Source: a virus
Length of the DNA stretch: 64,000 nt
IMG/VR virus record: IMGVR_UViG_3300045988_180412
Location: 1,841-65,840 of that record
Direction: 5' to 3' (one strand)
Position 1 is the stretch's first letter, and every line of letters starts with the position of its first letter. Positions 1-64,000 of this stretch are shown here, piece by piece. Made by a program: the position numbers and the translations under genes. The notes below the pieces were generated by a model, which saw only the letters and a list, made by a program, of their open reading frames with translations, ran no database searches and had not been told where the DNA came from.

Positions 1-4
1 CTGT

Positions 5-388
5 TTGCAAGCCGCATCGTTTGCAGGCTCAGGCGGATTGACGGGGAATGAGTATGTGTTTGACTCTTGCCGTAATCTGCGTTATGTGCTTAATATGGAA
101 TTAAACGATACGCAAAGCAAAAAGACCGGTATGTTTGTAGGTTGTGTGGCGTTGGAAACCGTAGAACTCAAATCTCTGACCCAGGGCACGGTAAGTTTTG
201 AGCAGAGTCCCAAGCTGACACTTGACAGCATCAAGTATATGCTTAACAACCGTAGAAAGGAGGGCGATATGCTCTCCAATGAGAAGTATAAGTTTACCAT
301 CAAGTTGCACGCCGAGGTCTTTGCCAAACTCACTGACGAAATAATAGCATTGGCAGCGGAGATGAATGCTACACTTGTAAGTGCATAA
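5..388 (+). CDS. C-terminal fragment of a BspA-type leucine-rich-repeat protein (5' end outside window)
   Basis: The ORF is open to the window edge. It contains LRR-like units (FDSCRNLRYV, FVGCVALETVEL). Confidence 0.5.
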   Translation: MQAASFAGSGGLTGNEYVFDSCRNLRYVLNMELNDTQSKKTGMFVGCVALETVELKSLTQGTVSFEQSPKLTLDSIKYMLNNRRKEGDMLSNEKYKFTIKLHAEVFAKLTDEIIALAAEMNATLVSA

Positions 389-403
389 CTTAATTTTTTG
401 ATT

Positions 404-748
404 ATGATACAATACAACAATCATCGAATATCTTCTGACAGCGGCAAGTACGTCCGCCGCATCTCGGATGGTCTGACCGCCAAGGCCATAGCCGCAATGA
501 CATACAACGCGGACGACTACGAGGAAGTAGACGAATTGCCCGTGTCCTTTGACGAGACGGCCTACAAGGCTGCGGTCGAGCGTCTTATTCGCGAGCGATA
601 CACCGTTGCGGACGAGTTGGGCATACTGCGTCAGCGCGACACCAAGCCCGAAGAATTTGCCGAGTACAACGCATTTGCCGAGGAGTGCAAGGCGCAAGCA
701 AAAGCGGAAATGGCCGCAGCCGCACAAGCCGCGCCATCGCTCTCATGA
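404..748 (+). CDS. hypothetical protein
   Basis: ORF track gives 398..748 with a TTG start; the first ATG is at 404. The C-terminus is Ala/Glu-rich and looks helical. No motif recognised. Confidence 0.45.
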   Translation: MIQYNNHRISSDSGKYVRRISDGLTAKAIAAMTYNADDYEEVDELPVSFDETAYKAAVERLIRERYTVADELGILRQRDTKPEEFAEYNAFAEECKAQAKAEMAAAAQAAPSLS

Positions 749-866
749 TTCCCATCGCTCCCATTATTCCCATTTTTCAGAAACCGTAAGAAGCCTGCAA
801 ACAAAAACTCGCTGACAGACAAAGTATTATAAACAGCGTGGATTTTCCGCGCAAATAAAACATCTT

Positions 867-1985
867 ATGTTCAAATTCACAATCAACGCAAAAGATTTAG
901 GCGTAATTCAAACGCTCGATAAAATCGCAAGCAGCAGCCTCAACAAAACACTGACTGCGCAAGCCTCCTTGCTATTGGAGGTTGATGACAACCAAACAAT
1001 ACGCCTTACGGCTTCTAATGCCGAAGCGCGTATAACCGCAACTCTGCATCCGACACAAGCTGACGGAAGCGGCAAGATATGTATCGACCCGAAGAAACTC
1101 GGCGCACTCGTCCGCGCTATCGGCGAAATGCCAATGACGATAACGTATGACGATACAAATATGGTGAAAATCACCACACCCAACGGCAAGTATGGACTAA
1201 ACGCTTATGACGCAGCAATCTATCCGCAAGCGGTCAACGCCGCAGGGACGACATACAAAGTCCTCACCGAAGACGTCGCTCGCGGCATCAAGGCAACCGC
1301 CTTTGCAGCCGCTACGGAAACCGATTATCACGCTCAGTTACAAGGCGTGCAAATAGCCTTCGGCGACTCGTCTCTGACATTCACTGCTACGGATACACGC
1401 TTATTGGCGCAATTATCCATTACCGATTTTCCGAGCATTAAAACCGCCGCTGTCGTAATCCCGACAAGATACGCACAGATGATGGCGGATATATGCGACA
1501 ACGAAAACGGCGAAGCATCCATAACAATAGCCGAAAAATCCCTCACGCTCAAAACGGCAACGGTCGAATTTACTTCCGCGCTTATTGCCGGAAATTACCC
1601 CGATGCCAATCGCGTATTCCCCAACGAAACAAAAGTCGAAGCACGAGTCGATGCCGCAACACTGCGCACAACGCTTTCACGCGTGGCTATTTTGGCCAAC
1701 GACCGCATCCCGAGTATTCACCTATCCGTTGACACTAACGGCCAAATACACGTCTCTACGAGGGATAAGGACACATCGCAAGATGCCTCCGAACTGATAT
1801 ACGGCACGACAAACCACGAACTCGACATTGACTTCGCATACAAAAACCTTGCTTGCGCATTAAGCGCATTTGCAGGCGAATTAGTGTTGCGTGCCAATGA
1901 CGCAACACGCCCGATATTGTTAGTCCCTGCCTTACAGGCCGATAAAACAATATACCGCGTATTGGTTATGCCAATACGCATCTGA
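867..1985 (+). CDS. dnaN: DNA polymerase III beta sliding clamp
   Basis: 372 aa. N-terminus MFKFTINAKDL...LLLEVDDNQTIRLTASNAE and C-terminus YRVLVMPIRI match the DnaN pattern (E. coli MKFTVERE...YVVMPMRL). Length is typical. Confidence 0.85.
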   Translation: MFKFTINAKDLGVIQTLDKIASSSLNKTLTAQASLLLEVDDNQTIRLTASNAEARITATLHPTQADGSGKICIDPKKLGALVRAIGEMPMTITYDDTNMVKITTPNGKYGLNAYDAAIYPQAVNAAGTTYKVLTEDVARGIKATAFAAATETDYHAQLQGVQIAFGDSSLTFTATDTRLLAQLSITDFPSIKTAAVVIPTRYAQMMADICDNENGEASITIAEKSLTLKTATVEFTSALIAGNYPDANRVFPNETKVEARVDAATLRTTLSRVAILANDRIPSIHLSVDTNGQIHVSTRDKDTSQDASELIYGTTNHELDIDFAYKNLACALSAFAGELVLRANDATRPILLVPALQADKTIYRVLVMPIRI

Positions 1986-2039
1986 TATACAAGTGAGTAG
2001 TTTTCAGTAACTCTACCATTAGGTTTATTCTTCTGCACG

Positions 2040-2076
2040 TCAGCCCGTTTGCGAAAATAGGCTGACGATTTTTTTT
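2040..2076 (+). terminator. rho-independent terminator after dnaN
   Basis: Stem TCAGCC (2040-2045) pairs with GGCTGA (2060-2065), followed by a T-run at 2069-2076. Confidence 0.6.
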
Positions 2077-2118
2077 GCCGCATCTGTCTGCGGCTTAAAC
2101 ACTAATAATTATATAATC

Positions 2119-2454
2119 ATGATAGACGAAAATATTTATCGCAAAGAAGGCCGCCGCTACGTCCCTGTCGGTAGACTCGTCAATCTCGACTACCTCCATG
2201 ACGGCGTATGGTATGTTCGCCACCACGGAACTGTGTCTGTGAGCATGACCAACGCAGACCATCTTGACAATATATACCGCGTTTGCGGCGCTAAGGACTT
2301 GTCTATTGACGTCCTTGCAGGAATGGAAAACATCGCAAACGACATCGCCCATTCGTCCGAAATGGTCAATCTGACGTCTAAGGGCTATTCGGTTATGGAC
2401 ATCATTCGCTTGACCATAACCCAAATCATCAATCGACAACAACCAAAAAAATAA
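2119..2454 (+). CDS. hypothetical protein (111 aa)
   Basis: ATG start in a compact co-directional gene string. No motif recognised. Confidence 0.5.
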   Translation: MIDENIYRKEGRRYVPVGRLVNLDYLHDGVWYVRHHGTVSVSMTNADHLDNIYRVCGAKDLSIDVLAGMENIANDIAHSSEMVNLTSKGYSVMDIIRLTITQIINRQQPKK

Positions 2455-2459
2455 AAAAA

Positions 2460-2723
2460 ATGACAGAAACCGAAAAGACCAAGGAGGCAATACGGCTCCA
2501 CGTCTTAATCAGCGAGTGCTATACAGTGGAGCTAATAGACAATCCCACGCACGTAGATATAACTATTGAGGGAAGTATCTCGGAAGATGGCGATAAACAA
2601 AAACAAAGGACGCTGCTTGTAAACAGCGATGAGACTTTGGCGCGAGATGTCCGCGACGCTGTTATTCGTTATAGGCAACGTTTGGTCGCCCAACTAAACG
2701 AATTGCAAGATGCTCAGGTTTAA
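2460..2723 (+). CDS. hypothetical protein (87 aa)
   Basis: ATG start 6 nt after the previous stop. Co-directional. Confidence 0.5.
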   Translation: MTETEKTKEAIRLHVLISECYTVELIDNPTHVDITIEGSISEDGDKQKQRTLLVNSDETLARDVRDAVIRYRQRLVAQLNELQDAQV

Positions 2724-2943
2724 CATAGACGACTACCTACGCTGCCAAAAATACTACGCAACAGAAAATCGTTATAGAACCATAGAAAAAGCCATAAAGG
2801 TCATAAAGGAACGTCAATGGGTGGATGAGAATGAATACGACTATGACGACAAGGACGAAAATAGCGATTCTAACGGATATATTGGCCGTCCCGAATACGT
2901 CAAATATCTGCAAATAAGACTAAACGACTTAACGATGAAATGA
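2710..2943 (+). CDS. hypothetical acidic protein (77 aa)
   Basis: ATG start with a short overlap onto the upstream ORF. Confidence 0.5.
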   Translation: MLRFNIDDYLRCQKYYATENRYRTIEKAIKVIKERQWVDENEYDYDDKDENSDSNGYIGRPEYVKYLQIRLNDLTMK

Positions 2944-2947
2944 ACTT

Positions 2948-3145
2948 ATGAAAAAGTTAAATGGCATTGTCCTTGACGGCAAATTCTACGAGGTTGTGAA
3001 CAAAGATTTCCTTGGCTGTCAAGGATGTGCATTCGGCAACATGCGCTGCAAAGTCGTATGCCTGAATTTTGATGGCGATGTTATCTTCCGCCTCAATCAA
3101 AAAATCACCGACAAAATAAACGGCAATGGAGGTAGACAAGACTAA
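2948..3145 (+). CDS. hypothetical small Cys-containing protein (65 aa)
   Basis: ATG start. Carries CxxC-like GCQGCAFGNMRC. Confidence 0.45.
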   Translation: MKKLNGIVLDGKFYEVVNKDFLGCQGCAFGNMRCKVVCLNFDGDVIFRLNQKITDKINGNGGRQD

Positions 3146-3368
3146 GCTGACCGAGTTGCTTGTGACGATGTGCCATCGCGCGATGGTTATCGACGACAAC
3201 ATCATTTGCAGCGACATCTACAACAAGCAATGCCACGCCTATCTCGGCGAGCGTTACGGCAATTGCCCGCCCGATTGTCCGCACCTCGAAGAAGCGGCGG
3301 CGCTCGCACACTGCAAACGCGGCGACTGCCCGAAAATCAAAAAACTACTTAAACAACTGAAACAATGA
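3126..3368 (+). CDS. hypothetical Cys/His-rich protein (80 aa)
   Basis: ATG start, overlaps its neighbours, and has multiple Cys and His residues. Confidence 0.45.
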   Translation: MEVDKTKLTELLVTMCHRAMVIDDNIICSDIYNKQCHAYLGERYGNCPPDCPHLEEAAALAHCKRGDCPKIKKLLKQLKQ

Positions 3369-3652
3369 GCGAAACAGAGGAGGATGGCTATCGGATAATA
3401 ACCGTAACCCACACAAGAGAACGGCGCGGAACAATGACTTTGGAGTTCACCAACAAAGGCCGCAGTTCCGTGCGCTACTTCCGTGGGGCAAAGCCCGTGT
3501 ATACATATAGGTGGTGCGCACAGATAATGATAAACCGCAAGCGCCACCGTATGCGCAGTACCAACTACAACAACTGCCGTGCCTGGCTTGACGATATGAT
3601 AGCAAAGGCCGGGCCGATAGTTACAACACGCACAATGCGAATAAAGATATAA
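3365..3652 (+). CDS. hypothetical basic protein, possibly an AP2-like DNA-binding domain
   Basis: ATGA overlap with the upstream gene. The segment YRWCAQIMINRKRHRM...AWLDD loosely resembles the AP2 strand-helix pattern. Confidence 0.4.
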   Translation: MSETEEDGYRIITVTHTRERRGTMTLEFTNKGRSSVRYFRGAKPVYTYRWCAQIMINRKRHRMRSTNYNNCRAWLDDMIAKAGPIVTTRTMRIKI

Positions 3653-3684
3653 CTTATTCGGAAACTCCAAACAACTAAACACGA

Positions 3685-3930
3685 ATGAATAAACTAATTA
3701 CTTGGCTTACAACATCAAATCGACATCTGCACCTGCTCGGCGGCGCCCTTATCGGCTTATTTGCGGACGGCCTTTATTGCGCCGCTTACGCCGTTATCCT
3801 CGCCGCTTCGGCGCTCGAATTTAAGGACATCCGTTGGGGCGGTCGGTGGGACTGGATAGACTGGCTGATGACCTGCCTCGGCGGTGCTATTGGCTTCGCA
3901 CTGCAAACGCTAATACTGACACTGATATGA
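3685..3930 (+). CDS. small membrane protein (81 aa)
   Basis: Two to three hydrophobic segments. Its stop overlaps the dut start (ATGA). Confidence 0.5.
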   Translation: MNKLITWLTTSNRHLHLLGGALIGLFADGLYCAAYAVILAASALEFKDIRWGGRWDWIDWLMTCLGGAIGFALQTLILTLI

Positions 3931-4367
3931 GAATACTAAATACAATGGAAGTTAAAATCAAGAAAACAAACAAGTTGGCCGTAATTCCGGCATACGCATC
4001 CATCGGCGCAAGCGGTCTCGACCTTACAGCTATCGACCTCGTAGTAATCAACCCCGGCGACCGCATATTACTGCGCACGGGCATCAGCATCGAATTACCG
4101 CAAGGTTACGGCGCTCTCGTTATGGGACGCAGCGGCAACACAATCAAACGTGGCCTGTTCGTTGCCCTCGGACTGATAGATAGCGACTACCGCGGCGAAA
4201 TCGGCGTAATGGCTTTTAACGCCACCGACAAAAAGATGATAATACAACAAGGCGACCGCATCGGCCAATTGGTAATCATACCCACACCGCAAATACTATT
4301 AAAGGAAACTTCTGAATTGAGCGACACGGAACGCGGAAACGGCGGCTTCGGCTCAACAGACATATAA
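3927..4367 (+). CDS. dut: dUTP diphosphatase
   Basis: Classical dUTPase motifs are present: ASGLDL, GRSG, GLIDSDYRGEIGV, GDRIGQLV, RGNGGFGST. Start is taken at the internal ATG at 3927 of ORF 3834..4367. Confidence 0.9.
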   Translation: MRILNTMEVKIKKTNKLAVIPAYASIGASGLDLTAIDLVVINPGDRILLRTGISIELPQGYGALVMGRSGNTIKRGLFVALGLIDSDYRGEIGVMAFNATDKKMIIQQGDRIGQLVIIPTPQILLKETSELSDTERGNGGFGSTDI

Positions 4368-4585
4368 TCCATATAATCAAGGCAAATATGAATCAAACAA
4401 AATTACAAACAGCATCAAACAGATAGCGCGTATCTCCATTCTTGCCGTCGCAGTCGTAATAGCAATGCCTATGCGCTTGGGCATTGTTATACTTAATTGG
4501 GTGTCTAACGGCATATTGCATACCGTCAATCGGCTGCTGAAAATACTGAAAGAAACAAAAGTTACAACCGAAAACAATAAAGACA

Positions 4586-4831
4586 ATGACACAAATCGAA
4601 ACAATCATACTGCATAGCATTGCTCGGCACGAGGGCGAAGCCGCACGCCGACAGCAAGACGATTGTTATGCCCCTACATTTGAAGTTTGGGTGGACATCA
4701 AGGGCGAGTTCGATGCCGCTATTCAACACCTTATCGAGCAAGGCTATATCGAAGAATTGTATATATGGGGCAACGAATACGGCTTCCGCTTAATGAACCG
4801 CGACAATGGACACGATAACGATAAGTCGTGA
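4586..4831 (+). CDS. hypothetical protein (81 aa)
   Basis: ATG start, co-directional. Confidence 0.5.
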   Translation: MTQIETIILHSIARHEGEAARRQQDDCYAPTFEVWVDIKGEFDAAIQHLIEQGYIEELYIWGNEYGFRLMNRDNGHDNDKS

Positions 4832-5534
4832 TGTTTTTGACAACCCGATGTTTCGCTCCCCCGAAAGATTGCGGATATGGCTCGCGCTACTTTTTGCGGC
4901 GGACGAAAATGGCGAAGTGCTAATAAAGTGCCGAAGCTTCGCCGCCGAAAATGGCGTCACATATAAGCAAGTTCGCACAGCGCTTGATGCTTTCGAGCAA
5001 CGCGGTAAAATCACACGAGGGGCGCACTTGGGGGCGCAGCTAAGGGCGCACTTAGGGGCGCACATAACAATATGTGACATAGAGCAATACAAAGGAATGT
5101 GGCGCAGTCAAGGGCGCACTAAGGGGCGCAGTCAAGGGCGCACCATTACATCCAAAATCTCAACTAATACTTTAAGTATTGACGCTGATTTTGTCGCCCC
5201 CGAATTTGCCGAGCCATGGCAACTTTGGCTCGATTACCGCAAGGAAACCAAACGCCCGTATAAATCGGAAAAATCGGAACGCATCGGCTACGAACAATTA
5301 GTCAAAAAATCTAACAACGACCCGACGCAAGCACTGGAAATTGTTAAAAACACAATCGCCAACGGCTACCAAGGCCTATTCTCCCTCAAAGACAATGAAC
5401 GAGAACAAAAGTACAAACGCAATAATCCCGCTGTCCGAGGCGGCAATGACCGCTATGCAGCTCTGGAACGAGCAGCCGCTACAATACTATGCGGCAATGA
5501 CACCTGCGGACATCCCGACAATGGTCAAGGCTGA
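4806..5534 (+). CDS. replication initiator / replisome-organizer-like protein containing the iteron array
   Basis: The N-terminal domain looks like a winged helix. The C-terminal WQLWLDYRKE...NGYQGLF resembles DnaD/replisome-organizer C-termini. The linker is encoded by phased DNA repeats. Confidence 0.6.
   Translation: MDTITISRDVFDNPMFRSPERLRIWLALLFAADENGEVLIKCRSFAAENGVTYKQVRTALDAFEQRGKITRGAHLGAQLRAHLGAHITICDIEQYKGMWRSQGRTKGRSQGRTITSKISTNTLSIDADFVAPEFAEPWQLWLDYRKETKRPYKSEKSERIGYEQLVKKSNNDPTQALEIVKNTIANGYQGLFSLKDNEREQKYKRNNPAVRGGNDRYAALERAAATILCGNDTCGHPDNGQG
5019..5143. repeat. iteron array: 4 + 4 copies of R-GGGCGCA-S at exact 12-bp spacing
   Basis: The GGCGCA core occurs at 5021, 5033, 5045, 5057 and at 5101, 5113, 5125, 5137. 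The two sets lie in different codon phases. Confidence 0.8.
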
Positions 5535-6093
5535 TACGCCTAACCTTTGGACTATACGCAACAATATCGGGCGCGTAAAGGCTATCGCAATTCTCGTTAA
5601 TGCCCTCGTCCAAACGGCGCGGCTTATAAATGTCGAAAACAACCTCACCGAGGCGCAAATAGGCGAGCTTGCCAATGACATCCTCGACGAATACGGCTTC
5701 CTTAAACCTGTCGAAGTCAAAACCGTACTCAAACGCGGTCTGCGCTCTAAAATCTTCGGACGACTTGATTATAATATCGTAATCGAATGGTTCGACGATT
5801 ACGCCTGTGAACGTACTCGCGCCGCAATGGACATCGCAGACCAAGAGGAAACACAAGCGCAAAATCAGCCCGTATCAGACACTTCTACTATCGGGTGGGA
5901 AGAATACCTGCTACTACTCAAAGAACGCGCCAAACGCGGCGAGAAAGCCGCACAAGATATACTCTCCGAGGTGTCGGACGGATACAAGCCGATTGTCGAA
6001 CTCGGCCGACACCTTGATGCCCGAAAAAAGGAAATGGAATTTCTACAATGGAAAGCAAAACGCAACAAACTAAAACAAAGTCAAAAGCAATAA
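5521..6093 (+). CDS. hypothetical replication-module protein
   Basis: The ORF is open from 5341 (TTG). Candidate ATGs are at 5395, 5497 and 5521, so the start is ambiguous. The C-terminus is helical and Lys-rich. Confidence 0.5.
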   Translation: MVKADTPNLWTIRNNIGRVKAIAILVNALVQTARLINVENNLTEAQIGELANDILDEYGFLKPVEVKTVLKRGLRSKIFGRLDYNIVIEWFDDYACERTRAAMDIADQEETQAQNQPVSDTSTIGWEEYLLLLKERAKRGEKAAQDILSEVSDGYKPIVELGRHLDARKKEMEFLQWKAKRNKLKQSQKQ

Positions 6094-6302
6094 AGCCGCA
6101 GTATCACTACGCTCTCGGTTTCAAGTTCTGCAAGTTCGAAATGGATTTCGCCGATAGAGCAATCCGAAACGCCAACCGTTTTATGCTGCGATTCGGCAAA
6201 GGTCGTGCCGCTCGCGACATAGGCGCGGACGTGTCTTTCCGCCGCAAACACTACATACAAGGTAAAATAAATACTGACTATGAACCGGAAAATGATAACT
6301 GA
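6048..6302 (+). CDS. hypothetical basic protein (84 aa)
   Basis: ATG start. Overlaps both neighbours. Confidence 0.4.
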   Translation: MESKTQQTKTKSKAIKPQYHYALGFKFCKFEMDFADRAIRNANRFMLRFGKGRAARDIGADVSFRRKHYIQGKINTDYEPENDN

Positions 6303-6975
6303 TAAAATAGAAGTCTCCGCCGTCAAACTGACTGATGTAGACTTATTGCGCCGTGCGGCTTCTACCACTATCGGACACGAAAGCCAAATAACCCTTGAAC
6401 GAGCATATGCCCTCGGACATAGCATTGTACGCACCCAATTATTTTGGGTCGAATGTAAAAACATTCCGCTATTCGTTGCCTCGCAACTTGTGCGCTCTCA
6501 TGTCGGAGTGCAATTCTTCCAAAGGTCTAAACGAACGGATCGCGGCGGCGCTGATTTCGAGAATGTATGCACCAACATCAGCGACTATCTCGCGGCAGCA
6601 GCCGAATGCGAAGATGCCGAATTGCAGCACGAAGCATTGTCTAAGGCCGCAAATGATATACGCTCTATGTCTGAGGAATACGACAGATATGCCCCCACGG
6701 ATATTTCGTTTATCGCTAACGCCGAAGCTCTTATTAATATGGCTCACAAACGCTTGTGCCTTAAAGCATCCGACATCACAACTTATGTCGTGGGGCTGAT
6801 TAATCGTAAGGTCGGCGCTATCGACCGCGACTTGGCCAAACATCTTGTGCCGCAGTGCGTCTACCGTGGCGGAATATGCCCGGAGCATCCGTCTTGCGGC
6901 TTGGCGGCCTCGGAAGCGGGACAGATCATCATAAACAAATACCGACAGAATTATGACTATGAAAAAAAGAATTGA
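6280..6975 (+). CDS. divergent ThyX-like (flavin-dependent thymidylate synthase fold) protein
   Basis: 231 aa. The segment FVASQLVRSHVGVQFFQRSKRT resembles the ThyX RHRxxSxxxxSxR motif but reads RSH instead of RHR. A dUTPase gene is encoded nearby. Confidence 0.35.
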   Translation: MNRKMITDKIEVSAVKLTDVDLLRRAASTTIGHESQITLERAYALGHSIVRTQLFWVECKNIPLFVASQLVRSHVGVQFFQRSKRTDRGGADFENVCTNISDYLAAAAECEDAELQHEALSKAANDIRSMSEEYDRYAPTDISFIANAEALINMAHKRLCLKASDITTYVVGLINRKVGAIDRDLAKHLVPQCVYRGGICPEHPSCGLAASEAGQIIINKYRQNYDYEKKN

Positions 6976-7283
6976 GGATTGTATCGTCGATACGGTCTGC
7001 GGATGCTACGGGGTCTCGCCGGACGAAATGCGCAGTACGTGCCGCCGCCAAAAAAATAGGCGTAGCACGTAAAATGCTGGCATATCTCTTGTATCGCTAT
7101 ACTCCGCACAATCATCGATGGATCGGCCTTTTCCTTCGGCGGTCATCGCGCTTCGCATCCGAAGGCATAGCACAAACACAATGGGAAATCGAACACATCC
7201 GCTCCGTAAAAGAGAATTACGAATACATTATGGATAACCTAAAACTCACAAAAGAAGATGAAGTTAACAGGAAAAATCACTAA
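6953..7283 (+). pseudogene. DnaA domain IV-like HTH protein split by a frame change at an A7 tract
   Basis: Frame A (6953..7072) encodes MTMKKRIEDCIVDTVCGCYGVSPDEMRSTCRRQK. Frame B (to 7283) continues IGVARKMLAYLLYRYTPHNHRWIG. The two join if one A of 7050-7056 is skipped. Confidence 0.45.
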
Positions 7284-7653
7284 GGCGCTCCCGGAAATAT
7301 CGGGAATGTCCAAAACAGGGAACCTTTGGCGCAAACGCGAGTATGTTTGCGTATACGATGAGACCAACGCCGCTTACCCAAAAGGCGTTTTGTTCTCGGT
7401 CATGAACGACCGCATAGACACTCTCAATATCCAAGAGGGAGGCGTTTACGAACTTGATATAGATTTCGAGGCTCGCGAATATAACGGCCGTTGGTGGATG
7501 TCGGCTTCCGTGTGGCGTGCAACTCTGCAAGTCGGCGCAGCGCAAGCGCAAGTCCAAACACCGCCGCCTGCACCCGTGGCTCCGCATCCGAATATCGCCC
7601 CCGAACCCGTGCAGCCCGTGTCAAGCCCTAACGGCACCGACCTGCCGTTCTAA
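7258..7653 (+). CDS. DUF3127-type OB-fold single-stranded DNA-binding-like protein
   Basis: The N-terminal 100 aa match the DUF3127 pattern (MKLTGKI...LPEISG.SKTGN.W.KREYV...FEAREYNGRWW). A Pro/Ala-rich linker follows, ending in the SSB-type tip TDLPF. Confidence 0.65.
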   Translation: MKLTGKITKALPEISGMSKTGNLWRKREYVCVYDETNAAYPKGVLFSVMNDRIDTLNIQEGGVYELDIDFEAREYNGRWWMSASVWRATLQVGAAQAQVQTPPPAPVAPHPNIAPEPVQPVSSPNGTDLPF

Positions 7654-8141
7654 GCGGTTTGCGGCTTGTCCATACAAGCCATATACCGCCATATCTTTGT
7701 CGCCGTGTCATCGCAATCTTCGTCCGCAAAGTAGAAGTTATACGCCGCTACCAATATTTGGCTGTCGTCAAGGTCGCCGCGCATATCGTGCCACATGGCG
7801 TTAAAGGCCACGTATTTGTCCCATTGGGTTACGCCTTCGGGAAAATCAAGGCCGCGCGTTGCATCCTCTATTTGCGCCACAGACCAATAAGCACCACGCC
7901 GCGTATTTCCGCCTTTGTCGGTACTGCACATTTGCCCCACATCATACGTTGCAAAGGCTTCGTTGTAGTGATGCCCGTAAAGGATTCCGCTTTGTTGGCG
8001 CATAAACGCCCAATAGACTTCCTTGTTGACGTCTTTGACGTACTGCAAAAGGTTGTCAACGGATTTCACGGATTTTTCCATCGCGGCGTCATTCCAAACA
8101 CCGTTGCGGCGTGCCTCGATTATTAAATCATTGTACCTCAT
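7650..8141 (-). CDS. hypothetical protein (163 aa), last gene of the minus-strand late block
   Basis: ATG start. Converges on the SSB-like gene. No motif recognised. Confidence 0.55.
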   Translation of the reverse strand: MRYNDLIIEARRNGVWNDAAMEKSVKSVDNLLQYVKDVNKEVYWAFMRQQSGILYGHHYNEAFATYDVGQMCSTDKGGNTRRGAYWSVAQIEDATRGLDFPEGVTQWDKYVAFNAMWHDMRGDLDDSQILVAAYNFYFADEDCDDTATKIWRYMACMDKPQTA

Positions 8142-8243
8142 TGTTTTATTTGTTTCGTTAGCAACCCGGACATCCTCCGTTAAACTTCGGCAACGGCTTA
8201 TAGCCGCCGTTTGTTGCGGCAGGATGCTCGGGTTGTGTCGTTT

Positions 8244-8519
8244 TTATCTGTTTAGTCTTTGCCATAACCAATTATATAGTTTCTGTAAAATCATTAGCGG
8301 CAATCCCAGCCAAAAGGAGGCATAGGCCGCGAGCAGGGCAAGGGCAATAGCGGCAAACACATCATAGCCGCAAAGAAGTAACACCGCGAGCGTTCCCCAC
8401 ATTGTCGTACACTTGGGACACTGCGCTATTTTCATCGCGGTCTTGGCTATCTCCTCGGCCAACCCTAAGTGTTGCGCCATAAGCGAACATAGCGCCGCCA
8501 CTATTGCCACCCACACCAT
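8244..8519 (-). CDS. small multi-pass membrane protein (holin candidate)
   Basis: 91 aa with three hydrophobic segments and a basic C-terminus. Confidence 0.45.
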   Translation of the reverse strand: MVWVAIVAALCSLMAQHLGLAEEIAKTAMKIAQCPKCTTMWGTLAVLLLCGYDVFAAIALALLAAYASFWLGLPLMILQKLYNWLWQRLNR

Positions 8520-8532
8520 AACTCAAACAATT

Positions 8533-8970
8533 TTAGGTCGCCGCTGTCAGCGTTAAAGGCGTTTCGCTCACAAACGACCGCGAACATTGATTTCCGCACG
8601 TTGACGCCACGACATTGACGGTTGCGCCCTGCGTAAGAGTCAAGTTAGGCGCGGTTGTCGAGTACACGGGTATCGTGAAGTCTTGCGATAGCGGCTGTTG
8701 CTTGGTACATCCGCATCCGCCTTTGCACGCTACATAGGATATTATACCTTCTACGTGCAACGTCATTACATACTGGTTCGTCCCCACATTGCTCACTGAT
8801 TTAATATTGAAACGCGGATTGAACACGGGTGTCTGTTCTACACAGGTGCTGTAACATAGCCGCTGTGTGATGTTTACCTGCACAAAGTACGGCGAGGCTA
8901 CCGACCCTACGGCCAACACGGGGGTGATGCTCGCAGGCTGGATTTTGTTCTGATTGCAATTACACGTCAT
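8533..8970 (-). CDS. hypothetical Cys-rich protein (145 aa)
   Basis: Contains many Cys residues, including CNC, CKGGCGC and CGNQC. Confidence 0.5.
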   Translation of the reverse strand: MTCNCNQNKIQPASITPVLAVGSVASPYFVQVNITQRLCYSTCVEQTPVFNPRFNIKSVSNVGTNQYVMTLHVEGIISYVACKGGCGCTKQQPLSQDFTIPVYSTTAPNLTLTQGATVNVVASTCGNQCSRSFVSETPLTLTAAT

Positions 8971-8997
8971 AATACATTGCTTTTTAATCCCCGACTA

Positions 8998-9204
8998 CTA
9001 TTTGTCTTTGCTTGTGTCCGCGCCGCAGTCGTTAGGCTCGGATGTATCGTTGACACCGACATTGTACAACGCCGTATGTATCTCTACCGTCAGCTTGTAC
9101 AGGTCGGTGATATTGTCGTTTATCGTTTCTAACGCATAGGCCATTTGCTCGAAAATATTCCGCGGTCGGCGCTGTTGTTTGTTGTCGTCTGTTTGTGTAC
9201 TCAT
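8998..9204 (-). CDS. hypothetical protein (68 aa)
   Basis: ATG start in a tightly packed gene string. Confidence 0.45.
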   Translation of the reverse strand: MSTQTDDNKQQRRPRNIFEQMAYALETINDNITDLYKLTVEIHTALYNVGVNDTSEPNDCGADTSKDK

Positions 9205-9398
9205 TTGCTTTTCAAGTAGCTGATTAATAAAAAGTTGTCTTTGTATCTCTTTAATGCTTCCGCCAGTTTCTCGGCGGTTATGGCTATGCCTTGCTTACGC
9301 TTTTCATCTACAAACAGATAGAAGTCTTTTGCAAGGTTTTCCGCATTTTCGGCGCTGTCGGCATACACGGGTATGGTTATATTATACTGTTGCATCAT
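9201..9398 (-). CDS. hypothetical protein (65 aa)
   Basis: ATGA-type overlap with its neighbour. Confidence 0.45.
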   Translation of the reverse strand: MMQQYNITIPVYADSAENAENLAKDFYLFVDEKRKQGIAITAEKLAEALKRYKDNFLLISYLKSK

Positions 9399-9738
9399 TC
9401 ATCGGTGTTAGTGGCGGAATATCTTTCGCAGGCGGCGCTATCGGCGTTACGGGCTGCCCCGACCGTGCTTGCCGTATGAAACTCCAAACGTTCATCAAGT
9501 CGTTTTGATTGTCTTTGACCCAACCGAAGATACTGCCTACGGCTTGTTGTGCCTGTTGTATCATTGTCGGCTTCTCTGTCGGAAAATCGGGTAATTCTCC
9601 TACGCCGTCCGCAAGAAAGTCATACAGCTCTTTGGCTCGCTTGACATCTCCGTTTACGGCTTGCAAACAGGACATCTTCATCGCCATTTTGGATGTGGGA
9701 TTTATCATCGTCAAGTCAATCTTTTTGCGGAAAAACAT
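9382..9738 (-). CDS. hypothetical protein (118 aa)
   Basis: ATG start, co-directional. Confidence 0.5.
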   Translation of the reverse strand: MFFRKKIDLTMINPTSKMAMKMSCLQAVNGDVKRAKELYDFLADGVGELPDFPTEKPTMIQQAQQAVGSIFGWVKDNQNDLMNVWSFIRQARSGQPVTPIAPPAKDIPPLTPMNDATV

Positions 9739-9814
9739 GTTTTATGGTGTGTAAATCAAGAGAGCATGGACAAACCTAAAAAAAACGGCCTGCCCATGCA
9801 CTCCTTGTCGTGCT

Positions 9815-10342
9815 TTAACCCTCGCAAGTGCTGTCGCATCCGCATAAGCGGCTACCGCTTACACGCGCAACTCGCAGATAGTTACATCCGCCTATCGCCG
9901 AATTTACCCCGCTGTTGCCGTTCATTGCGTAAGCAAGGGCTTCTGCCGTGGCAAGCGCGTTGGCTGCGGCTGTGCCGCCCGTGCCGAGTGCGCTCGAATT
10001 GTTGCGCAACGTCTGCTGCACATCAACATCGATGCTGTCTCGGCGGTTGGCCTCTCGGCTCACAATATCCGCCAATAGCGAAAGGGTCTTGGAATTGGCT
10101 TCCGACTGATTTTCCGCACCGCGTGCGCGTGCTTTGGAGGCTTGATTGAGACCCCAAAGACCGGCGGCGGCAAGCAATAGCGCACCACCACCCAAACCTG
10201 CGGCAAGACCTACGCCCGTAACGGCTGTGCCGTGGCTGTCGCGACGTCCGCCGTAATACGGCTCACAGAAGTTGCCTGCACGGGATGTCCGCGCGGATTC
10301 CCACATTGCGAGGTCGCCCGAAGTTATGAAATTGTTTTCCAT
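9815..10342 (-). CDS. membrane-anchored Gly/Ala-rich protein with a Cys-rich C-terminus
   Basis: One central transmembrane segment (GVGLAAGLGGGALLLAAAGLWGL). The C-terminus carries CGCDSTC. Confidence 0.5.
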   Translation of the reverse strand: MENNFITSGDLAMWESARTSRAGNFCEPYYGGRRDSHGTAVTGVGLAAGLGGGALLLAAAGLWGLNQASKARARGAENQSEANSKTLSLLADIVSREANRRDSIDVDVQQTLRNNSSALGTGGTAAANALATAEALAYAMNGNSGVNSAIGGCNYLRVARVSGSRLCGCDSTCEG

Positions 10343-10382
10343 AGCGATTTTTTTTAAGTGCGGCCAACATCGACCGACTTCG

Positions 10383-10390
10383 CAAAGGTA
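10383..10390 (-). promoter_or_regulatory. Bacteroidota -7 box (TACCTTTG on minus strand)
   Basis: Matches TAnnTTTG, 41 nt upstream of the ATG at 10342. Confidence 0.4.
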
Positions 10391-10409
10391 GCTATGACTA
10401 AGCCTTATG

Positions 10410-10718
10410 TCAACAGTTCTTTTCTATCCACTTTCGCATTTTATTCCTTACCGCTTCGTAATTACTTCGCATAAGCGTGTTGCCGCGCAAACGCTCCTCA
10501 AAAGTCGTAAGAACATAATGCACGTTCCGCTCGCTTATGCCCATATATTCCGATATGCGCGGCACATAAACCCCTAAGTCATACATGGTCTTGATTGCTA
10601 TATGTCGCGCATCTACCGTCTCGCGAATACGCGATTTGGATGTTATAACCCTTGTGCCGGTCTCTGTCGCCTCTGCCGCCGCTTCCATTACGGCTTCGAT
10701 TATCTCACTACTCGTCAT
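10410..10718 (-). CDS. DnaA domain IV-like HTH protein
   Basis: SKSRIRETVDARHIAIKTMYDLG...ISEYMGISERNVHYVL follows the DnaA C-terminal HTH pattern. Start is taken at the internal ATG at 10718 of ORF 10410..10793. Confidence 0.5.
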   Translation of the reverse strand: MTSSEIIEAVMEAAAEATETGTRVITSKSRIRETVDARHIAIKTMYDLGVYVPRISEYMGISERNVHYVLTTFEERLRGNTLMRSNYEAVRNKMRKWIEKNC

Positions 10719-10857
10719 CGCTGAATTGTTAAAAACGGACGCGGCACAAAACAAATACGCAGCGCCCCGTGTTAAGGATTTACACACACACATAGTCTTA
10801 CGGTATTTATGTGGGTAAACCCTATGACGCGGAACACTGCGTTGTGGGGTTTATTCG

Positions 10858-13800
10858 TTAAAGATTAGCCGCTACCCATTGCTTGGTCGTCTCGTCAAAT
10901 TTATAGATACCCGTGGCATCGACTTTCAGTCCGAAGTTGCCTGCTCGCATAACCAATTTCCCTTCTTTACATAGAAAGGTTGTAGTTCCCCACGTGAAAC
11001 GCACTCCGTCATTGCCTATGTTGTTGCCGGGAGACTCTCCGTAGCGCCCGTAGCCTTTGACGTTCAGCGTCGATGGCGTAAGCTGCTCCGTAAAACTGCT
11101 CGTGGGTATGGTCGCGGCTGTGGTCGCAAGAATTATCGCGTATGTCCCGGCACTGCTTACAACTTCGCTAAACGAACAAGCCGCACGATACGAATCGCCG
11201 TTCTTGGTTAATTGCAACATGCGCTCTTTGTACAACTGACCGTCTCGCGTAATTCGCGCAACGACAGCACCGGACATAATGGTGTCTGGCATCGGGATGT
11301 CAAGGGTTATGGACGCCGAAATGGCCGAACCCGCCGTGAGCGGCTGGTCGCCGACCGCAATAGTCGTAAGCGTTTTATTATCAAGGTATGCTCCATCGGG
11401 CAATGCGATCGACCCCATATCACCTGAGTTTTCCACTCGCTTATATGATATTGATACGGTCTTGGTCTGATTGAGGCTTACACTGCTTTGGCTCTCACTC
11501 GTAACATCGTCCCCGATGCTCTGATTGGTGATACGCAACAGGGTGTCGCCCGTATCGATGTCTTGCAGTTTCAGCCCTTCATCGTCCAGAATGACATTCT
11601 TGCCTACTTCCATAGTGTTCACTCCGAAACGGACGGTGTTATTGGCGGCGTAGGCCGTGCCGTCGGCTCGCACAAGAAATTTGGCCGCATTGGCCGATGC
11701 CGTGGGCTTGGCGGCATCTTCCATGACACCGCCTGCCCATAGCATAACGGCGCCGCCGCCGCCCCAAAGTCCGTTTATGCCTGCCCTGACGGTATAACCG
11801 CTTGTCGTCTTTTCGCCGACTTGTATCAAGGATGACAGTACCAAACCGCCGCTTACCGTTGTGCTTTGTCCTAACGCCTTGGTGATATAGTCCATATCGG
11901 TTACGCGGTCGGCACTGTCATGATTGTTGGGGCACCACGCTGTCGCTTTCTTGCCTTTTTCTATCTTGGGCTGCGAGATGTACACCGTGCCGTTGCGCTG
12001 TAAGTATATTCGCATAAACGCCCATTTGCCGGTCTCGGCGACCGTAAAGGTTCGCTCTATTCTTACCCATTGACCTGCCGTAAGGTTGGGCTTGATTTGC
12101 ACAGTGGTCGAATTGGCTACATTATAGTCTGATGTCGAACTGCCTATTACCATATTAACGGCATAATCAAGCGCGGACAGGTCATCACAACGCACATACA
12201 CGCTTGCGGTATATTGTTCGCCGGGCGTTATAAGCAATGTGTCGGGCGTATACCACCCCCATTGCACCATGCCGTAATATTTATCGGACGTGTTTCCGCT
12301 CGCGCTGAGTTTTACACTGTTGTATCCGTTGTGCTTGTATGCCTTATCGGTTATTACGGTCGCAATATTGCCGTTACTCGTCCAGCCTTTGCTGCCGCCC
12401 TCAAAGGCGCTGTTATACAGCATGTTCTCGCCTACATACGGCGCGTTGTCATAGACATACTCGCCTATGCTTTGATTGCCGACTTTGCTCGTTACTTCAA
12501 GTGTGCAGTTGGTCGTTATCTTGCCGTCCAGCATCTCTAAGTATTGGTCGCCTTTATCGCCTATGAAGAAACGCGGCTTGCCGCCGTAAACACCCGTTTG
12601 CCGTCCGACATAGTAATACTCGTCCCCTGCCGCATCAACGCTGTCAAGACCCTCTATATAGCGCTCATAGCCGCCGCCGATAACGTCTCGAACTTTGACG
12701 TATTGACGCTCGGCATTGGTGTAGTTGCCGTATTGTACAAGTGTGTCGCCCGCACTCGGAATGCCCGTGCCGTTGGTGATTGTCCCCGATAGGGTCAGAT
12801 TGTCCAACCCTACGGCTGTCACTTTGCGCTTGTAGGTCTTTATGGTCTTATTCTGAGCATCATAGCGCGTGCAATAGGCTACATCGCCAACCTCAAAAAG
12901 ATTGGCTACACTGCCGCTTCGCTGGTCAAAATAGCATATGTAATCGCTGCCGCTCTTGACCACGGAGTATACTTCCATATTGGCCGCACTTTCTATGATT
13001 GTACCACCACGCGCCGTTATTTGGTTGATAACGAGTGTGTTAACCTTTAATTCTCGCCGCGTTACAATATTGTCGGCCTCTAAAACCCATTCGCCGTTGG
13101 CGTTTTTATAAAAACCCCAGCCCGTGCCGTCAACGTTGCCCTTGCGAAAGTCGTCGCTCGTAAGCAAGGAGGCAAATTGTGTCGGCGATATACTTATGTC
13201 GCGTACACCGTCTTTACGCAGATATAGCTTATCGCCAATGGCGCGTACTATCTGCTCGGTGTTGCCTAACGACCCTAAACGCTTCTGTATTTCTTCTACG
13301 CTGTCGCTTAGCAAGGCGACACTGCTTGCCGAAGTCTCGTATTTATCGCTCAACACAATCTCTAAATCGGGCAACGGACTGCCGTCAACGTTAAAGGTCT
13401 TGGTGATGCTCTGTATGTACAGCGTCTCATACGACTTGTCGATTATCAGCTTGGGGTCGCGCAATCTAACGGTACAACCCTCGCGTATCTGCTCGAAAAG
13501 GGTGTATTCTCCTAAGCCCTCATCGTTCATGCGTACTTTGTCGGTCGTTACAACCCATGTCGGCTTGATATTGGCCGTGTCTTTGAGCTTTTCTTCTTTG
13601 TATTGTCGTAAGCGCTTTTCTGCCCATAGGGTATAGTCGTGCGTCATCTCCGTGCCGATAAACACAAAGTGGTCGCCTGCCTTGCCTTGCTGTTTTGTGT
13701 TCGGAACGTACATCCCCGTACTCTCTAAGTCTGCATCACTCTTGGCCAGCGTTATGCGCCAATGACTCGATACGCCGTTTAGGGTCTTACTCGTGTCGTA

Positions 13801-15639
13801 AACGGGGTATTGGGTGATTACAAATTCATAGTCATCACTGATGGCCAGCCGCCCGTCCGTAAACATCATCTTGGCTTCGCCGCCAGTCCTATCGCCTAAT
13901 ATCGGCTTCCAAACTCGCTCGGAGTATTGCTCGGGCGTTTCTTTCGCGTTCTTGGCGCTGCCCCAAATGTTCTTAACCCATACGTCAAAGGTGTTGCCCC
14001 AACCGTTATCGGCATCGTCGGCTATGGTGAGCTGTCCGCTCGTAATACCGACATCTACGGTTATGGCCTTGTCTTTAACCAACGAGGTTACGGACACGGT
14101 ACATTCATAGTACCACTCGCCTGCAGTCAATCCGCCTGCGCTATGCTCTGCACCGCCACCTGCGGGATAACACTTTATTACATAGTTTGTTATCTGTGCG
14201 CTCTTGGCAATGTTAAGGTCGGCGGCGGTGTCATCCCAATCTCTTAGTAACGCGAACATTGTCGAGTCTCTTACTCGCACTATCTTGGGCGAAATATCCA
14301 AATTGGCGGTCTTGCCCTGCGGTACGCTAAATGTGCCGTTGCTGCGTATAATGACGCTCTTGGTCGCTGTGGCGGGCAGGTCGCTTAGGGTTACGCTTTT
14401 GGGGTCGCTTAGGTTTACAAGCTGCGCCTCGCCTTTGGCGGAGGCCTTGTAGTCATCTGTCGTTACTTGCTCGATGTAGACGGCTTCGTCTATGCGCCCG
14501 TAAGGATCTACAATTATTCCTTGTATGGTCGGGTATATGCCGGTGGCGTTTTCTAACCCGTGCCACAGCTCTCCGTATTTTTCTATGCTTTCATCGTCTT
14601 TGACGTATTCCACGGGGTCGAATTTGGTGTCTGTATGGCCTTTCTTGTATGCCCAATCACTCTCGCCGCGCGTTGCGTCATAAGTCTCTACGGATATGGC
14701 TTTTTTTGTACTCTTGTCGATTATGGCTTTGCCGTTTAGGTCGGTCAGCTGTCTGTTCGCATTGGTTTTCCAGCCTTGTACGTAACAACGGAAGTTGTAA
14801 TCCCTTAGCGCGTCAAAGTATATATTGGCCAATTCGGGTATCCAATCGGGGTCGGGACGGAAGTCGGGGTTGTTTTCGTCGATGTCCTTAAAGTATCTAA
14901 ACGGCAGATTTTCTTCGCCGCCACGACCTAAAAGAATGTTGTATAATCCGTCATCCTGCACTTGCCGCTCGATTTTCAGCAGGCCGCCGTCAAAACCGTA
15001 TTGGAAAATATGGTCTAATTCGGTGGCGGCATAGCCTATCTTAATGACATACCGCTCGCCGCTCGGCTTATGATTGTTGTTGTCGCTTGCAGCTTCTATC
15101 GTCCAACGCACTCCGTAAAGTTCGTATATCTTGGTGATTACATCCCATATATGCGAGTAACTGATGTTTACGGTTACGGCATCCGTATGACTCGCCGCCG
15201 CACTTGCGTCTAATTTTACCTTAATCTTTTCGCCGAAGTTGCGCTGTAAGACTTGCCCGAGCAAGTCGGCGAAGTCTTTAAGGTTTAGCGATACGGGAAC
15301 AATGTATTTGTCTGCAACGGCTGTCCCCGTATCGGTGGGCTGTATGGTCGTGAAATATTTATTTTTCAATTGGTATATAGCCCAATGCTGAAATGTCATC
15401 TCGCCCGAGACGTCAAACGAGGTGTTCCCTTTGCTTACCCCGGGTTCTTTTAACGGCATAATATATTTCTCGCCGCGATATTCCAACACCCAGTCATACG
15501 GCGCTATCAACTCGTCTGATTGATACTCGATTTGCGCCGTTGCGGTTATGGTCTTTTCGCCCATATCCACACAGCTCGCCTTGACCTCGCCTCTAAGCAC
15601 AATGTCCGAAGGCAACAGTAATATCTTGACTTGTTCCAT
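10858..15639 (-). CDS. tail tip / Tal-like protein with receptor-binding extension (1593 aa)
   Basis: Lies immediately downstream of Dit. Size and N-terminal domain are typical of siphovirus Tal. An internal segment (NMLYNSAFEGGSKGWTSNG...) resembles a CBM4/9-type sugar-binding module. Confidence 0.8.
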   Translation of the reverse strand: MEQVKILLLPSDIVLRGEVKASCVDMGEKTITATAQIEYQSDELIAPYDWVLEYRGEKYIMPLKEPGVSKGNTSFDVSGEMTFQHWAIYQLKNKYFTTIQPTDTGTAVADKYIVPVSLNLKDFADLLGQVLQRNFGEKIKVKLDASAAASHTDAVTVNISYSHIWDVITKIYELYGVRWTIEAASDNNNHKPSGERYVIKIGYAATELDHIFQYGFDGGLLKIERQVQDDGLYNILLGRGGEENLPFRYFKDIDENNPDFRPDPDWIPELANIYFDALRDYNFRCYVQGWKTNANRQLTDLNGKAIIDKSTKKAISVETYDATRGESDWAYKKGHTDTKFDPVEYVKDDESIEKYGELWHGLENATGIYPTIQGIIVDPYGRIDEAVYIEQVTTDDYKASAKGEAQLVNLSDPKSVTLSDLPATATKSVIIRSNGTFSVPQGKTANLDISPKIVRVRDSTMFALLRDWDDTAADLNIAKSAQITNYVIKCYPAGGGAEHSAGGLTAGEWYYECTVSVTSLVKDKAITVDVGITSGQLTIADDADNGWGNTFDVWVKNIWGSAKNAKETPEQYSERVWKPILGDRTGGEAKMMFTDGRLAISDDYEFVITQYPVYDTSKTLNGVSSHWRITLAKSDADLESTGMYVPNTKQQGKAGDHFVFIGTEMTHDYTLWAEKRLRQYKEEKLKDTANIKPTWVVTTDKVRMNDEGLGEYTLFEQIREGCTVRLRDPKLIIDKSYETLYIQSITKTFNVDGSPLPDLEIVLSDKYETSASSVALLSDSVEEIQKRLGSLGNTEQIVRAIGDKLYLRKDGVRDISISPTQFASLLTSDDFRKGNVDGTGWGFYKNANGEWVLEADNIVTRRELKVNTLVINQITARGGTIIESAANMEVYSVVKSGSDYICYFDQRSGSVANLFEVGDVAYCTRYDAQNKTIKTYKRKVTAVGLDNLTLSGTITNGTGIPSAGDTLVQYGNYTNAERQYVKVRDVIGGGYERYIEGLDSVDAAGDEYYYVGRQTGVYGGKPRFFIGDKGDQYLEMLDGKITTNCTLEVTSKVGNQSIGEYVYDNAPYVGENMLYNSAFEGGSKGWTSNGNIATVITDKAYKHNGYNSVKLSASGNTSDKYYGMVQWGWYTPDTLLITPGEQYTASVYVRCDDLSALDYAVNMVIGSSTSDYNVANSTTVQIKPNLTAGQWVRIERTFTVAETGKWAFMRIYLQRNGTVYISQPKIEKGKKATAWCPNNHDSADRVTDMDYITKALGQSTTVSGGLVLSSLIQVGEKTTSGYTVRAGINGLWGGGGAVMLWAGGVMEDAAKPTASANAAKFLVRADGTAYAANNTVRFGVNTMEVGKNVILDDEGLKLQDIDTGDTLLRITNQSIGDDVTSESQSSVSLNQTKTVSISYKRVENSGDMGSIALPDGAYLDNKTLTTIAVGDQPLTAGSAISASITLDIPMPDTIMSGAVVARITRDGQLYKERMLQLTKNGDSYRAACSFSEVVSSAGTYAIILATTAATIPTSSFTEQLTPSTLNVKGYGRYGESPGNNIGNDGVRFTWGTTTFLCKEGKLVMRAGNFGLKVDATGIYKFDETTKQWVAANL

Positions 15640-17141
15640 TATTTGGCTCGCTTAAATACCACGTTTGAATTTGTCCCCTCGCGGAGATTGAATATCATAA
15701 ATTCCATCTTGCCCTCGGCTATATAACTGGTGTATGACATAGTCATGGGGACATCATTCTCCGCAGCCTGATAATCTGTAACTTTACCCGTTTCGTCTTT
15801 TTGCACCCAGTACGGTGCATTTCCGTAAGCCCGCGTTGTGCCGCTTACGCTGTCACCCCTGCGCAACGGAATGGTTACGTAGCGCAGATAATCGTGCGCC
15901 GCAACATTGCCGTTGGACGCCATAACGCCTATCGTGCCGTTAACCGTCTCAAAACGCACCTCATCGGCATTGTGCTTCACCACAGCGTAACATCCGTCTT
16001 TGCCCTCACGGACATTAAACGTGAAGTACACCGTGTCGTCATACTCGGATATGTATACAAACGGCTCAAACGCATCTCCACGCGGCTGTTTGTAAGCCAG
16101 CGCCTTGCCGCTCGCGTCCGTAACCACCCAGTGCGGTGCATTTCCGTAAGCCCGCGTTGTGCCGCTTACGCTGTCACCCCTGCGCAACGGAATGGTTACG
16201 TAGCGCAGATAATCGTGCGCCGCAACATTGCCGTTGGACGCCATAACGCCTATCGTGCCGTTAACCGTCTCAAAACGCACCTCATCGGCATTGTGCTTCA
16301 CCACAGCGTAACATCCGTCTTTGCCCTCACGGACATTAAACGTGAAGTACACCGTGTCGTCATACTCGGATATGTATACAAACGGCTCAAACGCATCTCC
16401 ACGCGGCTGTTTGTAAGCCAGCGCCTTGCCGCTCGCGTCCGTAACCACCCAGTGCGGTGCATTTCCGTAAGCCCGCGTTGTGCCGCTTACGCTGTCGCCC
16501 TTGCGCAACGGAATGGTTATATGTCGCAAATTGGGATGGCTATAAATTTTGCCTAATGTCGTGCCGTCTGGCAATACAGCGGGCAGGGTTTGGGTCGTCA
16601 ACGCCACCGCACCACTCTCTGCATCGGTGGTGTTGTATAGTACCTCGGGCATCCCGTCTGTGTTCCGCTCTGTTGCCCATACACATTCTTTTGGATTGGC
16701 TACGTGTATCGTCAACTCAAACGCTATCCAGTCGCTTCCGCCGTAACTGCCTGTATGATACACTTCTGTCGGCTCGCTTACGGGCTTGGGATAACCCACA
16801 ATCTTTACTCTGTTGAGGTCGTTGTATAGCGTTACTTTTTGAGCATATAGCATACCGCCCTGACCGCGATTGAATAGCAATTTATTGAAGTCGTCTATCT
16901 TATTGTTGACGCTCTTGAAGTTGCCGTTGGGAGCTTCTACAAGGAATTTTACCTTGTAGTCAAAAGGAACCTCTATCGTGCGCGTGTCGATAAATTCTAC
17001 GCTGTCCTCAACGTATTTGGTCGTGGTGTAATCTTGTATGTCGGGCGCTGTCCGCTCATCGGCATCCAAATACACAAAACCGTATTTGTCGTAGGCATCG
17101 TATATCTCTCCTTTACCTATCTGTATCCTTGCCCTAATCAT
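15639..17141 (-). CDS. distal tail protein (Dit) with three tandem 107-aa insert domains
   Basis: Position is between the tape measure/lysis cassette and Tal. The N-terminal 150 aa are Dit-like, followed by a triplicated domain. Confidence 0.7.
   Translation of the reverse strand: MIRARIQIGKGEIYDAYDKYGFVYLDADERTAPDIQDYTTTKYVEDSVEFIDTRTIEVPFDYKVKFLVEAPNGNFKSVNNKIDDFNKLLFNRGQGGMLYAQKVTLYNDLNRVKIVGYPKPVSEPTEVYHTGSYGGSDWIAFELTIHVANPKECVWATERNTDGMPEVLYNTTDAESGAVALTTQTLPAVLPDGTTLGKIYSHPNLRHITIPLRKGDSVSGTTRAYGNAPHWVVTDASGKALAYKQPRGDAFEPFVYISEYDDTVYFTFNVREGKDGCYAVVKHNADEVRFETVNGTIGVMASNGNVAAHDYLRYVTIPLRRGDSVSGTTRAYGNAPHWVVTDASGKALAYKQPRGDAFEPFVYISEYDDTVYFTFNVREGKDGCYAVVKHNADEVRFETVNGTIGVMASNGNVAAHDYLRYVTIPLRRGDSVSGTTRAYGNAPYWVQKDETGKVTDYQAAENDVPMTMSYTSYIAEGKMEFMIFNLREGTNSNVVFKRAK
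15813..16520. repeat. 321-bp tandem repeat, 2 identical copies plus about 0.2 copy
   Basis: 15813-16130 is identical by eye to 16134-16451. The repeat continues about 65 nt into a third copy before diverging. Confidence 0.9.
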
Positions 17142-17617
17142 TGCTCTTGTGCCTTATCCTTATATGGTGTATACTTCAATGCCACTTTCTGCGGCGGTTG
17201 ACGACGCACACATTCTTCTCGGCTTGTTCCGAACTCGCGCTGACAATGCCACATCTTGTAAAAGTCTCGCTCTTGCTTTAATTCGCCTATCTCGTTGGCG
17301 TCTTTCAAGCGCTCGTTCTGTAACGTGTTCATGGCTTCTTGCAGCTTGCGGATGGCCTGTGTCTTGTCCTCGATAATATCTTCTTTGCGTGCGGCAAGTT
17401 TTATCTGTGCTTCAAGCTGCGCATTGAGTATGTCTATACTCTTGTGCGTGGCTTCTATGCGCTTTTCGTACAAGTCCCATTGGACGGCATCGGCCTCGGC
17501 ATTGGCTTTGTCGGCCTCGGCGTCTTTGATGCGTTTGTTCGCTCCGCGATATAACATCCAACTCAATAGTGTTGAACATCCTAAAATCGCACTTAATATA
17601 CCTAAAATCGTTTCCAT
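17138..17617 (-). CDS. N-terminally anchored coiled-coil protein (i-spanin- or holin-associated candidate)
   Basis: N-terminal transmembrane segment (ILGILSAILGCSTLLSWML) followed by a long heptad-rich helix. Confidence 0.5.
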   Translation of the reverse strand: METILGILSAILGCSTLLSWMLYRGANKRIKDAEADKANAEADAVQWDLYEKRIEATHKSIDILNAQLEAQIKLAARKEDIIEDKTQAIRKLQEAMNTLQNERLKDANEIGELKQERDFYKMWHCQREFGTSREECVRRQPPQKVALKYTPYKDKAQEQ

Positions 17618-17621
17618 TCAG

Positions 17622-18095
17622 CTATCTTGTATCGCGGTCAATCCGTTTGTAAGTCGCGTACTCGCCGTCATCGGCCTCGACTCGCGCATCATAAATATAC
17701 AACGGTACACATATCGGATTGCCGATATTGCGCCGCTGGTCGCATTTTACTCTCATTTTACTGCCGTTGCCGAAGTATAGCATCGGTATCACGCATTTAT
17801 CATAGTCCATGGCTACTCGTACCCAACCTTTGCAGTTGTGAAATACGTAAACATCGCCGCTTAGCGTCTCGCCGCGAAAGGTCTTGCCTACATATATGCC
17901 GCTGTCTCCGCAGTCCGAAAAGTATTCTTCTATGACCGAAAGGTCGGGATAGTGGTGTTCTAAACACCAGTCAACCATGACTTTATAATACTCTAACAGC
18001 GCATTGCGGTCTAAGCTGCCGAGACGCCCGTAACCGTCGACACACACTCCGCGCTCTCTCGCTTGGCGTATCAATATGTCTCTCAATTCGCTCAT
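17622..18095 (-). CDS. hypothetical protein (157 aa)
   Basis: ATG start in the packed gene string between the spanin-like genes. Confidence 0.5.
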   Translation of the reverse strand: MSELRDILIRQARERGVCVDGYGRLGSLDRNALLEYYKVMVDWCLEHHYPDLSVIEEYFSDCGDSGIYVGKTFRGETLSGDVYVFHNCKGWVRVAMDYDKCVIPMLYFGNGSKMRVKCDQRRNIGNPICVPLYIYDARVEADDGEYATYKRIDRDTR

Positions 18096-18526
18096 TTCTT
18101 GAATTTTTTAACAAGCCACCAAACTGCCGCACATAGTAATACAAAGGATACGCCCATAGCTATTCCGCCGACATCCATCTTGGCTTTCTCCCATCGGCTT
18201 AGCTTGCGCTCGACAGGCACAATCTTGCTTATGGTGTCGGTCTTTATGCTTATAAGGGTGTCTGTCTGATGTACTACCTTGATGCGCTCTTTCTCGCGAT
18301 AGTCTATTATGGTATCACCCTTGACGTACACAAAACGAGTGTTGTTTACCGTGTCTGTATGCAATTCTTTGACTATGCGGTCTTTGTACTCGGTGCGAAC
18401 ACTCTCGACAGGCACGTATTCTATCTTTGTCTTGCATCCCGACAGCAACGCCGCAAGCCCGGCAATGGCTAAGGCGTACACTGCCGTAAGTAGCAAACAT
18501 CCTATTCTCGCAAATCTATCTTTCAT
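18092..18526 (-). CDS. lipoprotein with C-terminal transmembrane segment (unimolecular spanin candidate)
   Basis: Signal peptide with lipobox LSGC, plus a C-terminal transmembrane segment GIAMGVSFVLLCAAVWWLV followed by KKFKK. This is the same architecture as phage T1 gp11. Confidence 0.5.
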   Translation of the reverse strand: MKDRFARIGCLLLTAVYALAIAGLAALLSGCKTKIEYVPVESVRTEYKDRIVKELHTDTVNNTRFVYVKGDTIIDYREKERIKVVHQTDTLISIKTDTISKIVPVERKLSRWEKAKMDVGGIAMGVSFVLLCAAVWWLVKKFKK

Positions 18527-18951
18527 AGGTCTTTATATTCGGTTTTTGCATCAAAACTCGGGCAGGCTTTGTTCGCAAAGTCACGGTGCCCGTATATCTT
18601 GGCTTGGGGGTATTTCCGCCGCAGTTGCTTCAAAAGCGTCAGCAACGCGGCTTTTTGCTGCGGCGTGCGATTGTCAACGGGCGGCAACCCTTTTTTACTT
18701 GTGTCAACGCCGCCTACGTAGCATACGTTTATGGCGCGTTGGTTCTGCCCGTAACAGCCGTTGCTCACTTGTGCCTCGTCTACGGTGTTTACTGTTTTGC
18801 CATCGGCTTCAATAATGTAATGATACCCCGCAACGCGCCAGCCGCGTCCGCCAAGGCTTACGGGACGCAGGTGGTAAGCCACTATGTCCCGAGCCTTGGC
18901 GGATTGACCGCTTGCGCTGCAATGCACGATAATCTTGTCTATGCTTCGCAT
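18523..18951 (-). CDS. N-acetylmuramoyl-L-alanine amidase (Amidase_2/PGRP fold endolysin)
   Basis: Motifs IIVHCSAS, GYHYII, CYVGG, GHRDF and KACPSFD are present. Confidence 0.85.
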   Translation of the reverse strand: MRSIDKIIVHCSASGQSAKARDIVAYHLRPVSLGGRGWRVAGYHYIIEADGKTVNTVDEAQVSNGCYGQNQRAINVCYVGGVDTSKKGLPPVDNRTPQQKAALLTLLKQLRRKYPQAKIYGHRDFANKACPSFDAKTEYKDL

Positions 18952-18986
18952 TTGCTTATAACCGTTTTAGTGTGTTTTTCCTTTCG

Positions 18987-18994
18987 CAAAGTTA
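18987..18994 (-). promoter_or_regulatory. Bacteroidota -7 box (TAACTTTG on minus strand) ahead of the lysis cassette
   Basis: Matches TAnnTTTG. Lies in the 63-nt gap between the tape-measure stop (19015) and the amidase ATG (18951). Confidence 0.4.
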
Positions 18995-19014
18995 ATGATT
19001 ATCAACGGCATTTC

Positions 19015-22000
19015 CTAATTACGCAGGTAGACGTTTACGCCGTGGGTGCTTGTCGTCCCCTTGGGACTGATTACGCGGTTTAAGGCGTTTATGGCTTCCT
19101 GCATCTTTTGTACGGTCATCGCGGTGTTGGCCTCGATATTGGGCAAACAGGCTAAGTGTTGCTGTACAAGACTGTCGGCATCTACCGTGCCGCCGCTTAG
19201 CGTTTGTGTCGCACTTGTCGTGCCTGCAACCTGCGCCCTTATCGCGGCCACATTCTCGGCTATCAACGGTATCGGGCTGAAATAGTAGAAAGCGGTATTT
19301 ATCGCCGCAGTCAACGCGTTGATTTCTTCGCTCGTGGCACTCGCTACACTCTTGGCTATGCCGGTACTCTTGCTGTCGGTGTCGCCTATCAATTCTTTTA
19401 GGTCGTATCCTCGCGCTTCTAAGGCTCGCCACAACGTCTCCATGGCACTATTGGCTTGATTGGTAAACGCATCAAGGTTGTTGGCTAAGTAGTCCACGGC
19501 TTTCATCGTGTCGTTGGGATTGCTTTCAAGCAACGATTGTACTTGCTTCCACATCGGCGCAAGTATGGAGTCTATCAACTTGGCGGCCGCACCCTCGATT
19601 ACCATGCTCTTTATCATCTCTTTGTATTTGCTCTTGATGGCATCGGTGGTACTCGCAAATGTGGATTTGGCCTCTAACCAGCTTTGAGCAAATTCTTTGG
19701 CGGCACTCGACCTGTCTGTACCCAACATGCGCGAAGTCATGTCGTCTTGCAATTCACGTATCTTGTCTGCCGTCTCTCGCGCACTGTTCAAATAGCCCTC
19801 GTAGGCCTCTTTGTCTTTCTTCTTGCCTTTGCTCGCTTCGGCTTCGGCTTGTTTGAGATAGGCGGCTTGCTGGGCTTTCAGATTGGCCATTTGGGTGTTA
19901 TAGTTGCTGATATAGTCGCGCCCGAATAGTTTGTCGGCGGCATCGTTCAGCCTGTCATACGCGTATTGCAACTGCTCTAACAGGTTCTTTTGACGCTTGA
20001 TTTCTTTGTTGGCTCGCCGTATCCTGCCTGCATTGAAGATGCTGCTAAACCCGACTATCAGCTTGGGTATCGCGCTTACGGCACTCTTAACAATGCCTAA
20101 GACATTGCCCGAGGCTACGGATTTTATTATATCGTCTACCGCACCGCCTACTTGGTCTAAGCCGTCGGCTATGTCGTTCCAAAATTGCACATCTTCTTCG
20201 CTGCCGCCTAATGCGCCGATAGCGTCGGCTATGCCGTGTGCAACCATACCCATGTCCTTAATGAACTCGCCCGCCGCTTCACTCGCCAAACTTAACCAAT
20301 CGCTTAAACGCTTCCAGCTTAGTACCGCTTCTTGGGCTTCGTCTCGCGATTTCGTGGCGGCATCATACGTCCTTTTGGCGGTTTCTTGTTGCGCGGTCGT
20401 GCCTTTTTCCATAGCAAAGTCTAAGGAGACTTTCGCCGCTCCTAAAAGCGTCTCGGCGTTCTTTAATTTTTCTTCGGCCTCGTCTCGACTCTTGCTCCCA
20501 AGTGTATCTCCGTATTTCTTCATGTTGCGATATTGTTTTATCGCATCGCCCAAGGCCTTAAAGGGATTGCTCTTGGCCAACTGCTTGGAAATCTCGTTTA
20601 AGCGCTTCTGCAATTCTTTTAATTCTGTCGGATTTAGACTCTTTCCCCACTGGGATTTCAGTTGCATCAAACCGCTGCGCATTCGTTTCAGCATCTCGGT
20701 GCTTGCATGGTCTAAGTCCTCAAACATCGCTACGTAATACGGCATATCCTTAAAGGCTTCCCATTCAATCTTGGCTTGCTCGGTCTGTTCGCGTCGCTTA
20801 TACCCCGACGTCAGCATCTCCGCCTCTTTCTTGGGTATATTGCCTGCTGCCGCCAGCTTTTCTATCTCGGCTATCTTGGCCGCAGTCTCGCGTGCGAGTT
20901 TCACACGCTTGTCGGCATAGGTCTCGGCTACTTTGAGGTCTTTGAGGTATCCCTGATAGGTGTTGGCCAAACGCTTCTGCCCGTCATCGGCTATCTTTTT
21001 CAACTTGTCATACATCTCGCCGAGTTCTTCTTTGTTTTCTTCGGCAAATTTGCGCAACTCCTTGAAATTCACGATGTTATCGGCATTGATTATCCCTTTG
21101 GGCAGCTTGACGGCCTCGACACTGCCCACTATCTGACGTATTTCATCGGCCATAAGCGCTTGCAAATCTGACCCCGTGCCGCCGAATATCGACTTGGCTA
21201 TATCCTCGGCTCGCGCCCTGCTGCCCGTCAGGTCAAAGATCTTGTCGTAAAATTCCTGCATCTCTTTGCTGCGGCTTACGCTGTCGGCTACCTCTTTGAG
21301 CTGTTCTTCTACCTGTTTGGCCAACAGTTCAAGGTTCAGATTGTCCCACTTCAATTGCAGTTCAAGCGCCGCTTTCTTGGCACCCTTCTGTTTGAGGTTG
21401 TCTATTATCTTGATAATCTTTTGGCTGACTTTTTCAAGCTCTTTAATGTCGAGAATATCGGACATCTTAAACGACAAACCGAAGCGCTTGCCAAGGTCGT
21501 TAAGACGCTTCAACGTCCCCTCGTACATCTGTTCTATATGCTTCGTTGCCGCCGTTTTACCCTCTTTTTTGACCAGCGCCTCGTATTTTTTGTAAATCTC
21601 TATGCGCTTGTCGTATATCTCTCGCAACTCCTGCAAGGTGGTATCGCTCTTGCGCCCCTTATTAGTCTTGGTGTCATCAGGCAAGTACGTGCGCTCGAAT
21701 TTGGCCTGCTCTTTAAGCGCCTTGACAAGTTCTTGTGTGTCGGCTATCTTTTGCGCATACATCTGCTGCGCAAGCCATCCGCCAACTTGTACGGCTCGCG
21801 ACCATCGCTTGATGTCTGCCTCGTACCCCGCTACGGCTTCATCTAACGCCTTGACATGCTCTTTAAGATTGTTGTTGCCGTCCCATAGATATTGTTTCAG
21901 CCTGCCAAAGGCCTTGCCTACAATACCGGTGTTCTCGGCCGTTACTATCAAGTGCTGCTGTATCTGTCGCACGGCAGGGTCGGTTGACGCTATGGTCTCT

Positions 22001-24714
22001 TGCAACTCTTTCATCGAGTTCCCTGCGGCTATCAGCTTAGGCGAACCCTCGGCAAAGGCTCTCTTTACTTCTCCCCAGTTTATCAGCGAAAATTCGGTCT
22101 TATGCTCGTCCGCCCACGAGGCCGCCGCCGTAAAGTATTCTTTGGGCAGATTTATGCCTTCTCGCGCCGCCATAGCCGCAAGGTTGTTATACATCACCTG
22201 CAACTGCGCATTTATCTGCTCTACATATTTGGCATACTCGCCTTGGACTTTGGTCGGGTCATAAATTACGTTGCTGACGCTGAATACCGTATTATCCGCG
22301 CCTAACAGCCCGGCTTCTGCATTGGCGTTAATCATCTCGGGATACGACCAATCGCCGTTTGCAATAGCCTCCTGTATGCGGTCTATCGCCGCCGCATACT
22401 CGTTGAGGCTGTCTACGGCATTTTTGTATTTCGTGTCATTATCTGCCAAAGACTCATTTTGCGCTTTGATTGTGGCGTTGTACTCCCCGGCAGCATCGAT
22501 AATTTCCATAAATCTTGTCAAAGCACCCTTAGTTCCCGAACCTCCGGCAAGCCAAAAAAATTCTTTTGATTTATAACCATACTGGGTCATCAACGTCAGT
22601 ATGCCGTTGAGTACTTCCTTATATCGCTCCGCCTCTTTTACATCACCGTCGGATAGCACAATATTGGATATATTTCCTTCTTTATCAAACTTAAAGTCCT
22701 TTATCTTAGACCAATCTATATCCCATTTTCCTGCATTGATAAGGTCGGTAATATATTCCCTTATGGCTTCAACTCCGCGCACGGTCAACTCGCCGCGTTC
22801 CTCGAAGTCGTTGATTTGGTTAAGCAATTCTTCGCTCTGCGTTTTAAGTCGCTGACCATAAGCCTCTTTAATCGCCGCTTCTTTCTCGCTGTGCTTCTGC
22901 TTTTCGTTGTACGCCTCTACCATCTGGGTCAGCGAAGCATACTCGCCGTTCAGCTCGCGCAGTTTTTCTATTTGGAGGTTTTGACTGTCTACGATGTTTC
23001 CGTAGGTGCGGTTTAATTCGTCAAGGGCGTCTTTCTGCTTCTTACTGCCGTCCACGGCGTGTACCGCTTCGTCCGCCAGTTTCTTGAAGTTGCTTCTGTC
23101 AAACGTGTTCTTGTCGGCATACGTTGTTTCTATTTCCGCAAACTTGGCTTGCAGCTTGTCTACCGCATCCGCCGCTTTACTGAATATCTCTATCAACGCG
23201 GTTATCGCCAATACCGCCCATCCTAATGGATTACTCAAAAACGCCGCTTTGAGCTTATATAAACTCTTGGTAAAGAGATTGGTCGCCTGCGTTGCTCGCA
23301 ACTGCGCCACCGCTATCCCCATCTGCTGCTTGTTGTAAAAACGTGCCATCCGCCCCGCTTTTTCCATCGACTCGGCTTCTCGCTGCAATGCCGTAACTCT
23401 CTGCGTGGCTCTTATCAGCTGCTCTTTACCGGCCACTGTAAACAACAATGCCGAAGCTCGCGCACTCATCGCCGCAACCTTGAATATTCCAAAGGCTATC
23501 GCAACGTTCCTTATCGAACCGGCCACACTTTCCCAGTTGCGCATCAGATTGGTAACGGTCTTAATCAACCCTTTCATCAGGTCATTGACCCAACCCGTGC
23601 GCCCTATCTCGTCATACATCATCGAAGCGGCATCACCTAATTTAGCCCATAAGCCGTATAGGGTATTGCCCTGCTTTATCTGCATGTCGTAGAAGATGCC
23701 GCCTTTATTGGTCATGTCCTCAAACACTTCTTTGACCATGTCAAACGAAATCTGACGCTTACTTATCATATCCATTACATCGGACGCCTTGACAAGTTCA
23801 CCGTTGGCGGCACTTAATTTCTTCGCAAGTTCCTCAACCAACGGTATGCCCGCTTCTGTTGCCTGCCTTACTTCGCTCGCGCGTAGATAGCCCGTGGTTC
23901 GCACTTGTCCGTACAACAACACTATTCTGTCCATGCTTACGCCAAGGCCGACAGATACGTCAGTCAAGCGTTTGGTGGTGTCGAAAAGGTCGTCTATGCC
24001 TATCTTGTACGCCGCAAGCTGCTTGGTGTACTTGGTCAAGTCAAGCACACTCACGGGCGATTGCAACGCAAAGCTCTTTATCTCGGCAAACAACGCATTC
24101 GCCCTCGTTTGGTCTTGAATTATAGCCCCTAACGATATGCGCTGCAACTCAAATTCTGCCGTAACCTCGCGTATCTTAGAGATAAAGTTGAATACCGAAC
24201 TTACGGAGTAGTATACGGCCAGACGCTTTATCAAACGCGATAAGTAGGTTTCTTGCTTGTGCATCGCACCGTTGACACCGTTCCAGCCTTTGGCGGCTCG
24301 TTCAAGCTCTTTCGCCTCGTTCTTTTGCTTGGTATCCGCAGCCTGCTGTACTTGCCGCAAGGTTTGCGCATAGGTGCGCAGTATCGCCTGCAAACGAGCG
24401 TATTCTTCTTTGAGCGCCTTGGCTCTGTCTGTCAACTCGCCGGTCGATTTATTCTGTATGCGTTCTGCCTCGCCCAGTCCGTTCCATTCTTTTTCAAGTT
24501 GTCTGATACGCTGATTTATCGCATCGATAGAGCCTGCCGCCGCTTTTATCCCTCCCGTCATGGCCGCACTGCCTTTGGCGTCTATGGTGATGGCCAACGG
24601 TCGGGCGTCTATCATCAACTTCATGCGGTCGAGGAATTTCTTGGCATCGGCTTCCGCACGTTTCGCCCCCTCGTCAAGGTCGAAGTTTATGCCGAATTTT
24701 AGATTATTGTCCAT
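19015..24714 (-). CDS. tail tape measure protein (1899 aa)
   Basis: Very long coiled-coil protein directly after the G/GT chaperones. Its core segment (GVSMDRIVLLYGQVRTTGYLRASEVRQATEAGIPL) is typical of TP901-type tape measure proteins. Confidence 0.9.
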   Translation of the reverse strand: MDNNLKFGINFDLDEGAKRAEADAKKFLDRMKLMIDARPLAITIDAKGSAAMTGGIKAAAGSIDAINQRIRQLEKEWNGLGEAERIQNKSTGELTDRAKALKEEYARLQAILRTYAQTLRQVQQAADTKQKNEAKELERAAKGWNGVNGAMHKQETYLSRLIKRLAVYYSVSSVFNFISKIREVTAEFELQRISLGAIIQDQTRANALFAEIKSFALQSPVSVLDLTKYTKQLAAYKIGIDDLFDTTKRLTDVSVGLGVSMDRIVLLYGQVRTTGYLRASEVRQATEAGIPLVEELAKKLSAANGELVKASDVMDMISKRQISFDMVKEVFEDMTNKGGIFYDMQIKQGNTLYGLWAKLGDAASMMYDEIGRTGWVNDLMKGLIKTVTNLMRNWESVAGSIRNVAIAFGIFKVAAMSARASALLFTVAGKEQLIRATQRVTALQREAESMEKAGRMARFYNKQQMGIAVAQLRATQATNLFTKSLYKLKAAFLSNPLGWAVLAITALIEIFSKAADAVDKLQAKFAEIETTYADKNTFDRSNFKKLADEAVHAVDGSKKQKDALDELNRTYGNIVDSQNLQIEKLRELNGEYASLTQMVEAYNEKQKHSEKEAAIKEAYGQRLKTQSEELLNQINDFEERGELTVRGVEAIREYITDLINAGKWDIDWSKIKDFKFDKEGNISNIVLSDGDVKEAERYKEVLNGILTLMTQYGYKSKEFFWLAGGSGTKGALTRFMEIIDAAGEYNATIKAQNESLADNDTKYKNAVDSLNEYAAAIDRIQEAIANGDWSYPEMINANAEAGLLGADNTVFSVSNVIYDPTKVQGEYAKYVEQINAQLQVMYNNLAAMAAREGINLPKEYFTAAASWADEHKTEFSLINWGEVKRAFAEGSPKLIAAGNSMKELQETIASTDPAVRQIQQHLIVTAENTGIVGKAFGRLKQYLWDGNNNLKEHVKALDEAVAGYEADIKRWSRAVQVGGWLAQQMYAQKIADTQELVKALKEQAKFERTYLPDDTKTNKGRKSDTTLQELREIYDKRIEIYKKYEALVKKEGKTAATKHIEQMYEGTLKRLNDLGKRFGLSFKMSDILDIKELEKVSQKIIKIIDNLKQKGAKKAALELQLKWDNLNLELLAKQVEEQLKEVADSVSRSKEMQEFYDKIFDLTGSRARAEDIAKSIFGGTGSDLQALMADEIRQIVGSVEAVKLPKGIINADNIVNFKELRKFAEENKEELGEMYDKLKKIADDGQKRLANTYQGYLKDLKVAETYADKRVKLARETAAKIAEIEKLAAAGNIPKKEAEMLTSGYKRREQTEQAKIEWEAFKDMPYYVAMFEDLDHASTEMLKRMRSGLMQLKSQWGKSLNPTELKELQKRLNEISKQLAKSNPFKALGDAIKQYRNMKKYGDTLGSKSRDEAEEKLKNAETLLGAAKVSLDFAMEKGTTAQQETAKRTYDAATKSRDEAQEAVLSWKRLSDWLSLASEAAGEFIKDMGMVAHGIADAIGALGGSEEDVQFWNDIADGLDQVGGAVDDIIKSVASGNVLGIVKSAVSAIPKLIVGFSSIFNAGRIRRANKEIKRQKNLLEQLQYAYDRLNDAADKLFGRDYISNYNTQMANLKAQQAAYLKQAEAEASKGKKKDKEAYEGYLNSARETADKIRELQDDMTSRMLGTDRSSAAKEFAQSWLEAKSTFASTTDAIKSKYKEMIKSMVIEGAAAKLIDSILAPMWKQVQSLLESNPNDTMKAVDYLANNLDAFTNQANSAMETLWRALEARGYDLKELIGDTDSKSTGIAKSVASATSEEINALTAAINTAFYYFSPIPLIAENVAAIRAQVAGTTSATQTLSGGTVDADSLVQQHLACLPNIEANTAMTVQKMQEAINALNRVISPKGTTSTHGVNVYLRN

Positions 24715-25620
24715 TGCATTTCTTTTTGTCGTTCTGTAATTTTCGCATTGCTGCCGCTTGTACGCTTTCTACACACGAGGTTACGCCATTACCGCTTTCG
24801 TCTTTTAAGGTCTTGACTTTGCCCCAACCAAAGCGAGCGAAGATGTCCTGCATTGCCGCCTTTTCTCGCGGCGGACGTATTTCTTCTTGCTCTTTTCCCT
24901 CAACCTCGGCATAGTCGTAATCGTAGTATCCCTTGTCCATAAGCATCAACAACGTCTTATCGGAATTGTCTAAATACCAATACCTTAGCCACGACCAAAA
25001 TCCGTAATTGCCGTACAGCGCTTTAATGCGCTCGTCTGTCTCGCTTACCGAAAAGGCACTGCCTACTTGCTGTCCTCCTCCTTTTTCGGCAAAGCGTCCT
25101 CGTCCAACATATTTTCCGCACTCTCCTTTCTTTCGAGCCATTGCTTTGCGACGTCGCCAACCTGCTTCATAGAGAGCGCGAGTAGATAGCTTATAACTTC
25201 CAAGTTGGCGGTAAAAAAAGACTCTTCTTCGCGCTGCAAGGTCTTGTTTATGTTGATGGTCATACTCAATTCCTCGCTCGCAAACCACAAACGCCGCCAC
25301 ATATACGCGGTCGCAAACGGTATCCAACAACGCCGAAACCCGAGTATATACCGCGCCGCTATCTTCGCAGGTATCTGCCGAAATCGTTTGTATAAGCGCT
25401 TCTGCTTGCGCTCGCTCAACCCCTCGCGCTTCTGCTCGGCCTGTATCTGTCGTGCCTCTTGGGCATACTCGCCTATCTTCGCAGCCTGCGCATTGCTTAT
25501 GCGCCGCAATTTCCATCTCTTGCCGCCTATCTCTATCTCGGTGGGACGCCCTTTTATAATGTCGTTGGCCGTGCCAACCATTGCAGCTTCGTCTATCTGC
25601 GGTGTCTGTTCTTGCTTCAT
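24704..25620 (-). CDS. tail assembly chaperone frameshift product (gpGT analogue)
   Basis: The -1 frame stays open from the slip site to 24704 and ends 11 nt inside the tape-measure start. The phase arithmetic (25620 mod 3 = 0, extension frame mod 3 = 1) fits a -1 shift. Confidence 0.6.
25063..25620 (-). CDS. tail assembly chaperone (gpG analogue)
   Basis: 185 aa, located between the major tail and tape measure genes. A downstream ORF overlaps it in the -1 frame. Confidence 0.7.
   Translation of the reverse strand: MKQEQTPQIDEAAMVGTANDIIKGRPTEIEIGGKRWKLRRISNAQAAKIGEYAQEARQIQAEQKREGLSERKQKRLYKRFRQIPAKIAARYILGFRRCWIPFATAYMWRRLWFASEELSMTININKTLQREEESFFTANLEVISYLLALSMKQVGDVAKQWLERKESAENMLDEDALPKKEEDSK
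25081..25087 (-). promoter_or_regulatory. candidate -1 slippery site G-AAA-AAG
   Basis: The minus-strand sequence CCG AAA AAG GAG lies seven codons before the gpG stop. It is the only A-rich heptamer in the overlap. Confidence 0.5.
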
Positions 25621-25711
25621 GTCTTTTTGTGTGGTTTATAAAAACGGCGTGGACGGCGGCTTGTCTTGCCGTACCGCCCACGCCCGTATGTCGATGTCTT
25701 ACGCTGTCTGC

Positions 25712-26293
25712 TTAGGAGGCGTAAACGGGTGTGCCGTCGCCAAGCATAAATGTTCCCAACTCGGCGGTGTCGATAAATTCGGCGGTAACGGTGAGCTTGA
25801 TGCGCACGAGCTTATCTTCCATCGAAAGGTTGGAGAGTATACGCGCCTTGGGAAACAGAATGTACCTGTTGGCCTCGTCATTGAATATGGCTATGGGACG
25901 CGTAATTACGGGTATTGCCGTACCGGCCTTGATGAGATTGGTGATATTGCTGATGCTCACGGGTGTCCCGGCAGGCGTTACGGCTACGCCGCGCAGAAAC
26001 AGTACGGCGTTCTCTTTGCTCACGGAGGCCATCTCGCACGAGAAACCGAAGGTTCCCGCAGTGGATTTGGCCACAATAACATTGCCCTGCTCGTCTACGG
26101 TGTTGTCGAAGGTCGCATCTTCGCCCTCCCACGAGGTGGAGTCGCCTACAACCTGTCCGAGGCTCACACCTGACGAAACTATGTTGGCAAGAGTGGTAGT
26201 ACTCGAATAACCGCTGGTCGGCGCATCAAATACCACGATGTCGCTTTGGCCGTTAAAAATCTTGGTTACATCGGCCTTTGTAATCTTTGGCAT
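25712..26293 (-). CDS. major tail protein
   Basis: 193 aa, immediately upstream of the chaperone pair. Assigned by synteny. Confidence 0.7.
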   Translation of the reverse strand: MPKITKADVTKIFNGQSDIVVFDAPTSGYSSTTTLANIVSSGVSLGQVVGDSTSWEGEDATFDNTVDEQGNVIVAKSTAGTFGFSCEMASVSKENAVLFLRGVAVTPAGTPVSISNITNLIKAGTAIPVITRPIAIFNDEANRYILFPKARILSNLSMEDKLVRIKLTVTAEFIDTAELGTFMLGDGTPVYAS

Positions 26294-26306
26294 TGTTTAT
26301 TCTGTA

Positions 26307-26774
26307 TTAGATGGTTCTACTTTTATTGTTGTGTATCTCGTCTGTGGTATGCCACGATATGTTCAATACCATTGTCGCATAGCCGCTCGTAAGGTTGACC
26401 GTGGGCTGAACTATCGGATTCAAGAGGTCTATCTCATAGTAATATCCGCCGATAACTCTGCGGTCGATATGACTCGCCGATTGCTCGGCTAATAACGCAA
26501 GACGCTTGCGCCGCGCTATTACGCCGCTGACAGCCTTGCTGTTGATGCTCAACGCAAGATTGCCGCGCATCACGCCTATGGGATAGGTCTTGCTCTGAAT
26601 GACTCCGTTGTAACTCACCGTCATAAATTCATCGCCTAAACCGGTTTGGGGCTGCTCGCCTTGCGCATATACACGCACACCGCGCTTGGGTGAGGTTGCC
26701 GATGTCTGAACAAACAGTCTGTCGTCCATCCATTCGGCAAGTACTTTGTCGGGGTTTAATTCGGTAATCTTCAT
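26307..26774 (-). CDS. tail terminator / tail completion protein (by position)
   Basis: Synteny only. Confidence 0.45.
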   Translation of the reverse strand: MKITELNPDKVLAEWMDDRLFVQTSATSPKRGVRVYAQGEQPQTGLGDEFMTVSYNGVIQSKTYPIGVMRGNLALSINSKAVSGVIARRKRLALLAEQSASHIDRRVIGGYYYEIDLLNPIVQPTVNLTSGYATMVLNISWHTTDEIHNNKSRTI

Positions 26775-27292
26775 ACTATCGGAGCTATCGGCGCTAAACC
26801 TGTCATCACTTCGTTAAACAGCACATTCTCCAAATTGCGGAAATATCCCGCACCGCGCCCTATCTTCGACCCCATGGTCTCGATGTAATAGGCGTAGGGT
26901 ACGGTGCTGAATAATACTATCCATATGCCACGAGAGTATGTGCCTGCGGCATCACTCAATGCGGTCTGCAACAACGTTGTACCGTCTATGCCGGTCTTGG
27001 GCGAACCTAAACCGGTGCGTGCTTTCTTGGTGGCTCGCTTGGTCGGAATGTAGGTCTTCATTACGCCGCTCTCAAATACCCCGACTCCCGTGGCATCGTG
27101 CAAGTTGGCGGTGTCTACGGGAAATTGGGTAGTGCCGTCGGGCATCACAAAGCCGTTGTCGATATACTGCACCATACGCTGCGCAACAGCGTTGCACATC
27201 GCGATAATTCGCGGACGAACAACCCTGCGAAGAAATTCTTCTATCCCCACGCGGATAACCATCTCGTTGTTATGTGCATATGATACCGCCAT
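26771..27292 (-). CDS. HK97 gp10-like neck/tail component
   Basis: The PVDTANLHDAT segment resembles the gp10-family P-x-D-T-G-x-L motif, and the position fits. Confidence 0.5.
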   Translation of the reverse strand: MAVSYAHNNEMVIRVGIEEFLRRVVRPRIIAMCNAVAQRMVQYIDNGFVMPDGTTQFPVDTANLHDATGVGVFESGVMKTYIPTKRATKKARTGLGSPKTGIDGTTLLQTALSDAAGTYSRGIWIVLFSTVPYAYYIETMGSKIGRGAGYFRNLENVLFNEVMTGLAPIAPIV

Positions 27293-27642
27293 TATTCTCC
27301 GATACTTTGCTTTAACTCGATTTTCGTGTATAAGGCATGGGTCAACGGCATCTCTATGTCCCTGACGGTCTTGACTATGCCGGTGCGTAAACGTCCGCTC
27401 TTGGCACGTATTTTTACCGTGTCGCCCTCCATCACTATTACGGCATTGCCGGGCAAGTAAACCGCATCATTGCGTACACTGACGCTCTGATAGGTCTGCC
27501 CGCCCGATTGATAACAGCATTTGCCGCTGTATATCGTCTCGGCTTCAACGGGCTCATCGTAATCGTCTAAGTCGATGCTCCCGCCGCCGTCTGTGATATT
27601 GCGGATTATCTCGCAATGGTCATCAAAGTGTATCAGTTCCAT
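27292..27642 (-). CDS. head closure protein (by position)
   Basis: Synteny only; 116 aa. Confidence 0.45.
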   Translation of the reverse strand: MELIHFDDHCEIIRNITDGGGSIDLDDYDEPVEAETIYSGKCCYQSGGQTYQSVSVRNDAVYLPGNAVIVMEGDTVKIRAKSGRLRTGIVKTVRDIEMPLTHALYTKIELKQSIGE

Positions 27643-28070
27643 TTACAACCGCTTTTACTCGTCCTGTTGCGCTTGCCGGTGGCATCAAAAGCTCCCGCAC
27701 TTTCGTTTACGTTTTCTTCGATTTCAGCACCTATCTCGCCGCGCAATTTGTCCGCTACTTTGCGATAGTATTCGCGATCGCTCTGGGTTATGGTAAATCC
27801 GCTTTGACTCGCGTGTACATCCCCCACTTGCTCGCTGCGACTACCGCCGCTGAAAACCCCCGCCGCACTGTAAAACAGCGTTGACGTAGCATATTTGAGG
27901 CTCTTGACCCATCCTCCGTCATCGGCATTGTCCTCTACTACATCGTTTGTGTTCAACGGACATAGCGCTTCGGGACGGGCAAACAACGGCGAGACCGCCG
28001 CATGTTCTATCACTGCCGCTTCAAAGGGATAACCGGGTACTTGCGCCCTCAAATATGCTTCTACCGTCAT
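27633..28070 (-). CDS. head-tail connector/adaptor (by position)
   Basis: First gene after the capsid gene. Confidence 0.45.
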   Translation of the reverse strand: MTVEAYLRAQVPGYPFEAAVIEHAAVSPLFARPEALCPLNTNDVVEDNADDGGWVKSLKYATSTLFYSAAGVFSGGSRSEQVGDVHASQSGFTITQSDREYYRKVADKLRGEIGAEIEENVNESAGAFDATGKRNRTSKSGCKWN

Positions 28071-28123
28071 TGCTGTATTATGGCTGTGTGCTAATAAGTA
28101 TTAAGGTCGTGGCTGCTACGCTA

Positions 28124-29362
28124 TCAATCGCCACCGGAGGCGGCTTTCTCCTGCGTCAAGTTCTTGATGTAATACAGGTCGCGAGGACGGGTCGGTACGG
28201 CAAGTGCCGTAAGCTCGCTTCGCCATTCTTGTGTGCGGGTGTCGGCGTTGTAGAGGTATTCTATCAAACCGCGACCGCCGTACATAAAGGCGGAAATGGC
28301 GCTGCCGTCGGGGCGCAGCGGAACTACGTTCTTAATCACACCGATAAGACCTGTCGGACGAATGAGTATCACGTCTTGCTCAAAGGCGTCTACAAGGGTA
28401 CGGTCGAAGTTGTGGTTGGTGGTATTGATTTTCTCAACACCGCAAACGGTCTTGTTGTAGATTACTTCGTCTGCCTCGATAAGACGCTTGAAGGCTTCTT
28501 TCTGCGCTTCAAGGGTCGAGCCTTTGGCTACGGCTTTGGCATTGTCGTCATTGGCTTTGGTGTAACGCAAACCGATACCCGTCATCGCGTAGCCGAGCGC
28601 GGTCAGTACGGCATCGTGTTTGGTGAGCTTGTAGAACGTCTTTTCGTTCATCTCGACACATACATTCTGATAGCCGTTGGCTTTATTGCGAAGCTCGCGA
28701 ATAAAGTCGCGCAGGTCGCCGATGGGGTCGCCTACCGCCGTAACTGTCCCGGCGGTGGTGTCGCTTTCCCACCATTTCTTGTCCATGTAGTTGCCGGTCG
28801 GAACTTGGGCGGTAAAGGTCGTACGCAACGAGCCGCGAGGGTTGTTGTTGTCGGTAAGGGTCAGCTTGCCCAAAGATTTCATCTGCCCGATTTGATAGTT
28901 CAGGGTGTTCTTGTGGGCGGCTGGAATGGCGCTCGTAACATCAAACAACGCCTTGGCTAAATACTCGCTTACGGCTACACTTTCGTTGGTGTTGTTGAAG
29001 TTGGCTACGGAACGTATCTCGTTCAACAGTATCAATTGCTTGCGATAGTCGTTCTCACCGCGTACTACGGTGTATTTATGACGCGGTATGCTGCCCGTAA
29101 GTTTGGTCAGCTTGGTGCTGTTACCGGCAGGAAGCGCTGGCGAATTAAGGTCAACGTAGCTGGCCATAACTTCTATCTGCGCCTCGGCTTCAAGCATCTC
29201 ATAAGTGAAGTCTATCTGTTGTGGCGCCCATGCGAAACCTTCAAAGTTCTCGCCCTGACTCTCAACGGCGCTTAGCACCTGCTTGTAGTATGCTTCGAAA
29301 CTGGTATTACTCGTAATGGCATTGGATGCCATCAGCGTGTCAAGTCCGCTAAATCTTTTCAT
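28124..29362 (-). CDS. major capsid protein
   Basis: 412 aa, preceded by the scaffold and decoration-like genes. The sequence resembles lambda gpE-type capsid proteins. Confidence 0.8.
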   Translation of the reverse strand: MKRFSGLDTLMASNAITSNTSFEAYYKQVLSAVESQGENFEGFAWAPQQIDFTYEMLEAEAQIEVMASYVDLNSPALPAGNSTKLTKLTGSIPRHKYTVVRGENDYRKQLILLNEIRSVANFNNTNESVAVSEYLAKALFDVTSAIPAAHKNTLNYQIGQMKSLGKLTLTDNNNPRGSLRTTFTAQVPTGNYMDKKWWESDTTAGTVTAVGDPIGDLRDFIRELRNKANGYQNVCVEMNEKTFYKLTKHDAVLTALGYAMTGIGLRYTKANDDNAKAVAKGSTLEAQKEAFKRLIEADEVIYNKTVCGVEKINTTNHNFDRTLVDAFEQDVILIRPTGLIGVIKNVVPLRPDGSAISAFMYGGRGLIEYLYNADTRTQEWRSELTALAVPTRPRDLYYIKNLTQEKAASGGD

Positions 29363-29365
29363 CGC

Positions 29366-29737
29366 TTAGCCCTCCTTTACAAACAATATGCGACCTGCCA
29401 ACGCGCCCTTTTGCTTCGCGGTATACGTGAGCGTCGAAAGGCTTTCGTTGATTTGGCCACGGGTTACTACTGTTAGCGAACACCCGTCTGCGCCTACATA
29501 GGCATCTTCGAGTGTCAATCCTTGCGGCGCTTCGCCGCCCAATGTGGTAGTGCCGCCTATCTTGTCGATAGATACGGCTGTCCCGGCAGGTATCAGCTTG
29601 CCTACGGTGTTGGTCGTGTCCACAGGAACAAACGCACCGCAGGGCATTATCTCGTCTACTCGCGCCCATAGGGATACCGAGCCTACGCTATAATCCTCAC
29701 TGCCGTGATTAAAAGAATTTCCGTAATGGGTTTTCAT
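29366..29737 (-). CDS. head decoration / cement protein candidate
   Basis: 123 aa, located between the scaffold and capsid genes. Confidence 0.45.
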   Translation of the reverse strand: MKTHYGNSFNHGSEDYSVGSVSLWARVDEIMPCGAFVPVDTTNTVGKLIPAGTAVSIDKIGGTTTLGGEAPQGLTLEDAYVGADGCSLTVVTRGQINESLSTLTYTAKQKGALAGRILFVKEG

Positions 29738-29755
29738 CTTTTCCCGGATTTAAGG

Positions 29756-30493
29756 TTAGTTTTGTTTTCCGCTCTCTTGGTCGTGCAGCACAACTCCCTG
29801 CTTTTCAAGCATCGCGATTTGGTCGGAGAAGTCTATCTTGGCCGTTTCGCCTGCGGCATCGCCTTTAATGGGCTTGGTAACGTCTATGCCGCGGTCGGAA
29901 ACTTCATCCGTGAATTTCTCGCGGATTTTGGCCTCTAACTCGGCTGCCGTCCATTTCTTGCCGTAGGCTTCGTATAGCTCCATAGCCGTCTTTTGGGCGC
30001 GTTGGCGCTCTTTGGGATAGGCCTTGGCGTAATCCCATGCGTCTATATTGGCTACGGCGGTCGCTACCGCCCCTTTCTGCGCCTCGGCGCTCTCAAAGGC
30101 ACTGAGCTGGGTCTGTAACGGCTCTACGGCCTTGGCTACCGCATTGGCTACTAATTCGGCTAATACTGCGGCATTGTCTGACGCTGCTCCTTCGTTGCCG
30201 CTCGGCTCGTTGGCAGGTTCTGCACTGCCCTCTTTGAGCTTGGCTTCTAATGCGGATTTGTCGGCCTCTAAGCTCTTAATCTTGTCGCTTAACACCGTCC
30301 GAACTTTGTCTGCCTCACTCTGATACAGTTGAAGCATGGGCTTTGCGCCGCTTACAAACGGCTCAATCTGCGCATCCTCCGTAATGAACGTTTGCGCGGC
30401 TTGGGCGACCCGTTCAAACACCTCATCGCTTAGCCCCAAGTTCTTGTACCCTTGTTGCAGCGAAGCCTTAATCTTATCTTTCATTTCTTTCAT
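29756..30493 (-). CDS. capsid scaffolding protein
   Basis: 245 aa, acidic, Ala/Glu/Lys-rich and helical. Lies upstream of the capsid gene. Confidence 0.6.
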   Translation of the reverse strand: MKEMKDKIKASLQQGYKNLGLSDEVFERVAQAAQTFITEDAQIEPFVSGAKPMLQLYQSEADKVRTVLSDKIKSLEADKSALEAKLKEGSAEPANEPSGNEGAASDNAAVLAELVANAVAKAVEPLQTQLSAFESAEAQKGAVATAVANIDAWDYAKAYPKERQRAQKTAMELYEAYGKKWTAAELEAKIREKFTDEVSDRGIDVTKPIKGDAAGETAKIDFSDQIAMLEKQGVVLHDQESGKQN

Positions 30494-30512
30494 TTGGAGT
30501 TATTAAAACTTG

Positions 30513-30584
30513 TAGCGGCGACAGGACTCGAACCTGCGACCTGCGGGGAATGAACCCGCCGAGCTGCCTCTGCTCCACACCGCT
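30513..30584 (-). tRNA. tRNA with anticodon CAU (Met; initiator or Ile2 cannot be excluded)
   Basis: Hand-folded cloverleaf: acceptor AGCGGTG/CGCCGCT, D arm GAGC/GCTC, anticodon arm GCGGG-TTCATTC-CCCGC, T arm GCAGG-TTCGAGT-CCTGT, discriminator A. No CCA is encoded. Confidence 0.85.
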
Positions 30585-30589
30585 CTCTT

Positions 30590-30633
30590 AAAATCACATA
30601 GAGCCAACAACGATTTCTCGCTATCGGCTCTAT
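30590..30633 (-). terminator. possible terminator after the Com-like gene
   Basis: 8-bp stem ATAGAGCC/GGCTCTAT at 30598-30633, followed on the minus strand by GTGATTTT. Confidence 0.3.
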
Positions 30634-30655
30634 GGCTCTCTATCAACCAACTATG

Positions 30656-30856
30656 TCACTCGGACTTATTTACGCCCGTAAATCTTATGACGCTGTCTTT
30701 TATCTCGATTTCTATCGGCTTGCGGCATTTCCTGCACCACAACTCTATTTCACCGTTGTATACCGATAGTTTCGCAAGTATCGCGCCTCTGCGCCCGCGT
30801 TTCTCACACTCGGGACATCTTATTACAACCTTTTTCACGCCGCAAATATAATACAC
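30656..30856 (-). CDS. Com-like zinc-ribbon protein
   Basis: 66 aa with CPEC...CRKC. The arrangement matches Mu Com-type zinc ribbons. Confidence 0.55.
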   Translation of the reverse strand: MYYICGVKKVVIRCPECEKRGRRGAILAKLSVYNGEIELWCRKCRKPIEIEIKDSVIRFTGVNKSE

Positions 30857-30904
30857 TTAATTGATTACAACAAATATTTTAAGCAAAACTTTAATTTATT
30901 TTCG

Positions 30905-30912
30905 TACCTTTG
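30905..30912 (+). promoter_or_regulatory. Bacteroidota -7 box TACCTTTG ahead of the terminase gene
   Basis: Matches TAnnTTTG, ending 16 nt upstream of the ATG at 30928. Confidence 0.45.
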
Positions 30913-30927
30913 CACAAAACACGGTTG

Positions 30928-33141
30928 ATGAAGTTTTCTCTCGTAAGCAATAACTTGGTTTTTCCGCCGCTTTACCCCGAAGCGGAACGCACTCTTGCCA
31001 CATCTAAAAGCAAGAGCCGTACTATCGTGGACGGGTACGAGTTGCGACCTAACCAAATCGACCTTATCCCGCAACCGGGACTGCAAGAACAGCTGTGCCA
31101 AAGCGAAGCTAACCTCGTTTTCATCTGCGGTCAAGCAACCAGCGGAAAGGCGCAACCATATACAAGCAAGGTCTTAACCCCTAACGGATTTGTCGAAATG
31201 GGGTCGCTTAACATCGGAGATGCAATCCTTGCCCCCGATAATTCAACACAAAGGGTGCTAAACATCTTCGAACAAGGCGAAATAGACGTTTGGCGCTTGA
31301 CTTTCGATGACGGCGCACAAACGGAATGCTGCAAAAACCATCTTTGGAAAGTTCGCACACCGATTAGCGAGTGGCGTGTTATCCGCTTCGAGGATGTTCT
31401 TAGTGCGTTTAATGCGCATCTTAAAATATACATACCTCTTTGCGCATCGTCTGTATATGAGAGGTTCAAGGAAAAAACGCCTGATACAGACAAACTCCGA
31501 AAGATTGTAAGAGCGGAGTATGTCGGCAAAAAACAATGCCGCTGCATTATGGTTTCGGGCGCTGAACATCTGTATGTAACTGACGATTTCATCGTTACGC
31601 ACAACACTTTCGCAATGTATCTCAATGCGTTACAGGGTGTTACGCACTATGGCTTTGCAGCTAAACTGATTTCAGTCCGCTTGCAGGACAGCAAAAAGGG
31701 CGGCTCGATGTTCCGTGACGGCGTAACGGTATGCGGCAATTTCGCTAATTGCGAGTATAATTCGGCGGATTACCCGACTTTCTCGTGGCCGCAATGGAAC
31801 AGCTCGCTGCAACTTATTCACTCTAATTTCAATGTAAACAACCCTGCGGAATGGGAACAGTTCCAAGATTACGCTAAGAAAGTGCAGGCGTCTCTGATAA
31901 TGGTGGACGAGGCTACGGAAATGAAGGAGTTTAAGATGTTCGCTTATTGGTTTAGCCGTAACCGCGACAGCTCGGGCATGACACCGCAAATGGTGTTATC
32001 CTTTAACCCGTCTCACGACCATTGGACTACTCAAATGCTATGCGATGCAGGGTATATCGGCGATGACTGGTATCTGCGTAAGGATATGATTGGCAAAGTC
32101 CGATATTGGTATAATAAGGGTAAATCTCCTGCCGAAATCGTTTGGGGGGACTCTCGCGAGGAAGTGGCGGACGCAGCAGGCCTTATCGACCGACCGGACG
32201 ATTTGGCCGCAGGTATCTCGCGATTGGATTATGTGAAGTCGTTTACGGTATTGACGGGTACTGCCGCTTCTAACCGCGAATTGGTGAATGCTACGGGTGG
32301 ACAATCTGTCGCAAATCTACACGCTACGGGCGCGGAGCAACGTCAAATTGTGGGCGAGGGATATTTCGGCGAAGTGGAAACGGAGGAAATCAATGTGTCG
32401 CGCGAAATGATTAACAACCTATGGACAAACCCCGTAAGCGATGACGTCAATATGTACGCTACCATGGACATTTCCTCGGGTAAGGCGGATAACGATAAGT
32501 CGCCTATGGTGATATGGCGCGGACTGCAAATTGTCGGGGTCGAGCTGTTCTCGGGCGAACCTAACGAAATGGCGGGGTGGATTAAAACTAAACTTAACGC
32601 TTACGGCGTTGACGTTACACGCTTCGCTTATGACGCTACGGGACACGGATATTGGATGCAGGGGCTGACTAACGGCGTGGCGGTTACGGCTAACAAACGG
32701 GCTATACAGGAGGTTGACGAGTTCGGAAACGCTGTAACTCGGGATGATTATTTTAATTGCCGCTCTCAATTGCTCGGCCGAACGGAGGTGATGATTAAAC
32801 GCGGTGATATTTCTTGCTCAATATCTCCCGATTTGCGTATCCCTTACGCAAAGGGTGGGGCAACACGAGCTCTCCGCGATATTCTGTATGACGAGATTAA
32901 CGTGTTCGCGACGACAACGCGCAACAAACGTATATACTACCGCTCTAAGGATGAGTATCGTGCTAAGTTCCGACATTCACCGGACTTAATGGACGCTATT
33001 TGCCTGCGTGCGGTTTTCGAACTTGACGCCCGACCGAAGAAGGCGCCGCTGCCGGCAGCGTCTCCGTTTGTATACAATAATCTGTATTCGGCATTTGCTT
33101 ATGCGGCTAAAAACCGTTGGAACAAGAATTTAGTTAGATAA
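30928..33141 (+). CDS. terL: terminase large subunit, interrupted by an intein
   Basis: Walker A GQATSGK/T is split by the insert. Walker B is LIMVDEATE. The C-terminal half is nuclease-like and a portal gene follows. The ORF track starts at TTG 30910; the first ATG is at 30928. Confidence 0.9.
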   Translation: MKFSLVSNNLVFPPLYPEAERTLATSKSKSRTIVDGYELRPNQIDLIPQPGLQEQLCQSEANLVFICGQATSGKAQPYTSKVLTPNGFVEMGSLNIGDAILAPDNSTQRVLNIFEQGEIDVWRLTFDDGAQTECCKNHLWKVRTPISEWRVIRFEDVLSAFNAHLKIYIPLCASSVYERFKEKTPDTDKLRKIVRAEYVGKKQCRCIMVSGAEHLYVTDDFIVTHNTFAMYLNALQGVTHYGFAAKLISVRLQDSKKGGSMFRDGVTVCGNFANCEYNSADYPTFSWPQWNSSLQLIHSNFNVNNPAEWEQFQDYAKKVQASLIMVDEATEMKEFKMFAYWFSRNRDSSGMTPQMVLSFNPSHDHWTTQMLCDAGYIGDDWYLRKDMIGKVRYWYNKGKSPAEIVWGDSREEVADAAGLIDRPDDLAAGISRLDYVKSFTVLTGTAASNRELVNATGGQSVANLHATGAEQRQIVGEGYFGEVETEEINVSREMINNLWTNPVSDDVNMYATMDISSGKADNDKSPMVIWRGLQIVGVELFSGEPNEMAGWIKTKLNAYGVDVTRFAYDATGHGYWMQGLTNGVAVTANKRAIQEVDEFGNAVTRDDYFNCRSQLLGRTEVMIKRGDISCSISPDLRIPYAKGGATRALRDILYDEINVFATTTRNKRIYYRSKDEYRAKFRHSPDLMDAICLRAVFELDARPKKAPLPAASPFVYNNLYSAFAYAAKNRWNKNLVR
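31150..31605 (+). mobile_element. 152-aa mini-intein (class 3-like) in the TerL P-loop
   Basis: The insert runs from AQPYTSKVLTPNGFVEMGSLNIGD to EHLYVTDDFIVTHN and is followed by Thr. Its removal restores GQATSGKT. Confidence 0.8.
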
Positions 33142-33157
33142 CCTTAATACGTTGATA

Positions 33158-34903
33158 ATGATAAACATATCGGAACACCTTAAAAAGGATTTTTGGCATA
33201 GACGATGGGTCGGTGACAAAACACCGCCACCGCCGACAAATCCTGAGTTTTACGCAATCCCCGAAAGATTGCCGCACGTCAATCGCCGCGACCTTACTCA
33301 GGATGATTTCGCTAATGAAGTAAGCGTGTCGGCACACAATATCAATTCTCTATATCAGTCGGCGCGGCCTATACGCGAGGCTTTCCCTAAATTTGATGAA
33401 AACGGGAACCCCGTACTCGATAAGGACGGAAACCCGGTGCAGGAGTGGCGAACCGTGGGATATGACGACCTCGAAACTACCCGATATGGGTTGCAATACC
33501 GCTTCGCTATGTGCAAAACGGCGCATTTCGCAGGCAACGGGTGGGGTATTTACAACGAGCAAACGGATAAGTCGGAAACAGCGCATAGCCGATATGATAC
33601 GCTGTGTTCGTGGCGAGACATCGCAGGCCTTGATATGGCGTTTGTCGAGGTCGTAAAGTCGTGCTTCACCTCGGGCGATGGTGCTATATATCTGTATCAG
33701 GACGGCAACAGCATCGCTTACGAGGTGTTTTCGTTCAACAAGGGGGATGTGCTTTTCCCTGATTATGACGAAAATCATTTCCCGGTACTTTATCGCTTAT
33801 ATACACTCAAAGGTCAACGCGCGGTGGACATCTTCGGCGCGGAATACATCGAAACTTGGGTTAATGCGGATGTGTCGGATAAGGGGAAGTCTACCGTCAA
33901 TAAATGGTTTACGCAAATTCGCGGATGGTTCAAGTCGCACGATTTCGCTTTATCGGAGGACGGATGGACTCGCATAAGCCAACGTAAAACACAAACGGGT
34001 GGCATCGTCAACGCTTGCGTATATTTCCGCATTGACGACATCCCAAGCGGTATCGTACAGGAGGATATAGAGGCTCTGGAACGCTCGGCAAGCTATGTGG
34101 CCGAGGGCGTCAAAGCTGCGGCCTTTGATACGCTGTTTATCAAGGCCACCAATATCCAAAATCTCCCCGAAGTCGGCTCTTTCGGAAGCGTTATCGGCGT
34201 AACGGGCAATGTGGAGGAGCTTAAAGCATCTGACGCTAAACGTCTACCCCCAAGCAATATATCGGACGTGGCAACTATCGACCTCAAAGAGAAAAAGGAG
34301 AGCATTCTTCATGCGTCTATGTCGGTTATTCTCGACCCTGATGTGCTGCGCAGCGGAGCGGATTCGTCAAGCGCTATGCGCCTGTGCTTTAATGACGAGG
34401 TAAAGTGGTGCATGGCTATGCAACCGCAATTCTATAAGCCGCTGCAACAACTGACCAACGCGCTTAAAGCTATCGTCGCCAAAGTGGAGAAAGACCCGGA
34501 ATATGCCTCTTTGCGTGTATCGGTGGGCATGAACATTTGGACACCGAATAACGTTAGTGAAGCAGTGGAGAATGCAACCAAATTGGTCTATGCAGGAGTG
34601 CTATCGCGCGAAAACGCCCGTCACGAATTGGATATTAATTATCCGGATGATCTGAATATCGTTTACGGCGAAACGGAACGAGAGCTGTACCAAAAGACTT
34701 ATACGCCGCTGAAAGCTAAGTATGACGCCGAAAGAAAGTTCGGAATCGCGGATGTCGCTAATGACATCGTGGTCGGAAACAGCGAAAGTGTTCCGCAAAC
34801 CGCAAACGATAAACGCGCCGACTCGGAAAGGGCACTGGCCGACCGAAACGCTTACACGGCTGCCGTTGATAACAACGCTAACCGTAAACCTATTGACATT
34901 TAG
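33158..34903 (+). CDS. portal protein
   Basis: About 580 aa, directly after terL. The ORF track starts at TTG 33152; the first ATG is at 33158. Confidence 0.75.
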   Translation: MINISEHLKKDFWHRRWVGDKTPPPPTNPEFYAIPERLPHVNRRDLTQDDFANEVSVSAHNINSLYQSARPIREAFPKFDENGNPVLDKDGNPVQEWRTVGYDDLETTRYGLQYRFAMCKTAHFAGNGWGIYNEQTDKSETAHSRYDTLCSWRDIAGLDMAFVEVVKSCFTSGDGAIYLYQDGNSIAYEVFSFNKGDVLFPDYDENHFPVLYRLYTLKGQRAVDIFGAEYIETWVNADVSDKGKSTVNKWFTQIRGWFKSHDFALSEDGWTRISQRKTQTGGIVNACVYFRIDDIPSGIVQEDIEALERSASYVAEGVKAAAFDTLFIKATNIQNLPEVGSFGSVIGVTGNVEELKASDAKRLPPSNISDVATIDLKEKKESILHASMSVILDPDVLRSGADSSSAMRLCFNDEVKWCMAMQPQFYKPLQQLTNALKAIVAKVEKDPEYASLRVSVGMNIWTPNNVSEAVENATKLVYAGVLSRENARHELDINYPDDLNIVYGETERELYQKTYTPLKAKYDAERKFGIADVANDIVVGNSESVPQTANDKRADSERALADRNAYTAAVDNNANRKPIDI

Positions 34904-34981
34904 TGTTTTTGAGGTTTGTTACTTTGATGTTTTTTTCATTGTCGATTTCTAAGACTTTTTTCAGTTGTTTTGGAAATGGGG

Positions 34982-35017
34982 AAGCCGCCCGACCGTGAGG
35001 TTAGGCGGCTTTTTTTA
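34982..35017 (+). terminator. rho-independent terminator after the portal gene
   Basis: 8-bp stem AAGCCGCC (34982-34989) pairs with GGCGGCTT (35004-35011). T-run extends to 35017. Confidence 0.7.
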
Positions 35018-35027
35018 TGGCTCGTAC

Positions 35028-35240
35028 TTATACTTTCCCGAATATCTGCCTTGGTCGTACAACGTCTATGCGCTCGTCTTTGGCATTCTTGACTATGTAG
35101 TACTTCCCGAAAATATCGCGCTTGATTGCCTTGATATACCCGTGGCAATACATGCGACTGTGGCACACGAAGATGCCGCGCCATCGCGCTCGCAAACGGA
35201 TGTAGTATTCTATCTTGTCATTGTTCTTTAACGGGTTCAT
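35028..35240 (-). CDS. hypothetical basic protein (70 aa)
   Basis: Last ORF of the minus-strand string. Confidence 0.4.
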   Translation of the reverse strand: MNPLKNNDKIEYYIRLRARWRGIFVCHSRMYCHGYIKAIKRDIFGKYYIVKNAKDERIDVVRPRQIFGKV

Positions 35241-35787
35241 TATCCTCTCTTTTTATGTTCCCTAATTTCACCTGCTCGTCTATAAATATCTTGTAGGCGC
35301 AATCCGAACACCGCACGGGCAGGTAACGGCGCGGCGCCTCGATTTTAACCTCATCTTCTTTCAGATAACCGACTTTTTTCAATAAATCGGCTTGGTCTTT
35401 TAGTATCTCGGCATCGGTGTTGGTGTTGGTCTCTACGCTCGTGGCTACATCGTTTGCAAATTTTTTCATCACCCGCTCTTTGCGCGTGCCACTTACTTCT
35501 ATGCCGCTGGGTACGTCTTTGCCGCGCTTTATTACATCGCGCAATGTCCGCTTGTAGGCTTCTATATAGTCTTTGTGTTTTCTGTACGCAAAAAACTGCC
35601 TGCACGCTTCTTTCCCGGCTTTGTTCAGATTGCCGTCTATGCCTAAATACATCGGGAAAAATCGCTTGAAAGCGGCTTCATAGGTGGTATCAAACGCTAC
35701 ATGGTAATTCATGCAGTCGCGGTCGTCAACGGGTATGTCGCGCCACTTGTCATCACCCTCGGGCTTTATAGGTAAAAAGTTGTTCAT
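35218..35787 (-). CDS. hypothetical protein; candidate small terminase subunit
   Basis: 189 aa. The N-terminal helical segment (NLNKAGKEACRQFFAYRKHKDYIEAY) loosely resembles TerS HTH regions. It would sit directly upstream of terL if 30.9-35.0 kb were inverted. Confidence 0.4.
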   Translation of the reverse strand: MNNFLPIKPEGDDKWRDIPVDDRDCMNYHVAFDTTYEAAFKRFFPMYLGIDGNLNKAGKEACRQFFAYRKHKDYIEAYKRTLRDVIKRGKDVPSGIEVSGTRKERVMKKFANDVATSVETNTNTDAEILKDQADLLKKVGYLKEDEVKIEAPRRYLPVRCSDCAYKIFIDEQVKLGNIKREDNEPVKEQ

Positions 35788-36143
35788 CGCTCACCGTATT
35801 CTTTGGGAAAAACATAGCGCACGGTCAGTTCGTTGCCGATGTCTTTCAAGACTTCGCATTTAACTCCGTATCCGCGCATAACATCGTCTAAAATAGCCGT
35901 AACAACGTCTCGCACACTGTTGGTATGCCCGACATATTCTAAGTCGTCAGCATCCATAATATCACACAAAATACCGCACCTGAACGTTACAAGCACACTG
36001 CCGTGACCATCTCCGCTCTCGCCTTGCAATACTAAGCCTCTGCCGTATTTATGCACCACGGGGCGCAGGTCGTTGTTTGTCCATAGGCTCGCGTCTTTGA
36101 TTTCTACCAAGTCGCCGTGCCTCAATTTTTTTCTGTCTGACAT
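35784..36143 (-). CDS. hypothetical protein (119 aa)
   Basis: ATGA overlap in a packed gene string. Confidence 0.5.
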   Translation of the reverse strand: MSDRKKLRHGDLVEIKDASLWTNNDLRPVVHKYGRGLVLQGESGDGHGSVLVTFRCGILCDIMDADDLEYVGHTNSVRDVVTAILDDVMRGYGVKCEVLKDIGNELTVRYVFPKEYGER

Positions 36144-36517
36144 CCTTGTTTTATCTCTCTTAATTCTATAACCAAAACTTTGTCGCGGTCAAAGCCGTTA
36201 CGACCTAAACCCTCAACGATACAATCTGCCTCCCATTTGCTGCATAGCGCATTGTAGTTGAAGGTCTCTCCGTAAATGGCTTTGCCTAAAAACGTGAAGG
36301 CCGACGACGCAACCGCCACCTCGCTCTTTTGAACAAGGATGTAGCGCTTGCGCCGCCGACCGTCCCAACAATCTACTCGCGTGCCGCTTCGTGCCGCTCG
36401 CAAACGATTGTTGCAATACAATCCGACAGGCAGCATCGCAAACATTCGCTCGGTACTCGGCAAGACGTGTCTGATGTCTATCTTTTTAACCCGCGTAACC
36501 GACATTCTTTCTCCCAT
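36122..36517 (-). CDS. hypothetical protein (131 aa)
   Basis: ATG start, co-directional. Confidence 0.5.
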   Translation of the reverse strand: MGERMSVTRVKKIDIRHVLPSTERMFAMLPVGLYCNNRLRAARSGTRVDCWDGRRRKRYILVQKSEVAVASSAFTFLGKAIYGETFNYNALCSKWEADCIVEGLGRNGFDRDKVLVIELREIKQGCQTEKN

Positions 36518-37233
36518 TTGGTCAGATTATACGTTTGCAATGCCAATCCGACAGCGCAAATAAAGCTCTCGTATTGCGTGGGCTTCAAGCAGTGCCTGCG
36601 CCGCTCATTGAACAACGCAGCTTTATCATCGCTTATCACGCCGTCCGCATCACGCCAATCATCGGCCTCGCCTAACAGATAACGCATGTCTCTGCGACGC
36701 AAATCAAAGCACATCAATTGAATGGTGTCTACATATTCTTGCGGCTTGATGTTCTTGATGCCTTTGCGTGTCCACCACGCACGACTGCGCTCGCAAAACG
36801 CGTTGAAGTCGCAGTCGGTCGGGGCTTCTATGTAGTCTTTTATGCCTTTATTGTAAAAGCATTGCGCAACGGGCAAAAAACAGCTTAAAAAATTGGCCTT
36901 GAATTTTCGCATGGACGCGAAAAAGGTCTGCATTACTCCGTATTGACGCTGCAAACGAGAACGAACATGCAATCGCAATTGCCATTCTAATTCTTCTACA
37001 TCGTAGCCGTCGGTGATAAAGCCGTATTGACCGGGTTCTGTGTGGTTCTGGATAAACAAACGACACAGCCCCTCGTCCTCGACATCTCGCGCATCGGATA
37101 CCCCGAGCTTGTAAACGTAGTCCAACAGCGAAATCATGCTGCGGATGGACTGACGGTTCACAAATCCGCGGTTTAACGGATTAATCGCGCCCTGACCCCG
37201 CCACGTTATCGACTTCGCGCTCTCCCAACTCAC
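36478..37233 (-). CDS. hypothetical protein (about 250 aa; start uncertain, GTG in ORF track)
   Basis: Long ORF with no motif recognised. Confidence 0.5.
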   Translation of the reverse strand: MSWESAKSITWRGQGAINPLNRGFVNRQSIRSMISLLDYVYKLGVSDARDVEDEGLCRLFIQNHTEPGQYGFITDGYDVEELEWQLRLHVRSRLQRQYGVMQTFFASMRKFKANFLSCFLPVAQCFYNKGIKDYIEAPTDCDFNAFCERSRAWWTRKGIKNIKPQEYVDTIQLMCFDLRRRDMRYLLGEADDWRDADGVISDDKAALFNERRRHCLKPTQYESFICAVGLALQTYNLTKWEKECRLRGLKR

Positions 37234-37795
37234 TTTCTCCTCCCGTTTTATCGGTTATTATCCCATCTTCCGCCATGATGTCTTTCATCTCTTTGCGTGA
37301 ACGCTCTCGCGCCCGACGAGCCGAGCGCTTCCCTTTGGCTATCGCCGCACCGCGCTCTACCGCTTCTTCCATTAACGCCTGCGAACCTGCCTCATCGGCC
37401 TCTGTAACGCTTTCGGCGGCTTCCTCAGCGTGCTTCATCGTCCGCTTGAAGTATTTGCCCAACGCTCGCTGCAAGTCGTCAGCAAAGCCCTTATCGCACG
37501 TTACGGTACTCAACGTCTGATACATCAACGTCGCAAATCCCTCGATGTAATCCTCGCGCTCTTGACCGGCAGCCGCAAGAAGATATGCGTATGCAGGCAA
37601 TCGCGCATCCAGCTTCATCTCAAAGATGCCGTCATGTCCGCGTATCTCTACTCGCGAACTCGTAAAGTCGCCCTCGCTGTAATAAATCTCGACAATGATT
37701 GCTCCGTTGCCGAAGTCATACCTGAACAGAGGTTTCTCTTTAACACCGCGCCACACTTCATAGGCCTTGCGCATCTTCTTAATACTTATTCCCAT
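37181..37795 (-). CDS. hypothetical protein (204 aa)
   Basis: ATG start. The C-terminus is acidic/basic and low in complexity. Confidence 0.5.
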   Translation of the reverse strand: MGISIKKMRKAYEVWRGVKEKPLFRYDFGNGAIIVEIYYSEGDFTSSRVEIRGHDGIFEMKLDARLPAYAYLLAAAGQEREDYIEGFATLMYQTLSTVTCDKGFADDLQRALGKYFKRTMKHAEEAAESVTEADEAGSQALMEEAVERGAAIAKGKRSARRARERSRKEMKDIMAEDGIITDKTGGESELGEREVDNVAGSGRD

Positions 37796-37858
37796 GTCTC
37801 TCTCTTTTTTAAGTTAATATTAAGTATATCAGTTATAATTCACGTTTTCACAATTCCG

Positions 37859-38776
37859 TTATCCCCATATTTCCAATTCCAATTGCTTGTCTTGCACCGC
37901 TCCCTCATACTGACCCTTCGGCCTCCACAACTTTTCGACACGCCGTAGGCTGTTATTCGTGGCGCTCGCGCTGCATACGACATCCCATTGCGCCACACAC
38001 ACAAACCTATCCTCGGGCATCGCGTACTCGCTTATAAACAGCGGCTGCGTCTGCGCCTCGCACCAGTCGTAAAACGCCTCGTGGTCAAAGCGCACGCCGT
38101 AATCGCCCTTTTGGGTCGAAGTCCGATACGGAATATCGGCATATATTACGCTGCCATCGGGTATCTCCACATCGCGGTAATCACCCACGGAATACGTCAG
38201 CCTTTCCGGACTTTGCAGCCTTTCCAGCCTTTCCAGCCTTTCCAGCCTTTCCAGACTTTCCAGACTTTGCAGCCTTTCCAGCCTTTCCAGACTTTCCAGA
38301 CTTTGATTATCGCCGCGCACTTTCGCTGTCTTTCCCCTAATAAGCGGCACAAGCTGCCGCACTACCTCCCTATAAGCCTGACGGCGCTCGCGCACGCTGT
38401 CAGCCGTCAGCATCATCCAAACAGCTCGCTTATATGGCTCTATCTCGCGCGAGTAAAGATAATCCTGCCCGTTATTCCCGAAGCTCCAACAACTGCGAAC
38501 ATAGGGGTCGCTGTCTTTAAGCGCAAAGAAGTCCTCGCGACTTATCCAACGCCGCTCATCACGGTACTTCCCCGCAACGGCATCCACAAACAACTGCGGC
38601 ATATCGCTTATATCGTTGATATGGATATGACCCCATTTGCCGCTCAACGCCGCACAATGCGCTATCGCACAACCGCCGCAAAATACATCATACAAATGCT
38701 CGGCACGCGGCAACAACGATACTATACGCTCGGCCAACTTATTCTTACTCCCCATATAGGGCATTCCGTATCGCAT
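37859..38776 (-). CDS. D12-class N6-adenine DNA methyltransferase (Dam-like) with internal tripeptide repeat
   Basis: N-terminal MPYMGSKNKL, motif I DVFCGGCA and a DPPY-like ADIPY are present. The LER/LES/LQS repeat lies between them. Confidence 0.8.
   Translation of the reverse strand: MRYGMPYMGSKNKLAERIVSLLPRAEHLYDVFCGGCAIAHCAALSGKWGHIHINDISDMPQLFVDAVAGKYRDERRWISREDFFALKDSDPYVRSCWSFGNNGQDYLYSREIEPYKRAVWMMLTADSVRERRQAYREVVRQLVPLIRGKTAKVRGDNQSLESLERLERLQSLESLERLERLERLERLQSPERLTYSVGDYRDVEIPDGSVIYADIPYRTSTQKGDYGVRFDHEAFYDWCEAQTQPLFISEYAMPEDRFVCVAQWDVVCSASATNNSLRRVEKLWRPKGQYEGAVQDKQLELEIWG
38200..38307. repeat. 12 tandem 9-bp units (GCCTTTCCA / GACTTTCCA / GACTTTGCA)
   Basis: Direct reading. 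The array is in frame within the Dam gene and encodes (L-E/Q-R/S)n. Confidence 0.9.
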
Positions 38777-38779
38777 TTC

Positions 38780-39061
38780 CTAATTCAATATTTCCGCCGC
38801 CTCTTTACCTCCGTTCATTAGCTTATACATCGCCGCTGATTTTAACAACACCCGACCGAAGTTCTTGCTTCGGCAAGCCGTTGTATACAGCATATCACTT
38901 ATAACATCGCTACTGCCGACAGCCGCGCAACCAAGCATATCTCCATCGGTCGCTAAGATAAGCGCTCCCTCGGATTTTTTCGCATCGGCCAAGTCTAAAT
39001 TCTTAATCATACGGTATACTTCCGCCACCGTCATCTTAGTCTTTTTATTATTTTCTTCCAT
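38780..39061 (-). CDS. hypothetical protein (93 aa)
   Basis: ATG start in a packed gene string. Confidence 0.5.
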   Translation of the reverse strand: MEENNKKTKMTVAEVYRMIKNLDLADAKKSEGALILATDGDMLGCAAVGSSDVISDMLYTTACRSKNFGRVLLKSAAMYKLMNGGKEAAEILN

Positions 39062-39081
39062 ATATCCCTAATTTCTAATAC

Positions 39082-40488
39082 CTAATCCCTAATCCCCAAC
39101 AAAAACTGCATCCCGCCACGCGACCGCCGCTGCTCTACTCCGAGGTTCCTTAGCAACGAGGAAATCTCTCGCGCACCAAGCACTTCTTCCCCCGTATCTT
39201 CACAATAACGCATATAGTCGGCATACACCTCTTTAAGCGGTATCCAAACACCGGTTTCTTCACTCGCAGTGGTATAGCGACAATCACGCCACCACCGCCG
39301 CTGTGGATTGCTGTCATCTCGCATATCTTCCATCGCTCGCTTGACTTCATCCCCTAAATCAATGTTCCCCCCGTTGGACATCACTCTCTTATAACCTGCA
39401 TATATCCAGTTAAATATGGCCTGCCGCGACTCGGTCTCGGTCAACTTCTTGGTCAAAAACGGGTCTTTATCTTCTTCCGTCCATTGCCTGCGCGTAGTGT
39501 ACACGGGCAACTGTCGCCTGTGGTACCCGTAACTGTCATCGGCACTCTCGGGCAACGCGTTGGTACAACACAACAATGGCGGAGCCGCCACCTGTATCGG
39601 GTCGCCGTAATTCCTGCGCCCCTGAAACATCTCTCCGCTGACAAAACGCTTGAAATCACCCCCGCTGATGTCTTTCTCGTTCAAGTCCCCAACCAAATTG
39701 GCTATCTTGCCGCGCAAGGCCGCTATATTCACACGCGCATCACTATCCTTGAACAATTGACGCGGCGTAAACCGCGAAAAATACCGCGCACCGAAAACAC
39801 CCTCGATAGCACCGGCCAAAACACTCTTGCCGTTTGACCCCGGACCAACTAAGTAACACACATACTCGATACGCACATCATCGCGGTTTATCAACAACGA
39901 ACCGCAAAACAACTGAAAAGCATCCCGAAAGTCCTTGTCGGGTATTATCTCTTTAATCTTTCGCTCCCAAAGCAACGACACAGCACGCGGATTATACTCG
40001 ATGTCTAAAACCACATCACTCACATAGCGCCGCGAAAAGTCTTTCAACTTGCCTTCCTTCACGTCAAATACGCCATTCGTAAATATCAAATAACGCCTGT
40101 CCGGCCTATACGCAAATTCACTCATCGACGATACGGACTCAACACACGCCCTCGCTACATCCTTCGGCGCATAACAACAATACACCGCGCGTACCTTCAA
40201 CATCACCATCGCCCGGCGAAACACCTCCGAAAAAAACGGAACGGCACTCCCGACATCCTCAAAATACCTGCCGTTAAACACATAGGCTTGACCCGAGTCC
40301 CCGAAGTATACCAACGGCTGCTTAACATCCCGCATCACAGACCCGAAAGCATCAGCCAACCGAGCAACCTTCGACTTATTCACAAAACTATCCTTACCCC
40401 CGAAATAGGGACAGATAACATCTCGCAATTCCCCCGCAAAATGCGAAGCAACATAATCATATACTACCGAACTTACCATCTTAAACAA
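39082..40488 (-). CDS. P4/D5-family primase-helicase (NTPase)
   Basis: Walker A GPGSNGKS is followed by a D5-type helicase region. The ORF track starts at TTG 40488; the first ATG is at 40479. Confidence 0.8.
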   Translation of the reverse strand: MFKMVSSVVYDYVASHFAGELRDVICPYFGGKDSFVNKSKVARLADAFGSVMRDVKQPLVYFGDSGQAYVFNGRYFEDVGSAVPFFSEVFRRAMVMLKVRAVYCCYAPKDVARACVESVSSMSEFAYRPDRRYLIFTNGVFDVKEGKLKDFSRRYVSDVVLDIEYNPRAVSLLWERKIKEIIPDKDFRDAFQLFCGSLLINRDDVRIEYVCYLVGPGSNGKSVLAGAIEGVFGARYFSRFTPRQLFKDSDARVNIAALRGKIANLVGDLNEKDISGGDFKRFVSGEMFQGRRNYGDPIQVAAPPLLCCTNALPESADDSYGYHRRQLPVYTTRRQWTEEDKDPFLTKKLTETESRQAIFNWIYAGYKRVMSNGGNIDLGDEVKRAMEDMRDDSNPQRRWWRDCRYTTASEETGVWIPLKEVYADYMRYCEDTGEEVLGAREISSLLRNLGVEQRRSRGGMQFLLGIRD

Positions 40489-40519
40489 CTTAACTTACCC
40501 ACTTAACTTACCATCTTAA

Positions 40520-40675
40520 TCAACTTACCAATCGCAAATCATCAAGAGAACAAATTTGAATTAGTTTAATAATTATATCTCTTTGAGGTTCAACCGGGTA
40601 CGATGAAAATACCTTCCCGTTAACTTCCATAATATCTGTTTTCAGGTCATTACACGGATTAGCCTTGTATTTCAT
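40520..40675 (-). CDS. possible small ORF (51 aa)
   Basis: Hand-translated as MKYKANPCNDLKTD...LDDLRLVS. Below the ORF-track size cut-off. Confidence 0.3.
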   Translation of the reverse strand: MKYKANPCNDLKTDIMEVNGKVFSSYPVEPQRDIIIKLIQICSLDDLRLVS

Positions 40676-40711
40676 ATCGTTTTTTAATAAACATAAACAC
40701 TGCTATATTTT

Positions 40712-41092
40712 TTATTCGTCGTCTCTCAATATTTTAATAGATTTAGCACATATGTCATGATGTAATCCTTTATAGTATTTGGTGCCCTTTGGAATAATGG
40801 CTTGAAATACTTTATATTCTTTACTATAACCATACCATCTATTTACTCCTTCAGCTTCTTTGAGAGCAACTCTTTCATCAACAAAGGCATGGAAAAAACC
40901 TGCTCCAATCATTTTATGGCCTTCTTCACACTCCGTAATCATTTCGGGTTCCTGGTCTGTATAGAGTTTATCAAATTCAAAAAAGAACCATTCAGAAGGT
41001 GATTTAATGCCATTCAAGGCTACTTTCCCTACTTTATAACACATTATATCTGAGTCGGCTGTATAAATGCCCTGTTCTGAAAAAAGACACAT
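40712..41092 (-). CDS. hypothetical protein (126 aa), low-GC island
   Basis: ATG start. The stop of the upstream ORF is 2 nt away. Confidence 0.5.
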   Translation of the reverse strand: MCLFSEQGIYTADSDIMCYKVGKVALNGIKSPSEWFFFEFDKLYTDQEPEMITECEEGHKMIGAGFFHAFVDERVALKEAEGVNRWYGYSKEYKVFQAIIPKGTKYYKGLHHDICAKSIKILRDDE

Positions 41093-41093
41093 A

Positions 41094-41579
41094 TTAATTA
41101 TTTATTTTATATTTATAAGAGAAGCCTTTTGGAGTATAATCATCATAATTCTCAGAAGGATAAATTCCTTCAAAAAGCCGTTTACCTCTTTTATATAGAC
41201 TTCCATCAATATCCAATGTACCCGATTGCCAACAGGATTGAATACCCATAGAGAGCCATTCACCATATGGAGTTCTTGTAAACCATATCATATTCTTATC
41301 ATAGTTTGGTATAGAACAAGCTACAAAGAAATCTGTGGTTTCAGCATAAAGTCCAGAAGTATTCTCATAGTTTTCTTTTAGAATATCCTGTAATGTCTTT
41401 GGCATTAAACAATCATACTCACTATCATAAGTATCTACAAGGTGTTCTTGACTATAAGGAAGTATACCTTCTACCTTAGCTTCATAACATCGAGAAGGCG
41501 TGGTTATTCCATCATCAAAAAAATGATATATTTTCCCAATTTCAGGAAGGTCTTGTTTCATATTTCTTCTCATCATCAA
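41094..41579 (-). CDS. hypothetical protein (161 aa), low-GC island
   Basis: Long ORF despite about 25-30 percent GC. Confidence 0.5.
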   Translation of the reverse strand: MMMRRNMKQDLPEIGKIYHFFDDGITTPSRCYEAKVEGILPYSQEHLVDTYDSEYDCLMPKTLQDILKENYENTSGLYAETTDFFVACSIPNYDKNMIWFTRTPYGEWLSMGIQSCWQSGTLDIDGSLYKRGKRLFEGIYPSENYDDYTPKGFSYKYKINN

Positions 41580-41740
41580 GATTTATTTGTTCATTCATAA
41601 TTCAATTTTCAAAAAATACTCTATATCTATTTTTGAGATTTATTCTCCCTTTTCAATACCACGCATAAACTTATTATCATAGTTAGTTCGGCCAATAACG
41701 CACCTACAATGCATCCTATTATAAACATTAACATAATTAT

Positions 41741-42067
41741 TTATTTTATTTTCTCTATTGCATCCACAACCTCTAACATAAACCCCGCATAAGTCTGAGA
41801 TTGACCTTCATTATACTCTCCCTCATAAAACCATTGAAAGACATGGAAAACCTCATGCCAGAATGTATGAAGTACTTGTATCTCAGAGAAAGCAACTTCC
41901 TTATGATTTGAAAGTGCATATTGAGCAATTTTTATTTCATTATTAACAGGGTCAAATTTACCAAACTCACCATCTAAAATATCTACTATTCTAACTTTAA
42001 TAGTATGTTTAAGAATTGTTATTTCTTTTGGAATTTTCATAATAATTATTTCATTCTTCATTGTCAA
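41741..42067 (-). CDS. small putative HExxH zinc metallopeptidase (108 aa), low-GC island
   Basis: HTFWHEVFHVF contains HEVFH, and Glu residues lie downstream (EGEYNEGQ). Confidence 0.45.
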   Translation of the reverse strand: MTMKNEIIIMKIPKEITILKHTIKVRIVDILDGEFGKFDPVNNEIKIAQYALSNHKEVAFSEIQVLHTFWHEVFHVFQWFYEGEYNEGQSQTYAGFMLEVVDAIEKIK

Positions 42068-42239
42068 TGAACTCTTTTGTTACGTCTTCGCCCAATTCAA
42101 ACACCATAAAATCACAGGCGAAAAATTTGTCCTTAGCGTTCTTTATAATACGAGGAATATCTTCTTTTGAAAGCGCCACACTATAAGTTGGCAAATAATA
42201 GTTACCCTCTGATTCTAAATAAAGAATTACATACTTCAT
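42051..42239 (-). CDS. hypothetical protein (62 aa), paralogue of 42491..42706
   Basis: The C-terminus VFELGEDVTKEFI matches VYELGSKVTDKFI in the other ORF. Confidence 0.45.
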   Translation of the reverse strand: MKYVILYLESEGNYYLPTYSVALSKEDIPRIIKNAKDKFFACDFMVFELGEDVTKEFIDNEE

Positions 42240-42251
42240 ATTTCTAATAGT

Positions 42252-42494
42252 TTATATTGTTAAAGTGTATTCATAAACATCATCACCGCAATCATCACAA
42301 TGACCTATAAATTCAGCATTCCCATTTAATTCAAGGAAATCAATAATCATATTTCGAATGGTTGAATTGTCTCCATATTTGTCAATTAAAGATTTAAATA
42401 TGTCTCTTTGCTCTTGCAAAGTAAAATCTTCAATTTTTTTATTATCAATATCCAGGTTATATGCCATACAACCCTCTGTATAAGTTAGTTTCAT
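42252..42494 (-). CDS. hypothetical protein (80 aa), low-GC island
   Basis: ATG start. Contains HCDDCGD. Confidence 0.45.
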   Translation of the reverse strand: MKLTYTEGCMAYNLDIDNKKIEDFTLQEQRDIFKSLIDKYGDNSTIRNMIIDFLELNGNAEFIGHCDDCGDDVYEYTLTI

Positions 42495-42706
42495 ATAAAT
42501 TTATCTGTTACTTTACTACCAAGTTCATAAACGTTTATATTAACTTTTTCTATATCTTTAGATTGATTGATTTCATCAATAAGCTCTTTTACTTTATCCT
42601 TCGAGTCTTTAACTTTATAAAACGTATTATTATCATCAATTACCCAATATCGATTGAGTGTAGGCGGTCCATACCAACCATAATTAACCTTCATTATATA
42701 ACCCAT
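42491..42706 (-). CDS. hypothetical protein (71 aa), paralogue of 42051..42239
   Basis: Shares the C-terminal motif. ATGA overlap downstream. Confidence 0.45.
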   Translation of the reverse strand: MGYIMKVNYGWYGPPTLNRYWVIDDNNTFYKVKDSKDKVKELIDEINQSKDIEKVNINVYELGSKVTDKFI

Positions 42707-42718
42707 CTTATAAACTAT

Positions 42719-43039
42719 TTATTTCTTTTTCCAAAAATCTTCTGTGATTTCCGATAAAATCTGAGGATCTTTAAGTAAAGGCTCCCCATCATTACCTCTC
42801 CCTATTTCTTCACCCGATAAAATGTATACAGATCTTTTTTCTGCAATAAGGCCATATAGTGTATGAAGCACCTCACGTGTCATCGGCTTAGGAAATATAA
42901 CGTGCCATCCATCAGTCATTAAAACAGCATCATACACAGACACACCAAGTTCTTGACCTATGATTTCATCTCTTAACCAGATGTTTGATAGTCCTGATGT
43001 CGGAATATCACCAAAACGCAAGTAATATTTCATAGTCAC
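42719..43039 (-). CDS. hypothetical protein (106 aa), first clear gene of the low-GC island
   Basis: ATG start. Confidence 0.5.
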   Translation of the reverse strand: MTMKYYLRFGDIPTSGLSNIWLRDEIIGQELGVSVYDAVLMTDGWHVIFPKPMTREVLHTLYGLIAEKRSVYILSGEEIGRGNDGEPLLKDPQILSEITEDFWKKK

Positions 43040-43088
43040 TTATTACTCTAAAACCCCTTTCTCCAATAAACAAACTACTCAACCAACT

Positions 43089-43283
43089 TCATCTCCAACT
43101 CCCCCTCTCCCCCCACAAAAGAAGAAGAAAAACCACGCCGACAAAAAAAACCAAACCACTCAGCCATACCCCAATCAATCTAAACTCGTTCAACACTTTC
43201 AGATCAATCAAAACCACGCTCAAACCACAAATCAACCAATTTAACCAATCAGCTCCATAAATAATCCGGATTAAAGCAAACAT
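43089..43283 (-). CDS. possible small membrane protein (64 aa) inside the G-depleted tract
   Basis: Hydrophobic Gly/Val/Leu/Trp/Phe-rich ORF. This composition may simply reflect the G/T-rich minus strand. Confidence 0.3.
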   Translation of the reverse strand: MFALIRIIYGADWLNWLICGLSVVLIDLKVLNEFRLIGVWLSGLVFFVGVVFLLLLWGERGSWR

Positions 43284-43472
43284 AACTCGTCAAGATTAAA
43301 ACCAATCAAGATATTCCAATCAAAATAAACCCGTCAGCCACGCAAACAACCAACACGGCTCTGACAAAATTAATAATCAAAAACCAATCACCAAATATCC
43401 AAACATCCAAATTTTCTAAATTTAATCCTTTATTTATATTTATAATACTATAATACTATAATATATACTATA

Positions 43473-43492
43473 CTAACTATGTATATAGTTAG
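43473..43492. repeat. perfect palindrome CTAACTAT-GTAT-ATAGTTAG
   Basis: Direct reading. Lies next to TATAATAC direct repeats at 43441-43470. Confidence 0.8.
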
Positions 43493-43500
43493 GATAGTTT

Positions 43501-43535
43501 CTCGCCTTTTCCTTAAAAATTTTTTTTAAGGCGAG
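43501..43535. repeat. AT-rich hairpin (CTCGCCTT ... AAGGCGAG with inner CCTTAAAAA/TTTTTAAGG)
   Basis: Direct reading. Confidence 0.7.
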
Positions 43536-43894
43536 AACTTTTCCCCGAAAAATAATACACTCATACATATTCACTAAATAATATATTACTAACCAAATAG
43601 TTATATGTGTGTAGATTGGTGTGTATGTCTCCCCAATTTACCCCCTTTCGTGTACATAAAATCACCTTTTTACCCCAAATTTACCCGATTTTTTATCCCA
43701 AAAATACCCCCTTTTCACCAAAAATCAACCACCATCCCCAAAACACCAAAATAACCTCCCACAACAACACCCTCAACAACCCCAAATAATCCCATATTAT
43801 CACAATCCCCATAGAACTTCTCTAACTACATTATCTGTCTTATCTAAATTTGGTTTACTCAAAAGTCAACCTGTTTTAGGACGACACAATCACC

Positions 43895-43984
43895 CATACA
43901 CAACTAAACCATACACAACTAAACCATACACAACTAAACTAAACTAAACCAAACTAAACTAAACCAAACTAAACTAAACCAAAC
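43895..43984. repeat. two adjacent 15-bp tandem arrays (CATACACAACTAAAC x3, then TAAACTAAACCAAAC x3)
   Basis: Exact copies start at 43895, 43910 and 43925, and at 43940, 43955 and 43970. Confidence 0.95.
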
Positions 43985-43997
43985 TAAACACTCATCT

Positions 43998-44032
43998 CAC
44001 AATCCACAATCCACAATCCACAATCCACAATC
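43998..44032. repeat. five contiguous heptads CACAATC
   Basis: Exact copies start at 43998, 44005, 44012, 44019 and 44026. Confidence 0.95.
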
Positions 44033-44395
44033 CCTTTATAATCCCTGTCTCTAACTTCTGACCGCTCTTAAATCATACTCTTTTCTGCTCTTTTCTATTC
44101 TTTTGCTCTATTCTACTTTCTCCACTCTACCTCTCTTTTACCCTATTTTCAAAGCACTTTAATCGCGCATAACTTGCTGATGAGCAATCATAACTTTCTG
44201 ATAATCAGTTGTAACGCATTGACAATCAATTGGTTATACCCAAATTTTAATAAAAAAATTTAGAATGGACGCACCTCCAAACCCCAAAAAAATCGGCTTT
44301 TTGACCCCCCGCACCCCTATATTTTTTTTGTAATTCATGATAATCAATGTGTTTGGGCTAATGTATCGTTCGCCACTCCACTCCGAACCGTATTT

Positions 44396-44430
44396 GTAAC
44401 TGTCTGAAAATCAGGCAGTTACGTGTTTTT
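44396..44430 (+). terminator. strong hairpin plus T-run inside the control region
   Basis: 12-bp stem GTAACTGTCTGA-AAA-TCAGGCAGTTAC (44396-44422) followed by GTGTTTTT. Confidence 0.5.
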
Positions 44431-44658
44431 GCGTGTTTTTTACGCATTAATCATTTCCCGGCCGTCCCCACATCCTCCAAATTTACATAATCGTGGATTA
44501 TAAGCCGGTTTGCGATTATCGTTTGCGTTTATTTTGAAATATGCTTATTAAAATCAAGCGTGATTATCTGTTTAGATCCGGAACGTTTTACGATTTAGCA
44601 TGATTTGCATTTGCTAAAATCAAGTTTGCGCCGTTGTTGTTTTTGCGTGAAAGATACG

Positions 44659-44666
44659 CAAAGTTA
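44659..44666 (-). promoter_or_regulatory. -7 box TAACTTTG (minus strand), candidate leftward early promoter
   Basis: Matches TAnnTTTG. Embedded in the TTTGCGT/ACGCAAA repeats. Confidence 0.4.
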
Positions 44667-44855
44667 TTGAGAGTTGTTTAGTGGATTAATTATGTGTAAA
44701 ATTTACGCAAAGCGTTGATATTGCCGGGTTGTGTATTTTTGTGTGTGTTATACGCAAAATTTGGCTGTCTATGTCTGTTTTTGTCTATTAGTTAAATAAT
44801 GTGAAATTGCCCGAAAATAATTGCTTAAATGCTTGACTTAATGAAAAATAGTCCG

Positions 44856-44863
44856 TACCTTTG
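44856..44863 (+). promoter_or_regulatory. -7 box TACCTTTG, candidate rightward promoter
   Basis: Matches TAnnTTTG, 59 nt upstream of the ATG at 44922. Confidence 0.45.
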
Positions 44864-44921
44864 CATGTAGAAAAGGGGACGAAATAAGCCCTATATATAA
44901 CACTTAAAAAATCAAATCAAA

Positions 44922-45230
44922 ATGCGAAAAATCGAATCTGAAATGTATGCAGCCTTTAATGCCGGCTACAACTGGGCAAAAAGCAATACACGCGTTGAGG
45001 TCTCAACCTCCGACGACGAGAAGCGCGTGCGCTGCTTTCTTTTCGGCAATATCATAGCCGAAAAAATCATAAACAAAAGCGTGTACATTAAGCGGTTTTT
45101 TACAAGTGGGTACAATACCGCAACCACTTGCAACCGCTTGAACGCCCTCGGTGCGAATGTCAGCCGCAAAGGCGGATATATCCACTATGCCGACGGCACC
45201 CCCGTGCAAGCGCATTATACCGCACAATAA
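44922..45230 (+). CDS. hypothetical protein (102 aa)
   Basis: ATG start. First gene after the rightward promoter. Confidence 0.6.
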   Translation: MRKIESEMYAAFNAGYNWAKSNTRVEVSTSDDEKRVRCFLFGNIIAEKIINKSVYIKRFFTSGYNTATTCNRLNALGANVSRKGGYIHYADGTPVQAHYTAQ

Positions 45231-45344
45231 AACAAAAAAAACGCCCCGGCGCTAACTTCACAGCCGGCGCCGGGGCTAACTTAAAAAATCAAATCACTGC
45301 AAAGGTACGATATTTCGGCCTTTGCGCAAAATCAAAAAATCACA

Positions 45345-45584
45345 ATGAAAGTCACACTAAACAAAAAGACCTCCGGGGGGTATTTCCCCGAAACGGTCAA
45401 CGTTGAGTCGATTACTTGGGGGTTTGCCTCAAAAACCGCAACGCTACATATTGCCCCCGAGGAGTTTACGGAAAAATTTCAAGCGGTTGCCTTTGCCCAA
45501 ATGTATGGTACCCGTATTTCCTTTGCGGCAACAATAGATATAGAAGTAAATAGCGAATATATATCCGACATATATTTCAGCTAA
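45345..45584 (+). CDS. hypothetical protein (79 aa)
   Basis: ATG start. Confidence 0.5.
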   Translation: MKVTLNKKTSGGYFPETVNVESITWGFASKTATLHIAPEEFTEKFQAVAFAQMYGTRISFAATIDIEVNSEYISDIYFS

Positions 45585-45594
45585 TCCGAATAAT

Positions 45595-45640
45595 CACCCG
45601 GCCGGTGCTTTTGGCGTGTTCGACTCGCGCCCGGGGTGCA
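45595..45640 (+). ncRNA. tRNA-like minihelix (terminal helix plus T-arm)
   Basis: Reads CACCCGG ... GCGTG-TTCGACT-CGCGC-CCGGGGTG-CA. Confidence 0.4.
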
Positions 45641-45744
45641 AAGAAACAGTCGGCCCGGCGACTATAAACAGGCATTAGGCCGTGCGCGTGGGCGGAAAAT
45701 CCGCCCGGTTGTACTAAATAAATAAATCCTAAATAAATACAGCT

Positions 45745-46329
45745 ATGCAGAAAAATATTATTTGGTCGTCAGACTACTATTTTGACGACTCCGCCCGCAA
45801 AGAGTTTGAGGACTACATCCAAACAGAATGCGGCTACATGCCGGACGACTCCGACTGGCAAAACGAAGTAAATGCACACATCGAAGATGAAAGGCTAAAC
45901 CTTTCGGCGGACATCCCCGGCAACGGCTGCATTATAGCCGTTATTGACGCTGGCCGCTGGAATGGTCGCTATATATCCGCCACTCTATGCGGATATTCCC
46001 CCGCGCATATCTTTGACCTCGCGGAGGACGACAACGAGTACTATTGCGACGGCCTGAACGTGTGCGCACGTCTTGCGCACCACGACGGCACGCATTACGT
46101 TACATACCGCGTCGCGCCGGATATTGAGACTGCAAGGCGTATTGTTGACGGCCTACAAAGTGGCCGCATATCCGCCCGTACAGCAATGCGACAAACAAAG
46201 AGCCTCGCGCCACACGTTGCCAAAATATACGGCTGGCATGTAGATGGGCGGTTGACGCCAAAACGCGCCGCAAAACGCGTGGCACGCCACTACAACAAGC
46301 ACATACACGCACAAAGACAATACGCGTAA
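45745..46329 (+). CDS. hypothetical protein (194 aa)
   Basis: ATG start, long ORF. Confidence 0.55.
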   Translation: MQKNIIWSSDYYFDDSARKEFEDYIQTECGYMPDDSDWQNEVNAHIEDERLNLSADIPGNGCIIAVIDAGRWNGRYISATLCGYSPAHIFDLAEDDNEYYCDGLNVCARLAHHDGTHYVTYRVAPDIETARRIVDGLQSGRISARTAMRQTKSLAPHVAKIYGWHVDGRLTPKRAAKRVARHYNKHIHAQRQYA

Positions 46330-46344
46330 AATAATCCTACTACT

Positions 46345-46542
46345 ATGTTAATCAACTGCATTTTATCCAGCGCAACAATAGCGCTTTTAGGCGTGCCTTT
46401 CGCCGCACGCCGCCGCAACCGCCGCAACTTTTGGCGGCATTATTTGCCATGGCTGTACGCCTCTATGTGCAGCCTCGCAATATATGCCGCAATGATAGGC
46501 GCAATAGCCTACTTCTGCACACTGGCAGACATGGCCGAATAA
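46345..46542 (+). CDS. small membrane protein (65 aa)
   Basis: Two hydrophobic segments. Confidence 0.45.
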   Translation: MLINCILSSATIALLGVPFAARRRNRRNFWRHYLPWLYASMCSLAIYAAMIGAIAYFCTLADMAE

Positions 46543-46614
46543 GCCGTTTTAACGCGCTTTCGGGGCGCGGCGGAACAATTTACCACGCGCCCCGACAAAG
46601 CAGCTAAAAACGGC
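46543..46614 (+). terminator. two-tier hairpin (terminator-like)
   Basis: Inner 10-bp stem TCGGGGCGCG/CGCGCCCCGA (46560-46595). Outer stem GCCGTTTT/AAAACGGC. Confidence 0.4.
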
Positions 46615-46657
46615 CTCAAAAAGCGCTACAAACACTAATCACTAAAACATAAACACT

Positions 46658-46843
46658 ATGCAGATATTCACGGTATATAGCATCGGCTGCAACGCCGAAC
46701 TTTTCGCCGCTAATTACGGCGAATATATCACAGACACCACCCCCGGCTACTTCGGCGGCGTTGAGTTTACACTCCGCGCACCGGCCGAGATCCGCGAAGA
46801 AATAGCACACCTAACAGAGGAGTGCATAGAGATAATAGACTAA
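46658..46843 (+). CDS. hypothetical protein (61 aa)
   Basis: ATG start. Confidence 0.45.
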   Translation: MQIFTVYSIGCNAELFAANYGEYITDTTPGYFGGVEFTLRAPAEIREEIAHLTEECIEIID

Positions 46844-46865
46844 ACCTATACAAACCACGAACAAA

Positions 46866-47291
46866 ATGAACAATGTAATTACAGACAACGCGGCTATGGT
46901 AGCCGCTATCCAACAAGCCGGGTTTATTATTGACCGCGCCGGAGGCATTACTAATGCCTACATCCGCACCCCCGTAAAAAACGGTATAGGTGAAACGTTG
47001 TGGGTTGAGATTAATTTTTGCACCGTCCCCGGCGGCGCAAAGAGTCTCCCCGCCTTTTGGTCTAAACGAGATCTCACGCCTACGCGTTTGGCATCGTACT
47101 GGTACATCTACATCCATATAACCGCCAAGGCGCCGGAACACAGCGATGTGGGATATGAAAAATATAATCCGATGCTTATCCCCTCGGATAATCCTTGCAG
47201 ATTGTTTACATGGATACTGGAAGCCACACCCGAAAACCTTTACAAACTCCTATCCGAGGCCAAACGCCGTTTTTTGACGTGCGAAAAGTAA
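46866..47291 (+). CDS. hypothetical protein (141 aa)
   Basis: ATG start. Confidence 0.5.
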   Translation: MNNVITDNAAMVAAIQQAGFIIDRAGGITNAYIRTPVKNGIGETLWVEINFCTVPGGAKSLPAFWSKRDLTPTRLASYWYIYIHITAKAPEHSDVGYEKYNPMLIPSDNPCRLFTWILEATPENLYKLLSEAKRRFLTCEK

Positions 47292-47402
47292 CCGCTGCCC
47301 GTCAGCGCTTAACAAACTTTAACGCTGACGGGCAACAAACCGAAGCCCACACGGTTGTATATTTGTGGGAAAAATCAACAACTAACAACTAATAAAACGA
47401 TA

Positions 47403-47837
47403 ATGACCTGCAAAGAATTAGCGGAGGCCGTAAAAAAAGAAAACCCCTCCAAATACGAACAAATAGAGTCTCAATACGGAAGCGGTGTCGTCGCAGCATA
47501 CATCGCTTGGGCAAACCAAGCAGATGACTCTGAGACTGAGACGACGATCGACGGCTGGTGTACTGGCATCCTCGAAGGCAATTTCGACGTCATCGAGGAC
47601 ATCGAAGACACGTTTGTTTGTTGCGCAACGGACAAAGACATGGAGGCATTCCTTGCCCCCCTCCAAATAATCGGAAAAACAGTCGCCGATTATGATCTAA
47701 GCGAAGCTATTGACCAAGTATTCTACTTCGCGCCTGATGCAGAAGAACTCTACTCGGACATAGAAGAAGCTCGAGAGATTGTCCTCGGAAGCTTCAATGC
47801 TCCGTTCAACGTCAATCGTAAATTAATTCAACGATGA
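47403..47837 (+). CDS. strongly acidic hypothetical protein (144 aa)
   Basis: Internal ATG of ORF 47355..47837. Many Asp and Glu residues. Confidence 0.5.
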   Translation: MTCKELAEAVKKENPSKYEQIESQYGSGVVAAYIAWANQADDSETETTIDGWCTGILEGNFDVIEDIEDTFVCCATDKDMEAFLAPLQIIGKTVADYDLSEAIDQVFYFAPDAEELYSDIEEAREIVLGSFNAPFNVNRKLIQR

Positions 47838-48160
47838 AAACAGAATGGTATTTTATTGATTTCTACATCCTGAATGAAAAAGGGCAGGACGTAAGCGACA
47901 ATTACGACTGGGTGTTTTATGACTCCGAGGACTCGGCAATCGAAGCACTTATGGATGAATGGCGAGATCCAAAAGACACCTTCGCGAGGTTATCCAAAGT
48001 GGCGAAGGGCAACATCACATATGCCGAAATTGCCGTAAACCGACAGGTTGGCAAGGCAGACGAATGTGGAAACCTCGTATGCGAGGACTACACCGAAACC
48101 TTGTCGTTTATTCGATACGAGTATTCGGATGGAGAGTGTACCAGAAAAGAATACTGCTAA
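47834..48160 (+). CDS. acidic hypothetical protein (108 aa)
   Basis: ATGA overlap with the upstream gene. Confidence 0.5.
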   Translation: MKTEWYFIDFYILNEKGQDVSDNYDWVFYDSEDSAIEALMDEWRDPKDTFARLSKVAKGNITYAEIAVNRQVGKADECGNLVCEDYTETLSFIRYEYSDGECTRKEYC

Positions 48161-48177
48161 CAAAAAATAAAGCAACA

Positions 48178-48741
48178 ATGACTAACGATATTAAAATACA
48201 CTGGTCAAATGCTCAAATGTGGTACGTGACCGAGAACGCGGATGGTACTATTTCCGCATTCTATCACAAAAATCTGAAAGAGTGCAACCGCGTACCTTAC
48301 GTGTGTGTAGCATCGGCGGTGAAATCCGCGGGCGGTTTAGACGCGTTCAGGGAGCGTTTAATCACGCCCGAGCAGGCCGAGGCACGATTAGCCACCCTCA
48401 ACGCCCAAAAGGCCGAGAGAGCCGCCGCAAAGGCCGTGGACGCGGCCAAAGAAAGTGCGGCCGCAACCGAGGCGCGGTGGCGTCTTGCTGAGGCCGAAAA
48501 GGCCGGTGCTATTGCGCCGACACAGGAAAACATCCGCGACTTATTACTAAGCGTGCGGCATAATTGCGCTTGGCCGCTACCACAATTCACGGTTGGCTAT
48601 TCGGCCACTGCCTACGACTGCGACGGCAAGATCGCTGCCGCCGCAAAGTTTGCCAAACCCGTACTAATTAACGGTCTATTTGTTAGGCGCGTATGCTTAG
48701 GCGCACCGCGTGGTTATCTTGAAAAGTATACGCGGATATGA
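48178..48741 (+). CDS. hypothetical protein (187 aa) with Ala-rich central helix
   Basis: Internal ATG of ORF 47959..48741. Confidence 0.5.
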   Translation: MTNDIKIHWSNAQMWYVTENADGTISAFYHKNLKECNRVPYVCVASAVKSAGGLDAFRERLITPEQAEARLATLNAQKAERAAAKAVDAAKESAAATEARWRLAEAEKAGAIAPTQENIRDLLLSVRHNCAWPLPQFTVGYSATAYDCDGKIAAAAKFAKPVLINGLFVRRVCLGAPRGYLEKYTRI

Positions 48742-49001
48742 GACTGCGTAAGAAAATAGGCCGGCTTATGGACTGGCTTATCGACAAGCACTTCTGGATG
48801 GCGTTTATGCTGTACTACTTCGTTGTGCCCGGTCTCGTAACCCTATTGCTTATATGGATAACCGACTTAGGCTTCCACAATGAGTTGCCCGAGTTCTTGC
48901 AGCTCATATTCGACTGGTGCTTAGAAAATATTCTAATTCCAATAATAATCATAATCTGCATACCGTTTGTTATCATTCAGGTAAGCAAAAACAATCCGTA
49001 A
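48738..49001 (+). CDS. small membrane protein (87 aa)
   Basis: Three hydrophobic segments. ATGA overlap. Confidence 0.5.
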   Translation: MRLRKKIGRLMDWLIDKHFWMAFMLYYFVVPGLVTLLLIWITDLGFHNELPEFLQLIFDWCLENILIPIIIIICIPFVIIQVSKNNP

Positions 49002-49750
49002 TGGCAGAATACATCTATTTGCGTGTGTCTACGCGTAATCAGGACTACGCGCAACAATTAGAGGACATAAAGCGCTATGGCGTTGACCCTAAGCGCGTTG
49101 ATAGCATTGTCGAGGAGCACGAAAGTGGCGGCGTGTCCTATGAGGACAGGCAACTGCAAACGCTCCTTGGCAAGTGTAAGCGCGGAGACACAATATACGT
49201 TGGCGATACAAGCCGTATAGGCCGTTCTCAAATGGATATGGTGCGGCTTATGATAAACGCAAAAGAGGCGGGCATCGGCATCGTTGCCTGCAAAAACGGC
49301 CTACGGCTGGACGCCGACGACATAGGCAGTCGCATAACCCTATCCGTCCTCGCGATCCTTGACGAGGACGAGCGTATGCGAATCAAGCACCGCGCGAAAA
49401 ACACGGTGGAGGCACACCGCAAAGAAATCGCGGCCAAAGGCTACCGCGTAACCAAGGCCGGAAACATCCAAACGCACATCGGCAATAAGCCGGGCACGGA
49501 CATGAGCGCCGCAATACAAAGTAGCCTTATAAGCCGTTCACAACGCGCACAACGCTGGCGAGAGGAGTCCCCGGCCTACCGTTGGGCGATGGAACAAAAG
49601 GCCTGCGGAAAGACCGCAAAGCAGGCCTATGACGACCTCGAAAGGCTTATGGACGTTGCGCCCGAAACGTTCTGTAAGCGGTCGGGAGGACGCATAAGCC
49701 GTTCCACCTTTTACGATTGGTGGCGCGAAAAAAACATCCTCCACGTCTGA
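49001..49750 (+). CDS. small serine recombinase (resolvase/invertase family)
   Basis: The N-terminus YIYLRVSTRNQ carries the catalytic Ser, followed by GDTIYVGDTSRIGRS. A C-terminal HTH (RISRSTFYDWWRE) is present. Start is the internal ATG at 49001. Confidence 0.85.
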   Translation: MAEYIYLRVSTRNQDYAQQLEDIKRYGVDPKRVDSIVEEHESGGVSYEDRQLQTLLGKCKRGDTIYVGDTSRIGRSQMDMVRLMINAKEAGIGIVACKNGLRLDADDIGSRITLSVLAILDEDERMRIKHRAKNTVEAHRKEIAAKGYRVTKAGNIQTHIGNKPGTDMSAAIQSSLISRSQRAQRWREESPAYRWAMEQKACGKTAKQAYDDLERLMDVAPETFCKRSGGRISRSTFYDWWREKNILHV

Positions 49751-49763
49751 CACCGTAAAATCA

Positions 49764-49803
49764 AGCCGCCGTTATCTGTTCTGGTAACGGCGGCTAATTT
49801 TAT
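49764..49803 (+). terminator. terminator after the serine recombinase gene
   Basis: 11-bp stem AGCCGCCGTTA (49764-49774) pairs with TAACGGCGGCT (49785-49795), followed by AATTTTA. Confidence 0.55.
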
Positions 49804-49813
49804 GCCTGAAAGT

Positions 49814-49996
49814 TGCGTTGCTCGTTGCGTTGCACCTCACTGGTAGGCCGTGCCGAATTTGTGTCTCTGGTAGCGGCGATTTTCGTGTGTTGCAGCTTGT
49901 GTTGCTCTTTGTGTTGCACTTCGCGACAATGCGCTGTCTATATGTGCGTTAATTGTGTTGTCGTTTGTGTTGTTTGTTGTGTTGTCGTTTGTGTTG
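49814..49996. repeat. 12-bp-phased TGYGTTG repeats (2 + 3 + 4 copies)
   Basis: TGCGTTG at 49814 and 49826. TGTGTTG at 49886, 49898, 49910 and at 49954, 49966, 49978, 49990. Confidence 0.9.
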
Positions 49997-50020
49997 TTAG
50001 CGCATAGTGACCGCTTTCGG

Positions 50021-50123
50021 AGTGCGCCCTTAGCTGCGCCCCTAAGTGCGCCCAACTCCTTTGCAGTGCATTGTGTTATAAGTGATTAAGTGCGCCCTTG
50101 ACTGCGCCCCTTGGTGCGCCCCT
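50021..50123. repeat. second iteron array (3 + 3 copies of TGCGCCC, inverted relative to 5019-5143)
   Basis: Core TGCGCC at 50023, 50035, 50047 and at 50091, 50103, 50115. The spacer also resembles the spacer at 5064-5100. Confidence 0.85.
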
Positions 50124-50128
50124 CATAA

Positions 50129-51298
50129 CTACCGCTTACCGTAAAGCACCCAATCAAGCACTCGCCGATTAGCTTCGTCCACTTTGGCGTTGTCATAGTC
50201 GATATAAACATCCGTAATCGCAACACCGAAGGAGTGGCCTAATGCTTGGCTTATAATATCTTTTGGTATGCCAATACTGTATGCTATGGTCGCCCATGAG
50301 TGCCGCGCCCAATACAGCGTTAAATCATCACGCCCGGCACACTTTCTAAGTGCTGTGGAGACGGCATTGCACATAGCATGTCGGGTACTCCACATGTCCG
50401 CAAACGTAAGCAACCGGCCATGCTGGTCTGACTTGTAGCGGTTTATTATTTCCAACGCTTCCGGCTCAACCTTGATACTGTACTGCTTGCGCGTCTTACA
50501 GCGCTCATACTCGATTCGACCATCAGTCGTTAAGCATTCAAGCCGAAGCATGTCTACACTATTAATGCCGATAAGCATAAACGACAACTTAAAGACATCA
50601 AGTGCGACACGTGCGCGAGTACTACTTGGCGTAAGCGCAAATATAGTACGTATGACATCAACTGGCAGCGAGCGTTTACGCGTTTTCGGTCTCCGTACAA
50701 TTCGGGGCAATTGGATAAACGGATCGCGGTCTATAATCTCATTGCGTATAGCCTCGCGAATAACCGCGTGGATACAGAACATATAATTGGAGATTGTGCC
50801 CAAGCTATAATCTTGACTGTATAACCAATTCAGATAGCGGCGCAATAGGTTATAATCAATCTCTTGTATTAGCATATACTCTACATTCGCCTCATAACGC
50901 ATTAGCGCATTCAAAGCGACCCTGTAACACTCTTGTGTCGCTTTGCGGCGGCGGCTTTTCATGAAGTCGCGATATAGCGTAACAAACCGACATTCTTTTT
51001 CTATCTGTCGCCCGAACAGCTTATTGGCAACACGCTCTTTAATTTCGGCGACATCCATAAATCGACCGCCTTGTTGATATATCTCCATTTTAAGCGCGTC
51101 TAACTGCTTAATCCAATAAGCTAAGACATTCGCAAGACGTTCGAGACGCTTAGGCGGATTAGGCGACAGCGCGAGGTCTAAGTCAAGCGGAGGCAAGTAC
51201 ATATCTGTTGCGAGTTCGGCCTTTCGGCGGTTGTTGGTGATGCGGATACGGACGTTGTTACATCTCCGTTCATCGCATACAAGCTTCATTGTTATCAT
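50129..51298 (-). CDS. int: tyrosine integrase
   Basis: 389 aa. The C-terminal catalytic region carries ARHSWAT (HxxR), LGH and a Tyr in TDVYIDY. Confidence 0.9.
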   Translation of the reverse strand: MITMKLVCDERRCNNVRIRITNNRRKAELATDMYLPPLDLDLALSPNPPKRLERLANVLAYWIKQLDALKMEIYQQGGRFMDVAEIKERVANKLFGRQIEKECRFVTLYRDFMKSRRRKATQECYRVALNALMRYEANVEYMLIQEIDYNLLRRYLNWLYSQDYSLGTISNYMFCIHAVIREAIRNEIIDRDPFIQLPRIVRRPKTRKRSLPVDVIRTIFALTPSSTRARVALDVFKLSFMLIGINSVDMLRLECLTTDGRIEYERCKTRKQYSIKVEPEALEIINRYKSDQHGRLLTFADMWSTRHAMCNAVSTALRKCAGRDDLTLYWARHSWATIAYSIGIPKDIISQALGHSFGVAITDVYIDYDNAKVDEANRRVLDWVLYGKR

Positions 51299-51517
51299 AA
51301 GAGAAAAAGTTAATTAGTCTTTATTAAAAGTTAAATAATCTTAAAACTTCAACTGCTTCTGCTGAAACATTTGCTGAAACATTTGATGCAAAAAGCCTCA
51401 AAACGGCTATATTTGGAGCTGATATTTTCATCTGCCAACACAACGCAAATATCTATATATAGGCGATTTAGCATATTCCTTGATGTATTTTTAATCTCCA
51501 TAAATTATTTAGACCTG

Positions 51518-51525
51518 CAAAGTTA
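51518..51525 (-). promoter_or_regulatory. -7 box TAACTTTG (minus strand) upstream of int
   Basis: Matches TAnnTTTG, about 220 nt upstream of the int ATG. Confidence 0.35.
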
Positions 51526-51569
51526 ATAGCCCGTTATAATCTCATATAAGCCAAATACTTAAATAGTCA

Positions 51570-51577
51570 TATTTTTG
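51570..51577 (+). promoter_or_regulatory. -7 box TATTTTTG, candidate promoter of the downstream structured RNA
   Basis: Matches TAnnTTTG. Confidence 0.3.
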
Positions 51578-51584
51578 CCTGCTG

Positions 51585-51985
51585 AAACATTTGATGCACT
51601 TTGCGCCGGTTTGCGCGATAAAAGTGTTAATACCGTTAACATTCCGATTTTGCCCTGTTTGCATCAACGATTTTTTTATTATAACTTCGCGACCGAATAT
51701 CAAACAGCCGCGTTGTCGGGATAGCCTACGGCAGGGCGCGGCGAAGTTAACCCGGTTACTGTGGGATTGCACGACAGCCGGGACGCCAGACGAAAGACTG
51801 AGGCGCGTGCATAGTGGCAATACTACATCAGTCAAGCGAGGGCGATTGCCCGTTACCTCGCCCCGGTAACCGCCGTACACCGATAACCCGGACGGGAGTG
51901 CCGCAGGATAGTCTGCCCGAGGTTTTGCAGTCGCCGACTTCTGTCGGTTTTTTCTGCTAACCTCCCTTGGGCAGACTATACCCAG
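51585..51985 (+). ncRNA. candidate structured RNA next to int (family unknown)
   Basis: GC-rich non-coding stretch with nested helices: GCGAGG/CCTCGC at 51837-51861, and an 11-bp helix 51908-51918/51969-51979 enclosing CCGAC-TTCT-GTCGG plus a T-run. The assigned strand is an inference. Confidence 0.35.
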
Positions 51986-52043
51986 TCCGCCCCCACCTCC
52001 TCCCCACCGGGAGTGCTTCGTTTCATTAGAGTCTGTATACTCT

Positions 52044-52094
52044 ATGCGTGCGTGTGTGCATGTGCGTGTATACGTGTGCGTGTATGTGCGCGTA
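52044..52094. repeat. 51-nt perfectly alternating purine-pyrimidine tract
   Basis: Direct reading (ATGCGTGCGTGTGTGCATGTGCGTGTATACGTGTGCGTGTATGTGCGCGTA). Flanked by TTAGAGTC/GACTCTAA. Confidence 0.9.
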
Positions 52095-52193
52095 AGCGTA
52101 ATCAAGACTCTAAATCAATTAAATAAAAAGATTAAACTCAAAAACTCGAAAAATTTTGTCGCGAAAACTCGATTTTTGCGGTCAAAAGTCGCG

Positions 52194-52973
52194 CTAAATC
52201 TCGTATGCCTCGACAAGGTGTTTAAGCCCTTTTTTTTCGTCATACATCATGACAGCCCAGATTAACGGCGCTGAATAGTGAATGGTGGAGCATAGAGTTA
52301 ACTCCGCTCTATTGGTTTGGAGAAAACGTTTCTGCATCCTTTCTGCGTATGCTTTCTCTTTCTTCGTTTTGGCTCTGTCGGCGGCATTTCCCAGTTTAGT
52401 GAGTTTGTTGTTTAACAAGGATGCTCTTGCCGCAATTCTTTTGTCCGTGCAATCAAAAGGAGTACCGTATTTTTTCTTGTAATCTATCAGCACCTTTAAC
52501 TCGTCTTGTGTGATTTTGAAAAGGTCTTCCATGTCATTCTCGATGCAAGCAAGGGTATAAGCCGTAGCCGCTGCGTCTGCATCCTCATTTGTTGAATAGA
52601 AATCGCACGTGGCTTGTGTTACCCGGACAACACAAGCACTATCCGAACAAGTAAAATCAAGTATTATGTGTATTTGAGCGGCAAGCATACCTGTACTGAC
52701 GTTTAGGGGGAGGAGCGGTTCTAATAAATTGGGCATTTCTTTTCCTCGAAGGGATATTGTCATCTCGCCCGTCTCGAGGTTTTCGCTTCTGACGCGCGGA
52801 TTATAAAAAAACCAAGCCTTTGTCCATTTTTCCTTAATCACGCGCATATACATCTCTTTGGTAAATCCATCACGGCGGATTGTGTCGCGCATATCTATCT
52901 CGTCTATCTCTATTGCGTAAGCCGAGACACACGACATCAGCGCTAAAATTGCTACTAAAATTGACTTTTTCAT
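52194..52973 (-). CDS. secreted protein or lipoprotein of unknown function (lysogeny-module moron)
   Basis: The internal ATG at 52973 gives the signal peptide MKKSILVAILALMSCVSAYA. Located between int and the repressor. Confidence 0.6.
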   Translation of the reverse strand: MKKSILVAILALMSCVSAYAIEIDEIDMRDTIRRDGFTKEMYMRVIKEKWTKAWFFYNPRVRSENLETGEMTISLRGKEMPNLLEPLLPLNVSTGMLAAQIHIILDFTCSDSACVVRVTQATCDFYSTNEDADAAATAYTLACIENDMEDLFKITQDELKVLIDYKKKYGTPFDCTDKRIAARASLLNNKLTKLGNAADRAKTKKEKAYAERMQKRFLQTNRAELTLCSTIHYSAPLIWAVMMYDEKKGLKHLVEAYEI

Positions 52974-53107
52974 TGTTTGTTTGTTTTTGTGATTGGAATA
53001 AATATTCAGACATACCGCTGTGGCGTCCATAGACCGCTCTATTTTCGCGCTAAACCGCTCGCAGGTATAAATTATCATCCGAGGGTTACAAACGCGCTGA
53101 AAACGGC

Positions 53108-53662
53108 TTATTTCGCTTCGTCTTTTTTCGCGGCCTTTGCTTCCGCTCGCCTGCGCCTCATCGCCTCTTTAAGTTCATCTTTCTTTTGCCTTTCTTCTTC
53201 GGCGCGAGGCTTGTAGCGACCGGCAATACCGGCAAACCCCTCGATGATTGCTAAAAGGCGAGAAATCTGTTCGTCTTTCTCTTTTATCTCGACTGATAAC
53301 GCCTCGACCTTACGGATAAGTGTTCGCATTAGGTTTTGGTCGCTTTTGCTTTTAGCGGTATAAGACGCCGAGCCGCTTCCGTTGTTAACAGCCGAATGGG
53401 CAACGCCACCACGGATGTTAATTTCGTTGCTATCGGTGATTGCAGGATGTTCGGGCAGAAGCATATCGCCCTCGCCCGTTTTCAGCCACTCGATATTGAG
53501 AATCGGGAAGCGCTGACGGATTTTTTCAAACATCAGCGGACGACTTGTTGCTTTTATTTTAGTCCCTACGCCACGGGGCATACCGCACTCCTTTTCGAGC
53601 TGATTTATAGGCATATCCAGCGTTGCGGCAAAGTGTTTAAGCCTATCTACGGGTGTGTCCAT
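53108..53662 (-). CDS. CI-type HTH repressor
   Basis: N-terminal HTH with NIEWLKTGEGDM (Phage_CI_repr-like). The C-terminus is a coiled coil. Divergent from the early genes. Confidence 0.8.
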   Translation of the reverse strand: MDTPVDRLKHFAATLDMPINQLEKECGMPRGVGTKIKATSRPLMFEKIRQRFPILNIEWLKTGEGDMLLPEHPAITDSNEINIRGGVAHSAVNNGSGSASYTAKSKSDQNLMRTLIRKVEALSVEIKEKDEQISRLLAIIEGFAGIAGRYKPRAEEERQKKDELKEAMRRRRAEAKAAKKDEAK

Positions 53663-53665
53663 TGT

Positions 53666-53680
53666 GTTAATGATTGTTAA
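53666..53680. repeat. 15-nt element GTTAATGATTGTTAA (left copy of an inverted pair)
   Basis: Perfect reverse complement of 53835-53849. Lies 3 nt from the repressor ATG. Confidence 0.9.
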
Positions 53681-53718
53681 ATATTTGCGCTTTTCTTGCT
53701 TTTAATGAATTTTCGCCG

Positions 53719-53726
53719 TAACTTTG
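53719..53726 (+). promoter_or_regulatory. -7 box TAACTTTG, rightward (lytic) promoter candidate
   Basis: Matches TAnnTTTG. Confidence 0.45.

Positions 53727-64000: not shown

Follow-up and report, generated by a model that had tools for sequence, protein, structure and literature searches.

Known class 3 inteins and the terminase of this locus

[quoted passage not shown] (2010, PMC2807308), with terminases and P-loops as typical hosts, and class 3 inteins located in the P-loops of phage terminases were described in 2010 and 2016 (PMC2807308, PMC5050341). In the large terminase (TerL), insertion after the invariant Lys of Walker A and before its Thr has been called "classic" (Kelley et al. 2016, PMC5050341). 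Phage terminases are regarded as the main hosts of inteins, and mini-inteins as products of their decay (PMC5050341; bioRxiv 10.1101/2025.01.02.630785), while a survey of actinobacteriophages reported class 3 inteins of 225-359 aa (bioRxiv 10.1101/2025.01.02.630785).

The window, which is the whole stretch of 64,000 nucleotides of viral DNA that was analyzed, is a metagenome-type sequence. The insert found in its TerL gene most probably represents a functional class 3-type mini-intein that occupies 31150-31605 and splits the P-loop between Lys and Thr, a reading to which we assign a probability of about 0.85. Within a very large family that has already been described, it is an ordinary member. 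It shares both the type of host protein and the insertion point with the P-loop inteins of mycobacteriophage TerL1-a (PMC5050341), but the terminase family differs from the mycobacteriophage and actinobacteriophage cases (Terminase_6N is matched weakly here), as does the host phylum. The same full marker set is found in the class 3 inteins of phage and actinobacterial ATPases, i.e., MP-Be DnaB, Msm DnaBi1 (6bs8), and MchDnaB-1 (6rix/6riy; PMC2807308): no nucleophile at residue 1, Trp at B12, Cys at F4, Thr at G5, His-Asn at the end, and Thr or Ser at +1. Those DnaB inteins are also P-loop insertions with the HINT fold, and their lengths (139 aa for Msm DnaBi1 and 145 aa for MchDnaB-1) match the 152 aa of the present insert. 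The identity to solved class 3 inteins is, however, only ~20%, and the DnaB inteins differ in their host protein, which here is the terminase of a Bacteroidales-type phage. Position 7 of block B is Cys here but Asp in Msm and Ser in MP-Be, and an invariant Cys at F2 is additional to what is seen in the solved class 3 inteins. Given the range of 225-359 aa cited above, the actinobacteriophage survey contains no class 3 form as small as this one from a phage terminase.

The features of the locus are as follows.

30910..33141, + strand: TerL precursor ORF including the intein, 743 aa (from the ORF list and the PHROG terminase match)
30910..31149, + strand: N-extein, whose final 7 residues, GQATSGK (31129-31149), form the start of Walker A
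31150..31605, + strand: probable class 3-type mini-intein, 456 nt, 152 aa, from Ala1 to Asn152 (AQPY...VTHN)
31150..31353, + strand: N-terminal splicing region (intein aa 1-68) comprising blocks A and B; His64 and Trp66 lie here
31354..31512, + strand: linker, intein aa 69-121, fast-evolving, the position of the LAGLIDADG endonuclease in relatives
31513..31605, + strand: C-terminal splicing region comprising blocks F and G; Cys130, Cys132, Thr150, His151, and Asn152 lie here
31606..33141, + strand: C-extein, with Thr+1 first (31606-31608), then Walker B and the nuclease domain
33152..34903, + strand: portal protein gene, directly 3' of TerL (phrog_64, E 4.3e-8)

Identification of the host protein as a large terminase is based on its Walker A/B ATPase, the C-terminal RNase H-like nuclease seen in a low-confidence model, and the adjacent portal gene. 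In the PHROG search, phrog_979 was matched by the TerL ORF (E 2.6e-16) and by an intein-less homolog, P0020 (E 1.3e-20). The AF2 model of P0020, whose pLDDT of 61 means low confidence, predicts a strand-loop-helix arrangement around Walker A; its top Foldseek matches were all large terminases, including Sf6 gp2 (E 5.7e-13), and the TerL nuclease domains 8dkr and 5c2d were among the matches. No terminase came up when the PDB was searched by sequence and by profile with P0020 and alignment A2, and Pfam gave only a weak match to Terminase_6N (E 0.044). The protein belongs to a Bacteroidales-type gut phage or prophage. Neither a second TerL copy (tblastn with P0020) nor a second intein was found in the window. 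Integrase-like and transposase-like genes are also present in the window, and the phage may be a prophage because of them.

In GenBank, TerL of this lineage and its relatives, such as that of Parabacteroides phage PF672P2, is labeled "hypothetical protein," and both the terminase and the intein are missed by the curated models of Pfam and NCBIfam. Recognition of the intein makes the gene annotatable and the mature 591-aa TerL usable in phylogeny.

Boundaries, homology, and fold of the insert

The TerL sequence reads ...FICGQATSGK / AQPYTSKVLTPNGFVEMGSLNIGDAI...EHLYVTDDFIVTHN / TFAMYLN, with the insertion point between Lys and Thr of Walker A (GQATSGK|T). The codon for Ala1 is GCG at 31150-31152, and that for Asn152 is AAC at 31603-31605. 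When P0020 was aligned with the window by tblastn, its residues 1-74 fell on 30928-31149 and its residues 75-572 on 31606-33099. Because the alignment breaks at 31149/31606, the gap coincides exactly with 31150-31605, and the original prediction of a 152-aa insert splitting the Walker A motif of TerL proved correct to the base in both this alignment and the ORF check. Removal of the insert was also said to restore the P-loop ahead of a Walker B motif, and the sequence bears this out: GQATSGKT is regained, and LIMVDEATE follows at 31894-31920 on the + strand. Two minus-strand ORFs that overlap the insert (31131-31625 and 31258-31602) were set aside as by-products of the coding strand.

Homologs show that the insert is not a permanent domain of the terminase. 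Among 120 TerL homologs, 15 do not have it, and all 15 read GK|TF.M.L at the site, with CGQATSGK|TF... around it; the remaining 105 hold inteins of 143-349 aa at this position. An in-frame insertion at a precise conserved point, with intein-less alleles among homologs, is what is expected of a member of the HINT superfamily.

Sequence searches and a structural model together identify the insert as a HINT/intein domain with splicing blocks A, B, F, and G. The best PDB match found by phmmer was the gp41-1 intein (6riz, E 3.6e-12); 6bs8, the class 3 intein of Msm DnaB, was matched as well (E 1.9e-4). The AlphaFold (AF2) model of the insert had a pLDDT of 82.5, although part of the linker is disordered in it (pLDDT <50 for model residues 105-115), and its best Foldseek matches were gp41-1, MchDnaB-1, and the Msm class 3 DnaB intein; the 26 best matches were inteins, and nearly all of the 48 at E ≤ 1e-3 were inteins or Hint-type domains. 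Two intein-bearing PHROGs, phrog_50 and phrog_36964, support the homology. When only the intein served as query, a word-indexed search of proteins returned just 3 matches and was uninformative. It was replaced by an exhaustive HMMER scan over 1.84 billion representative proteins, which gave 9,058 matches at E ≤ 1e-3, the best at 2.4e-51, and a family of 5,328 protein clusters at E ≤ 1e-10, most of which follow GK in P-loops.

The expected similarity to Hint profiles was borne out by the PDB, PHROG, metagenome, and fold searches, on which the assignment rests, but not by the curated models, where the insert stayed below threshold both for Hint_2 of Pfam (E 0.053) and for intein_Cterm of NCBIfam (14.8 bits versus a cut-off of 15.6). 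Pfam and NCBIfam alone would wrongly lead to the conclusion that the insert has no Hint similarity, an outcome on which the original prediction was to be given up. In these same two databases no homing-endonuclease domain was found in the insert, as had been claimed, and this is in keeping with a mini-intein.

The best match in both sequence and fold, gp41-1 (6qaz; engineered gp41-1_WCT, 6riz; PMC7664689), has a TM score of 0.73 on the target and shares ...EHL(F/W)..., ...I(D/C)IEVSG..., and (L/V)THN with the insert. It is, however, a class 1 intein that is split in nature and has Cys1 and Ser+1, unlike the intein of this study.

Class 3 markers and the predicted splicing route

The Hint landmarks that had been listed, together with Ala1, Trp66, the CRC motif, Thr150, His-Asn, and Thr+1, were all found where they had been placed, and their reading as a W-C-T signature of class 3 was upheld by alignment with 6bs8 and by conservation in the 105 terminase inteins inserted at this site. 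Residue 1, which in class 3 should not be Cys, Ser, or Thr, is Ala here and varies among those 105 (Ala in 82, Met in 14, Glu in 8, and Ser in 1), a variability that fits a non-catalytic residue. His64 (B10, 31339-31341) and Trp66 (B12, 31345-31347), two residues after the His, belong to an H-L-W motif that is invariant (105/105) and aligns with HQW of 6bs8. In block F, Cys130 (F2, 31537-31539) and Cys132 (F4, 31543-31545) make up a C-(R/Q)-C motif present in all 105; Cys132, the predicted initiating nucleophile, lines up with Cys118, which is catalytic in 6bs8, and with D107C, which was engineered into gp41-1_WCT (6riz). Thr150 (G5, 31597-31599) and His151-Asn152 (31600-31605) precede Thr+1, and VTHN|T is again found in 105/105; Thr+1, the predicted second nucleophile, is at the same time the Thr of Walker A. 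Similar conservation extends to the 178 nearest inteins in other proteins, where Thr G5 is universal (178/178), the full W-C-T triplet including Cys F4 is found in 177, residue 1 is not a nucleophile in 170, and 121 follow GK. Position 7 of block B, where C, S, G, D, E, and T occur among relatives, counts against the class 3 reading.

From the published class 3 pathway, we infer both that the intein splices and the route by which it would do so. TerL would be translated as a 743-aa precursor, which should be inactive as a packaging motor because its ATP-binding loop is split by the intein; in RadA, according to a report that cites the case (PMC6195587), a P-loop intein disrupts ATPase function. 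Cys132, aided by His64, Trp66, and Thr150, would then attack the bond between Lys(-1) and Ala1, so that the N-extein is held as a thioester, and the N-extein would be transferred to the side chain of Thr+1. Cyclization of Asn152 would free the 152-aa intein, and an O-to-N shift would finally rejoin GQATSGK-T to give a mature TerL of ~591 aa.

The triplet by itself is no proof of this mechanism because gp41-1 did not splice when W-C-T was grafted onto it together with C1A (PMC7664689). As class 2 (KlbA) inteins can have Ala1 too (PMC2807308), an active intein using some other route might be imagined, for instance, a class 2-like direct attack by Thr+1 in which the block F Cys assists, but this seems exceedingly improbable. 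Known class 2 inteins do not have W-C-T and carry Cys+1, whereas here the triplet is complete and Thr+1 is found in 105/105, and, among the natural relatives without a nucleophile at residue 1, the nearest with solved structures have been proven to belong to class 3.

At F2, the Cys of block F other than Cys132, Cys is found in all 105 terminase-site inteins but only in 66 of the 178 (about a third) from other proteins. An addition to the class 3 reading, which we consider unlikely, is that the intein serves as an adaptive conditional switch, i.e., a redox or metal gate on TerL maturation and packaging. It is doubtful, too, that Cys132 and the invariant Cys130, perhaps with Cys60/61, form a disulfide or bind zinc for such a purpose, or, on the side of the effect and with just as little likelihood, that oxidative or metal stress would hold back terminase maturation and therefore packaging until reducing conditions return. 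Precedents exist in a class 3 DnaB intein, on which H2O2 imposes a reversible block by way of a disulfide involving the catalytic Cys (PMC6195587) and which zinc blocks as well (PMC7360933), and in MchDnaB1, whose N-cleavage is inhibited by H2O2 (PMC7664689). The likely hosts of this phage are, however, strict anaerobes with a reducing cytoplasm, and the Cys60/61 pair of block B is replaced by Ser-Ser in 31 relatives. Moreover, sensitivity to oxidants is common to any Cys-dependent intein and requires no selected function, and a selfish element already explains the conservation. If such a gate did exist, exposure of the host to oxygen, oxidants, or zinc would control TerL maturation and packaging in phages that infect strict anaerobes of the gut; unless conditional splicing is true, what is known of inteins and DNA packaging is left unchanged.

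Selection on the splicing blocks and origin of the mini form

A close relative that bears the endonuclease is P0010 (locus L001, ENA ERZ1034992), whose TerL extein shows 97% identity where the two align. Its intein is inserted at the same site and has 338 aa, the additional 186 residues lying at the linker and including LAGLIDADG_3, while its residues 1-68 and its last 30 do not differ from those of the window intein. Across codons 1-68 and the last 30 codons, comparison with L001 shows 6 synonymous changes and no nonsynonymous one; within the last 31 codons, 5 changes are synonymous and 1, in codon 122 and outside the last 30, is nonsynonymous. Among the mini-intein relatives P0001-P0009, the splicing blocks are 90-100% identical and the exteins 84-99%, with 97-100% in the N-terminal splicing region; in the most diverged of them, P0008 and P0009, the linker identity falls to 64%, with exteins at 94-95%. 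Judged from these substitution patterns, purifying selection acts on the splicing blocks, and this, like the occurrence of a related intein at the same position in a cultured phage (PF672P2), lends indirect support to splicing.

This bears on the idea that the insert is a decayed, splicing-dead remnant in a defective prophage, whose TerL is non-functional or works with a permanent insert. The loss of the endonuclease, the drift of the linker, and the integrase-like and transposase-like genes mentioned above, which would suit a prophage, could all be read in that way, and a class 3-like intein pseudogene is on record (PMC3196547). It nevertheless appears very improbable, because the catalytic residues are all intact and invariant, the splicing blocks are conserved at least as well as the exteins, the 743-codon reading frame is intact, and the P-loop cannot absorb 152 additional residues. 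The 152-aa form is, in addition, found in at least 10 protein clusters with 92-99% identity and on many contigs.

That the mini-intein is a form without its endonuclease follows from the LAGLIDADG version carried by the 97%-identical terminase P0010, and for want of an endonuclease the intein of the window is probably no longer mobile. It would be retained because imprecise loss would destroy an essential motif. An origin by simple deletion of the endonuclease of P0010 was rejected in that form. L001 has 721 nt in place of 31353-31515 of the window, a segment that cannot be aligned with L001 DNA, and the rest of the linker shows only ~50% identity over 27 aa. There are no nucleotide differences, on the other hand, over 31144-31352, and the identity of the DNA across codons 1-68 suggests recombination between intein lineages.

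The compact, natural 152-aa class 3 intein could possibly be of interest to protein engineers. The life cycle of an intein can be followed within this one terminase family, where empty sites, endonuclease-bearing inteins, intermediate forms, and mini-inteins are all represented; in the cultured Parabacteroides phage PF672P2, this site is occupied by a 365-aa intein that shares the class 3 markers.

Boundaries of the insert and its host protein

The mini-intein occupies 456 nt (152 aa) of the open reading frame (ORF) for the large terminase (TerL) precursor, whose translation contains, letter for letter, the TerL text quoted in the original prediction. The landmark residues named there (His64, Trp66, Cys130, Cys132, Thr150, His151, and Asn152) likewise agree with a base-by-base codon check, which also fixed the five short features listed below.

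Features of the terminase region (window coordinates)
30910-33141, plus strand: TerL precursor ORF, 743 aa
31129-31149, plus strand: first part of Walker A, GQATSGK
31150-31152, plus strand: codon of insert Ala1
31603-31605, plus strand: codon of insert Asn152
31606-31608, plus strand: codon of Thr+1
31894-31920, plus strand: Walker B, LIMVDEATE
33152-34903, plus strand: portal gene (phrog_64), next after TerL

Among the best 120 TerL homologs, 15 have lengths of 573-604 aa and read CGQATSGK-TF(A/S/G)M(Y/F)LKAL without an insert at the hyphen. When one of them, P0020, was aligned with the window by tblastn (75% identity), its residues 1-74 fell on 30928-31149 and residues 75-572 on 31606-33099, leaving a gap of exactly 31150-31605, and the same search found no second terminase copy in the window. 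With such intein-less homologs in existence, the insert cannot be a fixed domain of the terminase, and since it also has Hint similarity (below), neither of the two sequence-level refutations named in the original prediction applies. The insert alone matched the gp41-1 intein structures (E 3.6e-12 and 4e-9), the class 3 DnaB intein of Mycobacterium smegmatis (6bs8, E 1.9e-4), the DnaB-1 intein of M. chimaera (E 2e-3), and intein-bearing portions of PHROG families (phrog_50, E 1.5e-17). Its AlphaFold model (25 sequences, mean pLDDT 82.5) is nearly all beta, and the best Foldseek matches were gp41-1 (6riz and 6qaz), MchDnaB-1 (6riy and 6rix), and 6bs8, accompanied by dozens more inteins and Hedgehog/BIL domains; the Hint-domain character read earlier from landmarks alone was thus recovered by similarity.

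For the host protein, curated Pfam models gave just a weak match to Terminase_6N (E 0.044), and PDB sequence and profile searches with the intein-less homologs gave no match. The assignment of the host protein as TerL is sound because several other lines agree. The PHROG terminase family phrog_979 matched both the precursor (E 2.6e-16) and P0020 (E 1.3e-20), phrog_2 and phrog_9526 matched too, and tblastn recovered proteins annotated as large terminases in Acinetobacter phage TaPaz and the Bacteroides LoVEphage. The portal gene follows TerL, and genes for the major head, tape measure, and minor head proteins lie upstream on the opposite strand. Finally, although AlphaFold modelled P0020 with low confidence (pLDDT 61), the best 33 Foldseek matches of the model were all phage terminases or DNA-packaging ATPases, led by Sf6 gp2 (E 5.7e-13) and followed by the E217 and Sf6 nuclease domains, T4 gp17, D6E, and HK97; the Walker A motif in this model forms the strand-loop-helix expected of a P-loop.

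Class 3 markers and the wider family

Class 3 inteins are defined by a residue 1 other than Cys, Ser, or Thr, together with Trp-Cys-Thr at positions block B 12, block F 4, and block G 5, and their +1 residue is usually Thr or Ser (PMC2807308; restated in PMC5050341). In the insert, residue 1 is Ala, Trp66 lies two residues past the block B His64, and Thr150-His151-Asn152 at the end is followed by Thr+1. In HMMER alignments, Cys132 pairs with Cys118, the catalytic residue of 6bs8, and with D107C, the residue engineered in gp41-1_WCT, so the class 3 signature originally proposed fits the published definition (PMC2807308). Of the terminase homologs, 105 carry an insert at the same site; residue 1 varies among them (Ala 82, Met 14, Glu 8, and Ser 1), while H-L-W, C-(R/Q)-C, VTHN, and Thr+1 are the same in all. 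This pairing of a changeable residue 1 with a fixed block F Cys is predicted by a class 3 mechanism and forbidden by a class 1 mechanism.

When 1.84 billion representative proteins were scanned exhaustively with HMMER, 9,058 matched the insert at E<=1e-3, of which 5,328 reached E<=1e-10. From the top 149 proteins, many of which hold two such inteins, 178 complete inteins were taken; 177 carry the full W-C-T triplet, 170 lack a residue-1 nucleophile, 121 are directly preceded by the dipeptide GK, and the +1 residue is Thr in 147, Ser in 28, and Cys in 3. The window intein is therefore typical of the class 3 family to which it belongs, which is very large and homogeneous and favours P-loops. Pairs of class 3 inteins of this family are common in large proteins of the scan (P0124-P0172), in some spaced just 3-7 residues apart, so that the C-extein of the first is the N-extein of the second (examples are P0126, P0144, P0151, P0160, and P0168).

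The TerL Lys/Thr junction in the P-loop was called a 'classic' insertion site by Kelley et al. (2016), who described class 3 terminase inteins, and TerL inteins have been reported in gut crAss-like phages (PMC7886860). A 2025 survey of actinobacteriophages counted 293 terminase inteins and gave class 3 sizes of 225-359 aa, in contrast with the 152 aa found here. Class 3 mini-inteins are already known and shown to splice (PMC5222942; structures 6bs8 and 6rix). The novelty is modest, namely a 152-aa class 3 form in the terminase of an uncultured lineage of Bacteroidales-type phages, for which public annotation misses both terminase and intein.

History of the window copy

Inserts at the terminase site comprise mini forms of 143-162 aa (n=13), a middle group of 213-282 aa (about 40), and a large group of 306-349 aa (about 50), many of the last with LAGLIDADG Pfam domains. 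About 35 inteins of 254-264 aa (P0027-P0031, P0036, and P0069-P0111) have no Pfam endonuclease domain recorded, and in most of them the block B His is preceded by Ser-Ser in place of Cys-Cys. An endonuclease that is decaying or unrecognised could be present in them.

An endonuclease-bearing allele, P0010 at locus L001, shares 97% extein identity with the window over the aligned region. Its 338-aa intein matches that of the window exactly over the first 68 and the last 30 residues, and a middle stretch of 186 additional residues bears LAGLIDADG motifs; at the DNA level, 721 nt in L001 take the place of 31353-31515. The linker of the window has only about 50% protein identity to P0010 over 27 residues, whereas 31144-31352 (intein codons 1-68) is completely identical (0 differences in 209 nt). 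The flanks differ from L001 once every 25-30 nt. The adjoining N-extein has 30 differences in 210 nt and the C-extein 55 in 1533. Because this patch is identical while the flanks differ and the linker is replaced, the sequences point to recombination between intein lineages and not to one clean deletion, and the patch itself suggests a recent exchange of the intein N-terminal half between phage lineages. Positions 10001-19082 of locus L001 (ENA ERZ1034992 NODE_119) match window 31516-33631 at 96%, and the alignment then steps back to match window 32164-37943 at 84%. The locus therefore has the TerL C-terminal part and the portal start twice, in diverged form, and an additional 476-aa gene separates TerL from portal; either the duplication is genuine or two strains were joined in a chimeric assembly.

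In the ten nearest carriers of the mini-intein, identity is 90-100% in the splicing blocks, 94-98% in the C-extein, 84-99% in the N-extein, and down to 64% in the linker. The 98 splicing-block codons shared with L001 show six synonymous and no nonsynonymous changes. These comparisons therefore indicate purifying selection on the splicing domain and drift at the former endonuclease position.

Predicted splicing and genomic context

By the chemistry of the family (PMC2807308), Cys132 would attack the Lys(-1)-Ala1 bond, the N-extein would move to Thr+1, and Asn152 would cyclise, restoring GQATSGKT. Judging from the position of the insert, the precursor would be unable to bind or hydrolyse ATP normally because its P-loop is split, and packaging would hence need the predicted splicing; disruption of RadA ATPase function by a P-loop intein is cited in PMC6195587. 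The cultured Parabacteroides phage PF672P2 has a 365-aa intein at the same GK/T site with Ala1, HLW, CRC, and VTHN before Thr, which indirectly supports splicing in vivo. The PF672P2 TerL homolog (2998-5838 of locus L005, or OP172820.1 24864-27704) is a 'hypothetical protein' in GenBank, where terminase and intein are both unannotated.

The conditional switch through redox state that had been proposed has class 3 precedents, since H2O2 reversibly blocks Msm DnaBi1 via a Cys48-Cys118 disulfide (PMC6195587) and inhibits N-cleavage of MchDnaB1 (PMC7664689). Cys130 (F2) shares a strand face with the catalytic Cys, which follows two residues later, and might be relevant, as Cys occupies F2 in 105/105 terminase inteins versus 66/178 relatives elsewhere. 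Conservation does not extend to the block B cysteines. A selfish element suffices as an explanation, and we regard a redox switch as unlikely here.

The GC content is 48% in the window and 46% in the intein. A phage morphogenesis module is accompanied by primase/helicase, sliding-clamp-like, integrase-like, and transposase-like genes.

Other features of the window
50129-51298, minus strand: integrase-like gene (phrog_1, E 3.7e-25)
62862-63818, minus strand: transposase-like gene (phrog_4646, E 7.6e-82)
30656-30856, minus strand: 66-aa ORF just upstream of TerL
30512-30584, minus strand: tRNA-Met (anticodon CAT)

Given the integrase-like and transposase-like genes, the source may be a prophage or a temperate phage, and some of the window may be mobile or flanking DNA. 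Parabacteroides is the host of the nearest cultured relatives, and one intein-less homolog lies on a 1.17-Mb contig labelled Alistipes; together with the gene content, these suggest a temperate phage of gut Bacteroidales as the source. The 66-aa ORF, which had no PHROG match, has two Cys pairs (CPEC...CRKC); its sequence resembles a zinc ribbon and recalls small regulators of the Com type. The tRNA-Met stands alone between the head-module genes and the terminase gene.
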